Shown here: positions 1-64,000 of the stretch, piece after piece | Numbering within the stretch: position 1 is the first letter of the stretch | How the letters are laid out: every line of letters starts with the position of its first letter | Source of the DNA: Heteronotia binoei | Taxonomy: Eukaryota | Direction: 5' to 3' | Assembly (NCBI RefSeq): GCF_032191835.1 | Contig: NC_083226.1 | Span: 72,230,001 to 72,294,000, forward strand | Length of the DNA: 64,000 nt | Notes under the pieces: model-generated | Database searches by the model: none | What the model saw: the letters and a program-made list of their open reading frames with translations, nothing else | What the model was told of the DNA's origin: nothing | Position numbers and translations under genes: made by a program

Positions 1-1487
1 AGATCTGGGAAATTACAGGCCAATCTGTCTGACTTCAATACCAGGAAAGTTGGTGGAAACCATTATTAAAGAGAGAATTAGTAAACACAATAATGAGCAA
101 AAGTTATTGAGGAAGAGTCAGCATGGATTCTATAAGGGAAGATCTTGTCTCACTAACCTGTTAGAGTTCTTTGAAGGGGTGAACAAACATGTGGACAAAG
201 GGGACCCAATAGATGTTGTTTACCTTGACTTCCACAAAGCTTTTGATAAAGTTTCTCATTAAAAGGCTCCTAAATAAGCTCAAGAGTCATGGGGTAAAAG
301 GGCAAGTCCTCTTGTGGATCAAAACCTGGCTAATCATCAGAAAAGAGTGAGTATAAATGGGCAATTTTCAGAGTGGTGGGTGGTAAGCAGTGGGGTACCG
401 CAGGGCTCAGTACTGGGTCCAATGCTCTTTAACTTGTTCATTAACGATTCAGAGTTGGGAGTAAGCAGTGAAGTGGCTAAGTTTGTGAATGACACTAAAT
501 TGTTCAGGGAGGTGAGAACCAGAGAGGATTGTAAGGCTCTCCAAAGGGATCTGTTGAGGCTAGGCAAGTGGGCATCAACATGGCAAATGAGGTTCAACAT
601 GTTCAAGTGCAAAGTAATGCACATTGGGGCCAAAAATCCTAACTATAAATACAAGTTGATGGGATGTGAACTGGCGGAGACCGACTGGGAGAAAGATCTT
701 GGGATTGTGGTAGATAACTCACTGAAAAAGTCAAGACAGTGTACAACTGCAATAAAAAATGGCCAATGCTATGCTGGGAATTAATAGGAAGAGAATTGAA
801 AACAAATTAGCCAATATCATAATGCCCCTATATAAATCGATGGTGCAGCCTCATTTGGTATATTGTGTACAATTCTGGTCACCGCACCTCAAAAAAGATA
901 TGGCATTGGAAAAAGTACAGAAAAGGGCAACTAGAAGTTGGAATAACAGATTAAAGGGTTGGAACACTTTCCTTATGAAGAAAGGTTAAAACGCTTGGGG
1001 CGCTTTAGCTTGGAGAAACATCAACTGAGGGGTGACCTGACAGAGGTTTACAAGATTATGCATGGGATAGAGAAGGTAGAGAAAAAAGTACTTTTCTCCC
1101 TTTCTCACAATACGGGAACTCATAGACATTCAATGAAATTGCTGAGCAGTCGCGTTAGAACGGATAAAAGGAAGTACTTCTTCACCCAAAAGGTGATTAA
1201 CACATGGAATTCACTGACACAGGAGGTGGTGGTGACTGCAAGCATACAGCTTCAAGAGGGAATTGGATAAGCATATGGAGCAGAAGTCCATCAGTGGCTA
1301 TTAGCCACAGCGTATTTTTGGAACTCTCTGTCTGAGACAGTGATGGTCTGTATTCTTGGTGCTTGGAGGGGCACAGTGATTTCCTGGCCCCACTGATGGA
1401 CCTCCTGATGGTACCTAGTTTTTTTAGCCACTGTGTGATACAGAATGTCATTGGCCTTAACCATCATGGCTTTTCTTATGTTCTTAA
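1..1487 (+). mobile_element. CR1 LINE 3' portion (RT C-terminus + 3' UTR), degraded
   Basis: ORF pieces carry CR1 RT motifs (QHGFYKGRSCLTNLL, YLDFHKAFDKV, GVPQGSVLGP, LEKVQKRAT) broken by stops and frameshifts. Ends in a TTCTTATGTTCTT-type tail near 1470-1487. Confidence 0.93.
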
Positions 1488-1519
1488 GTGAAATTCTAAG
1501 GGGTTTAAGATGGTAAATT

Positions 1520-1710
1520 ATGAGAGCCAGTTTGGTGTAGTGGTTAAGTGTGTGGACTCTTATCTGGGAGAACCGGGTTTGATTCCCCACTCCTCCACTT
1601 GCACCTGCTGGAATGGCCTTGGATTAGCCATAGCTCTGGCGAGGTTGTCCTTGAAAGGGCAGCTGCTTTGAGAGCTCTCTCAGCCCCACCCACCTCACAG
1701 AATGTCTGTT
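1520..1710 (+). mobile_element. tRNA-derived SINE (squamate MIR/L2-tail type), partial
   Basis: Pol III A-box-like GGTGTAGTGGTTAAG and B-box-like GGTTTGATTCCC. Same family recurs at 24385 and 58797. Confidence 0.8.
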
Positions 1711-2849
1711 GCCCTCATCTCTTTCTCAGGCAGAATAACATCTTTGAAAGTAAAATTTATGTTAAAATTACTATCTTTTGTGTATAAATGGTATAAAAAT
1801 GGTGTATCAATATATCTAATTCTCAACATTGCCAAATCTGTGGATACTTAAAGCCAGAGACCGGGGGCCATGGAAAGACAGATCTTTCTACAAATCTGAA
1901 AAATGCTCTGGTCATTACAAAAAGAAATTATAGAAGCAGCTCCTGTAGTTTTAAGAAAAGAATGCCCTCAGTGCTCATTGCTAGACAACTGCAACAGTGC
2001 TTTCAGATTTCAGACCTTGGTTTCTGGGAGTAATAAGGAAGGGGAGAGGCAGGGCCCTTTCTATGGAAGCTTCACTTTTTGAAAGAGGACTTATGGATGC
2101 CATGTCCACCAGCAACGAGTGACTTGATCCCACATGACTCATTCAGGACTGGTTGCTTGCCACTGTTCAGCAGCTGCAGCCCCATGATAGCTAGTCACCA
2201 GCCTCCTGTGGAAACTCAGTAGCTTACCTCATAGGGTTGTTGTGAGGAGAATAATGTAAGCTGATGTGGGTCCTCATTGTGGAGAAGGCAGGGTATAAAT
2301 GAAGCAAATAAATGTTGCTGAAAGATAGGCAGCAGATAAAAGGTAAGTTGGTTGCTGGATGGGAAGGAGAGAAGGAAGCAGGAAAAGGTAAGAATATGGA
2401 AGTTGCCATTCATAAGGAAAGAGGAAGTAATTTGGGAATGAGGATATAGGGGGGGGGGGAAACACAAGTCTCTGCAAGTTTTCCATCATACAACCAGTCA
2501 GTACAGCGCAAATGTGTCAGTTTTCCCAGGTACATATTGCCAAGAGCAGGGAAGGAGGGAATACTGAAGACAGGGGAACAGAAGAAGAGGGAGGGGGAGA
2601 AGGAAGCAGGAAATGGGAAGAGGCTATGGGAACTTTCAGAGAATTGAAAAAGTTAATAGTGGGGAAGTGGAAAATGATATGCCTCCAGCAGTTCTTACAG
2701 TTGTCCTGTTTGTAATGTACAAATGCTATAAAATGAATGAAGCAGGAAAACTAGAAGAGAAAATATATCTAGTGAAAATACAATGAATATACAGAAACAT
2801 GAAAAGAAACAAAAATGGCATATGTAGTAATGGCCACAAGTAGGGGAAT

Positions 2850-3075
2850 TAGATCAATGGCAGATAGGTCTACCAGTGGCTACTAGCCATGGTGACTAAA
2901 GGGCACCTCCACATTTAGAGACAGTAAACCTCTGAATACCAGTGTCAGGAGTTAACATCAAGGAAAAGCTTCAGCTTCTATGCCCTATTGTTGGACCTCC
3001 AGAGGAACTGGTTGGCCACTGTATGTAAGACAGAATGCTGAAATGCTGGTCCAACAAGGCTCTTTTATGTTCTTA
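2850..3075 (+). mobile_element. CR1 3' UTR fragment
   Basis: Resembles the 3' UTR at 1270-1487 (CAGTGGCTACTAGCC... TTTTATGTTCTTATG). Confidence 0.65.
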
Positions 3076-6000
3076 TGGGAGCCAGTATGCTCTATAAGCC
3101 ATTTTTCCCCATTTTGGCAGAATAAATATTTTCCAGGAACATAGTATCCTGAGGTTATATATTATAAGCTCCAAACTTATAGATAAAACTTATTCAGTGC
3201 AATCATATGGTTGAATGTGGCAATATTGCATTGAAACAAATTAAACACTATGTATGAATCCAATACTTTTAATGGATTGCATCATGGATTCTATTGCAAT
3301 CCATTTGAATTCATGCTGTTATGCCAATAAAGGTTGTGTGATGTGACAATAGATTGCATACCTAATTCACATTCTGAATGACTATCACCACTTGAATGCT
3401 TGTTTATTAATCTGTCACAATCATCTACATGACTGTGCTAAAACCTCCTATTCCTGTCCCCAGCATGAACCTGTTCTCCATCTTTTGCCCAAGGACAAAC
3501 TTGCTACACCTTCTTTAGTGAGAAACATGTTCAAGTTTCTAAAGACAGTTCTGAGTTTGACATAAGTGGCTCTTTGATCTAGAACTAAAGAGATCAGAGG
3601 ACTATTGCAAGCCAGACCCCAACAGTTGATATTTTGTGCAGAAGACAAATAAAGTCAAGAAAATATTGAAGAGGAGCCATGTTTTAAATGTGTAGCAACA
3701 CTTATCTGTTCTAAAAGTCAACCTCCTGCTGCTCACATTTGTATTTAATTTGTGAACAGTAGGCAGAAATTTGGAATTCACAGACACTCCATTCTTCCCA
3801 GCCCACCACATATTTTAACTTGGGAAATAGTTATCTAAAGTGACAGTGTTTTTCCCCAGTTGGAGGTCTGCAAAAGAAACATGCTGACTGACCCACAGAT
3901 AATATAATTACTTTTCTGCAACGCTGAGGACCTCCATGGTACTGTACTGTTGATGCCAAAGAGCTGCCATTGAGAAGCTATTTCAAGGACTGTTTTTACT
4001 TGGAGCATGACAAATACTTTGGTCTCCAAAGTACCTAGACAAGACAACTGCCACTGATTCACTTCCATCTTGGACACAAACACTTCATATGTTGAGCAAC
4101 CAATTTTGTACCTATGGAGGCTGATCCATATTACTAATCTGAAAGACATCTGAAAGGTTCAGATAATCAAATGGTAAAACAAAATGCTTAAATGGAAACT
4201 GGATGCCCCAAGACTTCATAAAACAGTGAATCTGGATAATTAGGTAATGACAGTACTAAACTGTAGAACTGTGTGCCATAATTGTTGTGAGAGTATTCCT
4301 AAAAAGTGGGGGTTATTTTCAGGGAATTCTTAGAATTGCACTGTAAGAGGCTGAGCTGAGATGTGAATAAGAGAGCTGACCATTTAAATCTCACTTGTGC
4401 CATGGCCACTGTATTTTAGCCTTGGGTGCCCATCTGTGATACTATAATAATAACAGTCATAACTATGATGACGGTTGCAGCAGCCTTTATAATCCATCAT
4501 CACAAATATTAATGGTTTGGAAGTGTCAGTTTTGTATTCATCCTAGAGTACATGTACAGAATTCCCAAACAGTGAGGATGTATCAAATCTCCTCATTGAA
4601 CCTCATTGGTGTTAATCCATTGGTGTAACCTTGATCCATTTTAATTGGCTTCAATTATCTCATGAATGTCAGTCCAAGAGACTCTGCTTTGGTGCTTTAG
4701 ATTAAGCTTCTGTTTCAGCATTCTTTCTCCAGCGCTGTTTTTGATTTCTCAGAAGAATTACTGAAAAGCAAGCATACTGATCAATGTTTTCTTTCTGTAG
4801 CAAGCAGGTTCAAAATTATTGATGAAATTAGAATTGCAGATGTGAAGTTGCTGGGAACATGATGGTTTTAGCATGTAATTGTTAGGATATTGTAACATGG
4901 TATATCTTTAATGCAATGTTGCAAAGTGAAATGGCTCCTCATGTTCACTCAGAATCCCACTTCAGAAACTGTGACATGAGTTATACCATTCAAACAGTAA
5001 ACATAATGAAATTTGAGATTATGAAAGTCTTTTTTAGGTCAAAATGGATCATAACCACATTATTTTCTTCTTGGCCTGTGTAATAGCTTGGGTCATTAAT
5101 AACCCAGAGACCACCTCCTCTCTTTTACACCATAATAACCATTAAATTTAAAGCACCTTTTTGATTTTAACTTCTGCAAGCTAAATTAAAATAAAAGCAT
5201 AAAAATGTGTTTTTAGGGCCTTTTCTTTTTGGGATGGCATTCAATGACCAAAATCATACAAATGAATAGTATTTATAATGTAATTATACATTTATATACA
5301 TTGTATCCACCTGCCCTTGAGGACAGGACAGGAATTGAAATAAATTGAATTAAATAATGATTATGTGAATACATATGTTTGCTTCCTTTGAAGAATTATA
5401 CATACGGGGAGTCTACTAAAATGTTAATGAATGTGCTTCATAGATTCAGCCACAAATTATTACACCAGTATGATATTGGAGACCCACAGAACAATGGAAA
5501 CATCTTCTTTTCTCAGTGTCGTTGCCAACATTTGCTGATGTCATCCTGGGATCATGGATGCAGGCGGGCAATTCAATCACTTTATCAGCAATTCTAGAAA
5601 AGTACATTTAAATGGAAACTACTGTTTTCTATAAATTTATGAAAAACAAACCATTGGGTTTTAAATGGCATGTAAGTTTTTATAACACTTTCAAACTATC
5701 TCAATTTTCCTGTTTCTTTAAACTTAACCCCCCTCCTTGTTCAGTGACACTTTCCTGTGTAAAAAATAAGGAAAAATAAATACAGCCTTTTATACTTCCA
5801 CACTAGATCAGAACATCAAAAACAGATAAAACCTCAACAAGTTAATTAACTGCACTTGTACATCTTCCATAAGAACTCAGTAATAAGATCACAAATGGGT
5901 GAATGAAATGGTCTTTAACTTCACATGTGAACAAAGCCTCAAAACATTTGTATATTTGACTGAGCCATAACAGAAATGCAAAGCAATAGTCATCTGGAAT

Positions 6001-6699
6001 TAATTTTACTAACTCTCCAAAAATAATTTTTTGGACTGAGAATAAGCATGAAAACTTTAATACTAAACCAATCATTTACATGGCTATAAAGGAAATGAAA
6101 AAAGGCAGTTAGAATGGAATGGTTCTGGCAGCGTTATTTATGGCTCTGTGGTACCTTTGATTCACTGCTCTCCAACGTCAATAGAGCTGAAAAGGTTTTA
6201 ATGTATTATAAATGAACAATGGAACTAATCTCAAATGGCACCATTGCCAGTTTCTGATCGAGAAATGTATGTGGACTAATAGAATTTGCTCTATACTGAA
6301 AGATATGTTTTTAAAAAGCCATAGGAGGACTGTCTATATATACGTCATGTGGCAGATTTTAGAACCACCTTATGATCTTTGGGGCTGCAAGAGCAAAAAT
6401 ACATTTTGGAAACATTTGGCTGTTAGGCCTGAACTAGATGCTAGGGTTATTCCTCAGAAATATCGCAAAGTACCTCCACAAAATGATTCACTTCTGTCTT
6501 TGTTGCAATCAACTCTATTTCTAAAACAACAAGTCAAGTTTTGCATCCAAGTATAGGTATGGCACAATAATACATAATGAATTTGGTGTGGTCACTGAAA
6601 AATATTTCCACATTATGCAATTCCAGGAGGCACCTTTAAATTTAATCGTCTACATGTATCATGGCCATCCAGATGGTACTTCAATTTCAAATACCATAA

Positions 6700-6860
6700 A
6701 ATCATAGAGTTGGACGGGGCCATACAGGCCATCTAGTCCAACCCCTTGATCAATGGAGGATGAGCCTAAGCATCCCTGACAAGTGTTCATCCAGATGCTG
6801 CTTGGAAACTGCCAGTGAGGGGGAGCTCACCACCTCCCTAGGCAGCTGATTGATGAACTA
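6700..6860 (-). mobile_element. CR1-type LINE 3' end fragment
   Basis: Reverse complement resembles the + strand fragment at 48870-49200 (GGACTAGATGGCC; GGTGGTGAGCTCCCCCTCACTGGCAG). Confidence 0.65.
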
Positions 6861-7499
6861 CTCTTACCCCATTTGAGACACCAGCCCATGGAAGCATTTC
6901 TCAACAGTCACCACAAGCAGTGTGAGAATGTTTATAAAATTGCAACTGTCTTTTATTCCATATAGCTGAGAATAGGAGAAGAACCTTTACAACAATAATA
7001 CTGTCCTAAACTAATTCACATAGTGCTTTTTGAAAAAGCAAGAGCAGAGATTTCTATGGAATTGAAGCTTAATTTCAAACCTAAAGAGTACATATCATTC
7101 ATTCTGAATTAGCAATTAGCTAATTGATTCAGGCTGTGAAACTGTTGACTATGTTTCATCAGCTAATGGCCTAACTCCCTAAACCACATTTTTCAATAGG
7201 ACTCTCTCTAACTTGACCTATTTTTGTTAATGATAGTATTATCAGTTTATCTTCATGCAGAATTTTTTTTAAATAGTTATTACTATTATTTATATTTCAA
7301 CTTCAAACTTGGCCACTTTAAGAACCATGAAAGTGGCAGAGAGAGTGAGACTAAGTAAATATGCAACAAGCCCACACCTAAGTAAATATGCAACAAGCCC
7401 ACACCTAACTGATGAGAAACTAAACATAGCTTTACCAGACTCCTGTTATATATTCTACTGTGATGTTTAATGTTTCTAAGGTTTTAAATGTTTTAAATA

Positions 7500-7910
7500 T
7501 TTTAAATGCTTATATATTTAAATGTTAGTCTAATTTTATGTTTGACTCTGTGTTGTAAGCTGCCCTGAGCCACTTCGTGGGAAGGGCGGGATATAAATCC
7601 TAAATAAATAAATAAATAAAAATAAGGTTAGTCCTTGTTTTGCTTAAGAAAGTTTATTTTAATATTAAGGGGGTAGTCACTGGAGTATTTAATATTCAAT
7701 TGAACATTCAATCAACATTTTGTCTGGAGAACAGGTTACTTGTTCTCTTTACTGTCATGTCAGTAAGCTAGACACTTCTCCATGATATACTAGTTTTTGA
7801 TGTCTAGGAAATTATACATATTATGTCTTGTGAGCCGCCCTGAGCCTGCCTTGGCGGGGAGGGCGGGATATAAATAAAAATTTATTTTTTTTATTATTAT
7901 TATTATATTA
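7500..7910 (+). mobile_element. Two L2-type 3' tails
   Basis: GCTGCCCTGAGCC...GGGCGGGATATAAAT followed by (TAAA)n or (ATT)n at ~7555-7625 and ~7830-7910. Same tail ends the L2 fragment at 49770-49875. Confidence 0.65.
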
Positions 7911-9332
7911 GGAAGTTTTCAAAGGAAGATTTCTTGCCTGGCTCTGAGGTGGTTCAGTCCAGTACCATGTGATCTTGCTCATTGCATAGCTTTTCCCTGA
8001 GCCCTAATTCATGATTCAGCTAGAAGAAGCATTGAAATACCATGGTGGAGGACCACACAGACAGTTTCCATTCTAGACCAAAATTTCCACATGAATGGCC
8101 AATTATGAAAATATCCAGTTTTATGAAAGCCCCCACAAAAGCACTGAAAGATCACATAAACCTTTTCTCTGTACAGTTAGCATTGGTCATATGGAAGGTT
8201 CAATTTACACTAGAAATTATCTATGTTATAGAGGAGGGAAGCTAGTGCTGTCCACTGCTATGCTATTTCAGTGTCATCCATAACTACATATCCATCACTA
8301 TATTACAAATAAGGGTTCACTGTTGCTGTCTGGTGCACCAGAAAAGAAATAACTAGAAGAGATATACATCACCAGTTGCTCTAGCAATCCCCAGAAATCT
8401 ATGAGTTTTTAGAGGATTACTATAGCCCTGATGATGCAGGATATCATGCAATTATTTAACCAGAAGTGATCTTGTGGTATCACATGATAGCACACAATGC
8501 TCAGCCCCTTTCCAGAAACAGCCAGAGGCTGCCAGCTGGCAAATCTACTTGCTGGGCAATGAATCCTTGAGAGTAGGCCTCATAACATTCACACACAATT
8601 TTTTTGTTTGATTTTTCAAATTGGTCATATAGCATAGGGAATGCTTAATTCAGAAAGTGCTAGTATGAAACGGATATAACGAGCAAAAGCAGCAGCAATT
8701 TTGCAGAGACTAATCACTAAAATTGCTGAAGTTTTCTGCAGGACTTTCATGTATGTGAACTGCTTGACTGTGTTAAAAGAATATGATACACCACAAAAAA
8801 GGGGGGAGGGGGAATTAGGCTACAGTCTTGATGCTGTAGCACAGGAACTAATCCAGGTGGTGCCAAGAAGAGCAGCCAAGGTAGCAACAAACTGCAAAGG
8901 GGATTTTCTTCAATACATATAAAATGTGCCATCAGGCCCAAGAGAGATTATTACCAGACCTGGAGCTTAGTCCCCTGGCTTTTCAATGTTACTTGAGATT
9001 GACCTCATTTAGTTTCTTCATTGTCTGAAAAGGCTTGTGCACTGAAAGGGAGTTCACATGTTAGGAAAGAAAAACATGTTTTTGAGCTTACTCTACTACC
9101 TGAAAATGTTAGATCTGGTCAAGAAGGGGAGTGTAATGCAATATTTCACTTGGATTCTCACATTAACAGTTTTATTAGTAATGAGTACAACTATTGTATG
9201 TCTGCATTTGAATCAACTACCACATCAGCTACTACAGAATGAAAGATTACCTGTACCAAGTAATGATTTCACAAATAGTGTTCAAGGAAGCTGCTTGCAA
9301 TTTGTGATCAAACTGTAATTTGAATACTGGTT

Positions 9333-9617
9333 GGTAGTAGATTAGGGTACCCTATCATCATCAAGCTGCATTCCAAAGTGACAGCTGCCCCGCCCACACA
9401 TGTGCGCGTACACACAAAAATGAACGTCATATGTTTCTCATGGGGGAGTGATGCAACAGTCCCCGAGGAGGCGGCTAGGGATCTGCCCCCACCAGGAATG
9501 CCTGCTTTTTCCTAAGGGGAAAAGGAGGAGGAGCAACTGGTGTAGCTGGCTTCATATTGTTTGAGGAAAAGCGTGTTTTGCAACACATACGTTATTTAGA
9601 AAAATGTGGAGATGCAA
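9333..9617 (+). repeat. Maverick left terminal inverted repeat (~285 bp)
   Basis: Aligns by eye with the reverse complement of 21040-21323, roughly 85-90% identical. Confidence 0.93.
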
Positions 9618-9901
9618 CAGTTTTCAAAAACAGACACATTGCTTTAGGACCCCCTCAAAGTCAATAGTTTACAGGTGGGAAGTGCAGGCACCAGAAATGT
9701 CGTTGTCCAATATTTCTGAAATGTTGCCGGCCATCCCTGGTTGTCACAGGGCGTGTCCCCTGCAACATTTAAACACACATGAGTGTCGGTGGTGCTTTCC
9801 CATGGAACTCTTTAAAATAGGGGAGACCCCCCCCCCACTCCATGGCATGCATTTGTTGCTTTTGGTTTCCCGGCTCTGTTGAACCATCATTTTATAAAGA
9901 A

Positions 9902-11516
9902 ATGAATGCTGTGGAGGCTGACAGGGTTCTGGCTTTGGAACAGGCTGTTCATGATGATATGAACACAGTGGAGACCGATGGGGGGGAAGCCGATGCTGGT
10001 GAGGAACCTGTTTATGAGGAGATGATGCATCCTTCACCCAAAAGCAATGGCAAGGAGTCTGGACATGATGAGGGAAAAGATGAAGCAGAGGATGAGGAAA
10101 AAGAGGAATGGGCGCAGTGTAATCAGAATTGGAAAGAGGATGTAAGTAGCACAAAGGAAACAAAGATGTTGTTGATGGGGGGCCGGACAGAAAATATTTA
10201 GAATTGTGTTTTTTCTTTTGCAGATGGAGGATGAAGGACTGTATTGGAGACTGATTGATCGAATTCTGGAATTGGCGCATAGTAGAGTGAGAACAAACTG
10301 TTGTAAATTCTGTACTACGATTACATATTGTCAAGAGAGTAGTTGTGTGAAAAATGCGACACACAAGAAGACTGGACAGGATGCGGAAGAGGAGGTGGAG
10401 GAAGAAGAAGAGAAAGAAGAAGAAAGTATAGTGTGTGCCGAATATTACCTAGAGAAGGTAAGTAGTGGGGAAACGTGAGAGGGATCCAGGGTGGTGTGGG
10501 GGACAGAATAAACATAGCTGTTTTTCTCTTGAAGAACAAATATGACGATGTGGAGTGGGAACAGTTTATACAAATTGTGGAAGTTGCACATGAGAAAGTG
10601 AATCCTTCATGTTATGGTTATTGTGAAGAAATAGCATGGTATCAAGAACACAGCTGGGTGAGAAAGAAAATGAAACGCCCACAACCTCCCTGCGTGCGAG
10701 ATTTATATCCGGGTGTAAGTTTTTTTATTTTAAAAGGGGGGGGGATGCGGATGTCTAGAAGGGAAATAGAAAGACTAAGACACTTTTCTTTCCTGACAAG
10801 GTGGGGAAAACTTGCCCGTATTCGGAGGTGGCGGATGTCGTCCCTGTGAAGCCAGAACCAAGTTGCTGCTGGGAATGCATGACCGTATATAACATGATTG
10901 TATATAAAGTTCAACCTGTAAAGAAGGATGATGAGGAAGATTCCCTAGCAGATGCTGAGCACGGTACCGGCAGTGATTCTGGAGCGGACATGGAGGATAC
11001 CTCTGGAGATTCTGGAACAGATACGGTGCCTGAAGCCATGGAAAAGGTGAGGGAACCCCCGACTTATGAAGCGCAAACACATGTGTTTCCAACGGATGCT
11101 GATCCAGCCAAGGATGGAGAAGAAGAAGACAACTGCCCATGCATTGAGGCTTTATTCCCCGATGTAAGTGTAATAAAACTGCACCAACTGTGTGAATGTA
11201 ACAAAGCAATATTTGAACTAAAAATGTGTTTTCTTCTTTGAACACAGGTGTGGGACAGACCCATTGATTTTGCACTACTGGCCAGATGCATTAGCGAGGA
11301 GATAAACCCAGGCTGTTGCTACCACTGTGGACTGGTCACCCTGTTTCAAAAAGAGGGATACGGTGCCCAAAGTGCGTCTGTAGATGTTCCAAAGTTTACA
11401 GTGTTCGAAGTAAGGGGGCAGACCTGTGTAAATTTCTGCAAAGGAAAGCCATGGAGCGTGCTGAGAAGCAGAAACAACTCGGAGAAAAAGATGAGAATCA
11501 GAACGAGTCAGAGTGA
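9902..11516 (+). CDS. Spliced Maverick accessory gene, acidic and Cys-rich, unknown function (at least 5 exons)
   Basis: Exons 9902(or 9842)-10141, 10224-10457, 10535-10714, 10801-11163, 11248-. Introns 10142-10223, 10458-10534, 10715-10800 and 11164-11247 all begin GTAAGT, end in a pyrimidine tract plus AG, and are phase 0, keeping the ORFs in frame. The start codon and 3' end are uncertain. Confidence 0.78.
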
Positions 11517-11718
11517 AGATCCAGTTTTTCTGTATATATGCAGCCTAATAAAAAAAAAAATACCTCCATTGTGGCAAAAGAGAGCAAAGTGTCATGACGC
11601 GCCACGGGGATGTGTTAAAAGGGATTTATTATAATCCGCGGGAGGTTGGTAGTTTTGGGGGTATTGAACTGCTATTTCAGGCAACATCTAAGAGGGGGTA
11701 TAAGGTGAGCAGAAATGA

Positions 11719-12109
11719 ACAGGGAAAACTAGATTTGTCGGTTCGAGCGTTATACACTTAATCATGGGTGACGAATTAGCGCTGCTGCTGGGGACTCCCC
11801 CTAACACACCGTTCAAAAACATTCAACACGCAAGGATATTACCAAAGGGTTTAATTCTCTGTACCTATATACCGATATCATAGAACACCAGCTGGTAGGG
11901 ACACAGCCGTGCCCCTTCTGCGCTGTGTTCCGATAAGAGGGAAAGCTCACGATTTTGTCACAGTCATCTATGATGAGCCCCACTACGTCCCCATCAACAA
12001 ACAGCATATCAAAACGATCTGCATAGAAATAAAGATGGATCAGAATCAACCCGTGTCATTCCGTTACGGTAAGGTCATCGTAAGGTTGCACTTACGACCG
12101 CGGGAAAAA
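11719..12109 (+). pseudogene. Minor capsid (penton-like) protein, C-terminal half only
   Basis: Frameshifted TGKTRF...MGDELALLLG / GFNSLYLYTDIIEHQLVG / PLLRCVPI...YVPINKQHIKTICIEIK...LHLRP, which I recognise as the C-terminal motifs of Polinton minor capsids. No N-terminal half is visible upstream. Confidence 0.8.
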
Positions 12110-12574
12110 ATGGTGATTGTGAAAGATTATGGGGACCCAGCGCTGTTTAGGGGCTATTACCGTTCACTGGCTGATTACGCTCTCCCTCGATTTCATGGTG
12201 CACCCGTTATGTATGGGTCAGGAGTTGGAGGGATTTTTCAGAGGCTTTTCCGAATGGCTGTACCGCTTTTTAAAAAAGGGACAGACATTGTCAAGCCACA
12301 CTTGAAAACTGCAGCTCGCAATATTGCTCAAGATGTTGTGGGCCATGTGACATGTCACGTTATGAATAAACTTGAACCCCAGGAGGGATCGGGCTTTATG
12401 TATCTAAAAAGAAGGGGCGGACTTAAAAGAAAATGGTCTATTACATGTAGGGGGCCCCCAGGACCTGTTAAAAGAAGCTGTGGGGGCCCCAAGAAGCAGA
12501 AGGCCCTGAGGAAGAGGGGAGGAAAGAGGAAGAAGAAAAGGACTCCTCACGGGGGACTCAAAGACGTTTTATAA
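12110..12574 (+). CDS. Basic Maverick core protein (PW/pX-like; name uncertain)
   Basis: MVIVKDYGDP...PVMYGSGVGGIFQRLFRMAVPLFKK...QEGSG and a Lys/Arg-rich tail. Lies between mCP and MCP. Confidence 0.75.
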   Translation: MVIVKDYGDPALFRGYYRSLADYALPRFHGAPVMYGSGVGGIFQRLFRMAVPLFKKGTDIVKPHLKTAARNIAQDVVGHVTCHVMNKLEPQEGSGFMYLKRRGGLKRKWSITCRGPPGPVKRSCGGPKKQKALRKRGGKRKKKRTPHGGLKDVL

Positions 12575-12581
12575 GCGGGCC

Positions 12582-13900
12582 ATGGCATTCATCCACTGCG
12601 GCTCGGAAGAGTGTGTGAAGTCGGAGCTCAATCTGTTCCAAATAGCCCCGACACAAACTTGCATCGAGAAAAGCTTGTATATCAAAGTCCTATCCCTATC
12701 AGCCCTTACAGGATCTCTGCCTCTAGAGTTCTACATAGCTGGAAATGGGGAAGATTACATCAATTTAAACAATATACTCCTCCACGTGAAATGCAAAATT
12801 ACTCGAGAAGATGGCACAGACCTCCCTGCTGATGCTAGAGTGGCACTGGTGAACTACCCTATAGCATCCACATTCAGTCAGCTGGATGTGACCGTTGGAG
12901 ATTGGCTGATCAGCCAGAGCAATAATTGCTACCCCAATAGGGCAATGATTGAAACTCTGCTCAATTACAGCAGGGAAACCCTAGGCACACAATTTTCAGC
13001 AGGTGGTTTTTATAAGGATATGGCTGGCCAGCACAAATCCACCATCCTGACAAACCCCGTCAACAAGGGGTTTGCCAAGAGTGCAGAACTAACGGCTGAG
13101 AGCAGGGTGATAGACCTTTTAGGGCATCTCCACATGGACCTATTTTTTCAAGAAAAACTGCTACTAGAGGGAGTGGATGTGAAAATCAAACTAAACCACA
13201 GCAGGGACACCTTCTGCTTGATGAGCGGTACGGGAGACGGGACACGTTTTAAGCTCCAGTTGGATTCAGTCTATCTCTTTGTGAAAAAAGTGAGGGTGTC
13301 CCCAAGTGTCCGACTGGCCCATGATGAAGCACTGATGACCTCCACAGCAAAATACCCTGTGGACCGTGTCAGCATGGAAGTGTTCAATATCTCAGCAGGA
13401 GCCCGTGTAAGCAACCAAGACAACTTGTTTTTGGGACAGCTTCCCAAAATGGTGGTCATGGCTCTGGTGGACAATGACACTTTCAGCGGCAGCTTCACCA
13501 AAAATCCTTTCCACTTTAAAGATTACAACATTAACTTTGCAGCCCTATATGTGGACGCGGAGCAGATCCCCCCCCAAAACCCTTCCAGCCCGACTTTGCC
13601 ATGGGGAACAACGTGAGAGACTACATGAGTTTGGTGCAAACGGCGGGGAAGAATCTTCAGGATAGACCGCTCCTAATAGATCATGATGAGTATTGGAACG
13701 GGTACACTCTGTTTGCCTTTGACCTCTCTCCCTATCAGGAATGTGCAGACCATTACTCCCTGATAAAAATGGGGAACCTGAGAGCTGAAATACGCTTTGC
13801 AGACGCACTCCCCCAAATGGTGAATTTGATCGTGTACGGGGTGTTTGACAACATCATCGAGATCAACCAAAGCCGCAACGTGCTCTTTGACTATATGTAA
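12582..13900 (+). pseudogene. Major capsid protein (double jelly-roll, Polinton/adintovirus type), one frameshift
   Basis: MAFIHCGSEECVKSELNLFQIAPTQTCIEKS...GHLHMDLFFQEKLLL...NPFHFKDY. Frameshift in the C8 run at 13568-13575, then GYTLFAFDLSP...GNLRAEIRFA...FDNIIEINQSRNVLFDYM*. Confidence 0.92.
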
Positions 13901-13901
13901 C

Positions 13902-14420
13902 ACGGATACTGTCCAGCTAACACGCGTCTTACTAGACAATCCTCACACCCGTAAAAGCTTCTTGAACCTCTTCCCCAGCGATCAGCTACCTGTTGAAAGG
14001 CTGTCCCAGAGGCCCATCTCTTCAGTGATGAAATCCCCACTACCTCCCAGGAGAATACTGGCTGGCGATTTATCTTGTTGACCCCGGGACCTCCGAGTTT
14101 TTTGACTCATTCGGCAACCCACCCTCTACCCCCTCTTTCCGCCTGCCATTATGTACTTTTTAAACAAGAATTCTAACGAGGTGCATTTCCAAAGGAATCG
14201 TCTCCAAGGACAACATCTAACACATGCGGACAGCACTGCCTGTTTTTTCTCCACCACCGCTGCAAAGGTGCCCCCTTTCACAAGATTATGAAGATGAATT
14301 CTCCCACCCCCAAACTGAATGACAGGATGGTCATGAGTTTTGCAAAAAGCACCCTGAAGAATTCAAGGACTTTACAAAACATGTACACTCGCACCCAAAC
14401 CTGTTTCTTGTGGTCCCCCT
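13902..14420 (+). pseudogene. Adenain-like cysteine protease
   Basis: (ACG)DTVQL...PGEYWLAIYL...EFFDSFG...LQG..SNTCGQHCLFFL across frameshifts. The catalytic His position reads TAC (14056-14058); Cys TGC is at 14225-14227. Confidence 0.88.
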
Positions 14421-14524
14421 AATAAAAATCTGTTGGAATATTAAAATGGAGTAAGCGTGTGTCTTTTGTCCATAAAATACTCAGAACCGAAAGATTTGCG
14501 TTAAAAAAAATTATTATTCTATAG

Positions 14525-15485
14525 TCAACCACGCCGTCTTCTTTTTTTTAAGAAGAAATAAGGAGGGGTGAATGTTTTTTGTTTTTTAGAAGAAATTACG
14601 GGTGTGCGCTTTAAAGCCGGAGACTGTGGGCTTTTCAAGTCTTCCAGCATTTTTCTAGCAGCCAGGATGCCCACCACTGAAGAGGGGACATATGAACATA
14701 TGAACATATGAAGCTGCCTTATACTGAATCAGACCTTTGGTCCATTAAAGTCAGTGTTGTCTTCTCAGACTGGCAGCGGCTCTCCAGGGTCTCAAGCTGA
14801 GGTTTTTCACACCTATTTGCCTGGACCCTTTTTTGGAGATGCCAGGGATTGAACCTGGGACCTTCTGCTTCCCAAGCAGATGCTCTACCACTGAGCCACC
14901 GTCCCTCCCCCCACCGTCCCTCCCCACCGTCCCGACGTTGAGTTTGGCCAGAGCCCTCATAAACATGTCCATGCCTTTAGGTGAGGGGGCAGAAGAGGGA
15001 GGGCGAGTCTGAGTAACAGCCTTGACCAAGTCAAGCAGATGGCTTCCAGCAACAGAGGCCCCTCTGTAAAGAAAAGTTCCCCTTTCATCCCAAGAGGCAA
15101 TTTCTTTGTTTTGATCCATTTTCTTTAGCAGCACACGGGCATTGTTCCTGTTTCGATGTGGTAGATTCTCTATCACCTCTTCAAAAACCGTTGCATTTTT
15201 TTTCTCAACGTCGAGTGTTAACTCAGTTTGCGGGAGATACAGATCCAGCTTAGTTTTCTCTTCCTCACCCATTCTGACGTGCGTGAGATATTTCTGAAGA
15301 AGAGAAGCATAGACCTTGGCCTTCTGGTATTCTGATAAATCCCCCCTCTCTAGAACCCTTTTCATCTCCTTGTCTAGACAGTGCACAACGGCGTGCCTGA
15401 TGGGTTCACTCTCAGAGGGCCGCTGAATAGTTAGACAATCTAACTGCTGGCTAGGGACCAGGTACATCTTCTCCGCAAGATCCAT
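14525..15485 (-). pseudogene. Conserved Maverick core ORF (PZ-like; name uncertain), interrupted by a SINE
   Basis: MDLAEKMYLVPSQQL...LDKEMKRVLER...WDERGTFLYRG...SHLLDLVK...LAKLNV, resuming as PSSVVG after the SINE at 14688-14933. Confidence 0.8.
14688..14933 (-). mobile_element. tRNA-derived SINE (Squam3-like) inserted in the Maverick gene
   Basis: Minus strand GGTGGCTCAGTGGTAGAGC (A box) and GGTTCAATCCC (B box), 3' tail (TATGTTCA)n. It splits codons ...LNV|PSS.... Confidence 0.88.
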
Positions 15486-15814
15486 CAGGAGGGTGTTAAA
15501 AAGCTGGTGAGCAAGGGCAGAACAAAAGCCAGCAAGGACCCTATAAAGCCCCCCTGCTGTCTCACCAGTTTCTTCTTCTTTGTAAGGAGAGTCTTAGAGC
15601 TGCTCAGGGTTTTAATCAGGGACCGTTTTTTTCGCAGGACAGTCTTCTGCCGCTGTGACAGGGGGATGACACCTTTTAGCGTGTTTAAAGCTATCTCCCC
15701 GATAGCCTTTATTAAATCGTTTGGAGCAGCGCACAGAATAGCATTCCTTAGATGAGGGGGTGATTTGGAGATGAGTATCAGGAGTCTTCCATTTCTTTTT
15801 AAGCATGCAGACAT
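15485..15814 (-). CDS. Small basic Maverick core protein (PM-like; name uncertain), intact 109 aa
   Basis: MSACLKRNGRLLILISKS...DLIKAIGEIALNTLKGVIPLS...RQQGGFIGSLLAFVLPLLTSFL. Lies directly downstream of the ATPase. Confidence 0.78.
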   Translation of the reverse strand: MSACLKRNGRLLILISKSPPHLRNAILCAAPNDLIKAIGEIALNTLKGVIPLSQRQKTVLRKKRSLIKTLSSSKTLLTKKKKLVRQQGGFIGSLLAFVLPLLTSFLTPS

Positions 15815-15865
15815 GCTTCCTCCATGCCAAGCTGACTCTCCTTAAAAGCCTCGCAGAGTTGAGCG

Positions 15866-16343
15866 TCAGCGCCTTTTAATTCCCCCGACTTTTTTTTTAA
15901 CAACATAGCAGACCAGGAGGTCTGGGGGGAACATCCCTGTATGAAGTCTGTAAGATTCTGGCGTGGTCACGTTTAAATCCACCATCAGGTAGCCGAAGGG
16001 CTTTCCCGTGGCATCTTCATAAGCCTCCATAAAAAAGGCCGCGTTCCCAGGGTACATCTGTCTGGCTAGAGTCGCTATTTGTAATTTATCTCTGGTTTTT
16101 TTTAACTAACACCATGTACTTGGTTTTCAGATTGATGGTTCTGCTGCTCTTCTCCTTGCAGAATAGATTCTGCACGATGTAAATAATACTCAGATTTATG
16201 TGATGAACGTATTTGGTGAAAGCATTTTCGATTTCGCCGCTATCGGAGGCACACGCCATCAGATCATCCACAATGACGAGGTTTATTTTATTAAGAGGTA
16301 GCAATTCATCATCATTAAAATTGGAGGGCAAATCCTCTACAAA
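15866..16343 (-). pseudogene. A32/FtsK-like genome-packaging ATPase, C-terminal part
   Basis: FVEDLP...LVIVDDLM (Walker B)...FTKYVHHINLSIIYIVQNLF...RTINL, frameshift in an A run near 16100, then LARQMYPG...DATGKPFGYLMVDL. The N-terminus (Walker A) is replaced by CR1. Confidence 0.9.
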
Positions 16344-18290
16344 CTAATAATACCCAGTATGGCGTTGGCCTTTTTTATTGCAATCGCACACTGTCTTGAC
16401 ATTATCAGTGAGTTATCTACCACGACCCCAAGATCTCTCTCTTGGTCAGTCTCTGGCAGTTCACACCCCATCAACTTGTATTTGCAGCTGGGATTCTTGG
16501 CCCCAATGTGCATTACTTTGCACTTGGCCACATTGAACATCTTCTGCCACGTTGACGCCCACTCACCCAGCCTCAACAGATCCCTTTGGAGTTCCTCACA
16601 ATCCTCTCTGGTTCTTACCACCCTGAACAATTTAGTGTCATCCGCAAACTTGGCCACTTCACTGCTTACTCTCAACTCCAAATCATTTGTGAACAAGTTA
16701 AAGAGCATGGGTCCCAGTACTGAGCCCTGCGGCACTCCACTGCTTACCGTCCTCCACTGCGAAGACTGCCCATTTATACTCACTCTCTGCTTCCTATTAA
16801 TTAGCCAGTTTTTGATCCACAAGAGGACCTGTCCTTTTACTCCATGACTCTCGAGCTTACTAAGGGGCCTTTGATGAGGAACTTTATCAAAAGCTTTTTG
16901 GAAGTCAAGGTAAACAATATCTATCGGGTCTCCTTTGTCCACATGTTTGTTCACCCCCTCAAAGAAATGTAACAGGTTAGTGAGGCAAGATCTTCCCTTG
17001 CAGAACCCATGCTGAGTCTTCCTCAATAACTCGTGTTCATCAATGTGCCCACTCATTCTGTCCTTGATAATGGTTTCTACCAACTTTCCCGGTATTGAAG
17101 TCAGACTGACTGGCCTGTAGTTACCCGGATCTCCTCTGGAACCCTTTTTAAAGATGGGGGTGACATTTGCTACCTTCCAGTCCTCAGGAACGGAGGCAGA
17201 TATCAATGAAAGATTACATATTTTTGTCAAAAGATCCACAAGTTCATCTTTGAGTTCTTTCAGAACTCTTGGGTGTATGCCATCTGGACCTTGTGACTTA
17301 TTAGTTTTTAATTCGTCCATCAGTTGTAAGACCTCCTCTGTTTTCACCTCAATTTGGCTCAGGTCTTTCAATACCCCTTCCAATAGAAGTGGTTCCGGAG
17401 CAGGCAAACACTTCTCATCTTCCACAGTGAAGACGGAGGCAAAAAATTCATTTAGCTTCTCAGCCATTTCCTTATCCTCCTTCAGTAATCCTTTGACCCC
17501 CAAGCTTCCCCAAGGGTTTTGACTGTATGTACCTTTCCTTTCAGTTTCCTCCTCACATGCCTCCTCATCTCAGTGTATTTACCCCTTTTAAAGTTAAACG
17601 TGGTTGTGGGGTCTTTTTGGACAACTCCCTATTTATACAAACGGTGCAATCAATAACATTATGGTCACTGCTCCCAAGCGGCGCAATCACTTTTACATCT
17701 CTCACCAAGTCTTGGGCATTACTTAGGACCAAATCCAGGATCGCCCCACCCCTGGTAGGTTCTGAGACCATCTGCTCCATAGCACATTCATTGAGAGCAT
17801 CAAGAAACTCAATCTCTTTCTCTCGACCAGAACACATATTGACCCAATCAATCTGCGGGTAGTTAAAATCACCTATTACGACACAGTTTTTACGTTTAGC
17901 CACTATCTTTAAGTTTTCCATCATATTATAATCGTCCTCTCTCTTTTGATTTGGTGGGCGATAACAAACTCCCATAGTTAAATTTCCTTTTGGGCCCTCT
18001 ATTCCAACCCAAAGCATTTCTAAAAGTGAATCTAATTCTCTGACCTCAGTCTTACTGGACCGTATATCCTCTCTGACGTACAGAGCCACCCCACCTCCAA
18101 CCCTTCCCTCCCTATCCTTTCAATATAGCTTATATCCAGGAATCACCGTGTCCCACTGATTCTCCTCATTCCACCAAGTTTCTGAAATTCCCACAATGTC
18201 TATGTTTTCTCCCAACACTAAACATTCCAATTCACCAATTTTACTTTGAACACTTCTAGCATTTGCATACAAACATCTATAATTTCCCTG
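16344..18290 (-). pseudogene. CR1 ORF2 (AP endonuclease + reverse transcriptase)
   Basis: CLYANARS, ISETWW, GDFNYP, SSDHN; RT motifs PGNYRPVSLTS, YLDFQKAFDKV, GVPQGSVLGP, FADDTKL. Stop at ~18120 and a deletion near 17505. Confidence 0.92.
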
Positions 18291-18481
18291 GCGAGCTAGG
18301 CCCACCACCTTCCCCCTGCCACCTCGAGACTCTGGCAGACAGTCCATATTGTTTGTCGCCTTTACAGTGGACAACTCTGGTCTGTTACCCGGTAGAAAAA
18401 TAGCAGCTAACCCTTCATCTCTTTGAGTCGAGTCCTCCCAAACCAGAGACATTTCATCTCCTGTCGGCTTTCCCCCAAGAT

Positions 18482-19381
18482 TTAGTTTAAAAACTGCTTT
18501 GCCACCTTTTTGATTTTAAGCGCCAGCAGCCTGGTTCCATCCGGGGACAAGTGGAGACTGTCTCTTTTGTACAGCTCCCGCTTGTTCCAGAAAGCATCCC
18601 TGTGCCTAACAAACTTAAACCCTTCCTCCTTACACCATCGTCTCATCCACACATTGAGACTTCTAATTTGTGCCTGTCTCTCCTGCCCTGCACGTGGAAC
18701 AGGTAGCACTTCCGAGAAGGCTACCTTGGAGGTCCTGGCCTTAAGTCTCCCGCCTAGCAGCCTAAATTTTTCCTCCAGGACCTCACGACTGCATTTCCCC
18801 ACATCGTTGGTGCCAACATGCACCACGACCACAGGCTCCTCCCCAGCACTGTCTATCAGTCCATCTACTACACGCGTAATGTCCGCTACCTTTGCACCAG
18901 GCAGGCAAGTCACCATACGGTCAGTACGCGGTTTCGCCACCCAGCTGTCTACTTGCCTAAGGATCGAATCACCAACTACCAAAAACCCCCCTCTCCCCCT
19001 GCTCAGGGATGGTTCCTTGGCGCGAAAGGATTCCCGCTCACCAACCGAAGAAGAGGTCCCTTCTGAGGGCGCATTCCCCTTGTCCTCAGCACGGTGCCCT
19101 GTTCCCTCTCGCTCTCTGGCAGCAACGGGGCTGCTACGTTCAGAGCGGGGCTCATCTAATATGCCCCCGAGAGTCTTCCCCAAGTGCCTAACTGACCGTC
19201 TCTACTTCTCCAGGGCAGTCACCTCGGCCTCAAGGGTACGAACTCGTTCCCTGAGGACCAGGAGCTCCTTGCATCGAGCACACACCCAAGACTTCTGTCC
19301 TTTGGGCAGATAGTCATACATGTGACACTCAGTGCAAAACACTGGAAAGCCCCCAACCCCCTGCTGGCATTCTATCTTCAT
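18482..19381 (-). pseudogene. CR1 ORF1 (Cys-rich finger + SGNH/GDSL esterase)
   Basis: FCTECHMY...VCARCKE, one premature stop near 19205, then VVGDSIL, HVGTNDV, DSLHLS. Confidence 0.9.
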
Positions 19382-19919
19382 GATATATATATATTAAAAT
19401 ATACAGTCCTCTTTAAATGCTGTTTGTTTAAGTGGCTCCCCTTCTGGAGGGTCAACTTACCTTACCTCAACTTACCTTATTGGGAACTTACCTTATTTAG
19501 AGAACAAGGAAATCAGGGATCTGGGTTCCTGGCCCTTAGAGAGCCCCTAGGTGAAGAGCCACAGGCCAAGAGCCCTTTAGCTCTCGCCAAAGGCTCGCGC
19601 CTTTGGGAAGGCGCAGCTTAAAATGCAAAGAGGGTGGAGCAGAGGCACTCCTCAGCAATCAGCAGCAATCACTCTTAATCTCTTTCACCCTTAGGCCAGT
19701 CAACCAAACAAAGAGCAGTCAACCAAACAAAGAGCAGTTCCCCAGCTATCACACCTTAGAATTTTAGGCAGCCCCACAAACCTTAGAATGAAGTCCTTAG
19801 AATGAAGTCCTTCAAAACTCAGAAATTCTCAGCAATTTCTCCAGCTGTCTCAGCTATCAGAGCTGCTCTGCTCCTCTCAGACCTCTGTGAGACCTCACTT
19901 TTTAGCAGTTTTAACACTG

Positions 19920-20420
19920 TCCTTTATATTTATAAAATCCAAATTTCGCCTCTTCCTTCTCTTTTCTTCCAAGCTTTCTATACTTTCTTTTCCCACCTTT
20001 TAATTTTGTCCCTTTAAGTTATAAATAGTTCCGGAATGAAAAAATAATCTTCTGTACCTTTTCTTCCTAATATCCAAGTTTCCACTGGTCTTTCAAAGCT
20101 TTAGATGTTTAGCAATGTCCAAGAAGGTTAGGATTCTGACGAGCTTATGTCAAATAAATGACTCTGGGCACTTCTGCAGACGATGACTATGCAACTTCCC
20201 CTGAGACCCCTCAAAGCCTCAAAGAAGTCCCCCTCCGGGGCTCCCTTTAAGCCAAGGTAAATCTCCTTAAAGTTTTCTGTGCATGTCTTGGACTATTCTC
20301 TAACTGAGAAAAGTAAGCAGTAGGCATTAATTTGCCTTCCACTACCCCGAACAGAAGTTCCAGCCTGCTCCCGTTATGAGAGACAGCTTAGCTCGGCATT
20401 TTCCTCCCCCGGAAGTCGCT
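19920..20420 (-). mobile_element. Possible 5' fragment of an L1-like LINE
   Basis: Minus strand begins GACTTCCGGGGGAGGAAAATGCCG at the CR1b break, reminiscent of L1 5' ends. A weak IESLEEKRRKRRNL stretch follows. Not firmly assigned. Confidence 0.3.
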
Positions 20421-20897
20421 ATAATACCCTTTTTTGAGGTGCGGTGACCAGAACTGTACACAGTATTCCAAATGAGTCCGCACCATCGATTTATACAAGG
20501 GGGCATTATCATACTGGCTGCTTTGTTTTCAGTCCCCTTCCTAATAATTCCCAGCGTGGCGTTGGCCTTTTCTATTGCAATCGCACACTGTCTTGACATT
20601 TTTTTCAGTGAGTTATCTACCACAACCCCAAGATCTCTCTCTTGGTCAGTCTCTACAGGTTCACACCCCCATCAACTTGTATTTGTAGCAGGGATTCTTA
20701 GCCCCGATGTGCATTATTTTGCATTTGGCCATCTGCCACATTGTCGCTCGACTCACCCAGCCTCAACAGACCCCTTTGGAGTGCCTCACAATTCTTTCTG
20801 GTTCTCACCACCCTGAACAATTTAGTGTCATCTGCAAACTTGGCCACTTTGCTGCTTACTCCCGACCCCGGATCATTAATGAACAAGTTAAAGAGCA
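20421..20897 (-). mobile_element. Second CR1 RT fragment (truncated at both ends)
   Basis: LFNLFIND, FADDTKLFRVV, SRQCAIAIEKANATLGIIRKG. Confidence 0.88.
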
Positions 20898-21039
20898 CGA
20901 GTTGTATCGACACGCAACCTGATGCAACCTGATGTTAAAGGGACGTGTTACACGTATAAGGTTAGCCGTGCTCAGTTTTAAAGACATCATTTTATCCATT
21001 GGGCATGTCTCCTCTCCAAACTATGGCCGCTTAGAACCA

Positions 21040-21323
21040 TTGCATCTCCACAATTCTCTAAATAACGTCTGTGTTGCAAAACACACTTTCCCCCAAACAA
21101 TATGAAGCCTGCTACACCAGTGGCTGATCCTCCTTTCCCCCTTAGGAAACAGCCGGCATTCCTTGGGGGACGGATCCCTAGCCGCCCCCTCGGTGGACTG
21201 TAGCATCACTCCCCCATAAGGAAACTTACGACGTTCATTTTTGTGTGTGCACGCATGTGTGGGCGGAGCAGCTGTCACTTTGGAATGCGGCTTGATGATG
21301 ATAGGGTACCCTAATCTACTACT
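21040..21323 (-). repeat. Maverick right terminal inverted repeat
   Basis: Reverse complement starts AGTAGTAGATTAGGG, the typical Maverick AGT-repeat terminus, and is followed by the TSD. Confidence 0.93.
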
Positions 21324-24300
21324 CTGGTTCTTTAAACATAAGAAAAACCTAGTTTACCATATAATTACCATCAGAGCTGATCATTTGAATCTAAGCTTCA
21401 TAATCAAAAGCATTCATTCAGAGAGGACTTCCATTTTGTTCTCGTGAGCATATCAAGATAAGGTACTTTGTCTCTACATGGTTTGGCATTCACAAAGCTG
21501 TTCTGCATAGGTAACGCATGAACTCTACCTGACCAGATGGAAAATAGGAGTAGACTTGCTGCTAGAATTTGAAAAAATAGTCACTGGGGTGGATCCAACT
21601 ATCCTTCAAGTAGCTTTACTCCAGCCTGTGGAGCTTTTCTCCAGCTTGTATAGCTTTCCTTCGGTTTAGGTGGCGTTCCCAAAATGGAACAGCTACTTAA
21701 GTTGGAGGAAGGCTTTTTTGATTGGAGGAAAGCTTCATACCTAAGCCAATAGGAAAAGATGGGTTTAAATATCATAATAAATAAAGACACAAACTCTGCT
21801 CAGTTGAGAGGTAGGATAGGAGTAGGAGCTATCCCATTGGGATAAATATTTCACTAATTTTAAATCCTACATTGAAAATTCTGGTGAGCATACCAAACTG
21901 CCATGCTTTTAATACATCTACCTCAGAGTGAAAAGGTTTGTGGCACATTTTTTTTTAAAAAAAGCATTGTAGGTGGTTAGACAAAAAGGGCAGCATTTGG
22001 GTGATGTCAGCTTCATCTATAACAGCAGGAGGGAGAGCTGGGGGGGGAAAGTCCTCTCACGCATATATGTGTTGCTCACTGCATTGTGACAGTGGGTGAT
22101 GTGAAAGACCTTACCCAGGACTCTGGAGAGCTGCAGTCAGAATAGACAATATTGACCTTGATAGACCAATGGTCTGACTTACTATAAGGCAGTTTCATGT
22201 GTTCATGTAAACCTTTCACAGAATTTCATAGTTAAAAGTGCAAAAACAGATCAGTGGTTATATAGCTTCTAGTCTGCAATCTCATGAATCAGTGTGATGT
22301 CAGGCAAAATATGTATGCAACAGGATAAATGCATATTCAGTTTTAAGATGTCAGAAACCAGAATGCAATGCAACTGCTACAACTGATGAAGCAGTAAATG
22401 ATGAAAGTACATAGGATACTGGGGAAATGTTACTTTGTTCAACTGTTTCAAAACTGATGATGGAAGTATTCCTTAGGTTTATTAGATGTGGACAGCCATA
22501 AGTTCAGGATGGACTGTCCATTAGAATTCTAATTGCACATGAAGAACAGGGATCACAGGAAACTGTCATCTCAACATGCTATTAAAGCCACTAGAATGAG
22601 TATGTGAATGTTTGTGTGGGAAGACCCTTACTGTGCGCCCTCTATTATGTCCTCTGTTATGTCCAAGACCTAATGTATATTTTACTGCTGTGGTGTTCTT
22701 GCTTTCCTGAGTTACCCTGGCAATTTGCCAAAGTCCCAGGCAGTTTCTCATATGAGCAATGTGGTATGTAAAATGGCATCTCAAAGCACTGAATCACAAC
22801 ATTGTCCAGTCTCTCTTATACAGTCCAAGACTCCATAAGTAACTGCAAACCTCACCTCCTGAAACTATTCCAAATTTTCCAAATCACTTTCCTGGTGAAG
22901 CATGAATGAATGACATCTACAGATGGCAAAGTGGAGCACAATTGAAGGAGATGATGCTAAATGAAAAAAGATTAAAGGGGGGAAAAATCATGTGATTTCA
23001 CTTATCTCCTCACAAATAATCTGAAAGCTAGTAAGCACACACAAAAAGTATTTCTTCCAATGCTAACAATTCCATTAGAAGGAAGGATCTTACAGGTTCT
23101 TTCATTTCCTTCCTGAATGCAATATAATGCCTATTATCAACTCTGCTTCTCAGTAAACATACCAATGTGTGGCCTCAACATGGGACCCATTCATTGCTTT
23201 GAATGTGCTGTCAATTATTGCTTAAATATTCAAGACTAGCTCGGCATCCCAACAATCAGCAATGGCATTTTTACTCTACTATTACCTTGCATGTAATCTG
23301 GAGGCTTTAAAAACCTGCTGTTCAAAGACTGCTCAAGTCTGTCAAGAGATTCCTCCACTTTACCCTACCATCTTATTTAGACATGTTGGATTATGCAAAG
23401 AGCCTGAGAACTGTCACACATAGCTGGTTAGATTCTTCTGTTTTGGGCACATGTAAAAGGGGAAATTTAAGAATTGGGAAAAAAATTCTTCCACACGTTC
23501 ACCATAATACTTTTCTTGTACTTTAACCTACACATTTTATGAGTGTTATGAGCCACTGTAAATCTCCAATTCAGTGCTGGAAAGGTGAGAGTATAGAAGT
23601 GCACCATCTTGCTCTCTACACATGTTAAAATATGTTGGTATAGGAACCAAGCTCAAGCCCTGTTCAGAAGTTCATTCTAGGTAAGATTGTAAGAATTATG
23701 GTTATTTCACATGACAGCCTCCTGTTCAATTAGTATTTGTTGTGGTGAATGCATAAAGTCTGAAGAGAATTCAACATCCCCAAGTGCTAAAAGATAAAAG
23801 GCTGAAGCTAGTGGAAATTTATTTTAACATTTGAGGAGGAGCCAAGTGGACATTTTGGGTGAACGTTCTCTGGCTGATGGCCCTCCGACTCACCATTTTT
23901 TCTGGGGTTGGCAGAAGAAACAGCAGGGAGTGGACATGATTTCAGATGGCACTCTAGAAACTATAATATTACCCTATGATAATACCATAAAATTTCTAGA
24001 GCATCAGACAATACACTGATATCACATCTGATTTTCTGCCTAGATACAATGTTTGCAAGTAGTTCAACATCACATATGCCCTGCCCCTGAAGTTCCCAGG
24101 GGTGCCTCTGCTTGAGAACTCAATCTGAGTGGATAATACTACCACTGATAGACCATGAGCTTGATTCAATATAAGGCAATTTCAGGTGTTTATGTATAAG
24201 TAATGGAAGAGTGGTGATATCTGCCAGTTCCTTCTACCATCACAAACTTCTGTTCCTGCTCATGGTATTCCTCTGGGTCTCCTGCCCCCCCCCCCAACAC

Positions 24301-24384
24301 CATTTCAGAGTCATTTGAGGCTACATAAAAAACACACCCTGGAAGGTACAATTGGTCATATCTCCCTGACATGGATCCATGGTG

Positions 24385-24596
24385 TGATTGGAGTTTGGTG
24401 TAGTGGTTAAGTGTGCGGACTCTTATCTGGGAGAACCAGGTTTGATTCCCCTCTTCTCCATTTGCAGCTGCTGGAATGGCCTTGGGTCAGCCATAGCTCT
24501 CACAAGAGTTGTCCTTGAAAGGGCAGCTTCTGTGAGAGCTCTCTCAGCCCCACCTACCTCACAGGGTGTCTGTTGTGGGGAAAGAAGATGAAGGAG
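24385..24596 (+). mobile_element. tRNA-derived SINE split by the Gypsy insertion (resumes at 29377)
   Basis: Same family as 1520. Its tail GGAGATTGTAAGCCACTCTGA continues after the right LTR. Confidence 0.82.
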
Positions 24597-24861
24597 TGTA
24601 ATGTACTGAGAACCGAGACGGTTTGAAGGCAACATTCTTTATTGGGGGGTACATTACCAGACAAAAAAGCATGCGGGCCGGGCCCCGCTTATATACATCG
24701 CCTGGACAGCCCCCCTGGTTTGACCAGGCCAATCCTGGTCAGTCCAAACTTCCCGCCACAGGTCTTGGTGGGCGGGGCGACTGGCGAGCTACATCCGGGG
24801 ACCCAGGGGTCGCCTTCTGTAGGGCTCGCGATGCGGTACCATCTTAAGTCAATACATAACA
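24597..24861 (-). repeat. Gypsy 3' LTR (265 bp)
   Basis: TGTAATGTAC...CATAACA, a direct repeat of 29015-29376. Polypurine tract on the minus strand at 24862-24872. Confidence 0.93.
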
Positions 24862-24999
24862 CTCCTCCCCCCTTAGCTCAGGACACATAATCCCTCAAGT
24901 AAGCGGGAGCTGTGAGCACCCGGGTCGACCTCCGGGGGGACCCTTGGGGGGGTTGACCCGGCCACCGGCTCTGTCAGGGGCCCAGCTGCTGTGGCCCCC

Positions 25000-27994
25000 A
25001 CGTGGGGGAACCGCCGGCCTATGGCTGATCATGCCCCCCAGTTCTGCCGGGGCTCTGGCCGTCCTCTTCGTTTTGATGTGGCTCCGCTACCCGCTTGGTC
25101 GGAGCGGGCGGTGGGGCCGTTCATTGGGGAGGTGTGGCGGTGGGCTCCTCTCCGCCCTGCATAGCCTCCGGTTCATCTGGCAGGGTGCGGCGGCGGATTT
25201 GGTTAATGTGCCTCCACAAGATTCGGCCCTCCTCCGTGGCTACGTCGTAGTGACGGGACCCTAGGACACGCAGCACCCATTCCACTACCCACTCGGGGCT
25301 GTTCGCGTAGTTCCTCGCGTACACCGGGTCTCCCGAGAAGAATCCCGTGGCCACTTCCCTAATCTCGGGGGACCCGCGGATGTCCGAGGCCCGGTCGGGG
25401 TGCAGCCTATCGAGTCTCATGATAAGCTTGCATCCCATTAGTAATTCCACCGGGCTTACCCCTGTGACAGGGTTGGGGGTTATCCTGTTGTCAAATAGGA
25501 AGGCGGCTAAATGGTGGTCCCAGTCCCCTTGCACTATGTGACCCAAGGCTTCCTTTGTGGTGCACACCATTTGCTCCGCTTGACCGTTAGTGGCTGGGTG
25601 GAATGGGGCGGACCGTATGTGCCGAATTAAGTACCTCTGTAGGAACTCCTGGAATTCCCTGGAGGTAAAGGCGGTCCCGTTGTCTGAGACGATGGTGTCC
25701 GGGATTCCATGCGTGCTCAGGGCCCTGTGCAGCGCCCCGATTGCCGCCGCCGTGGAGGTGGATGCCACCGGAATGACTTCCAGCCACTTGGTGAATGCGT
25801 CCACCAAGATGAAGAATATTTGACCCTGGAAGGGCCCCGCAAAGTCGATGTGAAGCCTCGACCACGGCTTCCTGTTAGTTTCCCAGCGTTGCGCGGGGGT
25901 GCTGGGTGGTTCGGGTTGGGATTCTTGGCACGCTCTACACTTCCGGACCCAACCCTCTATCTCCTCGTCCATCCCCGGCCACCAGACGTAGCTACGTGCT
26001 AATGCCTTCATCGTAACAATTCCTGGATGAGTTTCATGGAGGGACTCTAGCACTTGCCTCTGTAGCAGGGGGAGCACCACCACCCTGCTGCCCCACAGAA
26101 GACACCCCTTGTGGGCAGCTAGTTCCTCCTTCCACATTGTGTATGCCCTGAACTCCTCGCCCAGTTTTCCCACTGGCCAACCCCTTACCAGCCAGTTGAG
26201 AACCCACGCGAGTATCTTGTCTCGCCCCGTGGCTTTCGCTACCTCTGCTGCGTGTAGAGGCCGCTCCGGGAGCGTTTCTATGAGCATCACATGGTGGGCT
26301 GTGGCTGGGTCAGGGTCCAGGGTGAGCAACGGTAAGCGGCTGAGTGTGTCTGCGTGGCCCATAGCCTTGCCCGGCCGGTGGACCAGGGTGTACGTGTAGG
26401 GATTGAGGGACTGATTCCACCGCAGCACACGCTGTGATAAGATCTGTGGCGTTTGGTGGTCTGGGGCTAAGAGGCCCAGGAGGAGTTTGTGATCTGTGGC
26501 TATGGTGAACCGCCTCCCGTACAAGTAGTTATTAAACTTGTGTACCCCAGCCACAATCGCCAGAGCCTCTTTGTCGATCTGGGCATAATTCCGCTCTGCA
26601 GGGGTCAGGGTCCTCGAGTAGTAGGCCACCGGAACCTCCCTCCCGTCCAGGAGTTGGTGCCCCAGGACGGAGCCCACCCCGTACGGCGATGCGTCACAAG
26701 TGAGGACCACTGGTAGGCTCTCATCAAAATGGTGTAGTACGTCATTGGAGATGAGCAGCCCTTTTACTGCCTGAAACGCAGTGTCCTGTGCCTTCCCCCA
26801 GACCTATGGGGCATTTTTGTCTGGGAGTCTGTGGAGAGGTTCCGCTATGGCGGCTTTGTGGGGCAGAAACTAATGATAAAAGTTTAATAACCCCAAGAAA
26901 ATTTGTAGTTCTGCCTTATTTGTGGGGGTGGGGGCTTCCACAATGGCGGTGGCTTTGTCGGGTGTCGGGTGGATCCCTGCTGCGTCCACCGCAAATCCCA
27001 AGAACTCTACCCTGGGCACCCCCAGGGAGCACTTTTCCCGCTTCACTTTCAGACAGGCCTCTTGGAAGCGGCAAAGTACTTCTCGCAGCCGGTTGCTGAA
27101 TTCCTCTGCATCTGGGGTGGCGATCAAAACGTCGTCAAAGAACAGCTGTACCCCGGGGATCCTTTTGAGGAGAGAATCCATCAGACTCTGGAATACCCCC
27201 AGGGCCACGCTCACCCCAAACTGGAACCTCCGCACCTTGAATGCCCCCCGGTGGGTGACTATGGCTTGTGCCTCAGCCGTGGCGGTGTCCATGGGCAGTT
27301 GCTGGTACGCCTGGGCCAAATCCAGTTTCCCAAAGACCTTGGACCCCGCTAACGCAGCCAGAACATGGCTGATGACTGGAACCGGATAGGGATTGTCCTT
27401 AAGTGCCTTGTTTATGGTGCACTTATAATCCGCACATATGCGCACCTCCCCGTTCGGCTTTACCGGGGTCACTATTGGGGTTTCCCACACGGCATAGGAA
27501 ATTGGTTCCAGCACCCCCCGGGCTGTGAGGCGGTCTAGCTCGGCCTCGATTGTGGGCTTCAAGGCAAACAGGACCCGCCTGGCCTTCAACCTTACGGGCC
27601 GCACATGGGGATCGAGGGGCAAGGATATGGGAGGGCCCTTGTAGCAACCCAGGGCCCCATCAAACACCTCCGGGAACTTCTTACACACCTCTTTGAATTC
27701 CCGCACCCCCAGCTGCTGGACCCCCACGATTTTTATTCCCAGTGGCCGGAACCAAGCTAGTCCCAACAGTGTGCTGAGCTGTCGTTTGACCACCAGTAAG
27801 TCAAGTTTGCCCCTAAACCCATTGTATTCCACCCCCACTGTTGCCCACCCCAGGACTTGAACAGGGTTCTTTTGAAAGTCCCGAAGCACGAAGCCTGCCG
27901 GCCACAGTCTGGGCCGGCCATGTGGGCACATCTTCCTCAAAGATTCCTCCGAGATTATAGAAATGGAGGACCTGAGTCCAGTTCCATCAGGCAA
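25000..27994 (-). pseudogene. Gypsy pol (protease, RT, RNase H, integrase)
   Basis: MELDSG; RICADYK, KLDLAQAYQQL, FFDDVL; LTCDASPYG, EALAIV; LHETHPG...CRAC; HIDFAG/VSDNG/NGQAE. Confidence 0.92.
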
Positions 27995-28909
27995 GGCTTG
28001 CCCTGGATCCTGACGGAGACCTTGACCTTGTGGGGCGTCTCATCGGGCAAGTTCATTACCTGGACGCTGGTTGAGGCTGTCGCGTAGTCTCCGATCAGCT
28101 CCTGGTTTGTTGACTGGCAGTGGCGGGGGGGTCTGGCACGGCAGGCCCTCACGATGTGGCCGATCTTGCCGCAGCTCCTGCAGACCATGTTGCGGTAGGG
28201 GCAGTCTCTTCGCTCGTGGGGGTCGCCACAGCTGGCGCACTTGGTCGAGGGTGGTTTCTCAGTTGCTCGGGGTCGCAGTGTCGCTCGTGGGCCCGTCCCT
28301 GCTTGGCGGCGTAGCTGGAGTGCCTCTTCTTCCTCCGGTCCACCGGAGTCCATCTGTCCCTGGTGGACGGCGTCGGCTCTCGTTTTGGGAAAGGTCCTCG
28401 TGGAGCGCTCGAATGCTACGGCCTCGTTGAAGGCGCTCTGGAGGGTGAGCTCTTCCCTCACGAATAGCTTCTGTTGCAGCCTCTCGTCTCTCAGGCCCCA
28501 TGTGAAACGGTCTGCCAGGGTCTCCTCCAGCTGTCCAAAGCTGCAGTTGCCCGCGATTTGGCGGAGAGCTGCCAGGTAGTCGGCGGCCGTCTCTCCCGCT
28601 TCCTGGTCCCTCTGGTGGAAGAGGAATCGGCGGGCCACACGTGAGGGCTGCGGCAAGAAGTGCCCAGTGAGGAGTCTGACTATCTCCTCATAGGACTTTT
28701 CCGTGATCTTCGTGGGGGCCGAGAGACCCTTGGTGATCTTGAACGTGGCCACTCTGCAGACACTCAGGAGAACGTCCCTCTTTAGGCAGTCTTCAGTTAT
28801 TCTGTTGGCTCGCAGGTAGCACTTTACCCGCTCCGTGTAGGTCTCCCCCTTCCGGATTCGCGGGGTTGAACTCTTCGATATGGCCCATTGTTCCGCTCTG
28901 GTTAGCCAT
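27960..28909 (-). pseudogene. Gypsy gag
   Basis: MANQSGTMGHIEEFNP, then after a frameshift YLRANRIT...ARRFLFHQRDQ...LRDERLQQKL; zinc knuckles CASCGDPHERRDC and CRSCGKIGHIVRAC. Confidence 0.88.
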
Positions 28910-28995
28910 GGTGGCTGTGGCGGTGGTAGCCCGACGGGTTGCCTTCGAAGTCTCTGATGGATCCGCGTAGCCCTATTTAAATTTCCCAGGCTAGG

Positions 28996-29013
28996 ATCCC
29001 ATCCTCGTCGCCA
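28996..29013 (-). promoter_or_regulatory. Primer-binding site complementary to tRNA-Ser(GCT)
   Basis: Plus strand ATCCCATCCTCGTCGCCA equals the 3' 18 nt of vertebrate tRNA-Ser(GCT) as I recall it. It lies 1 nt from the LTR. Confidence 0.82.
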
Positions 29014-29014
29014 C

Positions 29015-29376
29015 TGTAATGTACTGGGAACCGAGACGGTTTGAAGGCAACATTCTTTATTGGGGAGTACATTACCAGACAAAAAAGCATGCGGGCCGGG
29101 CCCCGCTTATATACATCTCCCAGACAGCCCCCCTGGTTTGACCAGGCCAATCCTGGTCAGTCCAAACTTCCTGCCACAGGTCTTGGTGGGCAGGGCGACT
29201 GGTGAGCTACATCCGGGGACCCAGGGGTCACCTTCTGTAGGGCTCGCCATGCGGTACTATCTTTTTTTTTTTTAAACATTCATCATTTATTGAGATTAGT
29301 ATATATAACAAATCCATAGTAATAATAAGTATTTAACAATTAAACTTGCGGTACTATCTTAAGTCAATACATAACA
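29015..29376 (-). repeat. Gypsy 5' LTR containing a short LINE-type insertion
   Basis: About 11 substitutions versus the other LTR by eye count, plus an insert at 29264-29346. Confidence 0.92.
29264..29346 (-). mobile_element. Very short polyadenylated retroposed insert (L1-type 3' stub)
   Basis: Minus strand AATAAA plus poly(A), flanked by a 14-bp TSD TGCGGTACTATCTT (29250-29263, 29347-29360). Confidence 0.85.
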
Positions 29377-29400
29377 AGGAGATTGTAAGCCACTCTGAAT

Positions 29401-29615
29401 AGGAGCCCTATGGTGGAGTGGTAAGCTGCAGTATTGCAGTTCAAGCTCTGCTGATGACCTGAGTTTGATCCCAGTGGAAGCTGGGTTCAGATAGCCGGCT
29501 CAAAGTTGACTCAGCCTTTCATCCTTCTGAGGTCAGTAAAATGAATATCCAGCTTGCTGAGGGTAAAGTATAGATGACTTGGGAAGGCAATGGCAAACCA
29601 CCCCATAAAAAGTCT
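29401..29615 (+). mobile_element. Sauria-type SINE, partial
   Basis: GTTGACTCAGCCTTTCATCCTT and an RTE/BovB-like GGAAGGCAATGGCAAACCACC segment. Confidence 0.75.
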
Positions 29616-29714
29616 GAGACTCTGATTCAAAGATAAGGGCAGGGTATAAATCTGCAGTCTTCTTCTTTCTTCTTCACAATTTCTGCAACAAATTCTGGAG
29701 GAATATCATTATAC

Positions 29715-29832
29715 CCAGATGGCTCTGCAAAGCATCTTATAATGTGAAGACTTATAGACAGAAATTTGTTTGCTAGGACTTCCAGTACACTAATAAAGTT
29801 CTGCTCATCTGTAAGAATATTTCCCCACTTGC
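29715..29832 (-). CDS. Candidate host exon, gene unidentified
   Basis: Acceptor TTCTGCTTTTGCCCAG, open frame GKWGNILTDEQNFISVLEVLANKFLSISLHIIRCFAEPSG, possible GTATAA donor. Non-repetitive sequence. Confidence 0.3.
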
Positions 29833-32800
29833 CTGGGCAAAAGCAGAAAGAAGAATCTGCCAGTATTCCATGCAGGAAGTAAACATGATGGAATAGTACT
29901 AAAAAGCTGATAACAGGTAACAAAATTCAATATGCCTATAGGTTATGTATATAATCGGATAGGGAAATCTTATTTTTAAACAAAAGAAACCATCACCGGT
30001 CAGGTCTTGCCTGAATCAGAAGCATGACCAAACAGCTTACAAGTTCACAGTATACATGACTTGGGGATTCATGATCAGATCTGTTTAACATTTAAAAGCA
30101 GCAATGACTGCCCAAATGTGGTCAAATGCAGAATAGGATCACAGAAGTACTGATGGAAAAGCTGGCCACAGCAATGTAAGTGTAGGTATAATGGGAGGGA
30201 GCATATTAATTGTGCTTGGTCCAAGAGGAAGGGAAAACCACTGTAAGAAGAAATGCTAATAAAATATCCTTTATTCATTGTATCGCTTTATAAATAAAGA
30301 TGGAACAGTCATGAACAAGTCTGCCTGTTACTTGTTATTCTTGCCAGATTTGATGGGAACTGAAAAAAAGGTCAATTGAAGCCCACAAAAACCCCTACAA
30401 TCCCATCAGCTACAACAGAAAGTCATACTGGCGCAATCTGGGGAGCATAATTTCCAGGACAGACAGGCTCTGACCAAGGCTTTGCTCTGTTAAAAGATCC
30501 ATTCTTTGTAGCCAATTAAACCTTGGCCATGGAAAGCACTGTAGCTTGGGGAAAGGCTGTGTAATGGCATTAGTCAATTTGTAACATTGTGCCTAGATGT
30601 AAGCATGTTAGCAGGCAACCTGAAATTTGTGAGAGCTCATCAGCAGGAGAAGTTTTATTTTCAAATGCCATTCTTCAAAATTTAACAGCATTATTTTTAT
30701 TTATTTGGTAAATTTATATTCCGCCCTTTCCCAAATGGGCTCAAAAATATCAGCCAGATCAAATGGTATTTTAGCACATCAATCAGGAAGTAAAGTTAAT
30801 TGTTTGTGTAAAGGTTTTGAGCAACCTCTGGTTGAATCCACTTTTTCCTAATGCGTTGTGAACAGGTAGCCAACTGTTCACTGCGTACTACCTTTGCAAG
30901 CAGCTTGAGCCTTTTCAGTGGCTTATTACAGCTAGGGATGAGCTCATAAAAACATATCCTTTTAATTCCATTTTGGAAAATCAGGAAGGGCATGAGGTCA
31001 GTTTTAATAAAATATCTTCTTTGTAATATTGAGCTCCTATCAGTGATTAATAAATGCTGTTGCTTCTTTGGAAGGTCATACACATATTAGTCATAATCAC
31101 AAATACTTAATGTAGCATAGGAAAATGTTGTATGATCTATCAATAAACAGAGAAATATGTGAAAATTAAATTAGATGAAGACACCCCCCCAAAAAACCCC
31201 ACACATTTTCAGCACCAATTCTGTTGAGAGTAATATTGTTCAAAGTGAGCTTTCCTTTTGGGTTGTGAAGAACAGACTATGTGTATATAACAATGATGAC
31301 AATGATCCAGAGTTCGACAAACTATAATTGCACACCAGAGTTCATGAATATGGAATATTTTTCACAACTAAGGAGAAATCATATTTATATGCAAAAGTTT
31401 GAAACTGATATAAATATCCTATTTGCTACCTAGTCCACATTGTCCTCATTTTTAATAAAGTAGGATTAAAGAACTAAATGAAGAAGGCTGTCCACAATTA
31501 CAAAAAGTTAAGAGGATTTTCTGGAAGAAAGCAGGAAGAGATTATAGGGGAAGAAGGAGGGATCTCAGGCTGTTCCACTGGTTCTTCTATCAGGCCCCTT
31601 AGCAACTGGCTGTCCTCTGCTTTCTTCTCTTTCTCTCTTGCTTCCTTCAACATCACAGCCTGCTTTGCCAAGCTTGCTTAATTGCACAGGAGCTACAGAG
31701 CCTCTCTTCCTTCTATTAGACCCTACAGAGTCAAGCCTCTCCTCCTTCTATTAGCTGAGGCTCCTCCCCTCATGGTCCCCTGGGGAAGGAAGGAAAGAGC
31801 CAGAGCTTCCTTTGCCCAGTTCCCTGAATCCCATGGGAGTGATTCAAAGAAAGCACCTTTAAGACCAATGAGTGGTAATGTTTTAAGCATGTTTTATTTT
31901 AAGGGTTTTTTAAAAAAACAAAGCAAAACTTTAATTGTGTTTGTCTGTGTCCTTTATAAAGTTTCAATCTCTGCTATCTAATCTTAATAGGAACCCACCC
32001 AGCCTGACAGGGCCTGGCCCGACAAGGTCTCATTTATGTCAGATCCAGCCCTCATAACAAATGGGTTTGACATCCCTGATCTAGAAGAACATAGCATTTC
32101 CATCATATAGTTCAATGTGCTAGGCCTTTGGCCATAGAAGTAAGATTCACTTTTCAGCCTTCCAGGTTTCATATTTTAATGATTCTACTGTAATGATCTT
32201 ATTTTCTAATTAATGCTACTGCAATAATCATTCCTAACCTCTTCATAATATCATACTTGTCATAAAGCTATGACGAGTGTTGTACTACATAATATGGGGG
32301 TAACCTTTAATACACACACACACCATCTTAAACAGTAGCCTGTCTTCTCCCCAGTTTTTCATACTCCCATTATTGGCTTTAAATGCTCTGCTTAATAGAC
32401 TATTGGAGTCAGTATATAGACAGCAATTGGTTAAGAAATGAATTCATCCACTGAAAGGCTTAAAATTGTTTGCATATAAATTAATAACAACTTCATGAGC
32501 ATTTATTTTTTTACAACAAAACATTTTGATGAAAAATTATCGATAAGCTTTGAGTTTGAACCACCCAGCTTTTTCACTTTATCTTTGCCAGTTCTCTTTT
32601 GTGTATGACAGCCAGACATATATGTAACCCTGAACCTGAGAGACAGAGGTATAGAAGGCAACAGAAACTTTGTGTGAGTGGAGAAGGGACATCATACATG
32701 GCTTTTGTCAATGCAGATCTTATGATCCCAGACATAGCTTTCTTTCCTCTCGCCAGTGAAAGAACTGGTGGGATCTAACCATTCAAGCAAGAATTACTGA

Positions 32801-33141
32801 CAGACAGTTAAATAAAATCATTTTTGAAAATACTAAGTACCACAATGAATTTTCAAGGCACTATGTCAATTGTGCTTAAGCCACAGATACAAAAGTCATC
32901 ACAACTTGAAAAGCTTCAAGTCAGCTCATTCTTAGGTTTGGGTTATCAGATGCTGTACAGCCAGGCACCAGCTCAGTAACTGTAATGCAATTCTTTGAGG
33001 GCAATGTCACACACATTTTTTTTTCCTACACAGATAAAATTTCCAGTAGAAGTAAACATCTGTATCAATAGTGTTGTAGACATAGCATCAATAGTGCACA
33101 GAAATACACTTGCAGTACCAAGTTTACACAACCAAGATGGA

Positions 33142-33335
33142 TTCAAGTGGCTAGTTGTGTTGGTCTGAAGCAATAGAACAAAGTTTGAGTCCAATGGCAC
33201 CTTTAAGACCAGCAAAGTTTAATTCTGGATATAAGCTTTCATGTGCATGCACACTTCATCAGATATGTGCACACAAATGCTTATACCCAGAATTAAACTT
33301 TGCTCGTCTTAATAGTGCCACTAGACTCAAACTTT
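33142..33335. mobile_element. Penelope-like pseudo-LTR fragment with partial inverted copy
   Basis: GGCACCTTTAAGACC...CAGAATTAAACTTTGCT inverted pair; minus strand CTGATGAAG...GAAAGC. Confidence 0.7.
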
Positions 33336-36270
33336 TTTCTTCAGCATACACTTAGGGCTATCTTCACCACAACCACATTAAACTGTTTTTTCTTTTTTTG
33401 CGGGGGAAGCCTCTGGGCCCCATCTAGCAGGTAGATCAGGGGAAGCCAGAAGGATTTACAATTTCAGCAACTCACGATTTTGTTATTGATGATGATGTTT
33501 TTGAACCACAATGACATAAAAGGTTTTGTAGTAAACCACCAACTTAAGCAGTCATCCTACTCCCATGTCGATCCACAGATGTTTACATGAGTATTCTGAT
33601 ACCTATAACTCCAATCTACAAGACCTTCATATAGGAAAAAAAAACAATGTGTGTGAAATTGCCTTCAGAGAATTGCATTACAGGTACTGAGCTGGTGCCT
33701 GACTGTACAACATCTGATAACCCAAACCAGACCACAAAAGTCGTAATGTCCAGATCTTGAAAGTCATAATGATGGTGTAGGATTCTTAAAATGGGTGAGA
33801 AGTTTCAGTGTCTATCAAAATAACTCAAACAACTGAAAAGCTGCTGTCTGATGAGCAGTTGGATCCAAAATCATTGCTGTTCCTTCAGATTTAATGTGCA
33901 TGATCAGACAGCAACATCTGCCTCCCATTCCCCATTGTTGGCACCCTGGTATGACCTGCCTTCAAAGCAGAATTCTTAGGCACTGGGTAAAATCTGGTCT
34001 TTACGGATGTCAGCACTTTCACCCCATGTTCCTGTGAATGTCTGATCTCCCTTGTTGCGAACTCAAAATGGTTGGGAAGTGTGAACCTTCCCATCTATTT
34101 CTGCCCCCCCCCCCCAAAAAAAAAATCAGGCAGGGATGTGCTCATCAGTGCATAATTGCTCCTGGGGCGTCGATCACTGTTGTTTGTTTATTATTTACAG
34201 TTTGCAGACATCCCTCTCTCTGTGTCTCATATGAGAGCTTCTAAAGACTGTGTTTTCCTTAAGAAAACCTCCAAGGAACAGTTTCAAAAACACTTCCCCC
34301 ATGCTGCACTATATATCCCAGCAGCCTCCTCAAGCAATCCAATTGGCCACCAGCCACAGCCATCCTGCCAGGAGTTTGAACCACTGCTTCCCATATGCGC
34401 TTATGCTCAGAAAACAATTAAAAAAAAAAAAAACCTGCCTGACTCCCCACTCTGTGGTTGCCACACAGCAGTAATCTGATCGCTCAACCAGGGAGTGAGC
34501 GTAGGCTGAAGCGGGTTATGGTGGAATGTCTGATTAAAACTCTGGATTAATTAGAGGTAGGGCCAGATTGCACTATGACTGTTGTCTGTCCACAGCCATA
34601 GACTGATGGTTTAAGAATAGTTTGAAAATACCAGTTTAGGTTCTTTTTATTTTTTAAAAAATGGCACACTTTCCTCCTTATAGTGCTTACATGAAAACCT
34701 TAGACGGCAGCTTTTTAAAACTTGATTTCCCCCTAAACTATTCTCCTTACAGTATAATATTAAAATTTTCTACATAGCATTTTAGCCAAGCAATTTCTAG
34801 AAAAGCCTCTGTACTAATCCAGCATGACTGTTCTTGTCTCCCCAAAACAAAACAAGAGGTAGGCATTCTTGGAATACAGGAGAAAGATTTCTTTTAAAGA
34901 AAAAACACAAGTTTCTACAAACTGCCTAAGGATAAGGGCATATTGAAAATAAATCTTCTGAGAATAGTTGACTCGTGGTTTAAGTACTATAATACCTCAA
35001 AGCAAGGAATGCCTGTTCTGAATGCACCCGTAGCCGCACAATCCAATCTGTGCTTCTTGGAGTCTTTCTGCACGCACTCACTTGAAGTGTGTCAAGAGAG
35101 CAGATTCACTGGTCCACATGCTTACTGCAAGCAGGTAACAACAAAGAGGACTTTGAAGGGATTCATGGTCCAGATCCTGTCCGGCCAGATCTCTGGCAGA
35201 TCTGCAGCCAGATCTAGGGCTAGAACACAAAATATATCACATTTTTCCCTCTGGTAACTCATTTGCTGCTGAACTGAGCAATTTATTGAGCAATTTATCT
35301 TTTAACCACTGCAAAATAGGTAGCAACTGCAATACTAAGACACTCTCTAGCTATGAAGCATTAGTGCCATAAATTCCTGAGTGAAATGTTATTAAAAAAT
35401 TTCCAGCTCCATAAATGCTGCTATTAATCACTCTCAAATTAACCTTATGCAAGTTAAATTATTATGAGTTCCTGGGCAAATTAAATTGCTATTAGTTCCA
35501 GACTCTTTCTCCTTGACACTGTGTTTAGAGGAGGGGGATAAAGATGGACCTGCTGGTTTCAGTTTACAAAACAGCTATCAACTCTCGTAACAAAAAAAGA
35601 ACAAAATTGGAAGTTGAAATACCTTTTTTAAAAAACAACAACCTGGTTAGATTAAAAAAGCCACTCTACGGGAGAGCATCAATGTAACTCTAGCTATATA
35701 TTACAAATAAGACGGCATTGCTCCAGAACGTGATTGCTGGCTTGTGAAGCAAGCCCTGTAGCCATCCCTCTAACAGCAATTTGTTCTGCAGCACTTGTCA
35801 TGTCATGAAACGCTTCACCAGCTGCTTTCTACAGATCAGGTCTTTGTTAAAGGCATAGGGACTAGCCCCCTTTTCTTCCCTGGTCTGTTGGAAACCTTAG
35901 TCAGAATCAAATCTGTATTTCATCACGGATAGCCAAGACATTCAAGGTAAGAAGTGAGGTCACAGAATTTTTACCCATATTCCACTAGAGAGCAGTATTC
36001 TTTTGTACAAAGCAGGTAGGTGATGCTCTGCAGAGATACCTATGAGGGATTTTTTGTTGTTGCAAAAGCAGAATAACTTCTGAAGCAATTTAAAATTATA
36101 GCTCTTCAAAAAAAGAAGAATCTGTATGCGCCAAAGAACCCCACAGTAACAATATTCAGGTATCTAACCAAGTCTGTGTCCCTCCCATCTTTTTTCATCA
36201 TAGAAAAAAAAATAAAACAAACTTTTCAAATTAATAAGTTTTTTTTAATGACTTTCTTTCTTTTAGTTGA

Positions 36271-36960
36271 TTCAAGTGGGCAGCCGTGTTGGTCTGAAGC
36301 AGTTGAACAAAGCAGGAGTCAAGCACACCTTTAAGACTAACCAAGTTTTATTCAGAAAGTAAGCTTTCGTGTGCTCTCTAAGCGCATTTCATCAGATGAG
36401 GGGATCAGGTATTGTGGGCTGAAATACATGCAGTTTGTTGATTAAGAAGGCAAACTGGCTGTGATCACATGGTGAAACAGTGGGGCTTGGCTATTTGGTC
36501 TGGATAGCCACAAAAGGTAATAAAGTTTCCTGCCACTTGGTGTTTCTGCAAATCTAGGTAAATCACAAAAGGACATGTATTTCCTAGTTGTAGTCCACCT
36601 AATTTACTTATCAACATCAATCTATACATTATAAACATCATTCTAATCTACCATTAGAAAACAAGAATAGGGTTTACCATAGAGTTTGCCCTATGTAGAG
36701 AACTGAAGGACAAACCCTACACCAAAGAATAAATGGACACAAATCTGACATTAGGAATTACAGAACTGAGAAATTTGTGGGAGAACACTTTAACCTTCCA
36801 AAGCATTCAATGGGTGACCTCAAGGTAGCTGTTTTACTGCAAAGGAACTTCAAGAACAGAATGGAGATAGAAACTGCTGAATTACAAATTATTATGAAAC
36901 TTGGAACAAACACTCCCTAGGACTGAATAGGATATTGGTTTTTTTATCTCATTACATGTG
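36271..36960 (+). mobile_element. Penelope-like element remnant (inverted pLTR + GIY-YIG C-terminus)
   Basis: pLTR resembles 33142. Translated tail LKVAVLLQRNFKNRMEIETAELQIIMKLGT...GLNRDIGFLSHY resembles PLE endonuclease ends. Confidence 0.72.
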
Positions 36961-37399
36961 CTATACTCACTCTCAATGATTATAGCTATACATCCACAGT
37001 ATTCCAATGTATTTTTCTTTTATAATAGTGTCTCAAAATAATGTTTTATATTGACATACTCAAATAAGGGATATTGGCTATTTATCTCATTACATATACT
37101 TAACCCATTTTCATTTTATGTATTCTTATTTTATAATGGCAGACTAGAATGAGGGGTACAAAGCAGCTTTCATCCTGAATTCCTTGTCATACTGAATCCA
37201 GGCCAGGCCGCTAAACATCGTGTACCCTTTGTATGTACCCCTCCCTTCCTTGGGACCGTATACATCAACAATTGTGGTTGCAGGTGATGTCACCGGCGTG
37301 TCCCAATTTGTGGGACCGCTCTGACAGCGGTCACCTGGTTGCTAAGAGTTCCACTTCTCCTTTTGCTTCGTCATCATCTTCCCGCAGTTCTGCCGGGCA

Positions 37400-39120
37400 G
37401 GCAGTTCAACCCCGCTTGCTTTGTTGGGTGTTTGGATCACAGGGGGTGTGCAATCGGAAAGGTTGCAATTTCAAACATGAATGCCCTATGCCAGTCTACA
37501 CTCCTTTAGCAACTGTCCAAGAGTTTGGCCGCGTAAGGACCAAAAGAGACAGGGCGGGAGTGGGGGTTCTTCTCAAGCTGGAAAAGGCCCCCAGCCCAAT
37601 AAAGGTGGGACCTCTTGAGTGGTTGCTTCATAGGTACCCATGCAGGGCTGATAGTTTATATTTGTTGAAAGGTTTTACATTGGGTTTTAGGATTCCTTTT
37701 CAGGGTTCTTGGGTGCCAACTTGGTCTCGGAACCTTAGTTCGGTTAAAGGTTTAGAACATGTAGTGGAGGCTAAGATCGCCAAGGAGCTGGTGGAGGGCA
37801 GGATTTTGGGCCCATTTTCTAGTCCCCCAGTGGTTAACCTTAGGGTTTCCCCTTTAGGGGTGGTACCAAAGAAGGTGCCTGGTGAATTTCATTTGATTCA
37901 CCACCTTTAATGATGGGATTCCTGAGGAACTATGCTCAGTTAAGTATACTACCTTCGATCAGGCTGTGGGCATTGTTCGACGCTGTGGTCAGGGGGCTGA
38001 GTTGGCAAAATGCGATATCAAATCTGCATTTCGCCTTCTCCCTGTCCATCCGGATGATTTTGAGCTTTTAGGTTTCTCCTTTGCAGGGAAATTTTACATG
38101 GACAGGGCTTTGCCTATGGGCTGCTCTGTATCATGTGTGGCTTTGGAGTGTTTCAACACATTCCTGGAACGGGCTGTATGTGAAAAAGTGGGCTTACAGG
38201 ATGTGGTTCATTATTTGGACGACTTTCTGTTTGTGGGTCCTTTTGGTACTGGGCGTTGCGTTCAGTTGTTGTCCGGCTTAATTGAGCTGGCCGCTGAGTT
38301 GGGCGTGCCACTGTCCGAGGAGAAAACTGAGGGCCCAGCCCAATGCCTTGTATTTTTAGGAATTGAGTTGGACACCCTGGCGCAATTGTCCAGAATACCT
38401 TTTCAGAAGCTTGAGGACTTAAGGAATAGGGTCAGTTCTTTCCTCCTTAAGAGAAAGGTTATGCTGATTGAACTTCAGCAGTTAGTTGGGCATCTTAACT
38501 TTGCTTGCAAAGTGGTTGCCCCTGGTAGGGCCTTTCTTCATAGGTTCTGTGATGCTATGGCGGGTCTTCGCTTGCCTCAGCACAGGACTAGGGTTACCAG
38601 CGGCATGAGGGAAGACCTGCAGTTGTGGCAGGAGTTTTTGAAATCCTTTAATGGGATTTCATTTTGGAGAGAAGACATGAGGCTTGAAGAGAGCTTCAGG
38701 TTATGTCTGATGCTGCTGGGTCATTGGGCTTTGGGGTTTTCTTCCATGGACATTGGTGCACGAAAAGTTGGCCGGATTCATGGGTGCAGGCTGGGTTGAG
38801 TCCGGATCTCACTTTTCAAGAGTTTTTTCCCATTTAGGTTGCAGTTTGGCTGTGGGGGAGTCATATTGCTGATCGCACAGTACATTTTTGGTGTGATAAC
38901 ATGGCTGTGGTTCATGTCATTAACTCCCTTTCATCGCAATGGGTTATGAAGTTGGTGAGGGCCTTCACTCTGCGTTGTCTGCAGCTTAATATTTTGTTTT
39001 TGGCCAAACAAGTTCCTGGGGTGAATAACGGGGTGGCTGACGCTCTCTCTCGTAAACAGATGAAGAGGTTTTGTCTGCTGGCCCCATAGGCCAATCAAGA
39101 GGCGGAGCCAATGCCTCAAG
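37400..39120 (+). pseudogene. Ngaro gag tail + RT/RNase H
   Basis: CWVFGSQGVCNRKGCNFKHEC; VSPLGVVPKK, KCDIKSAFRLLPVHP, LPMGCS, HYLDDFL; CDNMAVVHVIN, GVNNGVADALSR. Has stops and frameshifts. Confidence 0.9.
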
Positions 39121-39124
39121 AGCT

Positions 39125-40043
39125 ATGACTGATTGAAGAGCCGAGGCCTGCAGAGCAATAGGCCTTGCCATCACTTCTAGCACCAGGAAGTCTTACGAAC
39201 ATGCTGTATGGCAGTTTGAAGACTTTAGGGTCGAGGTAGGGTATCGCATTGTTTGGCCCCTCCCAGTGGAGCAGTTGCTCCATTATTGTGTTTCCTTAAA
39301 AGGTAAGGGATTGGCCGTGTGATCTATTAGAGGATGCCTATCTGTGCTGGCTTTTGCCAGTAAGGGGTTAGGGTATAAAGAAGAAACAGCAGACTTTTGC
39401 CTTCGAAAGATGCTGGAAGGGTGGTCCAGGGAGGTCGGGCCTAACCCTGACACCAGGAACCCTATGTCCCCTGTGATTCTTAGGGGTTTGAAGGGGGTTT
39501 GGAGTGCAGTTTGTGCATCTCACTTTGAAGCTGTTTTATTTCATGCCATCTCTTTAGTGGCCTTTTTTGGGGCACTTAGGATCAGTGAGTTAGTGGCAAG
39601 CTACAGAAATGATGTTTCTGGTAGGGCCTTGTTACTTAGGGATGTTAGGTTAACGGAGGGTAAGGCTGTTCTTACCATTCGGTGCTCCAAGACGGACCAG
39701 CGGGGCATTGGGACCGTAGTAGAGCTTGGTCCGTGTTCAGAGGCGGAGCTTTGCCCAGTTTCCGCATTGGCTGATTATTTGGCAGTGCGGGGAGGCTGTG
39801 AAGGGTTGTTTTTTTTATCATTCTGGAGGGAGCCCGCTGACAAAACATCAGTTTTGGGCAGTGACGTCTAGGGTCTTAGCTCTGCTGGGGTTGTCTGGAG
39901 TGAGGTTTCGTATCCACTCTTTTAGAATTGGGGCGGCCTCTACGGCTGCGGCCTTGGGATATTCTGCTTCGTCCATTCAGCGCCTTGGCCATTGGTGGTC
40001 TCGGGCTTATAGGTGTTATATTCGCCCTTTACTCCACTCCTAG
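39125..40043 (+). pseudogene. Tyrosine recombinase
   Basis: AFFGALRISEL, SKTDQ, LCPV, HSFRIGAAS, RLGHWWSRAYRCYIR (R-H-R-Y catalytic set). Confidence 0.9.
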
Positions 40044-40109
40044 CTTTGTTTCTGGAGCTGGGGTAGTTATGGTTATATTATAACTTGTCTGTTTCTCTAT
40101 TTAGGTACT

Positions 40110-40660
40110 GTTGTTCCTGGCCAGAAAAGCCGAGTTCTCATCTGCGGGCACAGTTATGTGTTTTGGGTGGCACATCAGGCTTGGAGAACTGCTGTTGGCT
40201 CTCAGCTGAGACTCAGCCAATTTGTTACTGTTGAATGGCGGGGGCGCCGAGCTCTTCAGTGGCCTGGTTTGCTTCCGCTGTTATTTCATGGGAGTGTGGT
40301 TCCTCCTCCTCAGGTTTTAATTATTCACCTGGGGGGAATGATCTCGGGCTGGTTAAGGGCAAGGTTTTGATCTTGCAGGCTCAGGATGATTTCAAGTACA
40401 TATGGAAGAGATGGCCTGGCACCATCATAGTTTGGTTGGCCATGATTCCATGCTTGGTATGGCGCAGTGCTTGGAATCTGGCAGGGATAGAGAGGGCTCG
40501 TTACAGAGCAAATAAGGAGATCCGCAAGATATTGGAGGGTGGTTTGGGCCACTATTTGCCTCATCCGGATATTTCTATGGAATATCCTGACCTCTACAGA
40601 GGGGATGGGGTGCATCTCTCGGAAAAGGGTAATATGCTTTTCCTGAGGGAGCTTCGGTAA
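40110..40660 (+). pseudogene. SGNH hydrolase ORF of the Ngaro element
   Basis: ICGHSYVFW, IHLGG(N)DLG, DGVHLS; frameshifted. Confidence 0.82.
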
Positions 40661-40728
40661 GGGCTGGGGTTGGCTTTGGGCCTTCTGGTGGGTGCTAAGC
40701 CCTAAGTAAAGACTTGGCCTTAAGTTGT

Positions 40729-41150
40729 GGCAGGTTTTTACAGGGTTTATGGTTACATGGAGCCTGGGGAGGACCGATAAGCCTCCCCCTTTTGGGGAGT
40801 TAGGGGTCTGGCAGGATCAATCTTTGGGTTGTGGTGACTCGAGGTGTGAGAATGAAGGCTGTCCTAGAGACTCGATTGGAGGGTGCCTTTCTCTGAGACA
40901 CGCGTCTGGTGACTGGGGCCCTCTGGTGCGTGCCTCCCTGCTGGGCCTGCCTGACGGGAGCTGTGACACACAGCTCCGGCTGGGGGACCGGGTCTCTCAC
41001 CTGCTAAAAACAGGGCAGAGGTCTTTGAGACCCCTGGCCCTGGTCTGGCTGCAATTCTGGTTGCCCTTGCCATTTTCTGTTAATTAATAAAGTGGTCCAT
41101 AGTTTTACCAACTCATTGCATCCGCCTCTTTATTCCAACTTGGGGGGCAA
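40729..41150 (+). repeat. Ngaro split direct repeat B1
   Basis: Direct repeat of 41521-41910 (GGCAGGTTTTTAC...GGGGGGCAA). Confidence 0.88.
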
Positions 41151-41520
41151 TAGAATCTTTGGCAGCCAGCCGCATCATGACTTGGTTGTTGGGGGACGTT
41201 TGCCACCCTGAGGCAGAGAGTAGACTTTTCCCGGCCCTGTTTGGGCACGTTCTGATGGGGGCGGGGCTTGAGTGGTTAACCATCAAGCCTCTGCCCCCTC
41301 TCCTCAGTACCTCTGAGACTGCTCGGCCCTCCCGCCCTCCCTGTTTGTTATGTAGGCTTTTGCTGGTCGCCTCATTTATTGAGGGGCCGGGTAGGAATTT
41401 TTTACTCTTCAGCTGTTTGGCTTATGTCTGGAGAGTGTTTTTTGCCTACCCTGCATAGCATATCAGTGGATTGTGGAATTGGCTTCGGGATGGTGCCTTC
41501 ATAGGTTGGTCACTTTTGAG

Positions 41521-41910
41521 GGCAGGTTTTTACTGAGTTTATGGTTACATGTGGCCTGGGGAGGACCAGTAAGCCTCCCCCTTTTGGGGAGTTAGGGGCC
41601 TGGCAGGATCAACCTTCGGGTTGTGGTGACTCGAGGTGTGAGAATGCAGACTGCCCTGGAGACTCGATTGGAGGGTGCCTTTTGCTGAGATGCGCGTCTG
41701 GTGACTGGGGCCCTCTGGTGCATGCCTTCCTGCTGGGCCTGCCTGACAGGGGCTGGGTCTCTTGCCTGCTAAAGGCAGGGGAGCGGTCTGTGAGACCCCT
41801 GGCCTGGCTGCAATTCTGGTTGCCCTTGCCATTTTCTGTTAATTAATAAAGTGGCTCATAGTTTTAGCAATTCATTGCGTCTGCCTCTTTATTCCGACTC
41901 GGGGGGCAAA
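41521..41910 (+). repeat. Ngaro split direct repeat B2
   Basis: Copy of B1 lacking a ~30-bp segment. The intervening 41151-41520 is inferred to be A2. Confidence 0.88.
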
Positions 41911-42869
41911 ACCTCCTGGTGTATTTTGAGTTGCCAACCTTGTTCTGGAAAAAAAGGAAAAAACTGTATGACAAGCAGAGATGAAGCAGCTGAAGCTTTT
42001 CCTGAGGGTTGGTAACACAAAAAACAAGGAAGTTTTTCCTGAGAAATTTTTGTATGCCATGTACATGTAAAATTTTAGTGTCCATAAATCTAGCCTAAGC
42101 AAAGATATCATATATTTTGTAAATTGTATAATTACTGGAGAATTTTGTAGAAATGGGGAATTAAGGTGGAAACAGAAAGGTATCAAAACAACTTTGGTGT
42201 CAGTAAAAATTGTAGGAATACTACCAAATTTCATCCTTACATATTTAATTCAAAAATTCTTGTTTCAATCTCCACTCCCCCTTATGCAAATTTAACCTAC
42301 AAATCTTTCTTTTCTTACTATTTTCTGCTTTTCATGTAAATTTTTCTCCATCTTTCTATATTTATGCAATTATAATTTTATTTTGTATTAATTACTTTTA
42401 AAGTGAAGGTGCAGTGTACAGAAGACTGGCTTTGAGGAAATCTTTCAGAAGATGTCTGCCACTTTTCCTGAACTCTGATCATGACTATACATTTTAAAGG
42501 AATTTCTATAAGTGCTGAATGAAAAGTAGCAGTTTGGGGAGGTGCCCACTGGAGAAACCCGTGGACCATTTTATATCAGGAAAATGGGATAAGCGGAGGA
42601 TGAAACACCTTTTTCATGTGATGGTACTCACTGGTACTGCTGAGTACTAGGAGCAGCCTACCCAAATCAGCCTGAGAAAGGGAAGGTGGACTGTCAGGAA
42701 CAGTGTAATGGGGATTGGCAGAGGTAAAGTAGAATTTGTGGAAATCTGTGAAACCTTATATATGTTTCCCCCAGGGTACTCAGTGATACATCAGAATACG
42801 TTTGGCAGGTAGGGAGACATGTCAGATCCAGCCCTCATAACAAATGAGCTTGATACACCTGAACTGTAG

Positions 42870-43160
42870 ATGTTAAAGAGCATAGTGGACAAGATAGAAC
42901 CTTATAGGACCCCACAGGCCAAAGGTCAGGGGTCTGAGTAACACTCCTCCAGCTCTGCCTTCTGAAACCAACTCTCCAAATAGGACCAGAACCATTGCAG
43001 AACAGTGCCTCCCAATCCCATCCAGAAGGATACCATGATCGATGATACTGAAAGCCACTGAGAGGCCCTGGAGAATCAACAAAGTTGTACTCCCTCTGTC
43101 CATTTGTTGGTGCAGTTCATCCACTGTCTGCGTCAGTCTCATAACTGGGTCTAAATGCAA
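42870..43160 (-). mobile_element. L2 RT fragment
   Basis: LSVAFSIIDHGILL, degraded GVPQGS-like stretch. Confidence 0.6.
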
Positions 43161-44399
43161 ATTGAAAGGGATCTAAACTATTGTTTTTTGTAAAATAAGG
43201 GGCTTATGGAAAGCGGGCATTTGTTGAAGCTGAACTGATCCACTGACTCACATTCAGTAATGTGACTGTGCTACATGTCATTGTGCTTTGTTTTTATAAC
43301 TGTTTATCAGTATTTGTATATTGGGTTGGTCTCAGTAATATGTTTGGATTTCATGTGCATCCTTTATGAGTCAGAAATTATTTTCTTTCATATGATATGA
43401 TGTGCTGTTAAAATTAGTGATCAGTGAATGCTCCTGCATTTTTATGAGCATCCCTATTAAATACTAGGAAGAAAGCTTGATAGGCATTCGTGAGCATGTA
43501 AGGGAATACTTGCGAAGTAAACAACCATGCATGCACATACAGATAACTGTTCCCTCACTGCCACTTGCTGTTGTTCCTCACCAAACAAACCTGTTTAACA
43601 GGTCTGGTCTTTAATCAAAGGAAGTTCTTAAAAACAAACCAAGGACTGCTCTCCCAGCCCCTCCGCCTAACTTTCCAGTAAACTGCTCAATACAACTTTA
43701 CATCCTGTTAAGGTTAATAGGAACTATAGTTCTCTCATCTTCCTATTCCGAATTAAATTGGAAGGCCAAGAAAACAATTATTTCTATCCATACCAGAAAT
43801 CCACTAAATTCTAATTGCATGCCATCAGCATTACTGGCCAGCTGCCTATGTGGTGATGAATACACACTCAAAATACTGATCATTTTTAAATTGCAAGAAG
43901 AAACAGGTGCTACACATAAGTCTGATGTTTAGCTTTCACGTGTAATCACAGCATAACTGATGGAAATGCCTGGAGTGGCCATACACAGCAAAACTGGAAA
44001 AGGAATCTCGCAGGGCTTCCTGGGGGAATGTGGTGGAATGGAGTTCCAGAATCTCTTCAGCAAACAACATTCTCAAAGAATATTTAAAAGTTCATGAGGG
44101 GCTCTCCTGTGTGTTTCACCTTCATTTCCCTCTTGAGAGTTCTGGCACCTCATTTTCCAGAAAAAAAGCCCTGGAACCCAGCCTAACATCATCACATATA
44201 TTGTGAATTAATCAACTGAAAATGCAGAGCAGAACCTGAATCTAGCCAGTATGATACGATCCTATGAGGATTTACATGCTTTGAAGAATTACAGTCCATT
44301 TCTGAGCACATACAGTAATTACAGCAGATTGACAATTTTGCATAATTCTAAAACATGTTCTATCATATCAGTTGGCCTATTAGCTGCAAGAGACACCAT

Positions 44400-45085
44400 C
44401 ACATTTTTATTTTTTATTTATTTATTTAATTTATATCCCACCCTCCCCACCAAGGCAGGCTCAGGGTGGCTAACAATATGAGGATCAGCAATAGCATGCC
44501 CAACCATTTAACAGTAAATATAAACAGTATTAAATATAAAAACGTTAAAACATTTAAAACATCTGGTCTGAACAACAAGATATCAGTGTTGGTAATCAGA
44601 CTGGTCGATTTTTAAACTTCTGGAGGTCCCAGACAAGCCACTGGTGGTGTTTCTGGGTCCAATCCATCGCTGTAGATGTCATTATGAAAAAGTGTGGTAG
44701 AAGAGTGCCGTTTTGCAGGCCCTGCAGAACTGTGTGAGCTCTCGCAGGGCCCTCACCTCCTCTGCAACTCATTGCACCAGCTAGGAGCAGTGATGGAAAA
44801 GGCCCTGGCTCTTTTTGATGCAAGCCTAGCTTCTTTGATGCTGGGGACCATCAACCAGTTTTGGATTCCAGACCAAAGTGCTCACTGGGGCATATATGGG
44901 GAAAGGTGGTCCCTAAGGTATGCAGGACCCTGGCCATATAGGGCTTTAAAGGTGATAACCAGCACCTTGAAGCAAATCCGGTACACTATCGGTAGCCAGT
45001 GCAGTGCTTTCAGCACAGGCTGAATGTGCTCCTGTAAAGGAACTCCCATTAACAGCCTGGCTGCAGAATTCTCTTCCAATAAAAC
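44400..45085 (-). mobile_element. L2 3' fragment
   Basis: EHIQPVLKALHWLPIVYRICFKVLVITFKALYGQGPAYLRDHL; (TAAA)-type tail at ~44405-44435. Confidence 0.82.
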
Positions 45086-45798
45086 AAACCTGAAAGATTT
45101 GAGGGAAGTTGCAATGTTTGCAATATTGTCCTGGATGTCATAGCTAAACTTAATTATTACTAGGGATGGGCACGAACTGGCTCACAAACTGAAGTTCATC
45201 ATGAATGTTGGCTGGTTCATAGTTTGTGAAGTGATATCCATGGTGGGGCAACCAGCACAAACATTCCACAATCTTGCATAGTGTTCATGGTGGTTTGTAA
45301 TGGATACATTTCCAGGCAGACTATCTCCGCTCAAGTAAATTGTTTACAAAACTTCAAAGCAATAGGAGGGGATTTCCAAGCCTTGGAAACACCAATAGGA
45401 GCCCTCAAAAGCTTAACAGGTACTGCTGGCTGCCAGTAACAGAGCTTGGAATCAGAATGCTATATATCAGCTCAGCTCTGCAATCTCTCCTCTGTTGGCT
45501 GTTGACAGTTAGACAGAGAGGCAGGGAACTTGTCAAAAGCAAAGCACATTCATTTATTCCTGATTGTGAACACCTCTTCCATGCTAGTGTTTGAATGTTA
45601 GGTGGACTCAGGGCTCTGAGCCATCTTGTCTCTCTGCTCACACTGAGTAGAAGGCTTTACTGGGTACCTTGGCTGAGGACCCATATTTTATATCAAGTTG
45701 ATTTTGAATTCCTTTTCCCTGCTGGGGTTTGGGTGTTAATGTCAAACAATGCCAGGACCACGGAGTTAACTATCAGGAAATGACAGAAAAAATACTCT

Positions 45799-46523
45799 CC
45801 GTGTTACAAAACAATATCAAAATACAAAACAATATCAAAATATAATTACAATACTTTTCATTCACAACATAGTATTACAATGTAAATTTCAGTAACAAAT
45901 TCAGTGACAAATACCGTCCAAAGCACACAGCTTCACTACTGTCCATAAGATGATATCAGGTTCTTTCCAAAATATACAGTCCGACGGTGCAAAACTGGTC
46001 CGTTCTCGTTTCGGATCCTTATGATCCTTCCTCTGGGACCGTCTTATAAATTTTGAATGCAGTAGTCTGATGGTGCCTTATTTCTTTATTATACACTGTT
46101 TTCCAGACTTTCTCTAATTTATTTCATTACTAGAACACTACTGTTCTTTCTCCATCTTTCAGCATTTCATTGCGTTTCCAAAAGATGCTGAAAGATGGAG
46201 AAAGAACAATAGCGTTCTAGTAATGAAATCAATTAGAAAAAGCCTGGAAAACAGTGTATAGTAAAGAAATAAGGCACCATCAGACTACTGCATTCAAAAT
46301 TAATAAGATGGTCCCAGAGGAAGGATCCGAAACAAGAATGGACCAGTTTTGCATCGTCAACTGTATTGTTTGGAAAGAACCTGATATCATCTTATGGACA
46401 GTAGTGAAGTTGTGTGCTTTGGATGGTATTTGTCACTTAATTTGTTACTGAAATTTACATTGTAATACTGTGTTGTGAATGGAAAATATTGTAATTATAT
46501 TTTGATATTGTTTTGTAACACGG
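45799..46523. repeat. ~725-bp imperfect palindrome (probable inverted Penelope pLTR pair)
   Basis: Arms 45799-46165 and ~46183-46523 are reverse complements; loop ~18 nt. Confidence 0.9.
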
Positions 46524-48096
46524 TGGGGTTGGGTGTTAGGCAGACTCAAGTCTCTGAGCCACCCTGTCTCTCTGCTCATGCTGAATGGTGGGACTTAGAT
46601 CCTTGGCTGAGGATTCACACTTTCAACCTGCACCTAACATTTCTCCATAAAGCACTTTCCTGGGGGCATCTTCTTTTAGAGGCAATAACTAGAACTCCCT
46701 GGTTGATGGATGTGCTATGGACTTGTGTGTTTCAGCTGGGGGGGGGGGGGTTGTCTGTGAGCATTGTGGGCGTGCTTCCTCTGTTCATGAAGTATGGCCA
46801 GGGTGCCCACCAGGCTGTCATGGGATTATTGTGGGGACTTCCTGTTAGAACTAGGGAAATGTCTGTCTTTCTTTCTGTCTGCCTGTCAGTGCTTCTGCCA
46901 TCAGTCAACGTGTTTCCTTTTCTTTGCTAAGTAGAAGAATTTGCCCCAGTTGATGGGTGTGCTCTGGACCTGAATGTTTTAGCCCAAGAGGAGCTATGAG
47001 TGTTCTGGACATGCGTCCCTTGCTCATGTGGTCTAGTTAAAGTGCCTGCCAAGCTATCATGGTGTTACTTTGGGGAGCCCCCATCTGAACTCTCAGGATA
47101 TTTGCCTTTTTGTCCTTCAGAACCTGCCTCTGGGGACTCGAGGGAGGGGGCTGCAAGCATAGGGAAGATGCTTTCCTTGCTTCCCGTGTCTGGTGTGTGG
47201 GGGTGGAGTGTCTGTCCAGATGATGTTTCCCTGTAAGTTTGGTGCTACTGGCTTGTTCCTGAGCTGTTCCATAGACTCTTGTAACTGCAGCTGTCTTCTA
47301 CAGAGAGAGCACAAGCAGCACCAGCACTAAGGAGCCGGTGCCAGACTGCCACCCCAGGCAAACTGCCCACAACTTCCTGCCTGCTGTGTGCCCTTCCCCT
47401 GTCCTCACCTGTGTTGGCATACTGGAGCGCACCTGCCACTGCATTGCCACCCCTACCAGCCACCGGATGCCACTACCACTTAAGGCCAGGAAGAGGCAGA
47501 GCAACAGCAAGAAAAAGTAAAGAGCTTTCTTCCTGCCTTGCTGCCAGCTGGTTTTATTTGCTGGCAGCTCAGCCCCCCTCACAGGCTGCTTGGGCTGCAT
47601 ATGGGGAGAGGATGGGGTGGGAGTGCCCAGCGCCCCTGTAGGCCAGGTGGTGCCTGTAGGTGGTTGCCTACCTGGCCTATTCAGATCCACCAGGACTGAG
47701 CACATGGGAGATCTTTTTTGGGGGGATGCATAACTGGGACCCCAAAAATGCAATTCACCCTTAGTTGGAGAGATTAGAGAGAAGAGGACAGCAGGGTGAG
47801 GTTCCCTGTGTGTTTGATGTGTGTAGGTTGCATGCTATAAATTATGAATCTGTGCCTGACATTTTTCCTTTGGGGCATCTTCTTTGGGAGACCATAACTC
47901 AAACCCCAGCCTAAATCCAATCTGCACATTGGAAGGCATGTAGAGGAGCATCAGAGGGCGATCCCCCATGAGTTTGCCTCTAATTTGCACAGGATCAGTT
48001 CTATACACTCCTGAACCTTTGCCTGTCATTTTCCCAGAAAGCACTTCCCTGGGGGCACCTTCTTTGGGGTGGCTGTAACTTGAACCCTGTAAGACA

Positions 48097-48581
48097 TAGG
48101 TTTGCCAATCCCCAGGTGGGGGCAGGGGTTCTCCCAGTTTGGAGGCCCTCCCCCCGCTTCAGGGTCATCAGAAAGCGGGGGGAGGGGAGGGAAATGTCTG
48201 CTGGGAACTCTGTTATTCCCTATGGAGATTTATTCCTATAGAAAATCACGGAGAATTGATCTGTGGGTATCTGGGGCTCTGGGGGGGGGCTATTTTGGAG
48301 GGTAGAGGCACCAAATTTTCAGTATAGCATCTAGTGCCTCTCCCTAAAATACTTCCCAAGTTTCAAAAAGATTGGACCGGGGGGGGCAATTCTATGAGCC
48401 CCCCCAAAAGGTGCCCCTATCTATTATTTTCTATGGAATGAAGGAATTGAAAAGATGTGCCGTCCCTTTAAATGTGATGGCCAGAACTCCCTTTGGAGTT
48501 TAATTATGCTTGTTACAGCCTTGATCCTGGCTCCACCCCCAAAGTCCCCAGATATTTCTTGAATTGGACTTGGCAACCCTA
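48097..48581. mobile_element. hAT MITE
   Basis: TIRs TAGGTTTGCCAA / TTGGCAACCCTA; perfect 8-bp TSD GTAAGACA. Confidence 0.9.
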
Positions 48582-48869
48582 GTAAGACATCTTTACCAAA
48601 CATATAGGGCAAGTAGAGGAGAGTCAACCAGAGATCCCCTGTAAGTCTAGTGTCTCTAGCATGCCATGGGGCATTCTACCCCATCATGAACCTCATGAAG
48701 CAGAACAATTCATTTACCCCCCAAAAGGTTGTGATTTGCATGCCATGAATCAAGAACCAAACTGCATGCCCAGTTCATGCCCATCCTTAATTATTACTTC
48801 TGGACTCAGTGGTAGTGTATAAAAAAAGAATTCGAATACAAAAGAAATTAGAAAAAAATACATGCGTTG

Positions 48870-49200
48870 GAAATAGTCTGGAGAAGAGGAGGTTGAGCGG
48901 GGACATAGGCTGCTCTCTTTAAGTATTTGAAGGGCTATCATTTAGAGGAGGGCAGGGAGTGGTTTCTTTTGGCAGCAGAGAAGACTTGCAATAATGGGTT
49001 TAAATTAAGGTTGGGAAGGTACCAACTTGATATTAGGGGGGACCTTTTTTTACAGTGAGAGTTGTGAGAATCAGCTACCAAGGGAGGTGGTGAACTCCCC
49101 CCTCACTGGCAGTCTTTAAGTAGCGGCTGGATGAATGCTTGTCAGGGGATGTTCTAGACCGATCTTGCATTGAGCAGAGGATTGGACTAGATGGCCTGTA
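48870..49200 (+). mobile_element. CR1-type 3' fragment
   Basis: SLEKRRLSGD...FKYLKG-like decay; ends GGACTAGATGGCC. Confidence 0.7.
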
Positions 49201-49261
49201 TACTCTTTTCAATGTTTCCATAATTTCATTATTAGGCTAACATTTTAAAATGGGCTGCGGG

Positions 49262-49817
49262 ATCTACATTGGCTACCGGATCTACATTGGCTACCGGTTG
49301 TCTACCGTGTTCGCTATAAGGTGCTGGTTATCACCTTTAAAGCCCTATATGGCCGAGGACCTGCCTACCTAAAGGACCGCCTCTCCCCATATGTGCCCCA
49401 GAGAGCACTGAGATCCAGCTCACAGAACTTACTGACAATCCCTGGGCCAAGAGAAGCCAGGCTGAGGGCCACTAGGGAGCAGGCCTTCTCGGTGATAGCC
49501 CCTCGTTGGTGGAACGACCTTCCGGAGATGGTGCGAGCCCTGCGGGACTTGAACCAATTCCGCAGGGCTTGCAAAACATGTCTCTTTCAGCTGGCCTTTG
49601 AGATGGAACCCGACTAATTTGATGAATGGACAACTAGTCATCTTGTGGATATCATGACTACAGCATTTAGCACCTATTTTATTATATATTTAACTTTTAA
49701 ATAATTTTACTGTAATTGATATTTAAAATTGTTTATGTTGTTTATGATTCATGGGATTCCCATGCCTGTCAGCCGCCCTGAGCCCGCCTCGGCGGGGAGG
49801 GCGGGATATAAAAATAA

Positions 49818-49874
<57 letters not shown>

Positions 49875-49875
49875 A
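49262..49875 (+). mobile_element. L2 3' end with (ATT)n tail
   Basis: LVITFKALYGRGPAYLKDRL...AFSVIAPRWWNDLP...; tail GAGCCCGCCTCGGCGGGGAGGGCGGGATAT plus (ATT)n at ~49818-49875. Confidence 0.88.
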
Positions 49876-52566
49876 TAAAAAATCTACAAAACCATGCATA
49901 AATTTGAGGCATTTCCCCAAGTTTCAGGATTCCGCAAACCCTTACCATGTCCTTCAAGTCTTAAAAGCATTATATTCAAGTAGACATTATATATTTGATC
50001 ATGATCAGCCAGCTTTTATGTTTTGGAAGCTATGCTTTGGTCACCATTCTCAAAAAAATCCTCAGAAATATCCTAAACTAGCTGTAACTTTTTGTTTTGT
50101 ATTTTTTCCATGCTGGAAATGGTTTGAATCTGGCTTCAATCCTGAACAAGAGGGCCAAGTTAACTTTTATATTCCCTTCAACTTTTTGCCCACTAACCTA
50201 TTTTTCCCCTTAAATCAATCCTTTAGGTCTCTATCCAAAGGACAAAGGCATACAAATGGAATGGAATCAATTTACCCAACAAAAATGCTTTTTTTTTTCT
50301 TTTTAAAAAGGAAAAAAAAGAAAATGCTTGTCCAAGTATGCATGATAAATTTCCATTGCTGTGAGGGTGATTTTTAAAAAAATCCTTTCCTTCAGAGATT
50401 TTTTTTTTAAAATTGACCTTTTAAAATAGGGTATCAGTATCACTTCTTCCCAAGGGAGGAAGATTATACTCCAGGAGGACACATTGTGTGTCTGTGTTCA
50501 TTTTCATTTTTTTATCCTAGAGTTTCCTAATGGAAACACAATTATTCCCCTCCTCCCCCCTCTATCAAAAAATACAACATGAGCTGTATGTGTTTTGGAT
50601 CCCATTCACAGTGAAAAATTACTCGTAACTCGATAGAGCTGCGAGTAATTTTGCAAAAATGCAGGGCTCTTCAGAGCCAAGACTGTGCGCTGGGGCCTTC
50701 TGATTCACTCATGTAAGTGTCAAGCCTCCTTGGCCTCCACTGAGTGGTACCTGCTGTTTGGATCTGCCGCCCCCCCCCCCCCGCCAACTCCGCATATCAA
50801 GTTTAACTAAAGGAAGTAGCCTGACACTCTCCAAGGCAGGCCTCAGATCTGTGAGACATTCAATTTTACTCAAAAGTAAGCCTCCCAAAAAAATCATTGT
50901 TTACACCACAAATCAGCATGCATAGGAATGACACCAAAGGAAAAACAAGGTTATGATTGAAGTGCGTACTCACTGCCTGAACATGTAATTATTATGCAGG
51001 CACATGCACAAGTCTCACTGAGTTTAGGAAGTATGCAATGAATTGTATCCACAATAAGCTTTATGAGGACATTGCTTTGACAGTCTAAGTGAAATACTGA
51101 TGACGCAAGAACTCAGGATACAAGCAGAAACAGCTGGCGTTCTTTATTCACTGATTATGGCAGTCATACAAACCACATTTCCCTCCCTAGAAGCACATGG
51201 GGGGGAACAAAATGGATTTACTAACACCTGAATGGAAGATTTAAACAAAAGCAGAAAAGGGGGAGGATGGAATGACAAAAGCTGGTAATTGCTTGGCCAA
51301 CAGAGGAGTTGAGTTCCCACCAAACCCCACCCCTGCCCCTTACAGGACAGCAGTGTGGGATTAGCTGGTTTATGTGGGGCCAAGCAGGATTATTAAAGAC
51401 TTGCTGGGAAGGGTACTGTTGCTGTTGTCTGCTCACACCACCACTTAAGCAGACTTGTTCTGTTAGGGACTGGTTAAACTCTCCAGGAGTTGGCAGAATT
51501 AGCATGGCATTTTGATAGTTGTTAATACTGGCAATTACTCCTGTAACCAGGATTGTGCAACCCTGCCACTAGGCAAACTAGGCAATTGCCTCGGGCGTTG
51601 GCCTTCTGGAGATGCCAAATTGGGTGCCCCCCATGTGACTCTGTGATGTTATCATTGCAGGGGAGGTGCCAGAAGTTAGCCTTGCCTATGGTGCCATACA
51701 GTCTAAGGCTGGCCCTGCTTGAGACATCTGTGTATGCGGGGAAAACACCCAAATCAGCTGTGCCTGCACAGCTTGTAGAGGTAAATCCCATAATTCTGCC
51801 CATGATCTCTCAATCCTTGCACTGTATTGTGTGGGGTGAGGGGGTTAATAGGAACCATCTCTCAGCACCGTTTTCCTTGCAGACAAGGAAAAAAAAATAT
51901 GTGACTGTTAACTTTGCTAAACTTGGAATCAAGGTGGATGACTCAAATACTGGCACATCTGAGTGGGCAGCCTCTCAGGTATCTCGCTTTAGCGGGAGAG
52001 TTTTCAGGGCAGTTCTGAATAAGCCCCAGTTAAGCCATATGTGATTCTTGCCTTTATTTTATAGTGGAAAACTTTGTTCTTGCATATACAACACAAAGAA
52101 TGTATTCTGGAGTACTGGGTATAGTGGTAGCTTCCCTCTTAGCATGCATGCAGCAAGAATCCCATATGTAAGATCAATGTGTTAAAATCTGCATATACAT
52201 TTCAATTTCTGCACTGAACTGGTATTAGAATCTTCACTGATGAGGTTTGTGAACTTCATGTTCAGGATTTTTTTTTTTTTTTTGCATTTTTGTATGTGTT
52301 TGTGTATGCAGGGGGAAGCAATCAAACTTTGCTTATTTATCAGAAATGGATACTTTTATCATGGAATTGCTATTTCACCACTTCAGTTGAATTTTTCATG
52401 TGGTTTTTGTTCTATCTTTCTATCTACACTTTCCCCTTGTTTGGTCTGTGATGGTGGATTATAGATGTCAGACACAGGTAGCCAGGAAATTAGCAAGCAG
52501 CATTACAATAGGGAATAGAAACCCACTGAGCAGAAATATCAAGCTCCTGTTGGAATAGCATTTTAC

Positions 52567-52623
52567 CTGGATCAGTGCAGCAGTGAGGCTCACAGCTCTG
52601 AACATAGGAAGGACATGGCTCTC
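52567..52623 (-). CDS. Candidate 57-nt host exon, gene unidentified
   Basis: Acceptor TATTTTATTTTAACAAG, ESHVLPMFRAVSLTAALIQ, donor CAG|GTAAAA; phase 0-0. Confidence 0.3.
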
Positions 52624-53157
52624 CTTGTTAAAATAAAATACTAACAGCGCACAACCAGTCAAGGGATTTCTTCATGTTATACTTTTAGCTCAAGGCAGGA
52701 GCCAAAAGGATTACACTGAAACAAGGGACCAGATTGTCATGCTCAGAAGCCAAGCAAAAGAAACTCCTTGGTGGGTTTTTTAAAAAGTTTTAAAGTCAGT
52801 ATGAAGAAATTTCTTATTCAGGGTATCTTTGAACAACTAACTGAAATTCAATTACTCTTGATCAAATTTTCTGAAATTAAATAACATGATCTTGAAATGT
52901 ACCCTTCTTTACATTTCTATACAGCTGTTTATATGATCAGAGAAAACTGAATTGCTTCAGAAAATTTACTTGTTTACATTAACAAGGAGTTCTACTGCCT
53001 TTCATCTCCCCATTGCTCCCATCTCAGACTACTGTGTTTCCACAGAGGGTCTCCATTCTCTGTCCCATGTAACAGTCTGACACAATGTGTGGGTTTTCCA
53101 CAATTACTGAGTGTGTGCTACCCAATACAGACCATGTCTATATCCAGTATGGTTTTG

Positions 53158-54330
53158 GTTTGTTTTTTTTTAACTTAAGAATGCTTTATTGAGTTAAGAA
53201 GTGCTATACAGATATAACAAACGAAAACCATGAGTATGCATCAAATATCAAAACATGACACCATGAAACATTACAGAGTGCAGTTACGAAAGTAATTGAC
53301 AGGACATCAATATAGTGTGGTATGAGGCATTGGGGATTCTATTATCAGCATAAACTTTATCAATGAAAGGTCGCCATTTTTCTATAAAATTTGAGGAAGC
53401 AATTTGTTGGGAACGATGAGGGCCTAAGTCATGTGAGCTTATCCAGTGCAAAATAATCCCACAATTTTAACCACCAAGTTTGTCGTGAGGGGGGAGAGTG
53501 TCGTTTCCAAACTAGAGCTATTGCAAATTTAGCAGCCACAAACATGAGTGAGATCAATTCCTCTGCAGATTCGGGGATATTTGAGTTATCTAGAAGATTT
53601 AAAAGGGCAAATTCGGGCGTAAATGGAGGAGAGTATGATGTGAGTTCTTGTACTTCTTGATAGATTTGTCTCCAAAAGCTATTTATGATTGGGCAGTGCC
53701 ACCAGTAGTGGAGAAAAGTGCCCCTCTGTCCACAGTTCTTGAAACAGAGGGGTGAGATGGAAGACGAGTGCGCTAGCTGCACTGGGGTACGGTACCATCG
53801 TGTGAGGACTTTAAGGGCTTGAAGTTGGACATTCATTGCTTTCGTTTTATATATGGAAGAACCCCAGATGGCTCGCCATTGCTCCTCAGTTAGTTCTATC
53901 TGCAAATCTCGAGCCCAGGCACCTTGATAGGAGTGCGGCTTTGCATTAAGGGGGCTGAGTAGCAATTGATATATTTTTTATATCAGTCCTTTGATCGGGA
54001 TTGAATCACCAAATAGGATCTTTTCAAAGCCAGCAAGGTGGACGCGCAGAGGAGGACTGAAGGAATGTGTATCTAATAAATGTTTAAGTTGAAGGTATTC
54101 GAACCAGGGTAGTCGAAGGTCAGAGTCAGCCTCCAGAGTCACTTTATCTTTCAGTACCCCCTTAAGAAGAACATCCGCAAATTGGGTCAGTCCTAGACGT
54201 TTCCATTGCAAAAATGAGTCTTTACTCAGCGCCGGAGCGAACCAGGGCTGTCTAACAAAAGTGGTTAAGGAGGAGGTCGGGGGAGCTAACTTATTACGGT
54301 GTTTACACCAAACCTGCAGCATGGAGGCCA
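53158..54330 (-). mobile_element. 5'-truncated L1 (ORF2 C-terminus + 3' UTR + poly A)
   Basis: CFKNCGQRGTFLHYWWHCP zinc knuckle; T-rich tail at 53158-53170; 14-bp TSD CCAGTATGGTTTTG (53144-53157, 54331-54344). Confidence 0.92.
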
Positions 54331-57300
54331 CCAGTATGGTTTTGTAACAAAAAAAAAAGTGCTAGTACTCATATTATTGCTCTTAGAAAATTTATATCCA
54401 GTCTTTCTATCCTCAAAAGGACCACCAAAGTGGTCAAAACACTAAAACACACATAATAAAATCTGTACTAATGCAATTTTTCCCCATGAGGCAAGCTCTG
54501 AGGTTCAGCAAGGTAGATCACAGACAAAATTGCAGAGATTAATCAAAGTCCAATCCAAAAGTCAAGCATTCCTTAGAACAAGTATACCAAAATCCAGTAT
54601 AGGATCAAGGAGTTTCAGGCAGCAAGTCCAAGTCCTTTCCAGGGGTTCCAGAAAGCCAGGTCCTGTTCAAGGCTGAAGTGATCCAGTAGCAGCAAGGTTT
54701 GTGGCACAGTAGCAAAATGTACTCAGTGCACCTACAACCTGCTGTTTCTTTCGGCTGAATTTATAGCCAAGACTTAATGAGCTAAACTTCCAGCCAATTC
54801 CTAGGCACTCATCCTAATACTACTCATTCATCTCCTCAGCTAAAGATGGGCCATGAGTTTATTCTCCTCTTTTGCAACTCTGAGCATCTCTGACAGCATC
54901 AGCACTGCAAGGGTCTTAATGATCTAGGTGGACTGAGAGTGGCTTCTGAATACTTGTTTACTGCTTCAGAACTACAAAGCATTGGCTGTAGTTTCAGCTG
55001 TAGCTGTGACTCCTGATCAGCTGGTAATCTGATCGCTTGTTGTTCTTCCAGCTCAGAGCCAGCTGCTGGCTGTTCAGTTAGCAGCTGAAAGCTTAGTGTA
55101 GGTAACTATCAGAGAAATCAGAGTCCTCATTTATCACAGACTGACTTACCACAAAATCACATTTTAAAACCATTAAAAACAAGCAAACCCACCATTAAAA
55201 CCAGAGCTAAAATACATAAGAATAAAAACGGCAATTAAAACATTGGCTAGGCAGGAGGGATCTGTTGCCAAGTAGCCACAGTTTCCAGAACCACCCTCCC
55301 ACCCACCATATTTGACTATGGACTTTAATGGACTGTACACTAACTGACACCTATGCCAGGCCAGCCTTGGGCACATAGCTCTCATGGACTGTATACACAC
55401 TAGCATTCATGCCAGACAAGCTCTTGGGCACATGGCCCTTATGGTCTGTCACAAATACTGAGTCAAACTGGACTCACAATGCCCCTTCATGGACTGTTAT
55501 ACTGCTTGGACTGTTATGCTTATTTCAGACCATGCTTTATTCCTCAAGGAAGCTGCCCAGCCATCCTGTTGCAGATGACTGCAACCATGTCTTCAATGAG
55601 ACAGCAAGACCAGCAGCAGCCCTAGAAGAATGACACACTATTTTCCCATGGAAGCCATGAAGAGACGCTGTATCCAGTACATACTGCACCCCAGGACTCT
55701 TTCATCCTCTTTAAGTATGTAGATTTTGGTTGCTGAACTAGGACCAAGGAATTGATGCAAGAACCCTCACTGAGGATAAAAGAGCCTTCCTGCTCTCATC
55801 ATCATAATACTTTGGCAAATATCACACTTATTGGCTCCTTCCTGATCCCTTTTGATCTCCCTATGCCCCCCCCCCATGAGGTGTCACAAACAAACCCGTC
55901 CGACCTTTAATTGCCCAACATAGTTTTCTTTATTTTAAGTGTATGAGCCACTCAGAGAATTGATTATCTTTCACTTGGTGCTATTGTCAAATTTCTGGGA
56001 ACCATCAACCTGTCAGGTTATCCCATCACAGGATCCTGCCTCAGGTCACAAATTTGGCTATTTAAGGCAGATACCTCAGCCACTCCATGCACATTTTTCC
56101 TACCCACTACCCTGCTGGAAAATTGCCCCAACTCCTGATAAGTTTGGGCCCCATATCAAGTTAAGTCAAGTCAGCCTTTATTGGCATATACCTGTATGCA
56201 GTATAATAGAATTTGGTTGATGGGCCCCATATCATGAGACACTGGTTGTCGTATGGACTCCCCCCCCCCCCATTTCTCTCTCACTGTGGAATCTTTTGCT
56301 TTCCACAAATTCTCCTTTACCTCTGTCAATCCCCATTATGCTGTTCCTGACAGTCCACCTTCCCTTTCTCAGGCTGATTGAGGTAGGCTGGTCCTGGTAC
56401 TCAGTACCAGTGGAGAAGGTGTTTCATCCTCCCCTTATCCCATTTTCCTGATATGGAATGGTCCATGGGTTTCTCCAGTGGGCCAAATAGCACCTCCCCA
56501 AACTGCCTATCTGTGAGCTTTTTCCACTTACAGATCCTGTGATGGATAGCAAGCAGAGGCATGCTTATTGGCCATACTGCTTGAAAGAGAGTGGCCCTGT
56601 TCACACAGCGTGTTGAGTCCGTGTTAAATTGACCCAATTCTGTGCTGAATATCTTTGTTCCGGATATTATCGATCAGACTGCCATACTGCAATTCTAATC
56701 ACTCTGCGGTGAAACTGTCTTCTGCCGTCCACATGATGGCACCATGCAGGTTTTTTTCTCCACTTTTATGCACATTATGCGCATGCACACTATGCACATG
56801 CACATAGGTGTTTATGCGGTTATACGCATATCGCTAAGTAGTAAAAAAATTGGCGACCGTTAACCGGATGTCTGAGGCTCCTTTTGCTCCGGGACAGCCT
56901 TTAGACATCCAGAAGTTGGTCGAGAACTATCCAGATGGGGAAACTACGAGGTGAAACCGGAGAACTCAAAAAACACTGCAAAGGAGCAGGTAACAAAATA
57001 CTCCAGTTCCGAGAAGGATTGGGGGGGCTTACTGTGAGTTACTACCAGGAGGCAGATGTTGCTGTCTTATCAGCCACTTTTAATCCAGTATGAAACAGCA
57101 GTGACAACTGATTATACTGTGCATATGAATAGCCCCTGTAAGTGGCTAACATGATTGACACCTCATGGAACTCTGATTTGGGAACTGCAGCTAACTGTCA
57201 AGAAAAGTGTGACAAGCAGATGGAGTAGAGCTAAAGGTTGGTTGGAAAAGAGAGTGGTGGCTTGTGAGACTCTCTAGTGTGAGAAGGGCCTGAAAAGCAG

Positions 57301-58082
57301 AATCTGTTTCAGAACCAGTGTGGTGTGGCTTTCTGGGGCGGGGAGGCTCTGGAAGAGACTGTTTCAATAGTCTCTTTGTGTGAAACAAAAAAAAAATACA
57401 ATTTGAGAGGGAAATTAGTTTTTTTGTTTTAAGCGTAATATCCACTGTGATTTGGTAACTGGTCTGAAGTGGCATTAAAAGGCTCTAAACATGCCAAAAG
57501 AGCTTGCTTCAAAGCACAGCCTCAAAACCTGCAGTGTCTTCTCAGGAGATAAAAGAAGAGATAAGGAGGAGATAATAATGATCTTAAAGAGGAGATAATA
57601 ATGATTATGCCAGAGAAAAGGGTCTAGTAGGGAAACCCTAGTCTTAAACAAAGGGATAAAGCTGAGTACATTCTTAAGACTGTGTGACTAACGTGTGAAG
57701 TTCAAAGGGAAATCTAGAACAACTTATATAAAAGAAAATTTGTTGTAAAATCTAATACCTTCAGTGAAAGCCAAACAACCTATGTCTAAAAATGTATCTT
57801 GTGTATTCAACAACATAAGATGCAGTTCTGTGATTATATTTAACTGTTTGTCTACCAATTCCAAATGTAAATATCAATTCCCTTCCCTGCCAGTTTGTTC
57901 AAATAAATCTAAACACTGTTTAACTGTTTAAGTATTCCTAACGTGCCATTTCTGAAGGGAAATATTTGAAAACAGACAGCAGCAGGGTGATTGTTTTATA
58001 GAGGGGAGACTAATAAAGTGGTCACCTTGTCACAGTTACCTTCAATACACATCTCTTTCACCAGTTCAATTATGCATTATAT

Positions 58083-58218
58083 CAGGGGTGGCCAACAGTA
58101 GCTCTCCAGATGTTTTTTGCCTACAACTCCCATCAGCCCCAGCCAGCATGGTCAATGGCTGGGGCTGATGGGAGTTGTAGGCAAAAAACTTCTGGAGAGC
58201 TACCGTTGGCCACCCCTG
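58083..58218. mobile_element. Palindromic hAT MITE
   Basis: CAGGGGTGGCCAAC...GTTGGCCACCCCTG; TSD CATTATAT/CATTATAC. Confidence 0.88.
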
Positions 58219-58243
58219 CATTATACGACAGATGAGCTGCAAC

Positions 58244-58445
58244 CAGTGTTCCCTCTAAGCTGAGTTAGTGTGAGCTAGCTCACAGTTTTTTAGCTTCTGG
58301 TTCACACATTTTTGTCTTAGTTCAGGAGGGATGACCCACGAGCAACCTAATTTATACAGTGGCCAAATTGCTCACAACTTTAATAGCAGAAGCTCACAAA
58401 GTAGAATTTTTGTTCACAAGATTCCACAGCTTAGAGGGAGCATTG
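58244..58445. mobile_element. hAT MITE
   Basis: CAGTGTTCCCTCTAAG...CTTAGAGGGAGCATTG; TSD GCTGCAAC/GCTGCAAT. Confidence 0.85.
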
Positions 58446-58494
58446 GCTGCAATTTATCACTATCTACTAGCCTTTTAGCTACAAAACTAAAAAC

Positions 58495-60037
58495 TAGGGG
58501 TGGGCACAAACTGAACCTGTTCATGGTTTGTGTACTGAAGTAAATGATAGATCTACCATCATGAACTTCTATGAACTCTTAAAGCAATTCATGGAAGTTT
58601 GTGGATAGAGCAGAAATCATAAGTTTAAAGGAACTGAGACCACTTAAGCCCCTGATTTCTGTTCTCTGCAAAATTCACAAAAACAGCTGAGCTCCCCACT
58701 GTTCAGCTACTTTTTGTGTTTTCTTAAAAAAAACAACCCTTTAAAGGGACTGTGGGTTTGCAGGGCCATGAAACACAAACCGGTTCAGTTCACAAAGGAG
58801 AGCCAGTTTAGTGTAGTAGTTAAGAGCAATGGACTCTAATCTGGAGAACCGGGTTTAATTTCCCACTCTTCTACATGCAGCTAACTGGATAACCTTGGGT
58901 TAGTCACAGTTCTCTCAAGAGCAGTTCTCTCAGAACTCCCTCAGCCCCACATACATCACAGAGTGTCTGTTGTGGGGAGAGGAAGGGAAGTGTTACCCTG
59001 AGTACCAGTCTCAGTTGGGATGGGAAATTTAACAAGAGACAAAGATGGCAAAAGGGGCACAAGGGGATCTTTGAGTCTATACCAAGGTTGGTTTCAAGAG
59101 GAAACTCTCAAATAACTGAGACCAATTTAAAAGAAAAAGAGTTACTTTACTTGAGAAGTATTGATTAAACTCACATACAAAGAACAATCAAATATTACAC
59201 ACAGCCAAGATTACAGGAAAAGGGGTGAGTAAAGAGACATATAAGGGATTTTGGGGATAATATTTACCATCAGGTGTGGAGAAGTCCTCAAGGCTGTGCC
59301 TGCATGGCACAGCCCAATAACCCAAACAGGAAACTTGGGGGTGAGACCCTATATGGTGCCAAAGAGAATCACATAGAGTTGGGATGGAACAGCATGTTTT
59401 ATACCCTTTTCTGGGAGGAGTTTTCCTCACCCTTAAACAAAAGGTGTGATGGTGCCTGGATGAGGCATATCCTGAGTGTAATTTGGCTGATATCAAAGTT
59501 AATGTGTCTTGGCAACCAGAACAATAGCTCAGAGTGATAACTGTAAGTGACAGACATATCTACCTTTTTCAGAAAGAGAAATCTCTTTAATATAAAGAGA
59601 TTTGCCCAAGGAGGAGAATGCCATAAAGTGGTTTACAGAGAGGTGAGATTTACACTTTAGAGGACAAAGGAAGTTTCTGGACAGCAGATCTACACCCTGG
59701 GATGTGCAAGAATACATGTCTCTTATGGGGGGTGGGGGGTGGAGGAGAGTAACATCTAGACGAAACAATGGTTTTGCTTTCTAGCAGCCTTTCAGGATCC
59801 ATGCCAGGTCAGATCTCATTATTTAATCTGTGTCCTTCCTTAGGATAGCGCACTGACTTGAAGCAATGCCTTATATGCAAGTCACAACAGTGGTGTTACA
59901 GAAGGCGATTGTATGCCGCTCTGAGACTTAGAGTGAAGGGAAAAGTATAAAATCCAACTGTTCTTCTTTGATTCAGTTTTTGGTTTGGTTCGTGGTTCAA
60001 CCACAAACCACATTTACCCAGTTTGTGCCCATCCCTG
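58495..60037. mobile_element. Non-autonomous hAT element (same family as 45161) with nested SINE and solo LTR
   Basis: TIRs TAGGGGTGGGCACAAAC / GTTTGTGCCCATCCCTG; TSD only partly preserved. Confidence 0.7.
58991..59900. mobile_element. Probable solo LTR inserted in a SINE (SINE 58797-58990, resumes at 59901)
   Basis: TGTTAC...TTACA ends, 4-bp TSD GAAG, SINE tail GCGATTGTATGCCGCTCTGAG resumes after it. No coding sequence. Confidence 0.7.
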
Positions 60038-60317
60038 CTAATGATAAAGCTGCTTGCTTATGATTGTGATATATTATATCCTACCTTTCTTTTAAAGAAA
60101 CTGAAGTTACAAAATGCTTGTTCATGAGTGTAAAATATCAATAAATAAATATAATACCCACCCATATCGGCAGAGTTTGAGTAATAATCCAATTCACACT
60201 TCGGTATTTGCTTTCAATGACTTTTACTGCAACAGATTTGCAAAAAGACAATAACTGACTGTAGGCCACTAATATAACAAAAAGGCCTTCAGATGACAAG
60301 CACTAGCACATACTAAC

Positions 60318-62600
60318 TAGGGGTGTGCAAAAAAAAATAATTCGGAATTAATCGGATTCGGAAATATATGGTGCCAAAATATTTGGAATACCATATATTT
60401 CCAAATACTGGTATTCGGAATAGCCATATATACTGGAGATATACGGCTATTTCCGAATATATGGCCCCCATTATACCCTATGGGCCATTGAAATCAATGG
60501 TGAAATAGGGTATATTGGAAGCCACCTGGAGGGGAGGGGGTTTGAGGGAGAGCTGGGGACTCTCCCCTACAAACCCTCACCATCGCAGCACTCATCTCCG
60601 CTCTCAGGGGCCTACCGCTCCCAGAGGTGCCAACGAGCTGCCCAATGAGTGTCATCTCGGCACTCTTCTTGGCGTGAGTCTGGTGGGAAACACTGCCTAG
60701 CCGGGGAGGTTGAGAATGAACAGCAGTGGAAGTGGCAGATGAGCTGCTTCCACCCCCTCCTCCTCAGCTACCAGCACTGGGCCCGCCCTGACTCTGCAGC
60801 GCTCGACTTTCTGGGAGAGCTTATCTCGCCAGCGATCAAGCTCGTTGGCCCACTTGGTGATCATGCCCTTAAGGCATGGGTCTAACATGGTTGCCATCAT
60901 GTAGACCTTATCCTGGATGAAACTCTGAAAGTGGGCCTCAAGCCCTTCCTGCAGCCTAATAACCAGGGGGTGCACCGCTGGAAGAACATCTTCCCGGCCT
61001 TGGGCTGGCACTAGAAACGAGGCCAGGTCCTCACGGGCCATATGGACCATGGGGACAACCAGTGCGATGCTCGCTGTATCAGATGAGAGCATTTCTGTGT
61101 GGGTTTTGAAGGGCCCAAGAACATCCAGTCTGAGAAATGACCACCCAATCCTCTTGGGCAAGATGGTTCTCATCCCGAAAGACCCTTGACTCAGAAACAA
61201 AGGCATCCAGGGCTGCTCTCCACCATGCGCTCCAGCATGGCACAGGTGGAGTTCCAGCGTGTGCTGACGTCACCAATCAGGCGGTGCCCTGGCACGCCTG
61301 TCAGTGTCTGTTTCTCACGCAGCAGATATGAGTCCATATTGCTGCATGAGAAGTGACCTGTGATGTGCCAACACTCCTGGAGAGGAAGTCGGTACTCATG
61401 GCCCCAGCAGCACAGTACAAATGCTCCTTCACCACAGATCTGGTCACCCTGAAAACAGATGGTACAATGGTCCTGCTAATGGTGATTCTAGCAGGAATTT
61501 TGTTCAAGGGCACCAGGTACTTGAGCAACCCTAGCACCCCAGGATTCTTGACCACTGAAAATGGAAGCCCATGGGAGACCGACCTGGCAAGGTTCCAGAT
61601 GATCACCCTCCTGCTGCACCTGATTCCTTCTTTTGACACACAGGTACCACCCCCACCAAATATCTCAGGCAGAGATGCCTGGCGCCCCTATCCTGTTGTG
61701 GAACTCTCCTGCTCTGGAGGTAGTCACAGTGGGACGGACCTCCTGGCTGGGTAGCATTGGCTGCTTGGGCACCCCAGCACCAGCCTGCTTCTCCCCCTTA
61801 AGAAGCACCGCCTGATGGTGCTTCTGCAGGTGGTTCTGCATCCCCCTCGGAGTCAGGTGGGCAGGGTCCTGCCAATGACTGATCCGGGCCCTGCACAACT
61901 GGCACTGCTTATAGCATGGATCCTCCGTAAGTTGGAAATGCTTCCAGACTTCAGAAGTGTATGGCTGCCCAAGCTGACCAGCAGCTTGGGTGTACAGAGC
62001 CACCTCCTGTGAGGTGCTCGAGGCAGACACATCATATCTTGGGGTGGCAGAAGGGGCTGGCTGCCAGGGGAAAATGGGTAGAGATGGAGGCACCTTGTGT
62101 GTCACCATTTCTTCCCCCTCCACCCCATGTGGCCTCCCCTCCTGGCCATCCCCTAAAGGACTGCTGGTGCCCGAAGGAACCGAAGAGGGGGGCTGGTCCT
62201 CCTCAACCAGCTTCTCCTCCAGCTCCTGCACAACAATCTGCACTCTCATGGGGGTGATCATTTTGGACAGAAAAATGTCTGCAAAGCTCATCTCCAAGGA
62301 GGGCTGCTCTCGCTGCCCCTCGTCTGGCTGCTGAGGCCGAGGGATATCAGCTGGAGGAGAGACTGCCCTGCTAGCACCTAATGGCACCTCTGCTGGGGGT
62401 GCCCCAGCAGCAGCCTCGATGAAGGGCCCAAGGCAGGCCTTCTTCATCACACTCCAGCCAGAGGTCAGAGTGCTGGAAGGCAGCTGTGGAGTGACCCTAC
62501 GCACATGTGGGGGGTGTGAACTGGATCCTCCCCCTCCCTCTAGTCTTCTCCTTGGCCTTGCCCCCGGGGCCCCTCTTCTGCTGCCTGTCACTCATGTCTC
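60318..62600 (-). pseudogene. hAT transposon remnant with BED-finger transposase
   Basis: BED finger SEVWKHF...CQLC...MQNHLQKHH; DKVYMMATMLDP; TIR-like TAGGGGTGTGCA at 60318 with subterminal TTCGGA/ATTCGG repeats. Opposite TIR not seen. Confidence 0.82.
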
Positions 62601-63008
62601 ACTTGGCCAGTCTCACACAACCTGAACTGAGAGTGGGTTTTTTTACAAACCTAACTCACTACACTGTAACCTGAACCAACAGGTGCCCTGACTTCTTTTT
62701 AATATCCCTCTCACCAAAACTTGTTGTTTGTTTTTTTGGCCCCTAACCTGTCCTTCTTTGGGTTGGGGTAATAGTCTGGTAAAGTTTAGGAGACTAGGTG
62801 ATCCTGCCTCTACCTGGCTACAGTTTTTAAAAGGCTACCTGATAATTTCAATAACACCGAGCCATCTTATACATAATTTGATTGTACCATAATGTCATAC
62901 TGTTTTATTGGTTTTATTGTTAAATTATTAATTATATTATATACTGTTCTATTGTATCATGGTTTTACCATGTCTTGTTAGCTGCCCTGAGCCTGCCTAG
63001 GCGGGGAG

Positions 63009-63138
63009 NNNNNNNNNNNNNNNNNNNNNNNNNNNNNNNNNNNNNNNNNNNNNNNNNNNNNNNNNNNNNNNNNNNNNNNNNNNNNNNNNNNNNNNNNNNN
63101 NNNNNNNNNNNNNNNNNNNNNNNNNNNNNNNNNNNNNN
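63009..63138. other. Assembly gap (130 N)
   Basis: Run of N directly after an L2-type tail. Confidence 0.99.
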
Positions 63139-64000
63139 TCTTTGTTATATCCTCCTAGTTAAACTTCTCCTAACTGGATCCTGGGACAAACCGGATTTCC
63201 TTGCAAACTAGAAATCAGGTGTCCCCTATAACTAGAGAGAAGCTGTGGTTTACCCTATGGAAATCTAAGGATGCACCAGCTTTCAGTGGCTGAAAGCAAG
63301 ATGCACTGCAACCATAGTCTCTTTAAAAGGGAGCCTGATGTGGCCTAGTAGTCACACTGCCTTTTATGAGAAACCTAAAATCTTTTTAAATTGCCCCTAT
63401 CTGGCCTAGTTGAATTTTGAAAGAAGATAAAGCCCTAAACTGGATTAATTTTTTTAAAAATTTCAAAAAACACAATTCCTAAAAACACCCTTATTACTGG
63501 GGCAGGCTATTTAGTGGCCCTAGCCAAACCGAAAGCACCCTCAGACTCCAAAAATAGCTCTATAAAAACATGAAAGTGACCCACTCTGCACAGCCCACAC
63601 ACCAACCCCCTCACACCAACCAGAGGTAATTAAAAAAAAACCATGACAGAAAGAAACTTAACTTTCAACCCCTTCCCCCCCCCCCAAAAAAAAAACAGAA
63701 CCAGGAAAAGGGACAACAGGACAGGATGCAAAACCAACAGCAACAGATCCAAAGAAATCCAACTGAGAAAAGGCCAACAAACTCAACTGTTAAAACACTC
63801 AACATTTTAACAATAAAAATTAGGCCAAACAGGCCCCCCCACAAGAACCAGAACCAGAAGAGAAAAGGAACAACAGCAGCACAACACAGCAGCAACAAAT
63901 CAAACACAGAATCCTTTTAAAACAGTAAAAAAAAAATGACTTTTAACAATACAGGAACTTAACCAGCCCCTCCCCCCAAAAAAACCTTCACCCTAACCCC

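Follow-up and report, generated by a model that had tools for sequence, protein, structure and literature searches.

The 64,000-nucleotide stretch of Heteronotia binoei DNA analysed here (the window; contig NC_083226.1, positions 72,230,001 to 72,294,000) contains an insertion with terminal inverted repeats (TIRs) at 9333-9617 on the plus strand and 21040-21323 on the minus strand, flanked by exact copies of the target-site duplication CTGGTT at 9327-9332 and 21324-21329. Both the TIRs of about 285 bp and the perfect 6-bp duplication had been proposed in an earlier note on this DNA, and both hold. The TIRs are 285 and 284 nt long and local alignment shows 257 of 280 aligned bases to be identical (91.8%), with five small gaps; by chance alone, the two flanks would share an exact 6-mer in about 1 of 4096 cases. 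The AGT-repeat termini described previously are present at the right end, which has the motif ACTACT, whereas the left end, GGTAGT, is one base away from the AGTAGT end motif. Between the ends lie two facing gene modules that are collinear with the reference Maverick locus L004, as judged by tblastn with 405 ORFs from 36 Maverick loci; in L004 the integrase, protease, ATPase and polymerase are named by Pfam, and mCP, pw, MCP, pz and pm by position only. This agrees with the gene order given earlier, except that an N-terminal integrase remnant had been overlooked.

That remnant lies on the plus strand at about 11594-11717, with the core and chromodomain missing. In a targeted search at the expected position it matched two reference integrases with E about 1e-3 over amino acids 5-30 and 12-30, the match being confined to 20-30 N-terminal residues; the rve core is absent. 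It is followed on the same strand by the minor capsid gene (mCP, 11718-12115), where a frame change and a stop interrupt the reading frame, the pw core gene (12107-12574), the major capsid protein gene (MCP, 12582-13900), which is annotated as F54H12.2-like and has a frame change between 13559 and 13607, and an adenain-like protease (13905-14422) in pieces across several frames. The minus strand carries the SINE-interrupted pz core gene (14560-15485, the low end being approximate), the pm core gene (15488-15817; like pw, placed by tblastn against Maverick loci) and the packaging ATPase (15869-16343; reference amino acids 111-259), with a frame change near 16100. The mCP and ATPase were rightly recognised before, but only their C-terminal parts are present, and the set of virion-module genes claimed at the outset survives as remnants whose integrity was overstated: most are truncated or otherwise disrupted, and the replication module has been lost. 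The protease and ATPase remnants match ORFs of L004 and L006 with a Peptidase_C5 domain, which passes the cut-off in L004, and a Pox_A32 match that is sub-threshold. Among 23 window ORFs searched, Pfam matches were obtained in three CR1 ORFs only, the Maverick ORFs having none; sequence searches of PDB and Pfam with the MCP likewise gave no match, and its putative double jelly-roll fold, like its identity, is assigned from position and homology. With the two L004 ORFs covering pPolB as queries, no match at E<=1 was found in the window, which we read as a deletion because the adjacent ATPase is also cut.

Within pz lies a 247 bp tRNA-type SINE (14687-14933, minus strand) that is absent from a related copy of the element, record 7 of which joins 14686 to 14934. 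The consulted parts of PMC7983390 yielded no identification of the SINE subfamily. The related copy, about 91% alike, also lacks the deletion affecting the integrase and minor capsid genes, and its contig departs from the window at 11718 to continue for 477 further letters. The SINE bins have a depth of over 50,000 in run X1, which has a share of 0.05, consists of contigs only, may be DNA, carries no information on expression or habitat, and gives no cover on the flank at 7933-9176. The segment previously called a LINE mosaic is indeed LINE sequence, but is more precisely a CR1-type element (16344-19400, minus strand) with ORF1 (GDSL esterase) and ORF2 (endonuclease and RT), whose 3' end is lost at the ATPase junction, plus a second CR1 fragment (20429-20897, minus strand) that shares 86% identity with the first across 369 nt. 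These features show that a gecko-lineage Maverick duplicated 6 bp of target on integrating and has since decayed where it stood. The integrase was largely lost, together with the beginning of the minor capsid gene, in one deletion; a second took pPolB, the start of the ATPase and the 3' end of a CR1 that had earlier inserted in the right arm, and the SINE and scattered frameshifts disrupted further genes. The TIR divergence gives an insertion age of 14-43 My at rates of 3e-9 to 1e-9 per site per year, which are assumed, not measured. The element is an endogenous Maverick, a defective fossil copy rather than an intact family member, and the insertion as such is an ordinary decayed fossil.

The capsid phylogeny that the earlier note had put forward as a check upholds its Maverick reading and narrows it. 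The window MCP nests among vertebrate Maverick capsid homologues and within these falls in an 11-row gecko-only clade (100/99), closest to H. binoei, such that the element belongs to a gecko-specific Maverick lineage. Gecko Maverick fossils were already listed for Gekko japonicus (2 rows) and Paroedura picta (3 rows) in the consulted text of PMC8097293.

The left arm contains an accessory gene on the plus strand with five exons and four GTAAGT...AG introns of 77-86 nt, all in phase 0. Exon 1 (9821-10141) has a frame open from 9821, with a Cys cluster near 9848, and encodes the Tyr motifs YKEM and YEEM, an acidic tract, and the first Cys of module 1 of the repeat described below; the start Met of the RefSeq H. 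binoei model is the equivalent of 9902, and exon 1 matches the extended N-terminus of the Gekko protein P0137 with E 6e-10. Intron 1 (10142-10223, 82 nt, with an in-frame stop) is followed by exon 2 (10224-10457, 78 codons), corresponding to P0121 amino acids 71-149, intron 2 (10458-10534, 77 nt, with in-frame stops), exon 3 (10535-10714, 60 codons; P0121 amino acids 150-209), intron 3 (10715-10800, 86 nt), exon 4 (10801-11163, 121 codons; P0121 amino acids 210-326), whose acidic linker contains a DSGxx(S/T) motif, intron 4 (11164-11247, 84 nt, with an in-frame stop), and exon 5 (11248-11516; P0121 amino acids 327-415), which is broken by a frame change near 11412-11420; an AATAAA lies beyond it at 11547. 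That this gene is spliced had been guessed, and the splice patterns and RefSeq junctions agree. The 1973-nt arm has four instances of a donor followed by 70-100 nt and a pyrimidine-AG, where shuffles average 0.01 and none of 2000 reaches four; the rest of the window has one on the plus strand. The RefSeq H. binoei protein XP_060099311 is joined at the same four of four junctions, as a gene prediction that reads splice signals and is not independent of them. In relatives, four unspliced ORF calls (P0146, P0147, P0148 and P0166) begin at or read through the same boundary between FPD and VW, and P0137 and P0160 differ by exon 3. The contigs of run X1, the only run found and possibly DNA, traverse introns 3 and 4 unspliced, and spliced RNA was not seen among the joints listed.

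A family search with the accessory protein gave 14 matches among 1.84 billion representatives, comprising the query, 10 named gecko proteins and three unnamed ones; all profile matches (11/11) are from geckos, and relatives are found in five gecko genera with zero named matches outside geckos in the databases searched. The profile had no match in the 36 metagenome Maverick loci, most of which are short and lack the left arm, IMG/VR gave seven pattern matches with none confirmed, and Atlas searches gave no usable match. In the relatives, the accessory and capsid genes have consecutive accessions on one contig (XP_048350042 and XP_048350043) and share contig sizes of 16,744 and 7,371, a Maverick linkage that we infer from accession numbers and contig sizes and not from the DNA itself. 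The proteins carry two to four copies of a helical C-x29..33-CCxxC module, each with one CCxxC and a distal Cys, not paired CxxC, and a phase-0 intron splits every copy eight codons past its first Cys; modules can therefore be added or skipped in frame. AlphaFold predicts both modules with pLDDT 73-87 and disordered linkers, a single-sequence prediction of P0121 being unusable (pLDDT 42). Pfam, NCBIfam and PHROGs gave no match to the module above cut-off, the accessory profile had none in a sequence search of PDB, and fold searches of the module were nonsignificant (Foldseek best E 0.45 and 5.0; VIA best Z 3.2 on the 45-residue module), null results that do not prove a new fold. The earlier suggestion that this arm may be uncharacterised holds. 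The Cys4 modules probably serve as interaction domains stabilised by zinc. Neither Pfam nor PDB supported a resemblance to the zinc motifs of papillomavirus E6/E7.

Short motifs recur among the relatives. YEE[MI] is present in six of nine near-full-length representatives against 0.09 expected from shuffles, and DSGxx[ST] in seven of the nine against 0.07, counts that come from related sequences and are not independent events; the Eublepharis members have neither the Tyr motif nor the degron. Besides the window gene, 7 of 26 annotated family proteins (three named genera) have the N-terminal Cys cluster; the others begin at a later Met. The upstream Cys pair is aligned in 7/7 sequences, which were chosen for having the N-terminal extension, and in Sphaerodactylus a basic stretch accompanies the cluster. 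Myristoylation usually needs a Ser or Thr at position 6, and the Met-Gly starts have neither there. We propose that the accessory protein is an early, host-facing, lipid-anchored signalling adaptor, a function predicted from its motifs and one to which we give somewhat less than an even chance. Acylation of the N-terminal Cys cluster would tether the protein to membranes, Src-family kinases would phosphorylate one to three E-x-(I/V)-YEEM motifs, which would dock SH2 proteins, and the DSGxx(S/T) degron-like motif may engage or decoy the beta-TrCP ubiquitin ligase. The protein would thus work like polyomavirus middle T while being unrelated to it. The likeness to middle T and to the host adaptor Cbp/PAG1 (PMC10740393, PMC3492796), membrane-tethered scaffolds with YEEI-type SH2 docking, is a functional analogy only: no sequence or fold similarity was found, the gecko protein has no evident transmembrane helix, its anchor would be an N-terminal lipid, and its Cys4 repeats have no counterpart in either.

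Several other explanations bear on parts of this picture. The five exons could be separate small ORFs, or chance splice-like sequence, joined by annotation pipelines, and it is consistent with this that the contigs seen were unspliced only and that Barreat and Katzourakis (2021), in the consulted text of PMC8097293, report the genes of intact vertebrate Mavericks to be without introns. We consider this very improbable, as the shuffles did not reproduce the pattern, the four introns, all in phase 0, interrupt a junction-spanning repeat at the same codon each time, and protein homology across genera skips exactly the introns. We give very little credence to the proposal that the shortened copy is a still-mobile non-autonomous derivative, or that the host has domesticated its accessory gene. 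Both element ends are preserved and accessory exons 1-4 are stop-free, but the TIRs are 8.2% different, the accessory gene has a frame change as the MCP does, the MCP terminal branch is long (0.12) from a shallow family node, and the related copy lacks both the SINE and the deletion.

The remaining alternatives concern what the accessory protein does. It could be an "Oncoid" of the E1A/E7 kind, acting in the nucleus and using Rb binding and zinc modules to drive the cell cycle or transcription; the gene adjoins the TIR at the left end, adenovirus E1A is likewise spliced, and exon 2 has an IxCxE-like stretch. The protein is also acidic and Cys-rich, as are the adintovirus Oncoids, which are defined by short linear motifs in the consulted text of Starrett et al. 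(2021, PMC8502044). However, LxCxE occurs in one of nine representatives where 0.94 is expected by chance, the Cys of the IxCxE-like stretch is the conserved first Cys of the repeat, and the same source places Oncoids typically upstream of PolB and not, as here, on the integrase side. The gecko gene is distinguished from Oncoids by its splicing and by Tyr, degron-like and Cys-cluster motifs. Its Tyr motifs and the Cys cluster at the N-terminus suggest a place at membranes, and we regard a nuclear role as unlikely. Still less probable is that a captured host gene is carried as passive cargo with no role in the element, as for wasp and krma in nematode Mavericks (Widen et al., bioRxiv 2022.07.12.499685). 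According to the consulted parts of that work, intron-bearing cargo occupies the same position, with the left TIR on one side and the integrase on the other, and the gecko introns are canonical and spliceosomal; the nematode cargoes belong to enzyme families (protease, kinase) also found outside elements, whereas the gecko gene has exon-symmetric repeats and neither a detected catalytic domain nor a homologue outside geckos among the 1.84 billion representatives. The gecko gene is also present in multiple copies and has been retained in three gecko families, its Cys and motifs being conserved at about 25-60% identity, which implies selection while inside the element.

Taken as a whole, the lineage history, the spliced modular gene and the adaptor function are in our view the best explanation of the locus, with a probability of about 0.55. 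In its fullest form, the reading is of a gecko-confined Maverick with a long-held spliced early gene, in which a new repeat fold would change by duplication or skipping of symmetric exons and the product, in convergence with "middle T", would be lipid-anchored and serve as an adaptor for Src/SH2 and beta-TrCP; we offer this form tentatively, with the odds leaning against it.

The element class is known, its 6-bp target-site duplications, AGT-repeat ends, TIRs, two facing modules in order and flanking accessory region being common to vertebrate Mavericks/Polintons as described in the consulted text of PMC8097293. Compared with these, the gecko lineage has a five-exon accessory gene and the window copy lacks pPolB and most of the integrase; what is new is an intron-containing left-arm gene seen in geckos only in the databases searched. 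Accessory genes are not characterised in that text, and those of vertebrate Mavericks have for the most part gone unread, since ORF scans that assume no introns overlook spliced genes. The accessory gene described here, conserved and spliced, revises the "intronless" picture of these elements; with it come a small Cys4 repeat domain that is unclassified and a gene that can mark one gecko clade. It further allows manipulation of host kinase and ubiquitin signalling to be tested with a single protein, which bears on whether vertebrate Mavericks are infectious viruses. Should that fullest reading be true, a vertebrate Maverick would possess a dedicated modulator of host signalling, which would speak for infection as part of its life cycle in land vertebrates, and near-identical young copies would still be present in H. 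binoei.

The Maverick element spans 9333–21323 between two exact copies of the hexamer CTGGTT (9327–9332 and 21324–21329), and its terminal inverted repeats (9333–9617 and 21040–21323) are identical at 257 of 280 aligned bases, bearing out the repeats and the 6 bp duplication of the target site proposed in the earlier note. Its ends carry GGTAGT (left) and ACTACT (right), and together with the 6 bp duplication these fit the (AGT)2//(ACT)2 end motif and 6 bp duplication given for vertebrate Mavericks in a 2021 survey (PMC8097293). Pairwise alignment of the repeats shows 13 transitions and 10 transversions among the 280 aligned bases, and the distance of 0.087 corresponds to 14–43 My at assumed rates. 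About 7.2 of the element's 12.0 kb lie outside SINE and CR1 blocks; the mean size of intact vertebrate elements is 16.9 kb (PMC8097293).

Pfam named only 3 of the 23 window ORFs, all as CR1, and natural Maverick reference loci, 36 from a metagenome scan, were therefore used. One of these, L004, has a canonical layout by Pfam (rve plus chromodomain, Peptidase_C5, a sub-threshold Pox_A32 and DNA_pol_B_2), and its ORFs match the window collinearly, with the C-terminal part of the minor capsid protein (11829–12115), pw, MCP and the protease in pieces, followed on the minus strand by pz, pm and the ATPase (aa 111–259 of the reference). Position is the basis for the names mcp, pw, Mcp, pz and pm, and the jelly-roll folds of the capsid proteins are putative. 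The gene order read earlier from the sequence, with capsid and protease genes facing an ATPase, thus stands as collinear with L004, but the minor capsid and ATPase genes are partial and the protease is fragmented. There is in addition a probable integrase remnant at 11606–11683, a match (E about 1e-3) to the first 20–30 residues, and two L004 ORFs spanning pPolB gave no match in the window at E≤1.

Contigs of sequencing run X1 cover a related copy that is 8–10% divergent from the window over the core genes. At 11718 one of them diverges from the window, with a further 477 letters of its own, which fits a deletion in the window copy, and another connects 14686 directly to 14934; the SINE is therefore a later insertion in the window copy. 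In the right arm, a CR1 without its 3' end meets the cut ATPase gene and a second CR1 fragment is present, the simplest reading being insertion of CR1 and then a deletion that also took pPolB. The 19400–20430 segment between the two CR1 pieces has no match elsewhere in the window or to the reference Maverick ORFs, and a plus-strand CR1 fragment at 1–897 is 82–86% identical to both pieces. Elsewhere in the window are an LTR retrotransposon at 24597–29263, probably Gypsy-type (249 nt LTRs, 96% identical; minus-strand matches to RT, RNase H and integrase), and an RT-bearing element at 37200–41909 (RVT_1 match), whose layout with split direct repeats (40729–41150 and 41521–41909) we take to suggest a DIRS/Ngaro-type retroelement. 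A nearly perfect, MITE-like foldback lies at 45823–46517 (arms of 158, 38 and 143 nt, 92–95% complementary), with shorter hairpins at 32935–33728, 33175–33340 and 58083–58218, and an assembly gap of 130 N at 63009–63138.

Searching with MCP gave 499 matches from 3132 candidates, the best being Heteronotia binoei proteins at up to 89% identity. A midpoint-rooted tree of 42 rows (37 listed matches or cluster members chosen for host spread, four ORFs from metagenomes and the first MCP frame of the window), the phylogeny proposed as a check, places the window MCP among its homologues in an 11-row clade with support of 100/99, whose named rows are all from geckos (Euleptes, Sphaerodactylus, Paroedura, Eublepharis and H. 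binoei). Outside this accessory-bearing clade is a second gecko lineage of Mavericks (proteins P0018, P0026 and P0039). The 2021 supplement lists gecko Maverick fossils in two Gekko japonicus and three Paroedura picta rows (PMC8097293), and the element class was therefore already known in geckos, in keeping with the earlier view that reptile Mavericks are not new.

The left arm contains GTAAGT donors at 10142, 10458, 10715 and 11164, and 77–86 nt after each comes a pyrimidine tract with AG; the four introns are all in phase 0. Among 2000 dinucleotide shuffles, four donors occurred in 3 and four full patterns in 0 (mean 0.01 full patterns), by thresholds chosen after the introns had been seen; the remaining window has one full pattern on the plus strand, and the whole minus strand has one. 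An exon 4–5 query recovered one protein among 217 candidates, the H. binoei RefSeq XP_060099311, which aligns with exons 1–5 (aa 1–70, 71–149, 150–209, 210–326 and 327–415); its near-identical paralogues are listed under five LOC numbers. These data support the predicted splicing of the accessory gene. Weighing against it, X1 contigs run through introns 3 and 4 without splicing, and none of the X1 joints listed skips an intron, although X1 may be DNA. The window gene changes frame near 11412–11420 and is therefore preserved no better than its MCP.

A HMMER search of 1.84 billion representatives found 14 matches including the query; of the other 13, three are unnamed and 10 are named proteins (Gekko kuhli, whose records bear the source label 'UNVERIFIED_CONTAM', Eublepharis, Paroedura and Sphaerodactylus). 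Searching with a profile, 11 of 5077 candidates matched, all from geckos. We infer linkage of these relatives to capsid genes from consecutive accessions of the Sphaerodactylus accessory and capsid proteins, and from accessory and capsid records on equally sized contigs (16,744; 7,371). Proteins P0004, P0147 and P0148 belong to one ENA record set with a capsid ORF and accessory-exon ORFs; its longest contig, 16,744 nt, comes close to the mean length reported for intact vertebrate elements. Each protein has two to four C-x29..33-CCxxC modules, one Eublepharis module being degenerate, and each window intron lies eight codons past a module's first Cys. In relatives, ORF calls that begin at or run through the same exon boundary bear this out, as do models differing by exactly one exon. 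Two Sphaerodactylus proteins (P0142 and P0156) have a common first part and different last modules from one exon boundary; alternative last exons, or else a third module, may account for the difference. An AlphaFold model (28 sequences; mean pLDDT 63) predicts two three- to four-helix modules (pLDDT 73–87) with disordered linkers, and neither BFVD nor PDB yielded a significant match to the modules.

Among nine near-full-length representatives (five fragments excluded), YEE[MI] is present in six (0.09 expected), DSGxx[ST] in seven (0.07 expected) and LxCxE in one (0.94 expected); because the sequences are related, the first two counts show retention, not independent origin. DSGxxS is tied to beta-TrCP, and YxxM binds PI3K. 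The window frame is open upstream of the RefSeq start and matches the extended N-terminus of a Gekko model (E 6e-10); a Cys pair here is aligned in all seven sequences picked for having the extension, and some Sphaerodactylus models have Met-Gly and basic residues before it. The Cys cluster is absent from 19 of 26 family models, and Eublepharis members are without the Tyr and degron motifs. In hamster polyomavirus middle T (PMC10740393) and the palmitoylated adaptor Cbp/PAG1 (PMC3492796), sites of the YEEI type serve as ligands for Src-family SH2 domains, and DSGxxS is given for HIV Vpu (PMC5217368). With the SH2-type sites, the DSGxxS parallel and the N-terminal Cys pair in view, we favour, at roughly 40%, a role as a lipid-anchored signalling adaptor, which would be one form of a broader 'host-modulating motif scaffold'.

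The 2021 survey reports no introns in genes of intact vertebrate elements (PMC8097293), whereas the accessory gene of this lineage has four predicted introns, and the adintovirus Oncoids differ from it in motif and position (PMC8502044). The suggestion that the accessory arm is uncharacterised holds in that no description of the family was found in the literature searched, but earlier annotation is possible, with most subscription journals, preprint supplements, Repbase and Dfam outside the search. The spliced accessory gene family is thus apparently undescribed. The element in the window is itself unremarkable, a dead copy from a known class; near-identical accessory and capsid gene copies (P0121–P0128) lie across several H. 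binoei chromosomes, and these suggest recent activity of this Maverick family.

Follow-up and report, generated by a model that had tools for sequence, protein, structure and literature searches.

A putative spliced accessory gene with a repeated cysteine domain upstream of the integrase of a gecko Maverick element

From genomic sequence we conclude that a Maverick element of the gecko Heteronotia binoei very probably carries a real spliced gene, with five exons and four phase-0 introns, between its left terminal inverted repeat (TIR) and the integrase. The element lies in a 64,000-nt stretch of contig NC_083226.1 (positions 72,230,001–72,294,000, forward strand), here called the window, to which coordinates refer unless a locus is named. 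Intron-bearing Maverick accessory genes are already known as a kind from nematodes, while the vertebrate case and the repeat family appear to be new. An earlier note on this DNA had described a spliceosome-dependent accessory gene that plain ORF finders would fragment, and this is supported by frame-keeping indels, conserved splice sites and faster-changing introns. Its suggestion that the gene might be host-modulating finds support at the level of short motifs.

Results

The element spans positions 9333–21323, has AGT-type ends and is flanked by a 6-bp target-site duplication, CTGGTT (9327–9332, repeated at 21324–21329). In the left TIR (9333–9622, plus strand), the arms 9334–9418 and 9488–9622 pair with 21238–21322 and 21035–21169 of the right TIR (21035–21323, minus strand), which ends in ACTACT. 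On the plus strand, a 5′ remnant of the integrase gene (11594–11718), recognized by blastn against locus L041, is followed by remnants of the minor capsid, PW, major capsid and protease genes (11718–14420), which were named by position, the protease alone having a weak Pfam match. The PZ, PM and truncated packaging ATPase genes (14934–16345, minus strand) were also named by position, with weak Pfam matches only for the ATPase. They adjoin a secondary LINE insertion with reverse transcriptase, endonuclease and GDSL-esterase ORF (16346–20915, minus strand, right bound approximate). The window copy is a decayed fossil, because about 1.3 kb of the integrase gene is lost, the ATPase is truncated by the LINE, pPolB was not found in this copy, and exon 5 of the spliced gene is frameshifted. 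An insertion of about 240 nt in the PZ gene (14690–14933), probably a SINE, is absent from L041. Elsewhere in the window, 249-nt direct repeats 4418 nt apart bound a GC-rich region with two long minus-strand ORFs (24597–29263), probably an LTR element.

Better-preserved copies provide the gene order. In L042 and L041, matches to DNA_pol_B_2 (E 1.9e-38) and rve (E 1.6e-14, accompanied by a chromo domain in L041) lie downstream of the spliced gene. A young copy is arranged as TIR, spliced gene, integrase and four ORFs, with PZ, ATPase and pPolB on the opposite strand. The number, size and orientation of the ORFs fit two converging modules; the protease and ATPase gave sub-threshold Pfam matches and the capsids none. 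Within the pPolB frame of L042 (1–3591, minus strand) there is an internal RAP-domain match (E 1.2e-5, above the cut-off), a possible nuclease-like insert. Comparison of L041 (1–630) with the window (9333–9692) showed that the gene and core are common to both and that the terminal region is almost unshared (45 nt at 83% identity); an exchange of TIR or promoter between young and older subfamilies is suggested. Loci L012 and L013 (G000:C3) carry identical gene regions in opposite orientation, side by side with about 0.8 kb between them. Seven other pPolB loci were searched with the repeat profile in 14 neighbouring stretches, without a match.

The introns of the spliced gene, on the plus strand, occupy positions 10142–10223, 10458–10534, 10715–10800 and 11164–11247 (82, 77, 86 and 84 nt), in agreement with the earlier note in position and length. 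All four have the features described there, namely a GTAAGT donor, a pyrimidine tract, an AG acceptor (CAG, AAG, AAG and CAG, respectively) and a position between codons. The plus strand of the 12-kb element contains four GTAAGT hexamers, which are the four donors. Finding at least four in 1.6 kb has a probability of about 1.5e-4 given the window background, a value that makes the case look stronger than it is, since independence of the four introns does not hold. Exons 1–4 contain no stops and their lengths are all multiples of three. Read without splicing, the frame ends after 119 amino acids in the window copy and after 214 in L035; intron 4 contains an in-frame stop.

The start had been placed at position 9902, but an in-frame ATG at 9842, 20 codons earlier, is found in all 22 copies covering the site and is taken as the start here. 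Upstream of this ATG the sequence varies freely in length among copies, and downstream it keeps frame. The 20 added codons are colinear with the Gekko homologue P0006 (39% identity, E 4e-10) and bring an N-terminal Cys cluster (MACICCFWF in the window, 9842–9868) and the first of two YxxM motifs (9893–9904 and 10013–10024). The coding part of exon 1 (9842–10141) also encodes an acidic tract and the first Cys of repeat 1. Exon 2 (10224–10457) encodes the CCxxC half of repeat 1, an acidic linker and the first Cys of repeat 2. Exon 3 (10535–10714) is 180 nt long in 21 of 27 copies. Exon 4 (10801–11163) encodes repeat 3, a long acidic linker rich in Pro and Thr, and the first Cys of repeat 4, and exon 5 (11248–11516) the best-conserved repeat and a helical tail. 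The frameshift in exon 5 of the window copy lies at about 11390–11420. In 18 of the 24 copies covering this exon it is 270 nt long and ends at the position of the window TGA (11514–11516), which together with the revised start gives a product of about 435–450 amino acids. The Kozak-like ATG is kept among copies, as is an AATAAA polyadenylation signal (11547–11552), which lies 22–37 nt past the stop in 23 of 27 rows.

RNA came from one run (X1, share 0.07) with 43 contigs and no joints. Two of the eight contig pieces listed for this run span introns 3 and 4 unspliced with fairly flat depth, which fits DNA or read-through, and the library may hold either. A contig starting at the exon 3 boundary (10534) was rejected as evidence of splicing, since contigs cannot show starts. 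We infer splicing of the gecko Maverick gene from the genomic copies.

A DNA search of the Heteronotia binoei genome yielded at least 40 loci with 83–94% identity, plus small second pieces, these being the best 40 of 196 candidates. A protein search added a young subfamily, L035–L038, whose members are 99.5–99.9% identical. Their near-identity spans 3.1 kb on different contigs, which indicates that the gecko Maverick family has apparently multiplied recently. Our alignment comprised 27 rows, with L013 and L015 dropped as duplicates, L036–L038 represented by L035 and the short-form loci described below left out. Conservation of the splice sites, proposed earlier as a check, was borne out and fits introns of the U2 type, with GT and AG each kept at 95 of 100 copy-sites (GT and AG, respectively: intron 1, 21/22 and 21/22; intron 2, 25/27 and 26/27; intron 3, 26/27 and 26/27; intron 4, 23/24 and 22/24). 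So was the expected faster change of introns: variants common to at least three copies occurred at 0.16 per site in intron interiors versus 0.07–0.08 in exons, about a twofold difference.

Of the indels common to at least two copies, 11 of 12 in exons and 1 of 21 in introns had a length divisible by three (Fisher 7e-7). This contrast is inflated, because several such exon indels fall within GAA tracts and homopolymers hold many of the intron indels. Among private exon indels the fraction was 21 of 48. Eighteen stops were private, one occurred in two copies and none in three or more; for splice-site changes the corresponding numbers were 16, three and zero. The frame-keeping indels and the absence of widely shared stops or splice changes indicate that the spliced frame was most probably kept during copying of the element and decayed after insertion. 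The whole gene is kept in only 3 of 19 full-length rows. The expectation of dN/dS below 1 in the exons failed, as shared pN/pS was 1.24; the integrase, treated by the same procedure in copies that overlap partly with these, gave 0.33 (p 6e-4). By part, pN/pS was 0.68 for the domain and 1.17 for the linker, a difference that is not significant. The protein thus appears to change quickly, by drift or adaptation, whereas its frame and key residues are retained.

All four junctions sit seven codons past a Cys, with CCxxC in each next exon. A C-x(29-35)-CCxxC unit of about 55 amino acids is repeated in tandem to form the protein, with four units in the window copy and two, three or four in homologues. 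The earlier reading of the junctions as four independent coincidences is therefore replaced, because the introns are copies of one position (Cys+7) in a repeated domain. The DNA of exon 2 resembles that of exon 3 (z 6.4), and the ends of introns 1 and 2 are shared. Similarity between introns was rejected as proof of duplication, since no significant resemblance was seen among their interiors (best z 1.7 and 1.2 in two comparisons); support for duplication is confined to the ends and the flanking exons. A short-form subfamily (L026–L031, L039, L083, L089, L102, L105 and L106) has three exons and two repeats, the first degenerate. Its first intron is a different one at the same repeat position (GTAAG in 10 and AG in 10 of the 11 loci examined).

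In each repeat, one CCxxC and one distant single Cys were found when tested against the paired CxxC of Oncoid and E1A proteins. The C, W, L, A and P of the last repeat are invariant among proteins that are about 30% identical, and Asp plus Glu make up 25% of the protein. AlphaFold2 models the unit as three short helices (pLDDT 75–92) between disordered acidic linkers, with mean pLDDT of 67.8 for the whole protein and 73.0 for a single repeat. The unit probably binds a metal ion, one per unit, and presents a surface to a partner. Sequence searches of Pfam, PHROGs and PDB gave nothing above cut-off. Small helical models match weakly in general, which limits fold searches: with the AlphaFold2 models, Foldseek gave no match at E ≤ 0.001 in PDB or BFVD, and the best VIA Z values, 4.0 and 3.6, represent no significant fold match. 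A Bcl-2-like fold was rejected because the Foldseek rows were noise (E > 2). The ESM Atlas gave no usable match, and a profile search of proteins of 738–2105 amino acids detected no long fused form, which is weak evidence.

Exon 5 matches the RefSeq protein XP_060099311.1 (LOC132574985, Heteronotia binoei, 415 amino acids), which has the same four junctions, starts 20 codons late and is labelled an uncharacterised host gene, under a name that does not reflect its Maverick origin. This protein is letter-for-letter the exons of L035, and so confirms the gene model without being an independent lineage. The description of the gene as hidden consequently holds for Maverick surveys and not for RefSeq, whose annotation has the same junctions. 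The search returned 14 matches among 1.84 billion representatives. Further homologue models came from Gekko kuhli, Paroedura picta, Eublepharis macularius and Sphaerodactylus townsendi, in addition to two unnamed ORFs (Logan/ENA). Conserved intron positions in other geckos are suggested by five Gekko models from which precisely exon 3 is missing, and by the two unnamed ORFs, whose beginnings coincide with the last-exon boundary. No cellular donor emerged among the matches looked up, all of which are gecko models or unnamed Logan/ENA ORFs (P0022 aside), and no relatives were found in IMG/VR or JGI metagenomes.

Of 17 homologues, 11 carry an acidic [IVT]Y[EV][ED]M motif, versus 0.03 in shuffles, and four of these carry it twice; it is missing in the other six, including two Paroedura and two Eublepharis models. 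Sphaerodactylus models carry FFCRC or FFCSC near the start, in two cases behind a basic, MG-led stretch. Overall the motif pattern appears to be kept across five gecko genera. LxCxE was not enriched (2 of 17 homologues versus 1.6 expected from shuffles), a CR1 pattern occurred in 2 of 17, and no true PxDLS was found among these sequences. Membership of the Oncoid/E1A group was rejected, as the test for LxCxE and CR1 motifs failed. Short N-terminal sequences such as MDCLCIV of PSD-95 and MLCCMRR of GAP-43 are palmitoylation codes according to the accessible part of PMC2063950. The accessible text of bioRxiv 10.1101/2025.03.22.644753 describes binding of pYxxM by the tandem SH2 domains of p85, and a PI3K-activating HER3 bis-phosphopeptide that carries pYEEM.

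In a second Maverick family of the same genome, whose integrase is about 60% identical, the corresponding slot is taken by an unrelated acidic gene with two exons (L055 4080–4900, minus strand; copies L058–L076). Its phase-0 intron is 94 nt long in 15 of 20 copies, with GT in 17 and AG in 20 of the 20, and the last exon encodes CxxCxC and a basic tail. The slot upstream of the integrase thus appears to be exchangeable, and the second family's own spliced gene suggests that a spliced gene in this slot is a general pattern. The TIR-proximal region of the second family (L055 4815–5570, minus strand) contains four TGACGTCA, seven CCGGAA and six CCAAT motifs, of which the window family has almost none. 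Such clustering resembles the adenovirus early enhancer.

Discussion

The uniformity of the four introns is likely to go back to one ancestral phase-0 intron inside the repeat unit, which multiplied with the domain; the introns would then be alike because each was duplicated together with its domain. Duplication or deletion of an intron-plus-exon unit would change the repeat number and leave the frame intact, and would produce both the uniform introns and the forms with two, three and four repeats. Independent insertion by an intron-generating transposon (introner) is, by comparison, extremely unlikely. The introns do have similar lengths and identical donors, and introners are described in dinoflagellate polinton-like viruses in the available part of PMC12166617, but all four lie at the same codon of a repeated domain, their flanking exons are duplicates and their interiors are not alike. 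It is also very unlikely that the region is a tandemly duplicated degenerate unit, neither spliced nor translated, for which the gene models would be ab initio artefacts. Although the X1 contigs are unspliced and without joints, pN/pS is near 1 and only 3 of 19 full-length rows are whole, this reading is at odds with the frame-keeping indels, the lack of widely shared stops or splice changes, the invariant Cys and Trp among proteins of about 30% identity, and the retained Kozak-like ATG and AATAAA.

For the product of this probable gene, we tentatively propose an acylated, membrane-anchored PI3K adaptor acting through tandem YEEM motifs, a chain of steps which, taken as a whole, is possible though short of probable. 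S-acylation of the N-terminal Cys cluster would anchor the protein to membranes, where host tyrosine kinases could phosphorylate the tandem acidic Y-E-E-M motifs and p85 SH2 domains would be recruited. This would switch on PI3K-AKT in the way of a receptor tail that needs no ligand, and the cell hosting the replicating element would be more likely to survive or proliferate. Tandem YxxM motifs in an acidic context are present, which is a statement about motif presence only. Acylation, phosphorylation, p85 binding and metal binding are each read from motifs, and the N-terminal Cys residues could serve another purpose. Several viruses encode receptor-tail mimics, among them polyomavirus middle T, the gammaherpesvirus proteins Tip, LMP2A and K15, and HSV VP11/12, which are membrane-tethered, non-catalytic proteins whose tyrosine motifs dock SH2 proteins such as p85. 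The gecko protein resembles these in its proposed working principle and in the benefit that PI3K-AKT would bring to the element, without a shown relation in sequence or fold, and its anchor would be N-terminal acylation instead of a transmembrane segment. More doubtful is the broader proposition that a spliced "early" slot upstream of the integrase is general among vertebrate Mavericks and has been overlooked, and that it is filled here by an acylated tandem-YEEM adaptor with a new metal-binding repeat that would activate PI3K in the manner of middle T.

Two other functions have to be weighed against the PI3K adaptor. E1A is also spliced and terminal, and the left-terminal position, splicing, 25% Asp plus Glu and paired Cys of the gecko gene recall it, so that a nuclear early regulator, an E1A/E7-like transactivator or cell-cycle modulator with metal-binding repeats and acidic tracts, deserves consideration; we regard it as somewhat unlikely. 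The adintovirus "Oncoid" genes described by Starrett et al. (PMC8502044, as far as the text is accessible) speak for such a role, but they typically lie upstream of PolB whereas the gecko gene lies upstream of the integrase. LxCxE (2 of 17 versus 1.6 expected) and CR1 (2 of 17) moreover give it no support among the homologues, a true PxDLS is missing from them, and the conserved Cys-rich N-terminus and YEEM motifs indicate a membrane role. Captured or selfish cargo, as in the case of nematode wasp and krma, or an antagonist of silencing or immunity, in either case unrelated to PI3K, is unlikely. Cargo would occupy the same slot as the intron-bearing genes of nematodes, would agree with fast amino-acid evolution in a maintained frame, and would match the unrelated spliced gene that fills the slot in the second Maverick family; against it stand the lack of a cellular donor among the 14 matches looked up (P0022 aside) and the persistence of the motif pattern across five gecko genera.

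Widen et al. (bioRxiv 10.1101/2022.07.12.499685, accessible text) report nematode Maverick genes with introns in the stretch that separates the left TIR from the integrase, namely wasp proteases and krma kinases. Like this cargo, the gecko gene has introns of the spliceosomal type, is placed in the variable region that precedes the integrase on the left-TIR side, and has core genes without introns as neighbours. The gecko gene differs in its vertebrate host, an unrelated protein, the absence of a ubiquitin-like or catalytic domain, the absence of a detected host donor, and introns multiplied by internal repeat duplication. The gecko element is similar to the vertebrate Mavericks of Barreat and Katzourakis 2021 (PMC8097293) in its AGT-type ends, 6-bp target-site duplication, apparent pair of converging core modules and flanking accessory region; the available part of that paper reports no introns in intact vertebrate elements and models core genes only. 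With the adintovirus Oncoid (PMC8502044, in the part available), the gecko gene shares an acidic, Cys-rich, short-motif accessory protein, and it differs from Oncoid and E1A in its lack of LxCxE or CR1 enrichment, its slot and its repeated CCxxC domain. The motifs of the family were not found in the accessible portions of the supplements of PMC8502044 and PMC8097293. The self-splicing introns treated in the accessible text of PMC11296320 and PMC12220804 have no bearing on the gecko gene. A literature search found no prior account of a vertebrate spliced Maverick gene or of this family, within a coverage beyond which lay Repbase, most subscription papers, figures and bioRxiv supplements.

Published descriptions give vertebrate Mavericks no introns, and little of their accessory regions has been read. 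The retention of frame in a spliced gene through repeated copying would mean that the host spliceosome serves the element and that genes for interaction with the host escape surveys based on ORFs, while genome annotation files such genes as anonymous host genes. The repeat array would also be a clear example from nature of introns gained when a domain containing one was duplicated. For vertebrate Mavericks, of which no particle or life cycle has been observed, acylation, pYEEM and p85 provide a short, testable lead on how the cell may be manipulated. If the adaptor reading is true, no host-signalling protein would have been shown for a polintovirus before it, and it would point to a replicative stage in which the host cell is rewired.

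Follow-up and report, generated by a model that had tools for sequence, protein, structure and literature searches.

A five-exon gene at positions 9902-11516 of the window – the whole 64,000-nucleotide stretch of Heteronotia binoei DNA analysed here – belongs to a real family of repeat genes carried by gecko Mavericks, one that appears not to have been described before. We regard the gene, the repeat and the duplication, taken alone, as highly probable parts of the explanation. The whole chain, in which a five-exon Maverick cargo gene acquired four four-cysteine modules by duplication of intron-bearing segments and encodes a predicted zinc-binding, host-facing scaffold, is fairly probable.

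The gene and its host element

The host element is a Maverick/Polinton remnant of 12 kb (9333-21323), flanked by a 6-bp target-site duplication (CTGGTT at 9327-9332 on the plus strand, with the identical hexamer at 21324-21329). Its left terminal inverted repeat (9333-9622, plus strand) starts (G)GTAGT – the left end itself reads GGTAGT – and its right terminal inverted repeat (21035-21323, minus strand) ends ACTACT; the inverted arms pair 9334-9418 with 21238-21322, 9397-9437 with 21221-21261, and 9488-9622 with 21035-21169. AGTAGT//ACTACT is the end motif of vertebrate Mavericks (PMC8097293), and terminal inverted repeats with such ends together with a 6-bp target-site duplication mark the element as a Maverick/Polinton. 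The five-exon gene stands between the left terminal repeat and the integrase, the place of an intron-containing Maverick cargo gene. Of the integrase, an N-terminal remnant of 42 aa is left in the window (11594-11719, plus strand; 90% to the first 42 aa of the sister ORF); the sister ORF matches rve (E 1e-14) and Chromo (E 3e-12), so that window copy and sister domains together give the retroviral-like integrase with chromodomain of a Maverick. Remnants of minor capsid, PW, major capsid (12582-13897) and protease genes follow on the plus strand (11719-14420; tblastn to sister ORFs), the protease with a weak Peptidase_C5 match (E 0.0025), and those of PZ (14576-15593) and ATPase (15869-16343) lie on the minus strand (14576-16343). 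The ORFs stand in the order expected of a vertebrate Maverick; the names minor capsid, PW, major capsid, PZ and ATPase are taken from the gene order in PMC8097293, with no Pfam match for capsid or ATPase, which are named by order alone. A protein-primed DNA polymerase B was not found in the window copy of the Maverick, and one lies downstream of one sister copy (PF03175, E 1e-44). The PZ and ATPase remnants are interrupted by an insertion: two LINE insertions lie inside the Maverick (16337-19700 and 20340-20900), presumably of CR1 type judging by their RT/endonuclease motifs, and one of them cuts the ATPase gene. Elsewhere, the window holds an LTR retrotransposon (24597-29263; 249-nt LTRs, 96% identical, gag-pol ORFs on the minus strand) and a long, near-perfect inverted repeat of hairpin type (45823-46517; arms of 158 and 143 nt, 94-95%).

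All parts of the gene lie on the plus strand, and its four introns (82, 77, 86 and 84 nt) are all GTAAGT..AG and in phase 0. Exon 1 (9902-10141), which corresponds via a sister copy to exon 1 of the RefSeq model, is acidic, with an EEPVYEEM motif (10001-10024), and ends with the first half of module 1 (Cys 10118-10120). Intron 1 (10142-10223) keeps its donor in 22/23 and its acceptor in 23/24 sister copies, and a divergent subfamily has it at the same position. Exon 2 (10224-10457) comprises the second half of module 1 (CCxxC 10299-10313), an acidic linker and the first half of module 2 (Cys 10434-10436). After intron 2 (10458-10534), exon 3 (10535-10714) carries the second half of module 2 (Cys cluster 10610-10624) and the first half of module 3 (Cys 10691-10693). 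Intron 3 (10715-10800) leads to exon 4 (10801-11163), made up of the second half of module 3 (CCxxC 10864-10878), an acidic linker with DSGTDT (11008-11025) and the first half of module 4 (Cys 11140-11142). Intron 4 (11164-11247) precedes exon 5 (11248-11516), with the second half of module 4 (CCxxC 11314-11328) and the C-terminal region. The four peptides quoted for exons 2 to 5 in a preliminary description of this DNA are indeed found there, and the symmetric phase-0 exons that it reported hold for all four introns. In most sister copies exon 5 has 89 codons; relative to these the window copy is shifted in frame near 11411, and its exon-3 cluster is without the second Cys. The window copy of the gene is thus decayed. 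An AATAAA at 11547-11552 is a likely poly(A) signal, standing 25-38 nt after the stop in those sister copies that have the 89-codon exon 5.

Evidence that the gene is spliced comes from several sources. The RefSeq gecko models P0001 and P0002, themselves predictions, break at residues 70, 149, 209 and 326, which are the exon ends of sister copy L059. In RNA run X1, one contig agrees with L059 at every one of 263 nt and leaves out its 78-nt intron 2 exactly; this support is weak, since a single run gave a single such contig, whose shorter arm at the joint is 30 letters long, and other contigs of the run cross introns 1, 3 and 4 unspliced. The same run gave no joint for the window copy. Splice dinucleotides are kept at 175 of 183 covered sites among 24 close copies, which adds little because the copies are 83-94% identical. 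The divergent subfamily of the same genome, with 54-58% amino acid identity in exon 5, shares the codon positions of all four introns, and its intron cores are 52-63% identical compared to 46-50% after shuffling. Between the two, dN/dS is 0.24-0.25 over 162-191 codons at a dS of about 1.7, which is near saturation: by this codon comparison, purifying selection is shown to have acted between element subfamilies. Conservation of cysteines among the 24 close copies was set aside as evidence of selection, control cysteines (C36, C41 and C14 of exon 5) being kept as often.

The cysteine module and the duplicated unit

The module reads C-x7, intron, x21-25-CCxxC; it is 46-50 aa long and spans the intron. 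A Cys stands eight residues before the donor in each of exons 1 to 4, an arrangement with a rough chance of 1e-4. The preliminary description had recognized a Cys module of about 35 aa in exons 2 to 5: the repeat exists, but its boundaries were misplaced – the fourth, upstream Cys was missed and the module extends across the intron. The likeness of exons 2 to 5 is beyond chance, as all six pairs of their first 36 aa have p<=0.042 against 2000 shuffles (exons 2 and 3, z=10.9). With the upstream Cys included, all six pairs reach p<=0.015 in P0001 and p<=0.011 in P0005, although these pairwise tests are partly circular because modules were chosen by their Cys pattern. Modelled as a profile, 11 last modules from other geckos match each of the four modules in P0001 (i-E 0.004 to 6e-29, on this single sequence), as does a profile of 13 first modules, which scores modules 1 and 2 equally (58.6 and 58.0 bits); these tests too are partly circular, the choice of modules having used the Cys pattern. 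The Cys positions are conserved among family copies across geckos: 15 proteins supplied 36 modules, of which 33 retain the upstream Cys (spacing 28-35). The cluster quoted for exon 3, SCYGYC, is peculiar to the window copy: all 23 sister copies have CC. Middle modules can also decay, as in Eublepharis P0029/P0014 and in the three-exon subfamily described below.

The first proposal, that the repeat multiplied by tandem duplication within a gene carried by a virus-like element, is supported, but the exon is not the repeat unit. Every module straddles two exons, and the exons that resemble each other at their starts are not those that do so at their ends. Exons 2 and 3 begin alike, whereas comparison of their ten final residues scores -4, -1 and 4 in three proteins; it is the ends of exons 3 and 4 that are alike (27, 28 and 44 in three proteins). 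Exon 1 holds a first half-module alone and exon 5 a second half-module alone, and in Eublepharis P0037 two adjacent modules are identical at 32 of 46 positions, upstream half included. Since sister exons do not share both ends, the duplicated unit is likely, to judge by protein similarity, to have been an exon end, the intron and the following exon start. An ancestral single module, split by its intron, would have been duplicated as such a segment, giving four modules each cut by a phase-0 intron seven residues after the first Cys. As DNA the repeat units are barely alignable (one of six pairs, p=0.013; intron cores, one of six, p=0.032), and the duplications are therefore old.

Classical duplication of symmetric exons – a whole phase-0 exon copied from intron to intron, with alternative splicing varying the repeat number – appears unlikely. 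The phase is equal on both sides of the repeat, all four introns being phase 0, as this account expects. The domain and exon boundaries, however, do not coincide, since an intron splits each module at C-x7. A copied exon should match its source at both start and end, which exons 2 and 3 do at their starts only and exons 3 and 4 at their ends; nor could exon copying lead from one to two modules in a two-exon gene. Exons can evidently be dropped in frame, for five Gekko kuhli models are without exactly the 60-aa exon 3 and Eublepharis P0038 is without an 80-aa unit, but the shorter models are separate loci and may therefore reflect genomic deletions or annotation choices. Clean loss of a single middle exon was seen in none of the 30 exon-5 loci examined, and RNA run X1 contains no skipping joint, its one joint connecting exons 2 and 3.

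Under the preferred reading, duplication of an intron-centred segment, exon loss can be accommodated as well. The claim that loss of a whole exon preserves the frame is borne out by the annotated relatives that are without exactly one exon-sized unit. Because all introns are in phase 0 and at the same point of the module, loss or skipping of a middle exon would bring a first half together with the second half that follows, so that a complete module remains.

Relatives and element subfamilies

A HMMER search over 1.84 billion representatives returned 19 matches: 13 named gecko proteins (Heteronotia, Gekko kuhli, Paroedura, Eublepharis and Sphaerodactylus), one bacterial protein and five whose source was not looked up. 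The closest named protein is a Heteronotia binoei RefSeq model, 88% identical to exon 3. The bacterial match (P0026, an IPT/TIG repeat protein) was a low-complexity false match and was dropped before modules were counted.

Gecko RefSeq models contain two to four modules. Four are present in P0001 and P0005; three in the Gekko kuhli models that lack exon 3 (P0006, P0008-P0010 and P0012) and in P0035; and two in P0016-P0019 and P0045. P0046 has the layout of the Gekko kuhli models without exon 3, and the unit absent from P0038 lies at the C-x7 junction. Models with fewer modules may represent deletions, skipped exons or annotation choices; what is said here of intron positions and Maverick context in the other geckos is deduced from protein models. 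The RefSeq isoform pair P0040/P0043, considered as a case of module skipping, consists of non-overlapping halves of one locus. A tree of modules across geckos, based on 49 columns, was too weak to bear on horizontal transfer between host species. In Eublepharis P0037 and P0038 the usual last module is absent, and a long C-terminal extension carries the basic motif PxVGKKLKKRRP twice and further Cys clusters. A Pro-rich T-P stretch (RAQTP, TPPxT) directly precedes the last module in P0017-P0019, P0045, P0005 and P0016; S/T-P enrichment across the representatives is at chance level.

Copies of the gene in the Heteronotia genome fall into more than one type. The best 30 exon-5 loci comprise 14 of five-exon type, 11 of three-exon type and five that lack exons 1 and 2; the last were considered as a new subfamily and proved to be 5'-truncated copies. 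The three-exon type was present at all 40 scored places, out of 114 candidates. It has a different exon-1 end, a phase-0 intron of 85-101 nt (retained in each of the 12 loci examined), a degenerate module, and an exon-4 linker and exon 5 of window type (93-94% identical). Its homology to the window gene has sharp edges at 10076 and 10926, which suggests that it arose by recombination between element lineages; the exchange would have taken place within the acidic linkers. In these loci (L026-L042, for example G000:C9:83950214-83950494) the middle module has lost its upstream Cys and has a His in its cluster, SCH[CY]PYC, possibly a swap of ligands. At one further place (L012/L013, G000:C3:70482372-70486590), two gene copies with the same scores and exon translations lie inverted, tail to tail, about 800 nt apart.

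The divergent five-exon subfamily is found in a Maverick derivative (L074:1054 to L079:6357; G000:C1, about 205.7736-205.7869 Mb) whose ends read AGTAGT and whose inverted arms are about 2.6 kb long, and also at L073 and L075-L077. Integrase, capsid and ATPase were not found in these loci or their flanks, which hold only a faint polymerase remnant; the derivative is a non-autonomous element retaining the repeat gene.

Introns in a Maverick gene are not in themselves new. Nematode Mavericks carry the intron-bearing cargo genes wasp and krma between left terminal inverted repeat and integrase, with modular variation that is attributed to recombination between Mavericks (10.1101/2022.07.12.499685), and because the position is the same, an intron-bearing Maverick cargo is an already known kind of gene. 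The gecko gene could accordingly be a captured host gene, with repeats and introns that predate its capture and little use to the element: the nematode cargo is a precedent for both place and introns, and intact vertebrate Mavericks reportedly have core genes without introns (PMC8097293). We nevertheless consider this quite improbable. No named host gene from other vertebrates is among the 19 HMMER matches, every copy in the genome whose flanks were examined lies in a Maverick-type element or a fragment of one, and selection has acted between element subfamilies. The resemblance to the nematode genes is also partial: wasp and krma are protease and kinase genes with ubiquitin-like N-termini, whereas the gecko gene encodes a repeat protein without enzyme domain, in a vertebrate, and a host source for it was not found (no named non-gecko homologue in the HMMER protein search).

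In its ends, 6-bp target-site duplication, gene order and accessory region beside the core module, the gecko element resembles the vertebrate Mavericks of PMC8097293. That study reports no introns in the genes of intact vertebrate elements and lists elements of Gekko and Paroedura in its table as fossils; an ORF corresponding to the repeat gene is not described in its available parts, one supplement included. The available parts of PMC11071296, PMC12220804 and PMC10748475 contain nothing on the gene, and a literature search, with incomplete coverage of subscription papers and Repbase, did not find the family.

The predicted product

Four co-conserved cysteines that include a CxxC pair are the usual pattern of a tetrahedral metal site, and each module is therefore predicted to bind one zinc, to judge from its residues. 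Two AlphaFold models predict a run of short helices per module, at mean pLDDT 41.5 and 54.4 with local best values of 65-79; neither of these weak models gave Cys/metal geometry or a global fold. Foldseek against PDB and viral structures returned nothing at E<=0.001 and VIA a best Z of 2.7, which, with models of such low confidence, says nothing on the novelty of the fold. Scanned against Pfam, P0001, its family (18 members) and the exons gave nothing above cut-off and no zinc-finger match, a PDB sequence search with the exon profile gave a best E of 0.45, and two ESM Atlas queries no usable match. A likeness to the zf-HC2 anti-sigma finger was considered and dropped for want of a Pfam match. 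Viral contigs scanned with A1 gave 601 pattern matches, none of them related, in what is a weak test as the patterns were acidic ones.

That the clusters are not zinc sites but form disulfides, hold an Fe-S cluster or are acylated, the modules being structural spacers, is highly improbable: the absence of a Pfam zinc-finger match, of a PDB sequence match below E 0.45 and of a fold above Z 2.7, and the extra Cys in some modules, would fit it, but the metal-type pattern of the four cysteines, the lack of any signal peptide or transmembrane stretch evident by eye, and the three-exon subfamily, whose loss of the upstream Cys, with a His inside the cluster, would fit ligand swapping, all speak against it.

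Between the putative zinc modules, short motifs recur in acidic linkers that otherwise change fast. Of 12 representatives, 10 have an acidic YxxM-type motif, often twice, and 8 have DSGxx[ST], which the other four lack (shuffle P<=0.024 for each motif); these counts overstate independence because the patterns were picked after seeing alignments and the proteins are related. Exact DSGxxS is found in P0013, P0035, P0018 and P0019; the window copy has the Thr variant DSGTDT, which departs from DSG-hydrophobic-x-S. Phosphorylated YxxM is a PI3K docking site (PMC8005572), and the beta-TrCP degron, DSG-x-x-S, has mimics in a number of viruses, among them rotavirus (NSP1), HIV-1 (Vpu), vaccinia virus (A49) and EBV (LMP1) (PMC4324316). 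The gecko motif resembles these mimics in its acidic setting; it differs in that there is no homology, the likeness is at the level of the motif alone, and its last residue is often Thr.

It is on the YxxM and DSGxx[ST] motifs that a role as a host-facing scaffold is proposed. This least certain step, to which we give a little less than even credence, would have small, zinc-stabilised helical domains carried on acidic disordered linkers with YxxM and DSGxxS/T docking motifs. Such a scaffold would turn host signalling or ubiquitin ligases to the element's advantage, like the early proteins of small DNA viruses. A more ambitious version seems doubtful at best: a spliced early gene of a new type, whose product is a signalling scaffold with tandem YxxM and a beta-TrCP degron. 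Intron-centred duplication and exon skipping, the latter yielding hybrid modules from two halves, would then both set how many zinc modules it has, and the gene would be of enough use for elements with long terminal inverted repeats, non-autonomous after loss of their core genes, to have kept it.

Among early proteins, adenovirus E1A is spliced, encoded at the left end of a linear genome and combines acidic disorder with a Cys4 site, and polyomavirus middle T has tyrosine docking motifs. The gecko gene resembles E1A in its splicing, left-end position, acidic disorder and Cys site, and middle T in its tyrosine motifs, by analogy only: no similarity of sequence or fold was found, and C-x28-35-CC-x2-C is repeated and is not the CxxC-x13-CxxC arrangement. 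The 'Oncoid' genes of adintoviruses, defined by LXCXE/CK2 motifs and usually placed upstream of PolB (PMC8502044), are likewise accessory ORFs in which short linear motifs stand beside paired-Cys motifs, as CCxxC does in every gecko module. Unlike them, the gecko gene is on the integrase side and spliced, and LxCxE is not enriched: loose [LIV]xCx[ED] occurs in 4 of 12 representatives, at chance level (shuffle P 0.22-0.75) and with no shared position. By definition, then, the gecko gene is not an Oncoid.

The genes of vertebrate Mavericks have been described as intronless and their accessory regions are little annotated; surveys based on ORFs would miss a gene made of 180-360-nt exons. The gecko family indicates that a vertebrate Maverick uses host splicing. 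It also offers a natural series of two, three and four modules, with recent and old duplications, in which an intron inside the domain lets the number of repeats vary while frame and domain stay intact. The conserved YxxM and DSG motifs, finally, are testable leads on how a virus-like element may act on host cells.
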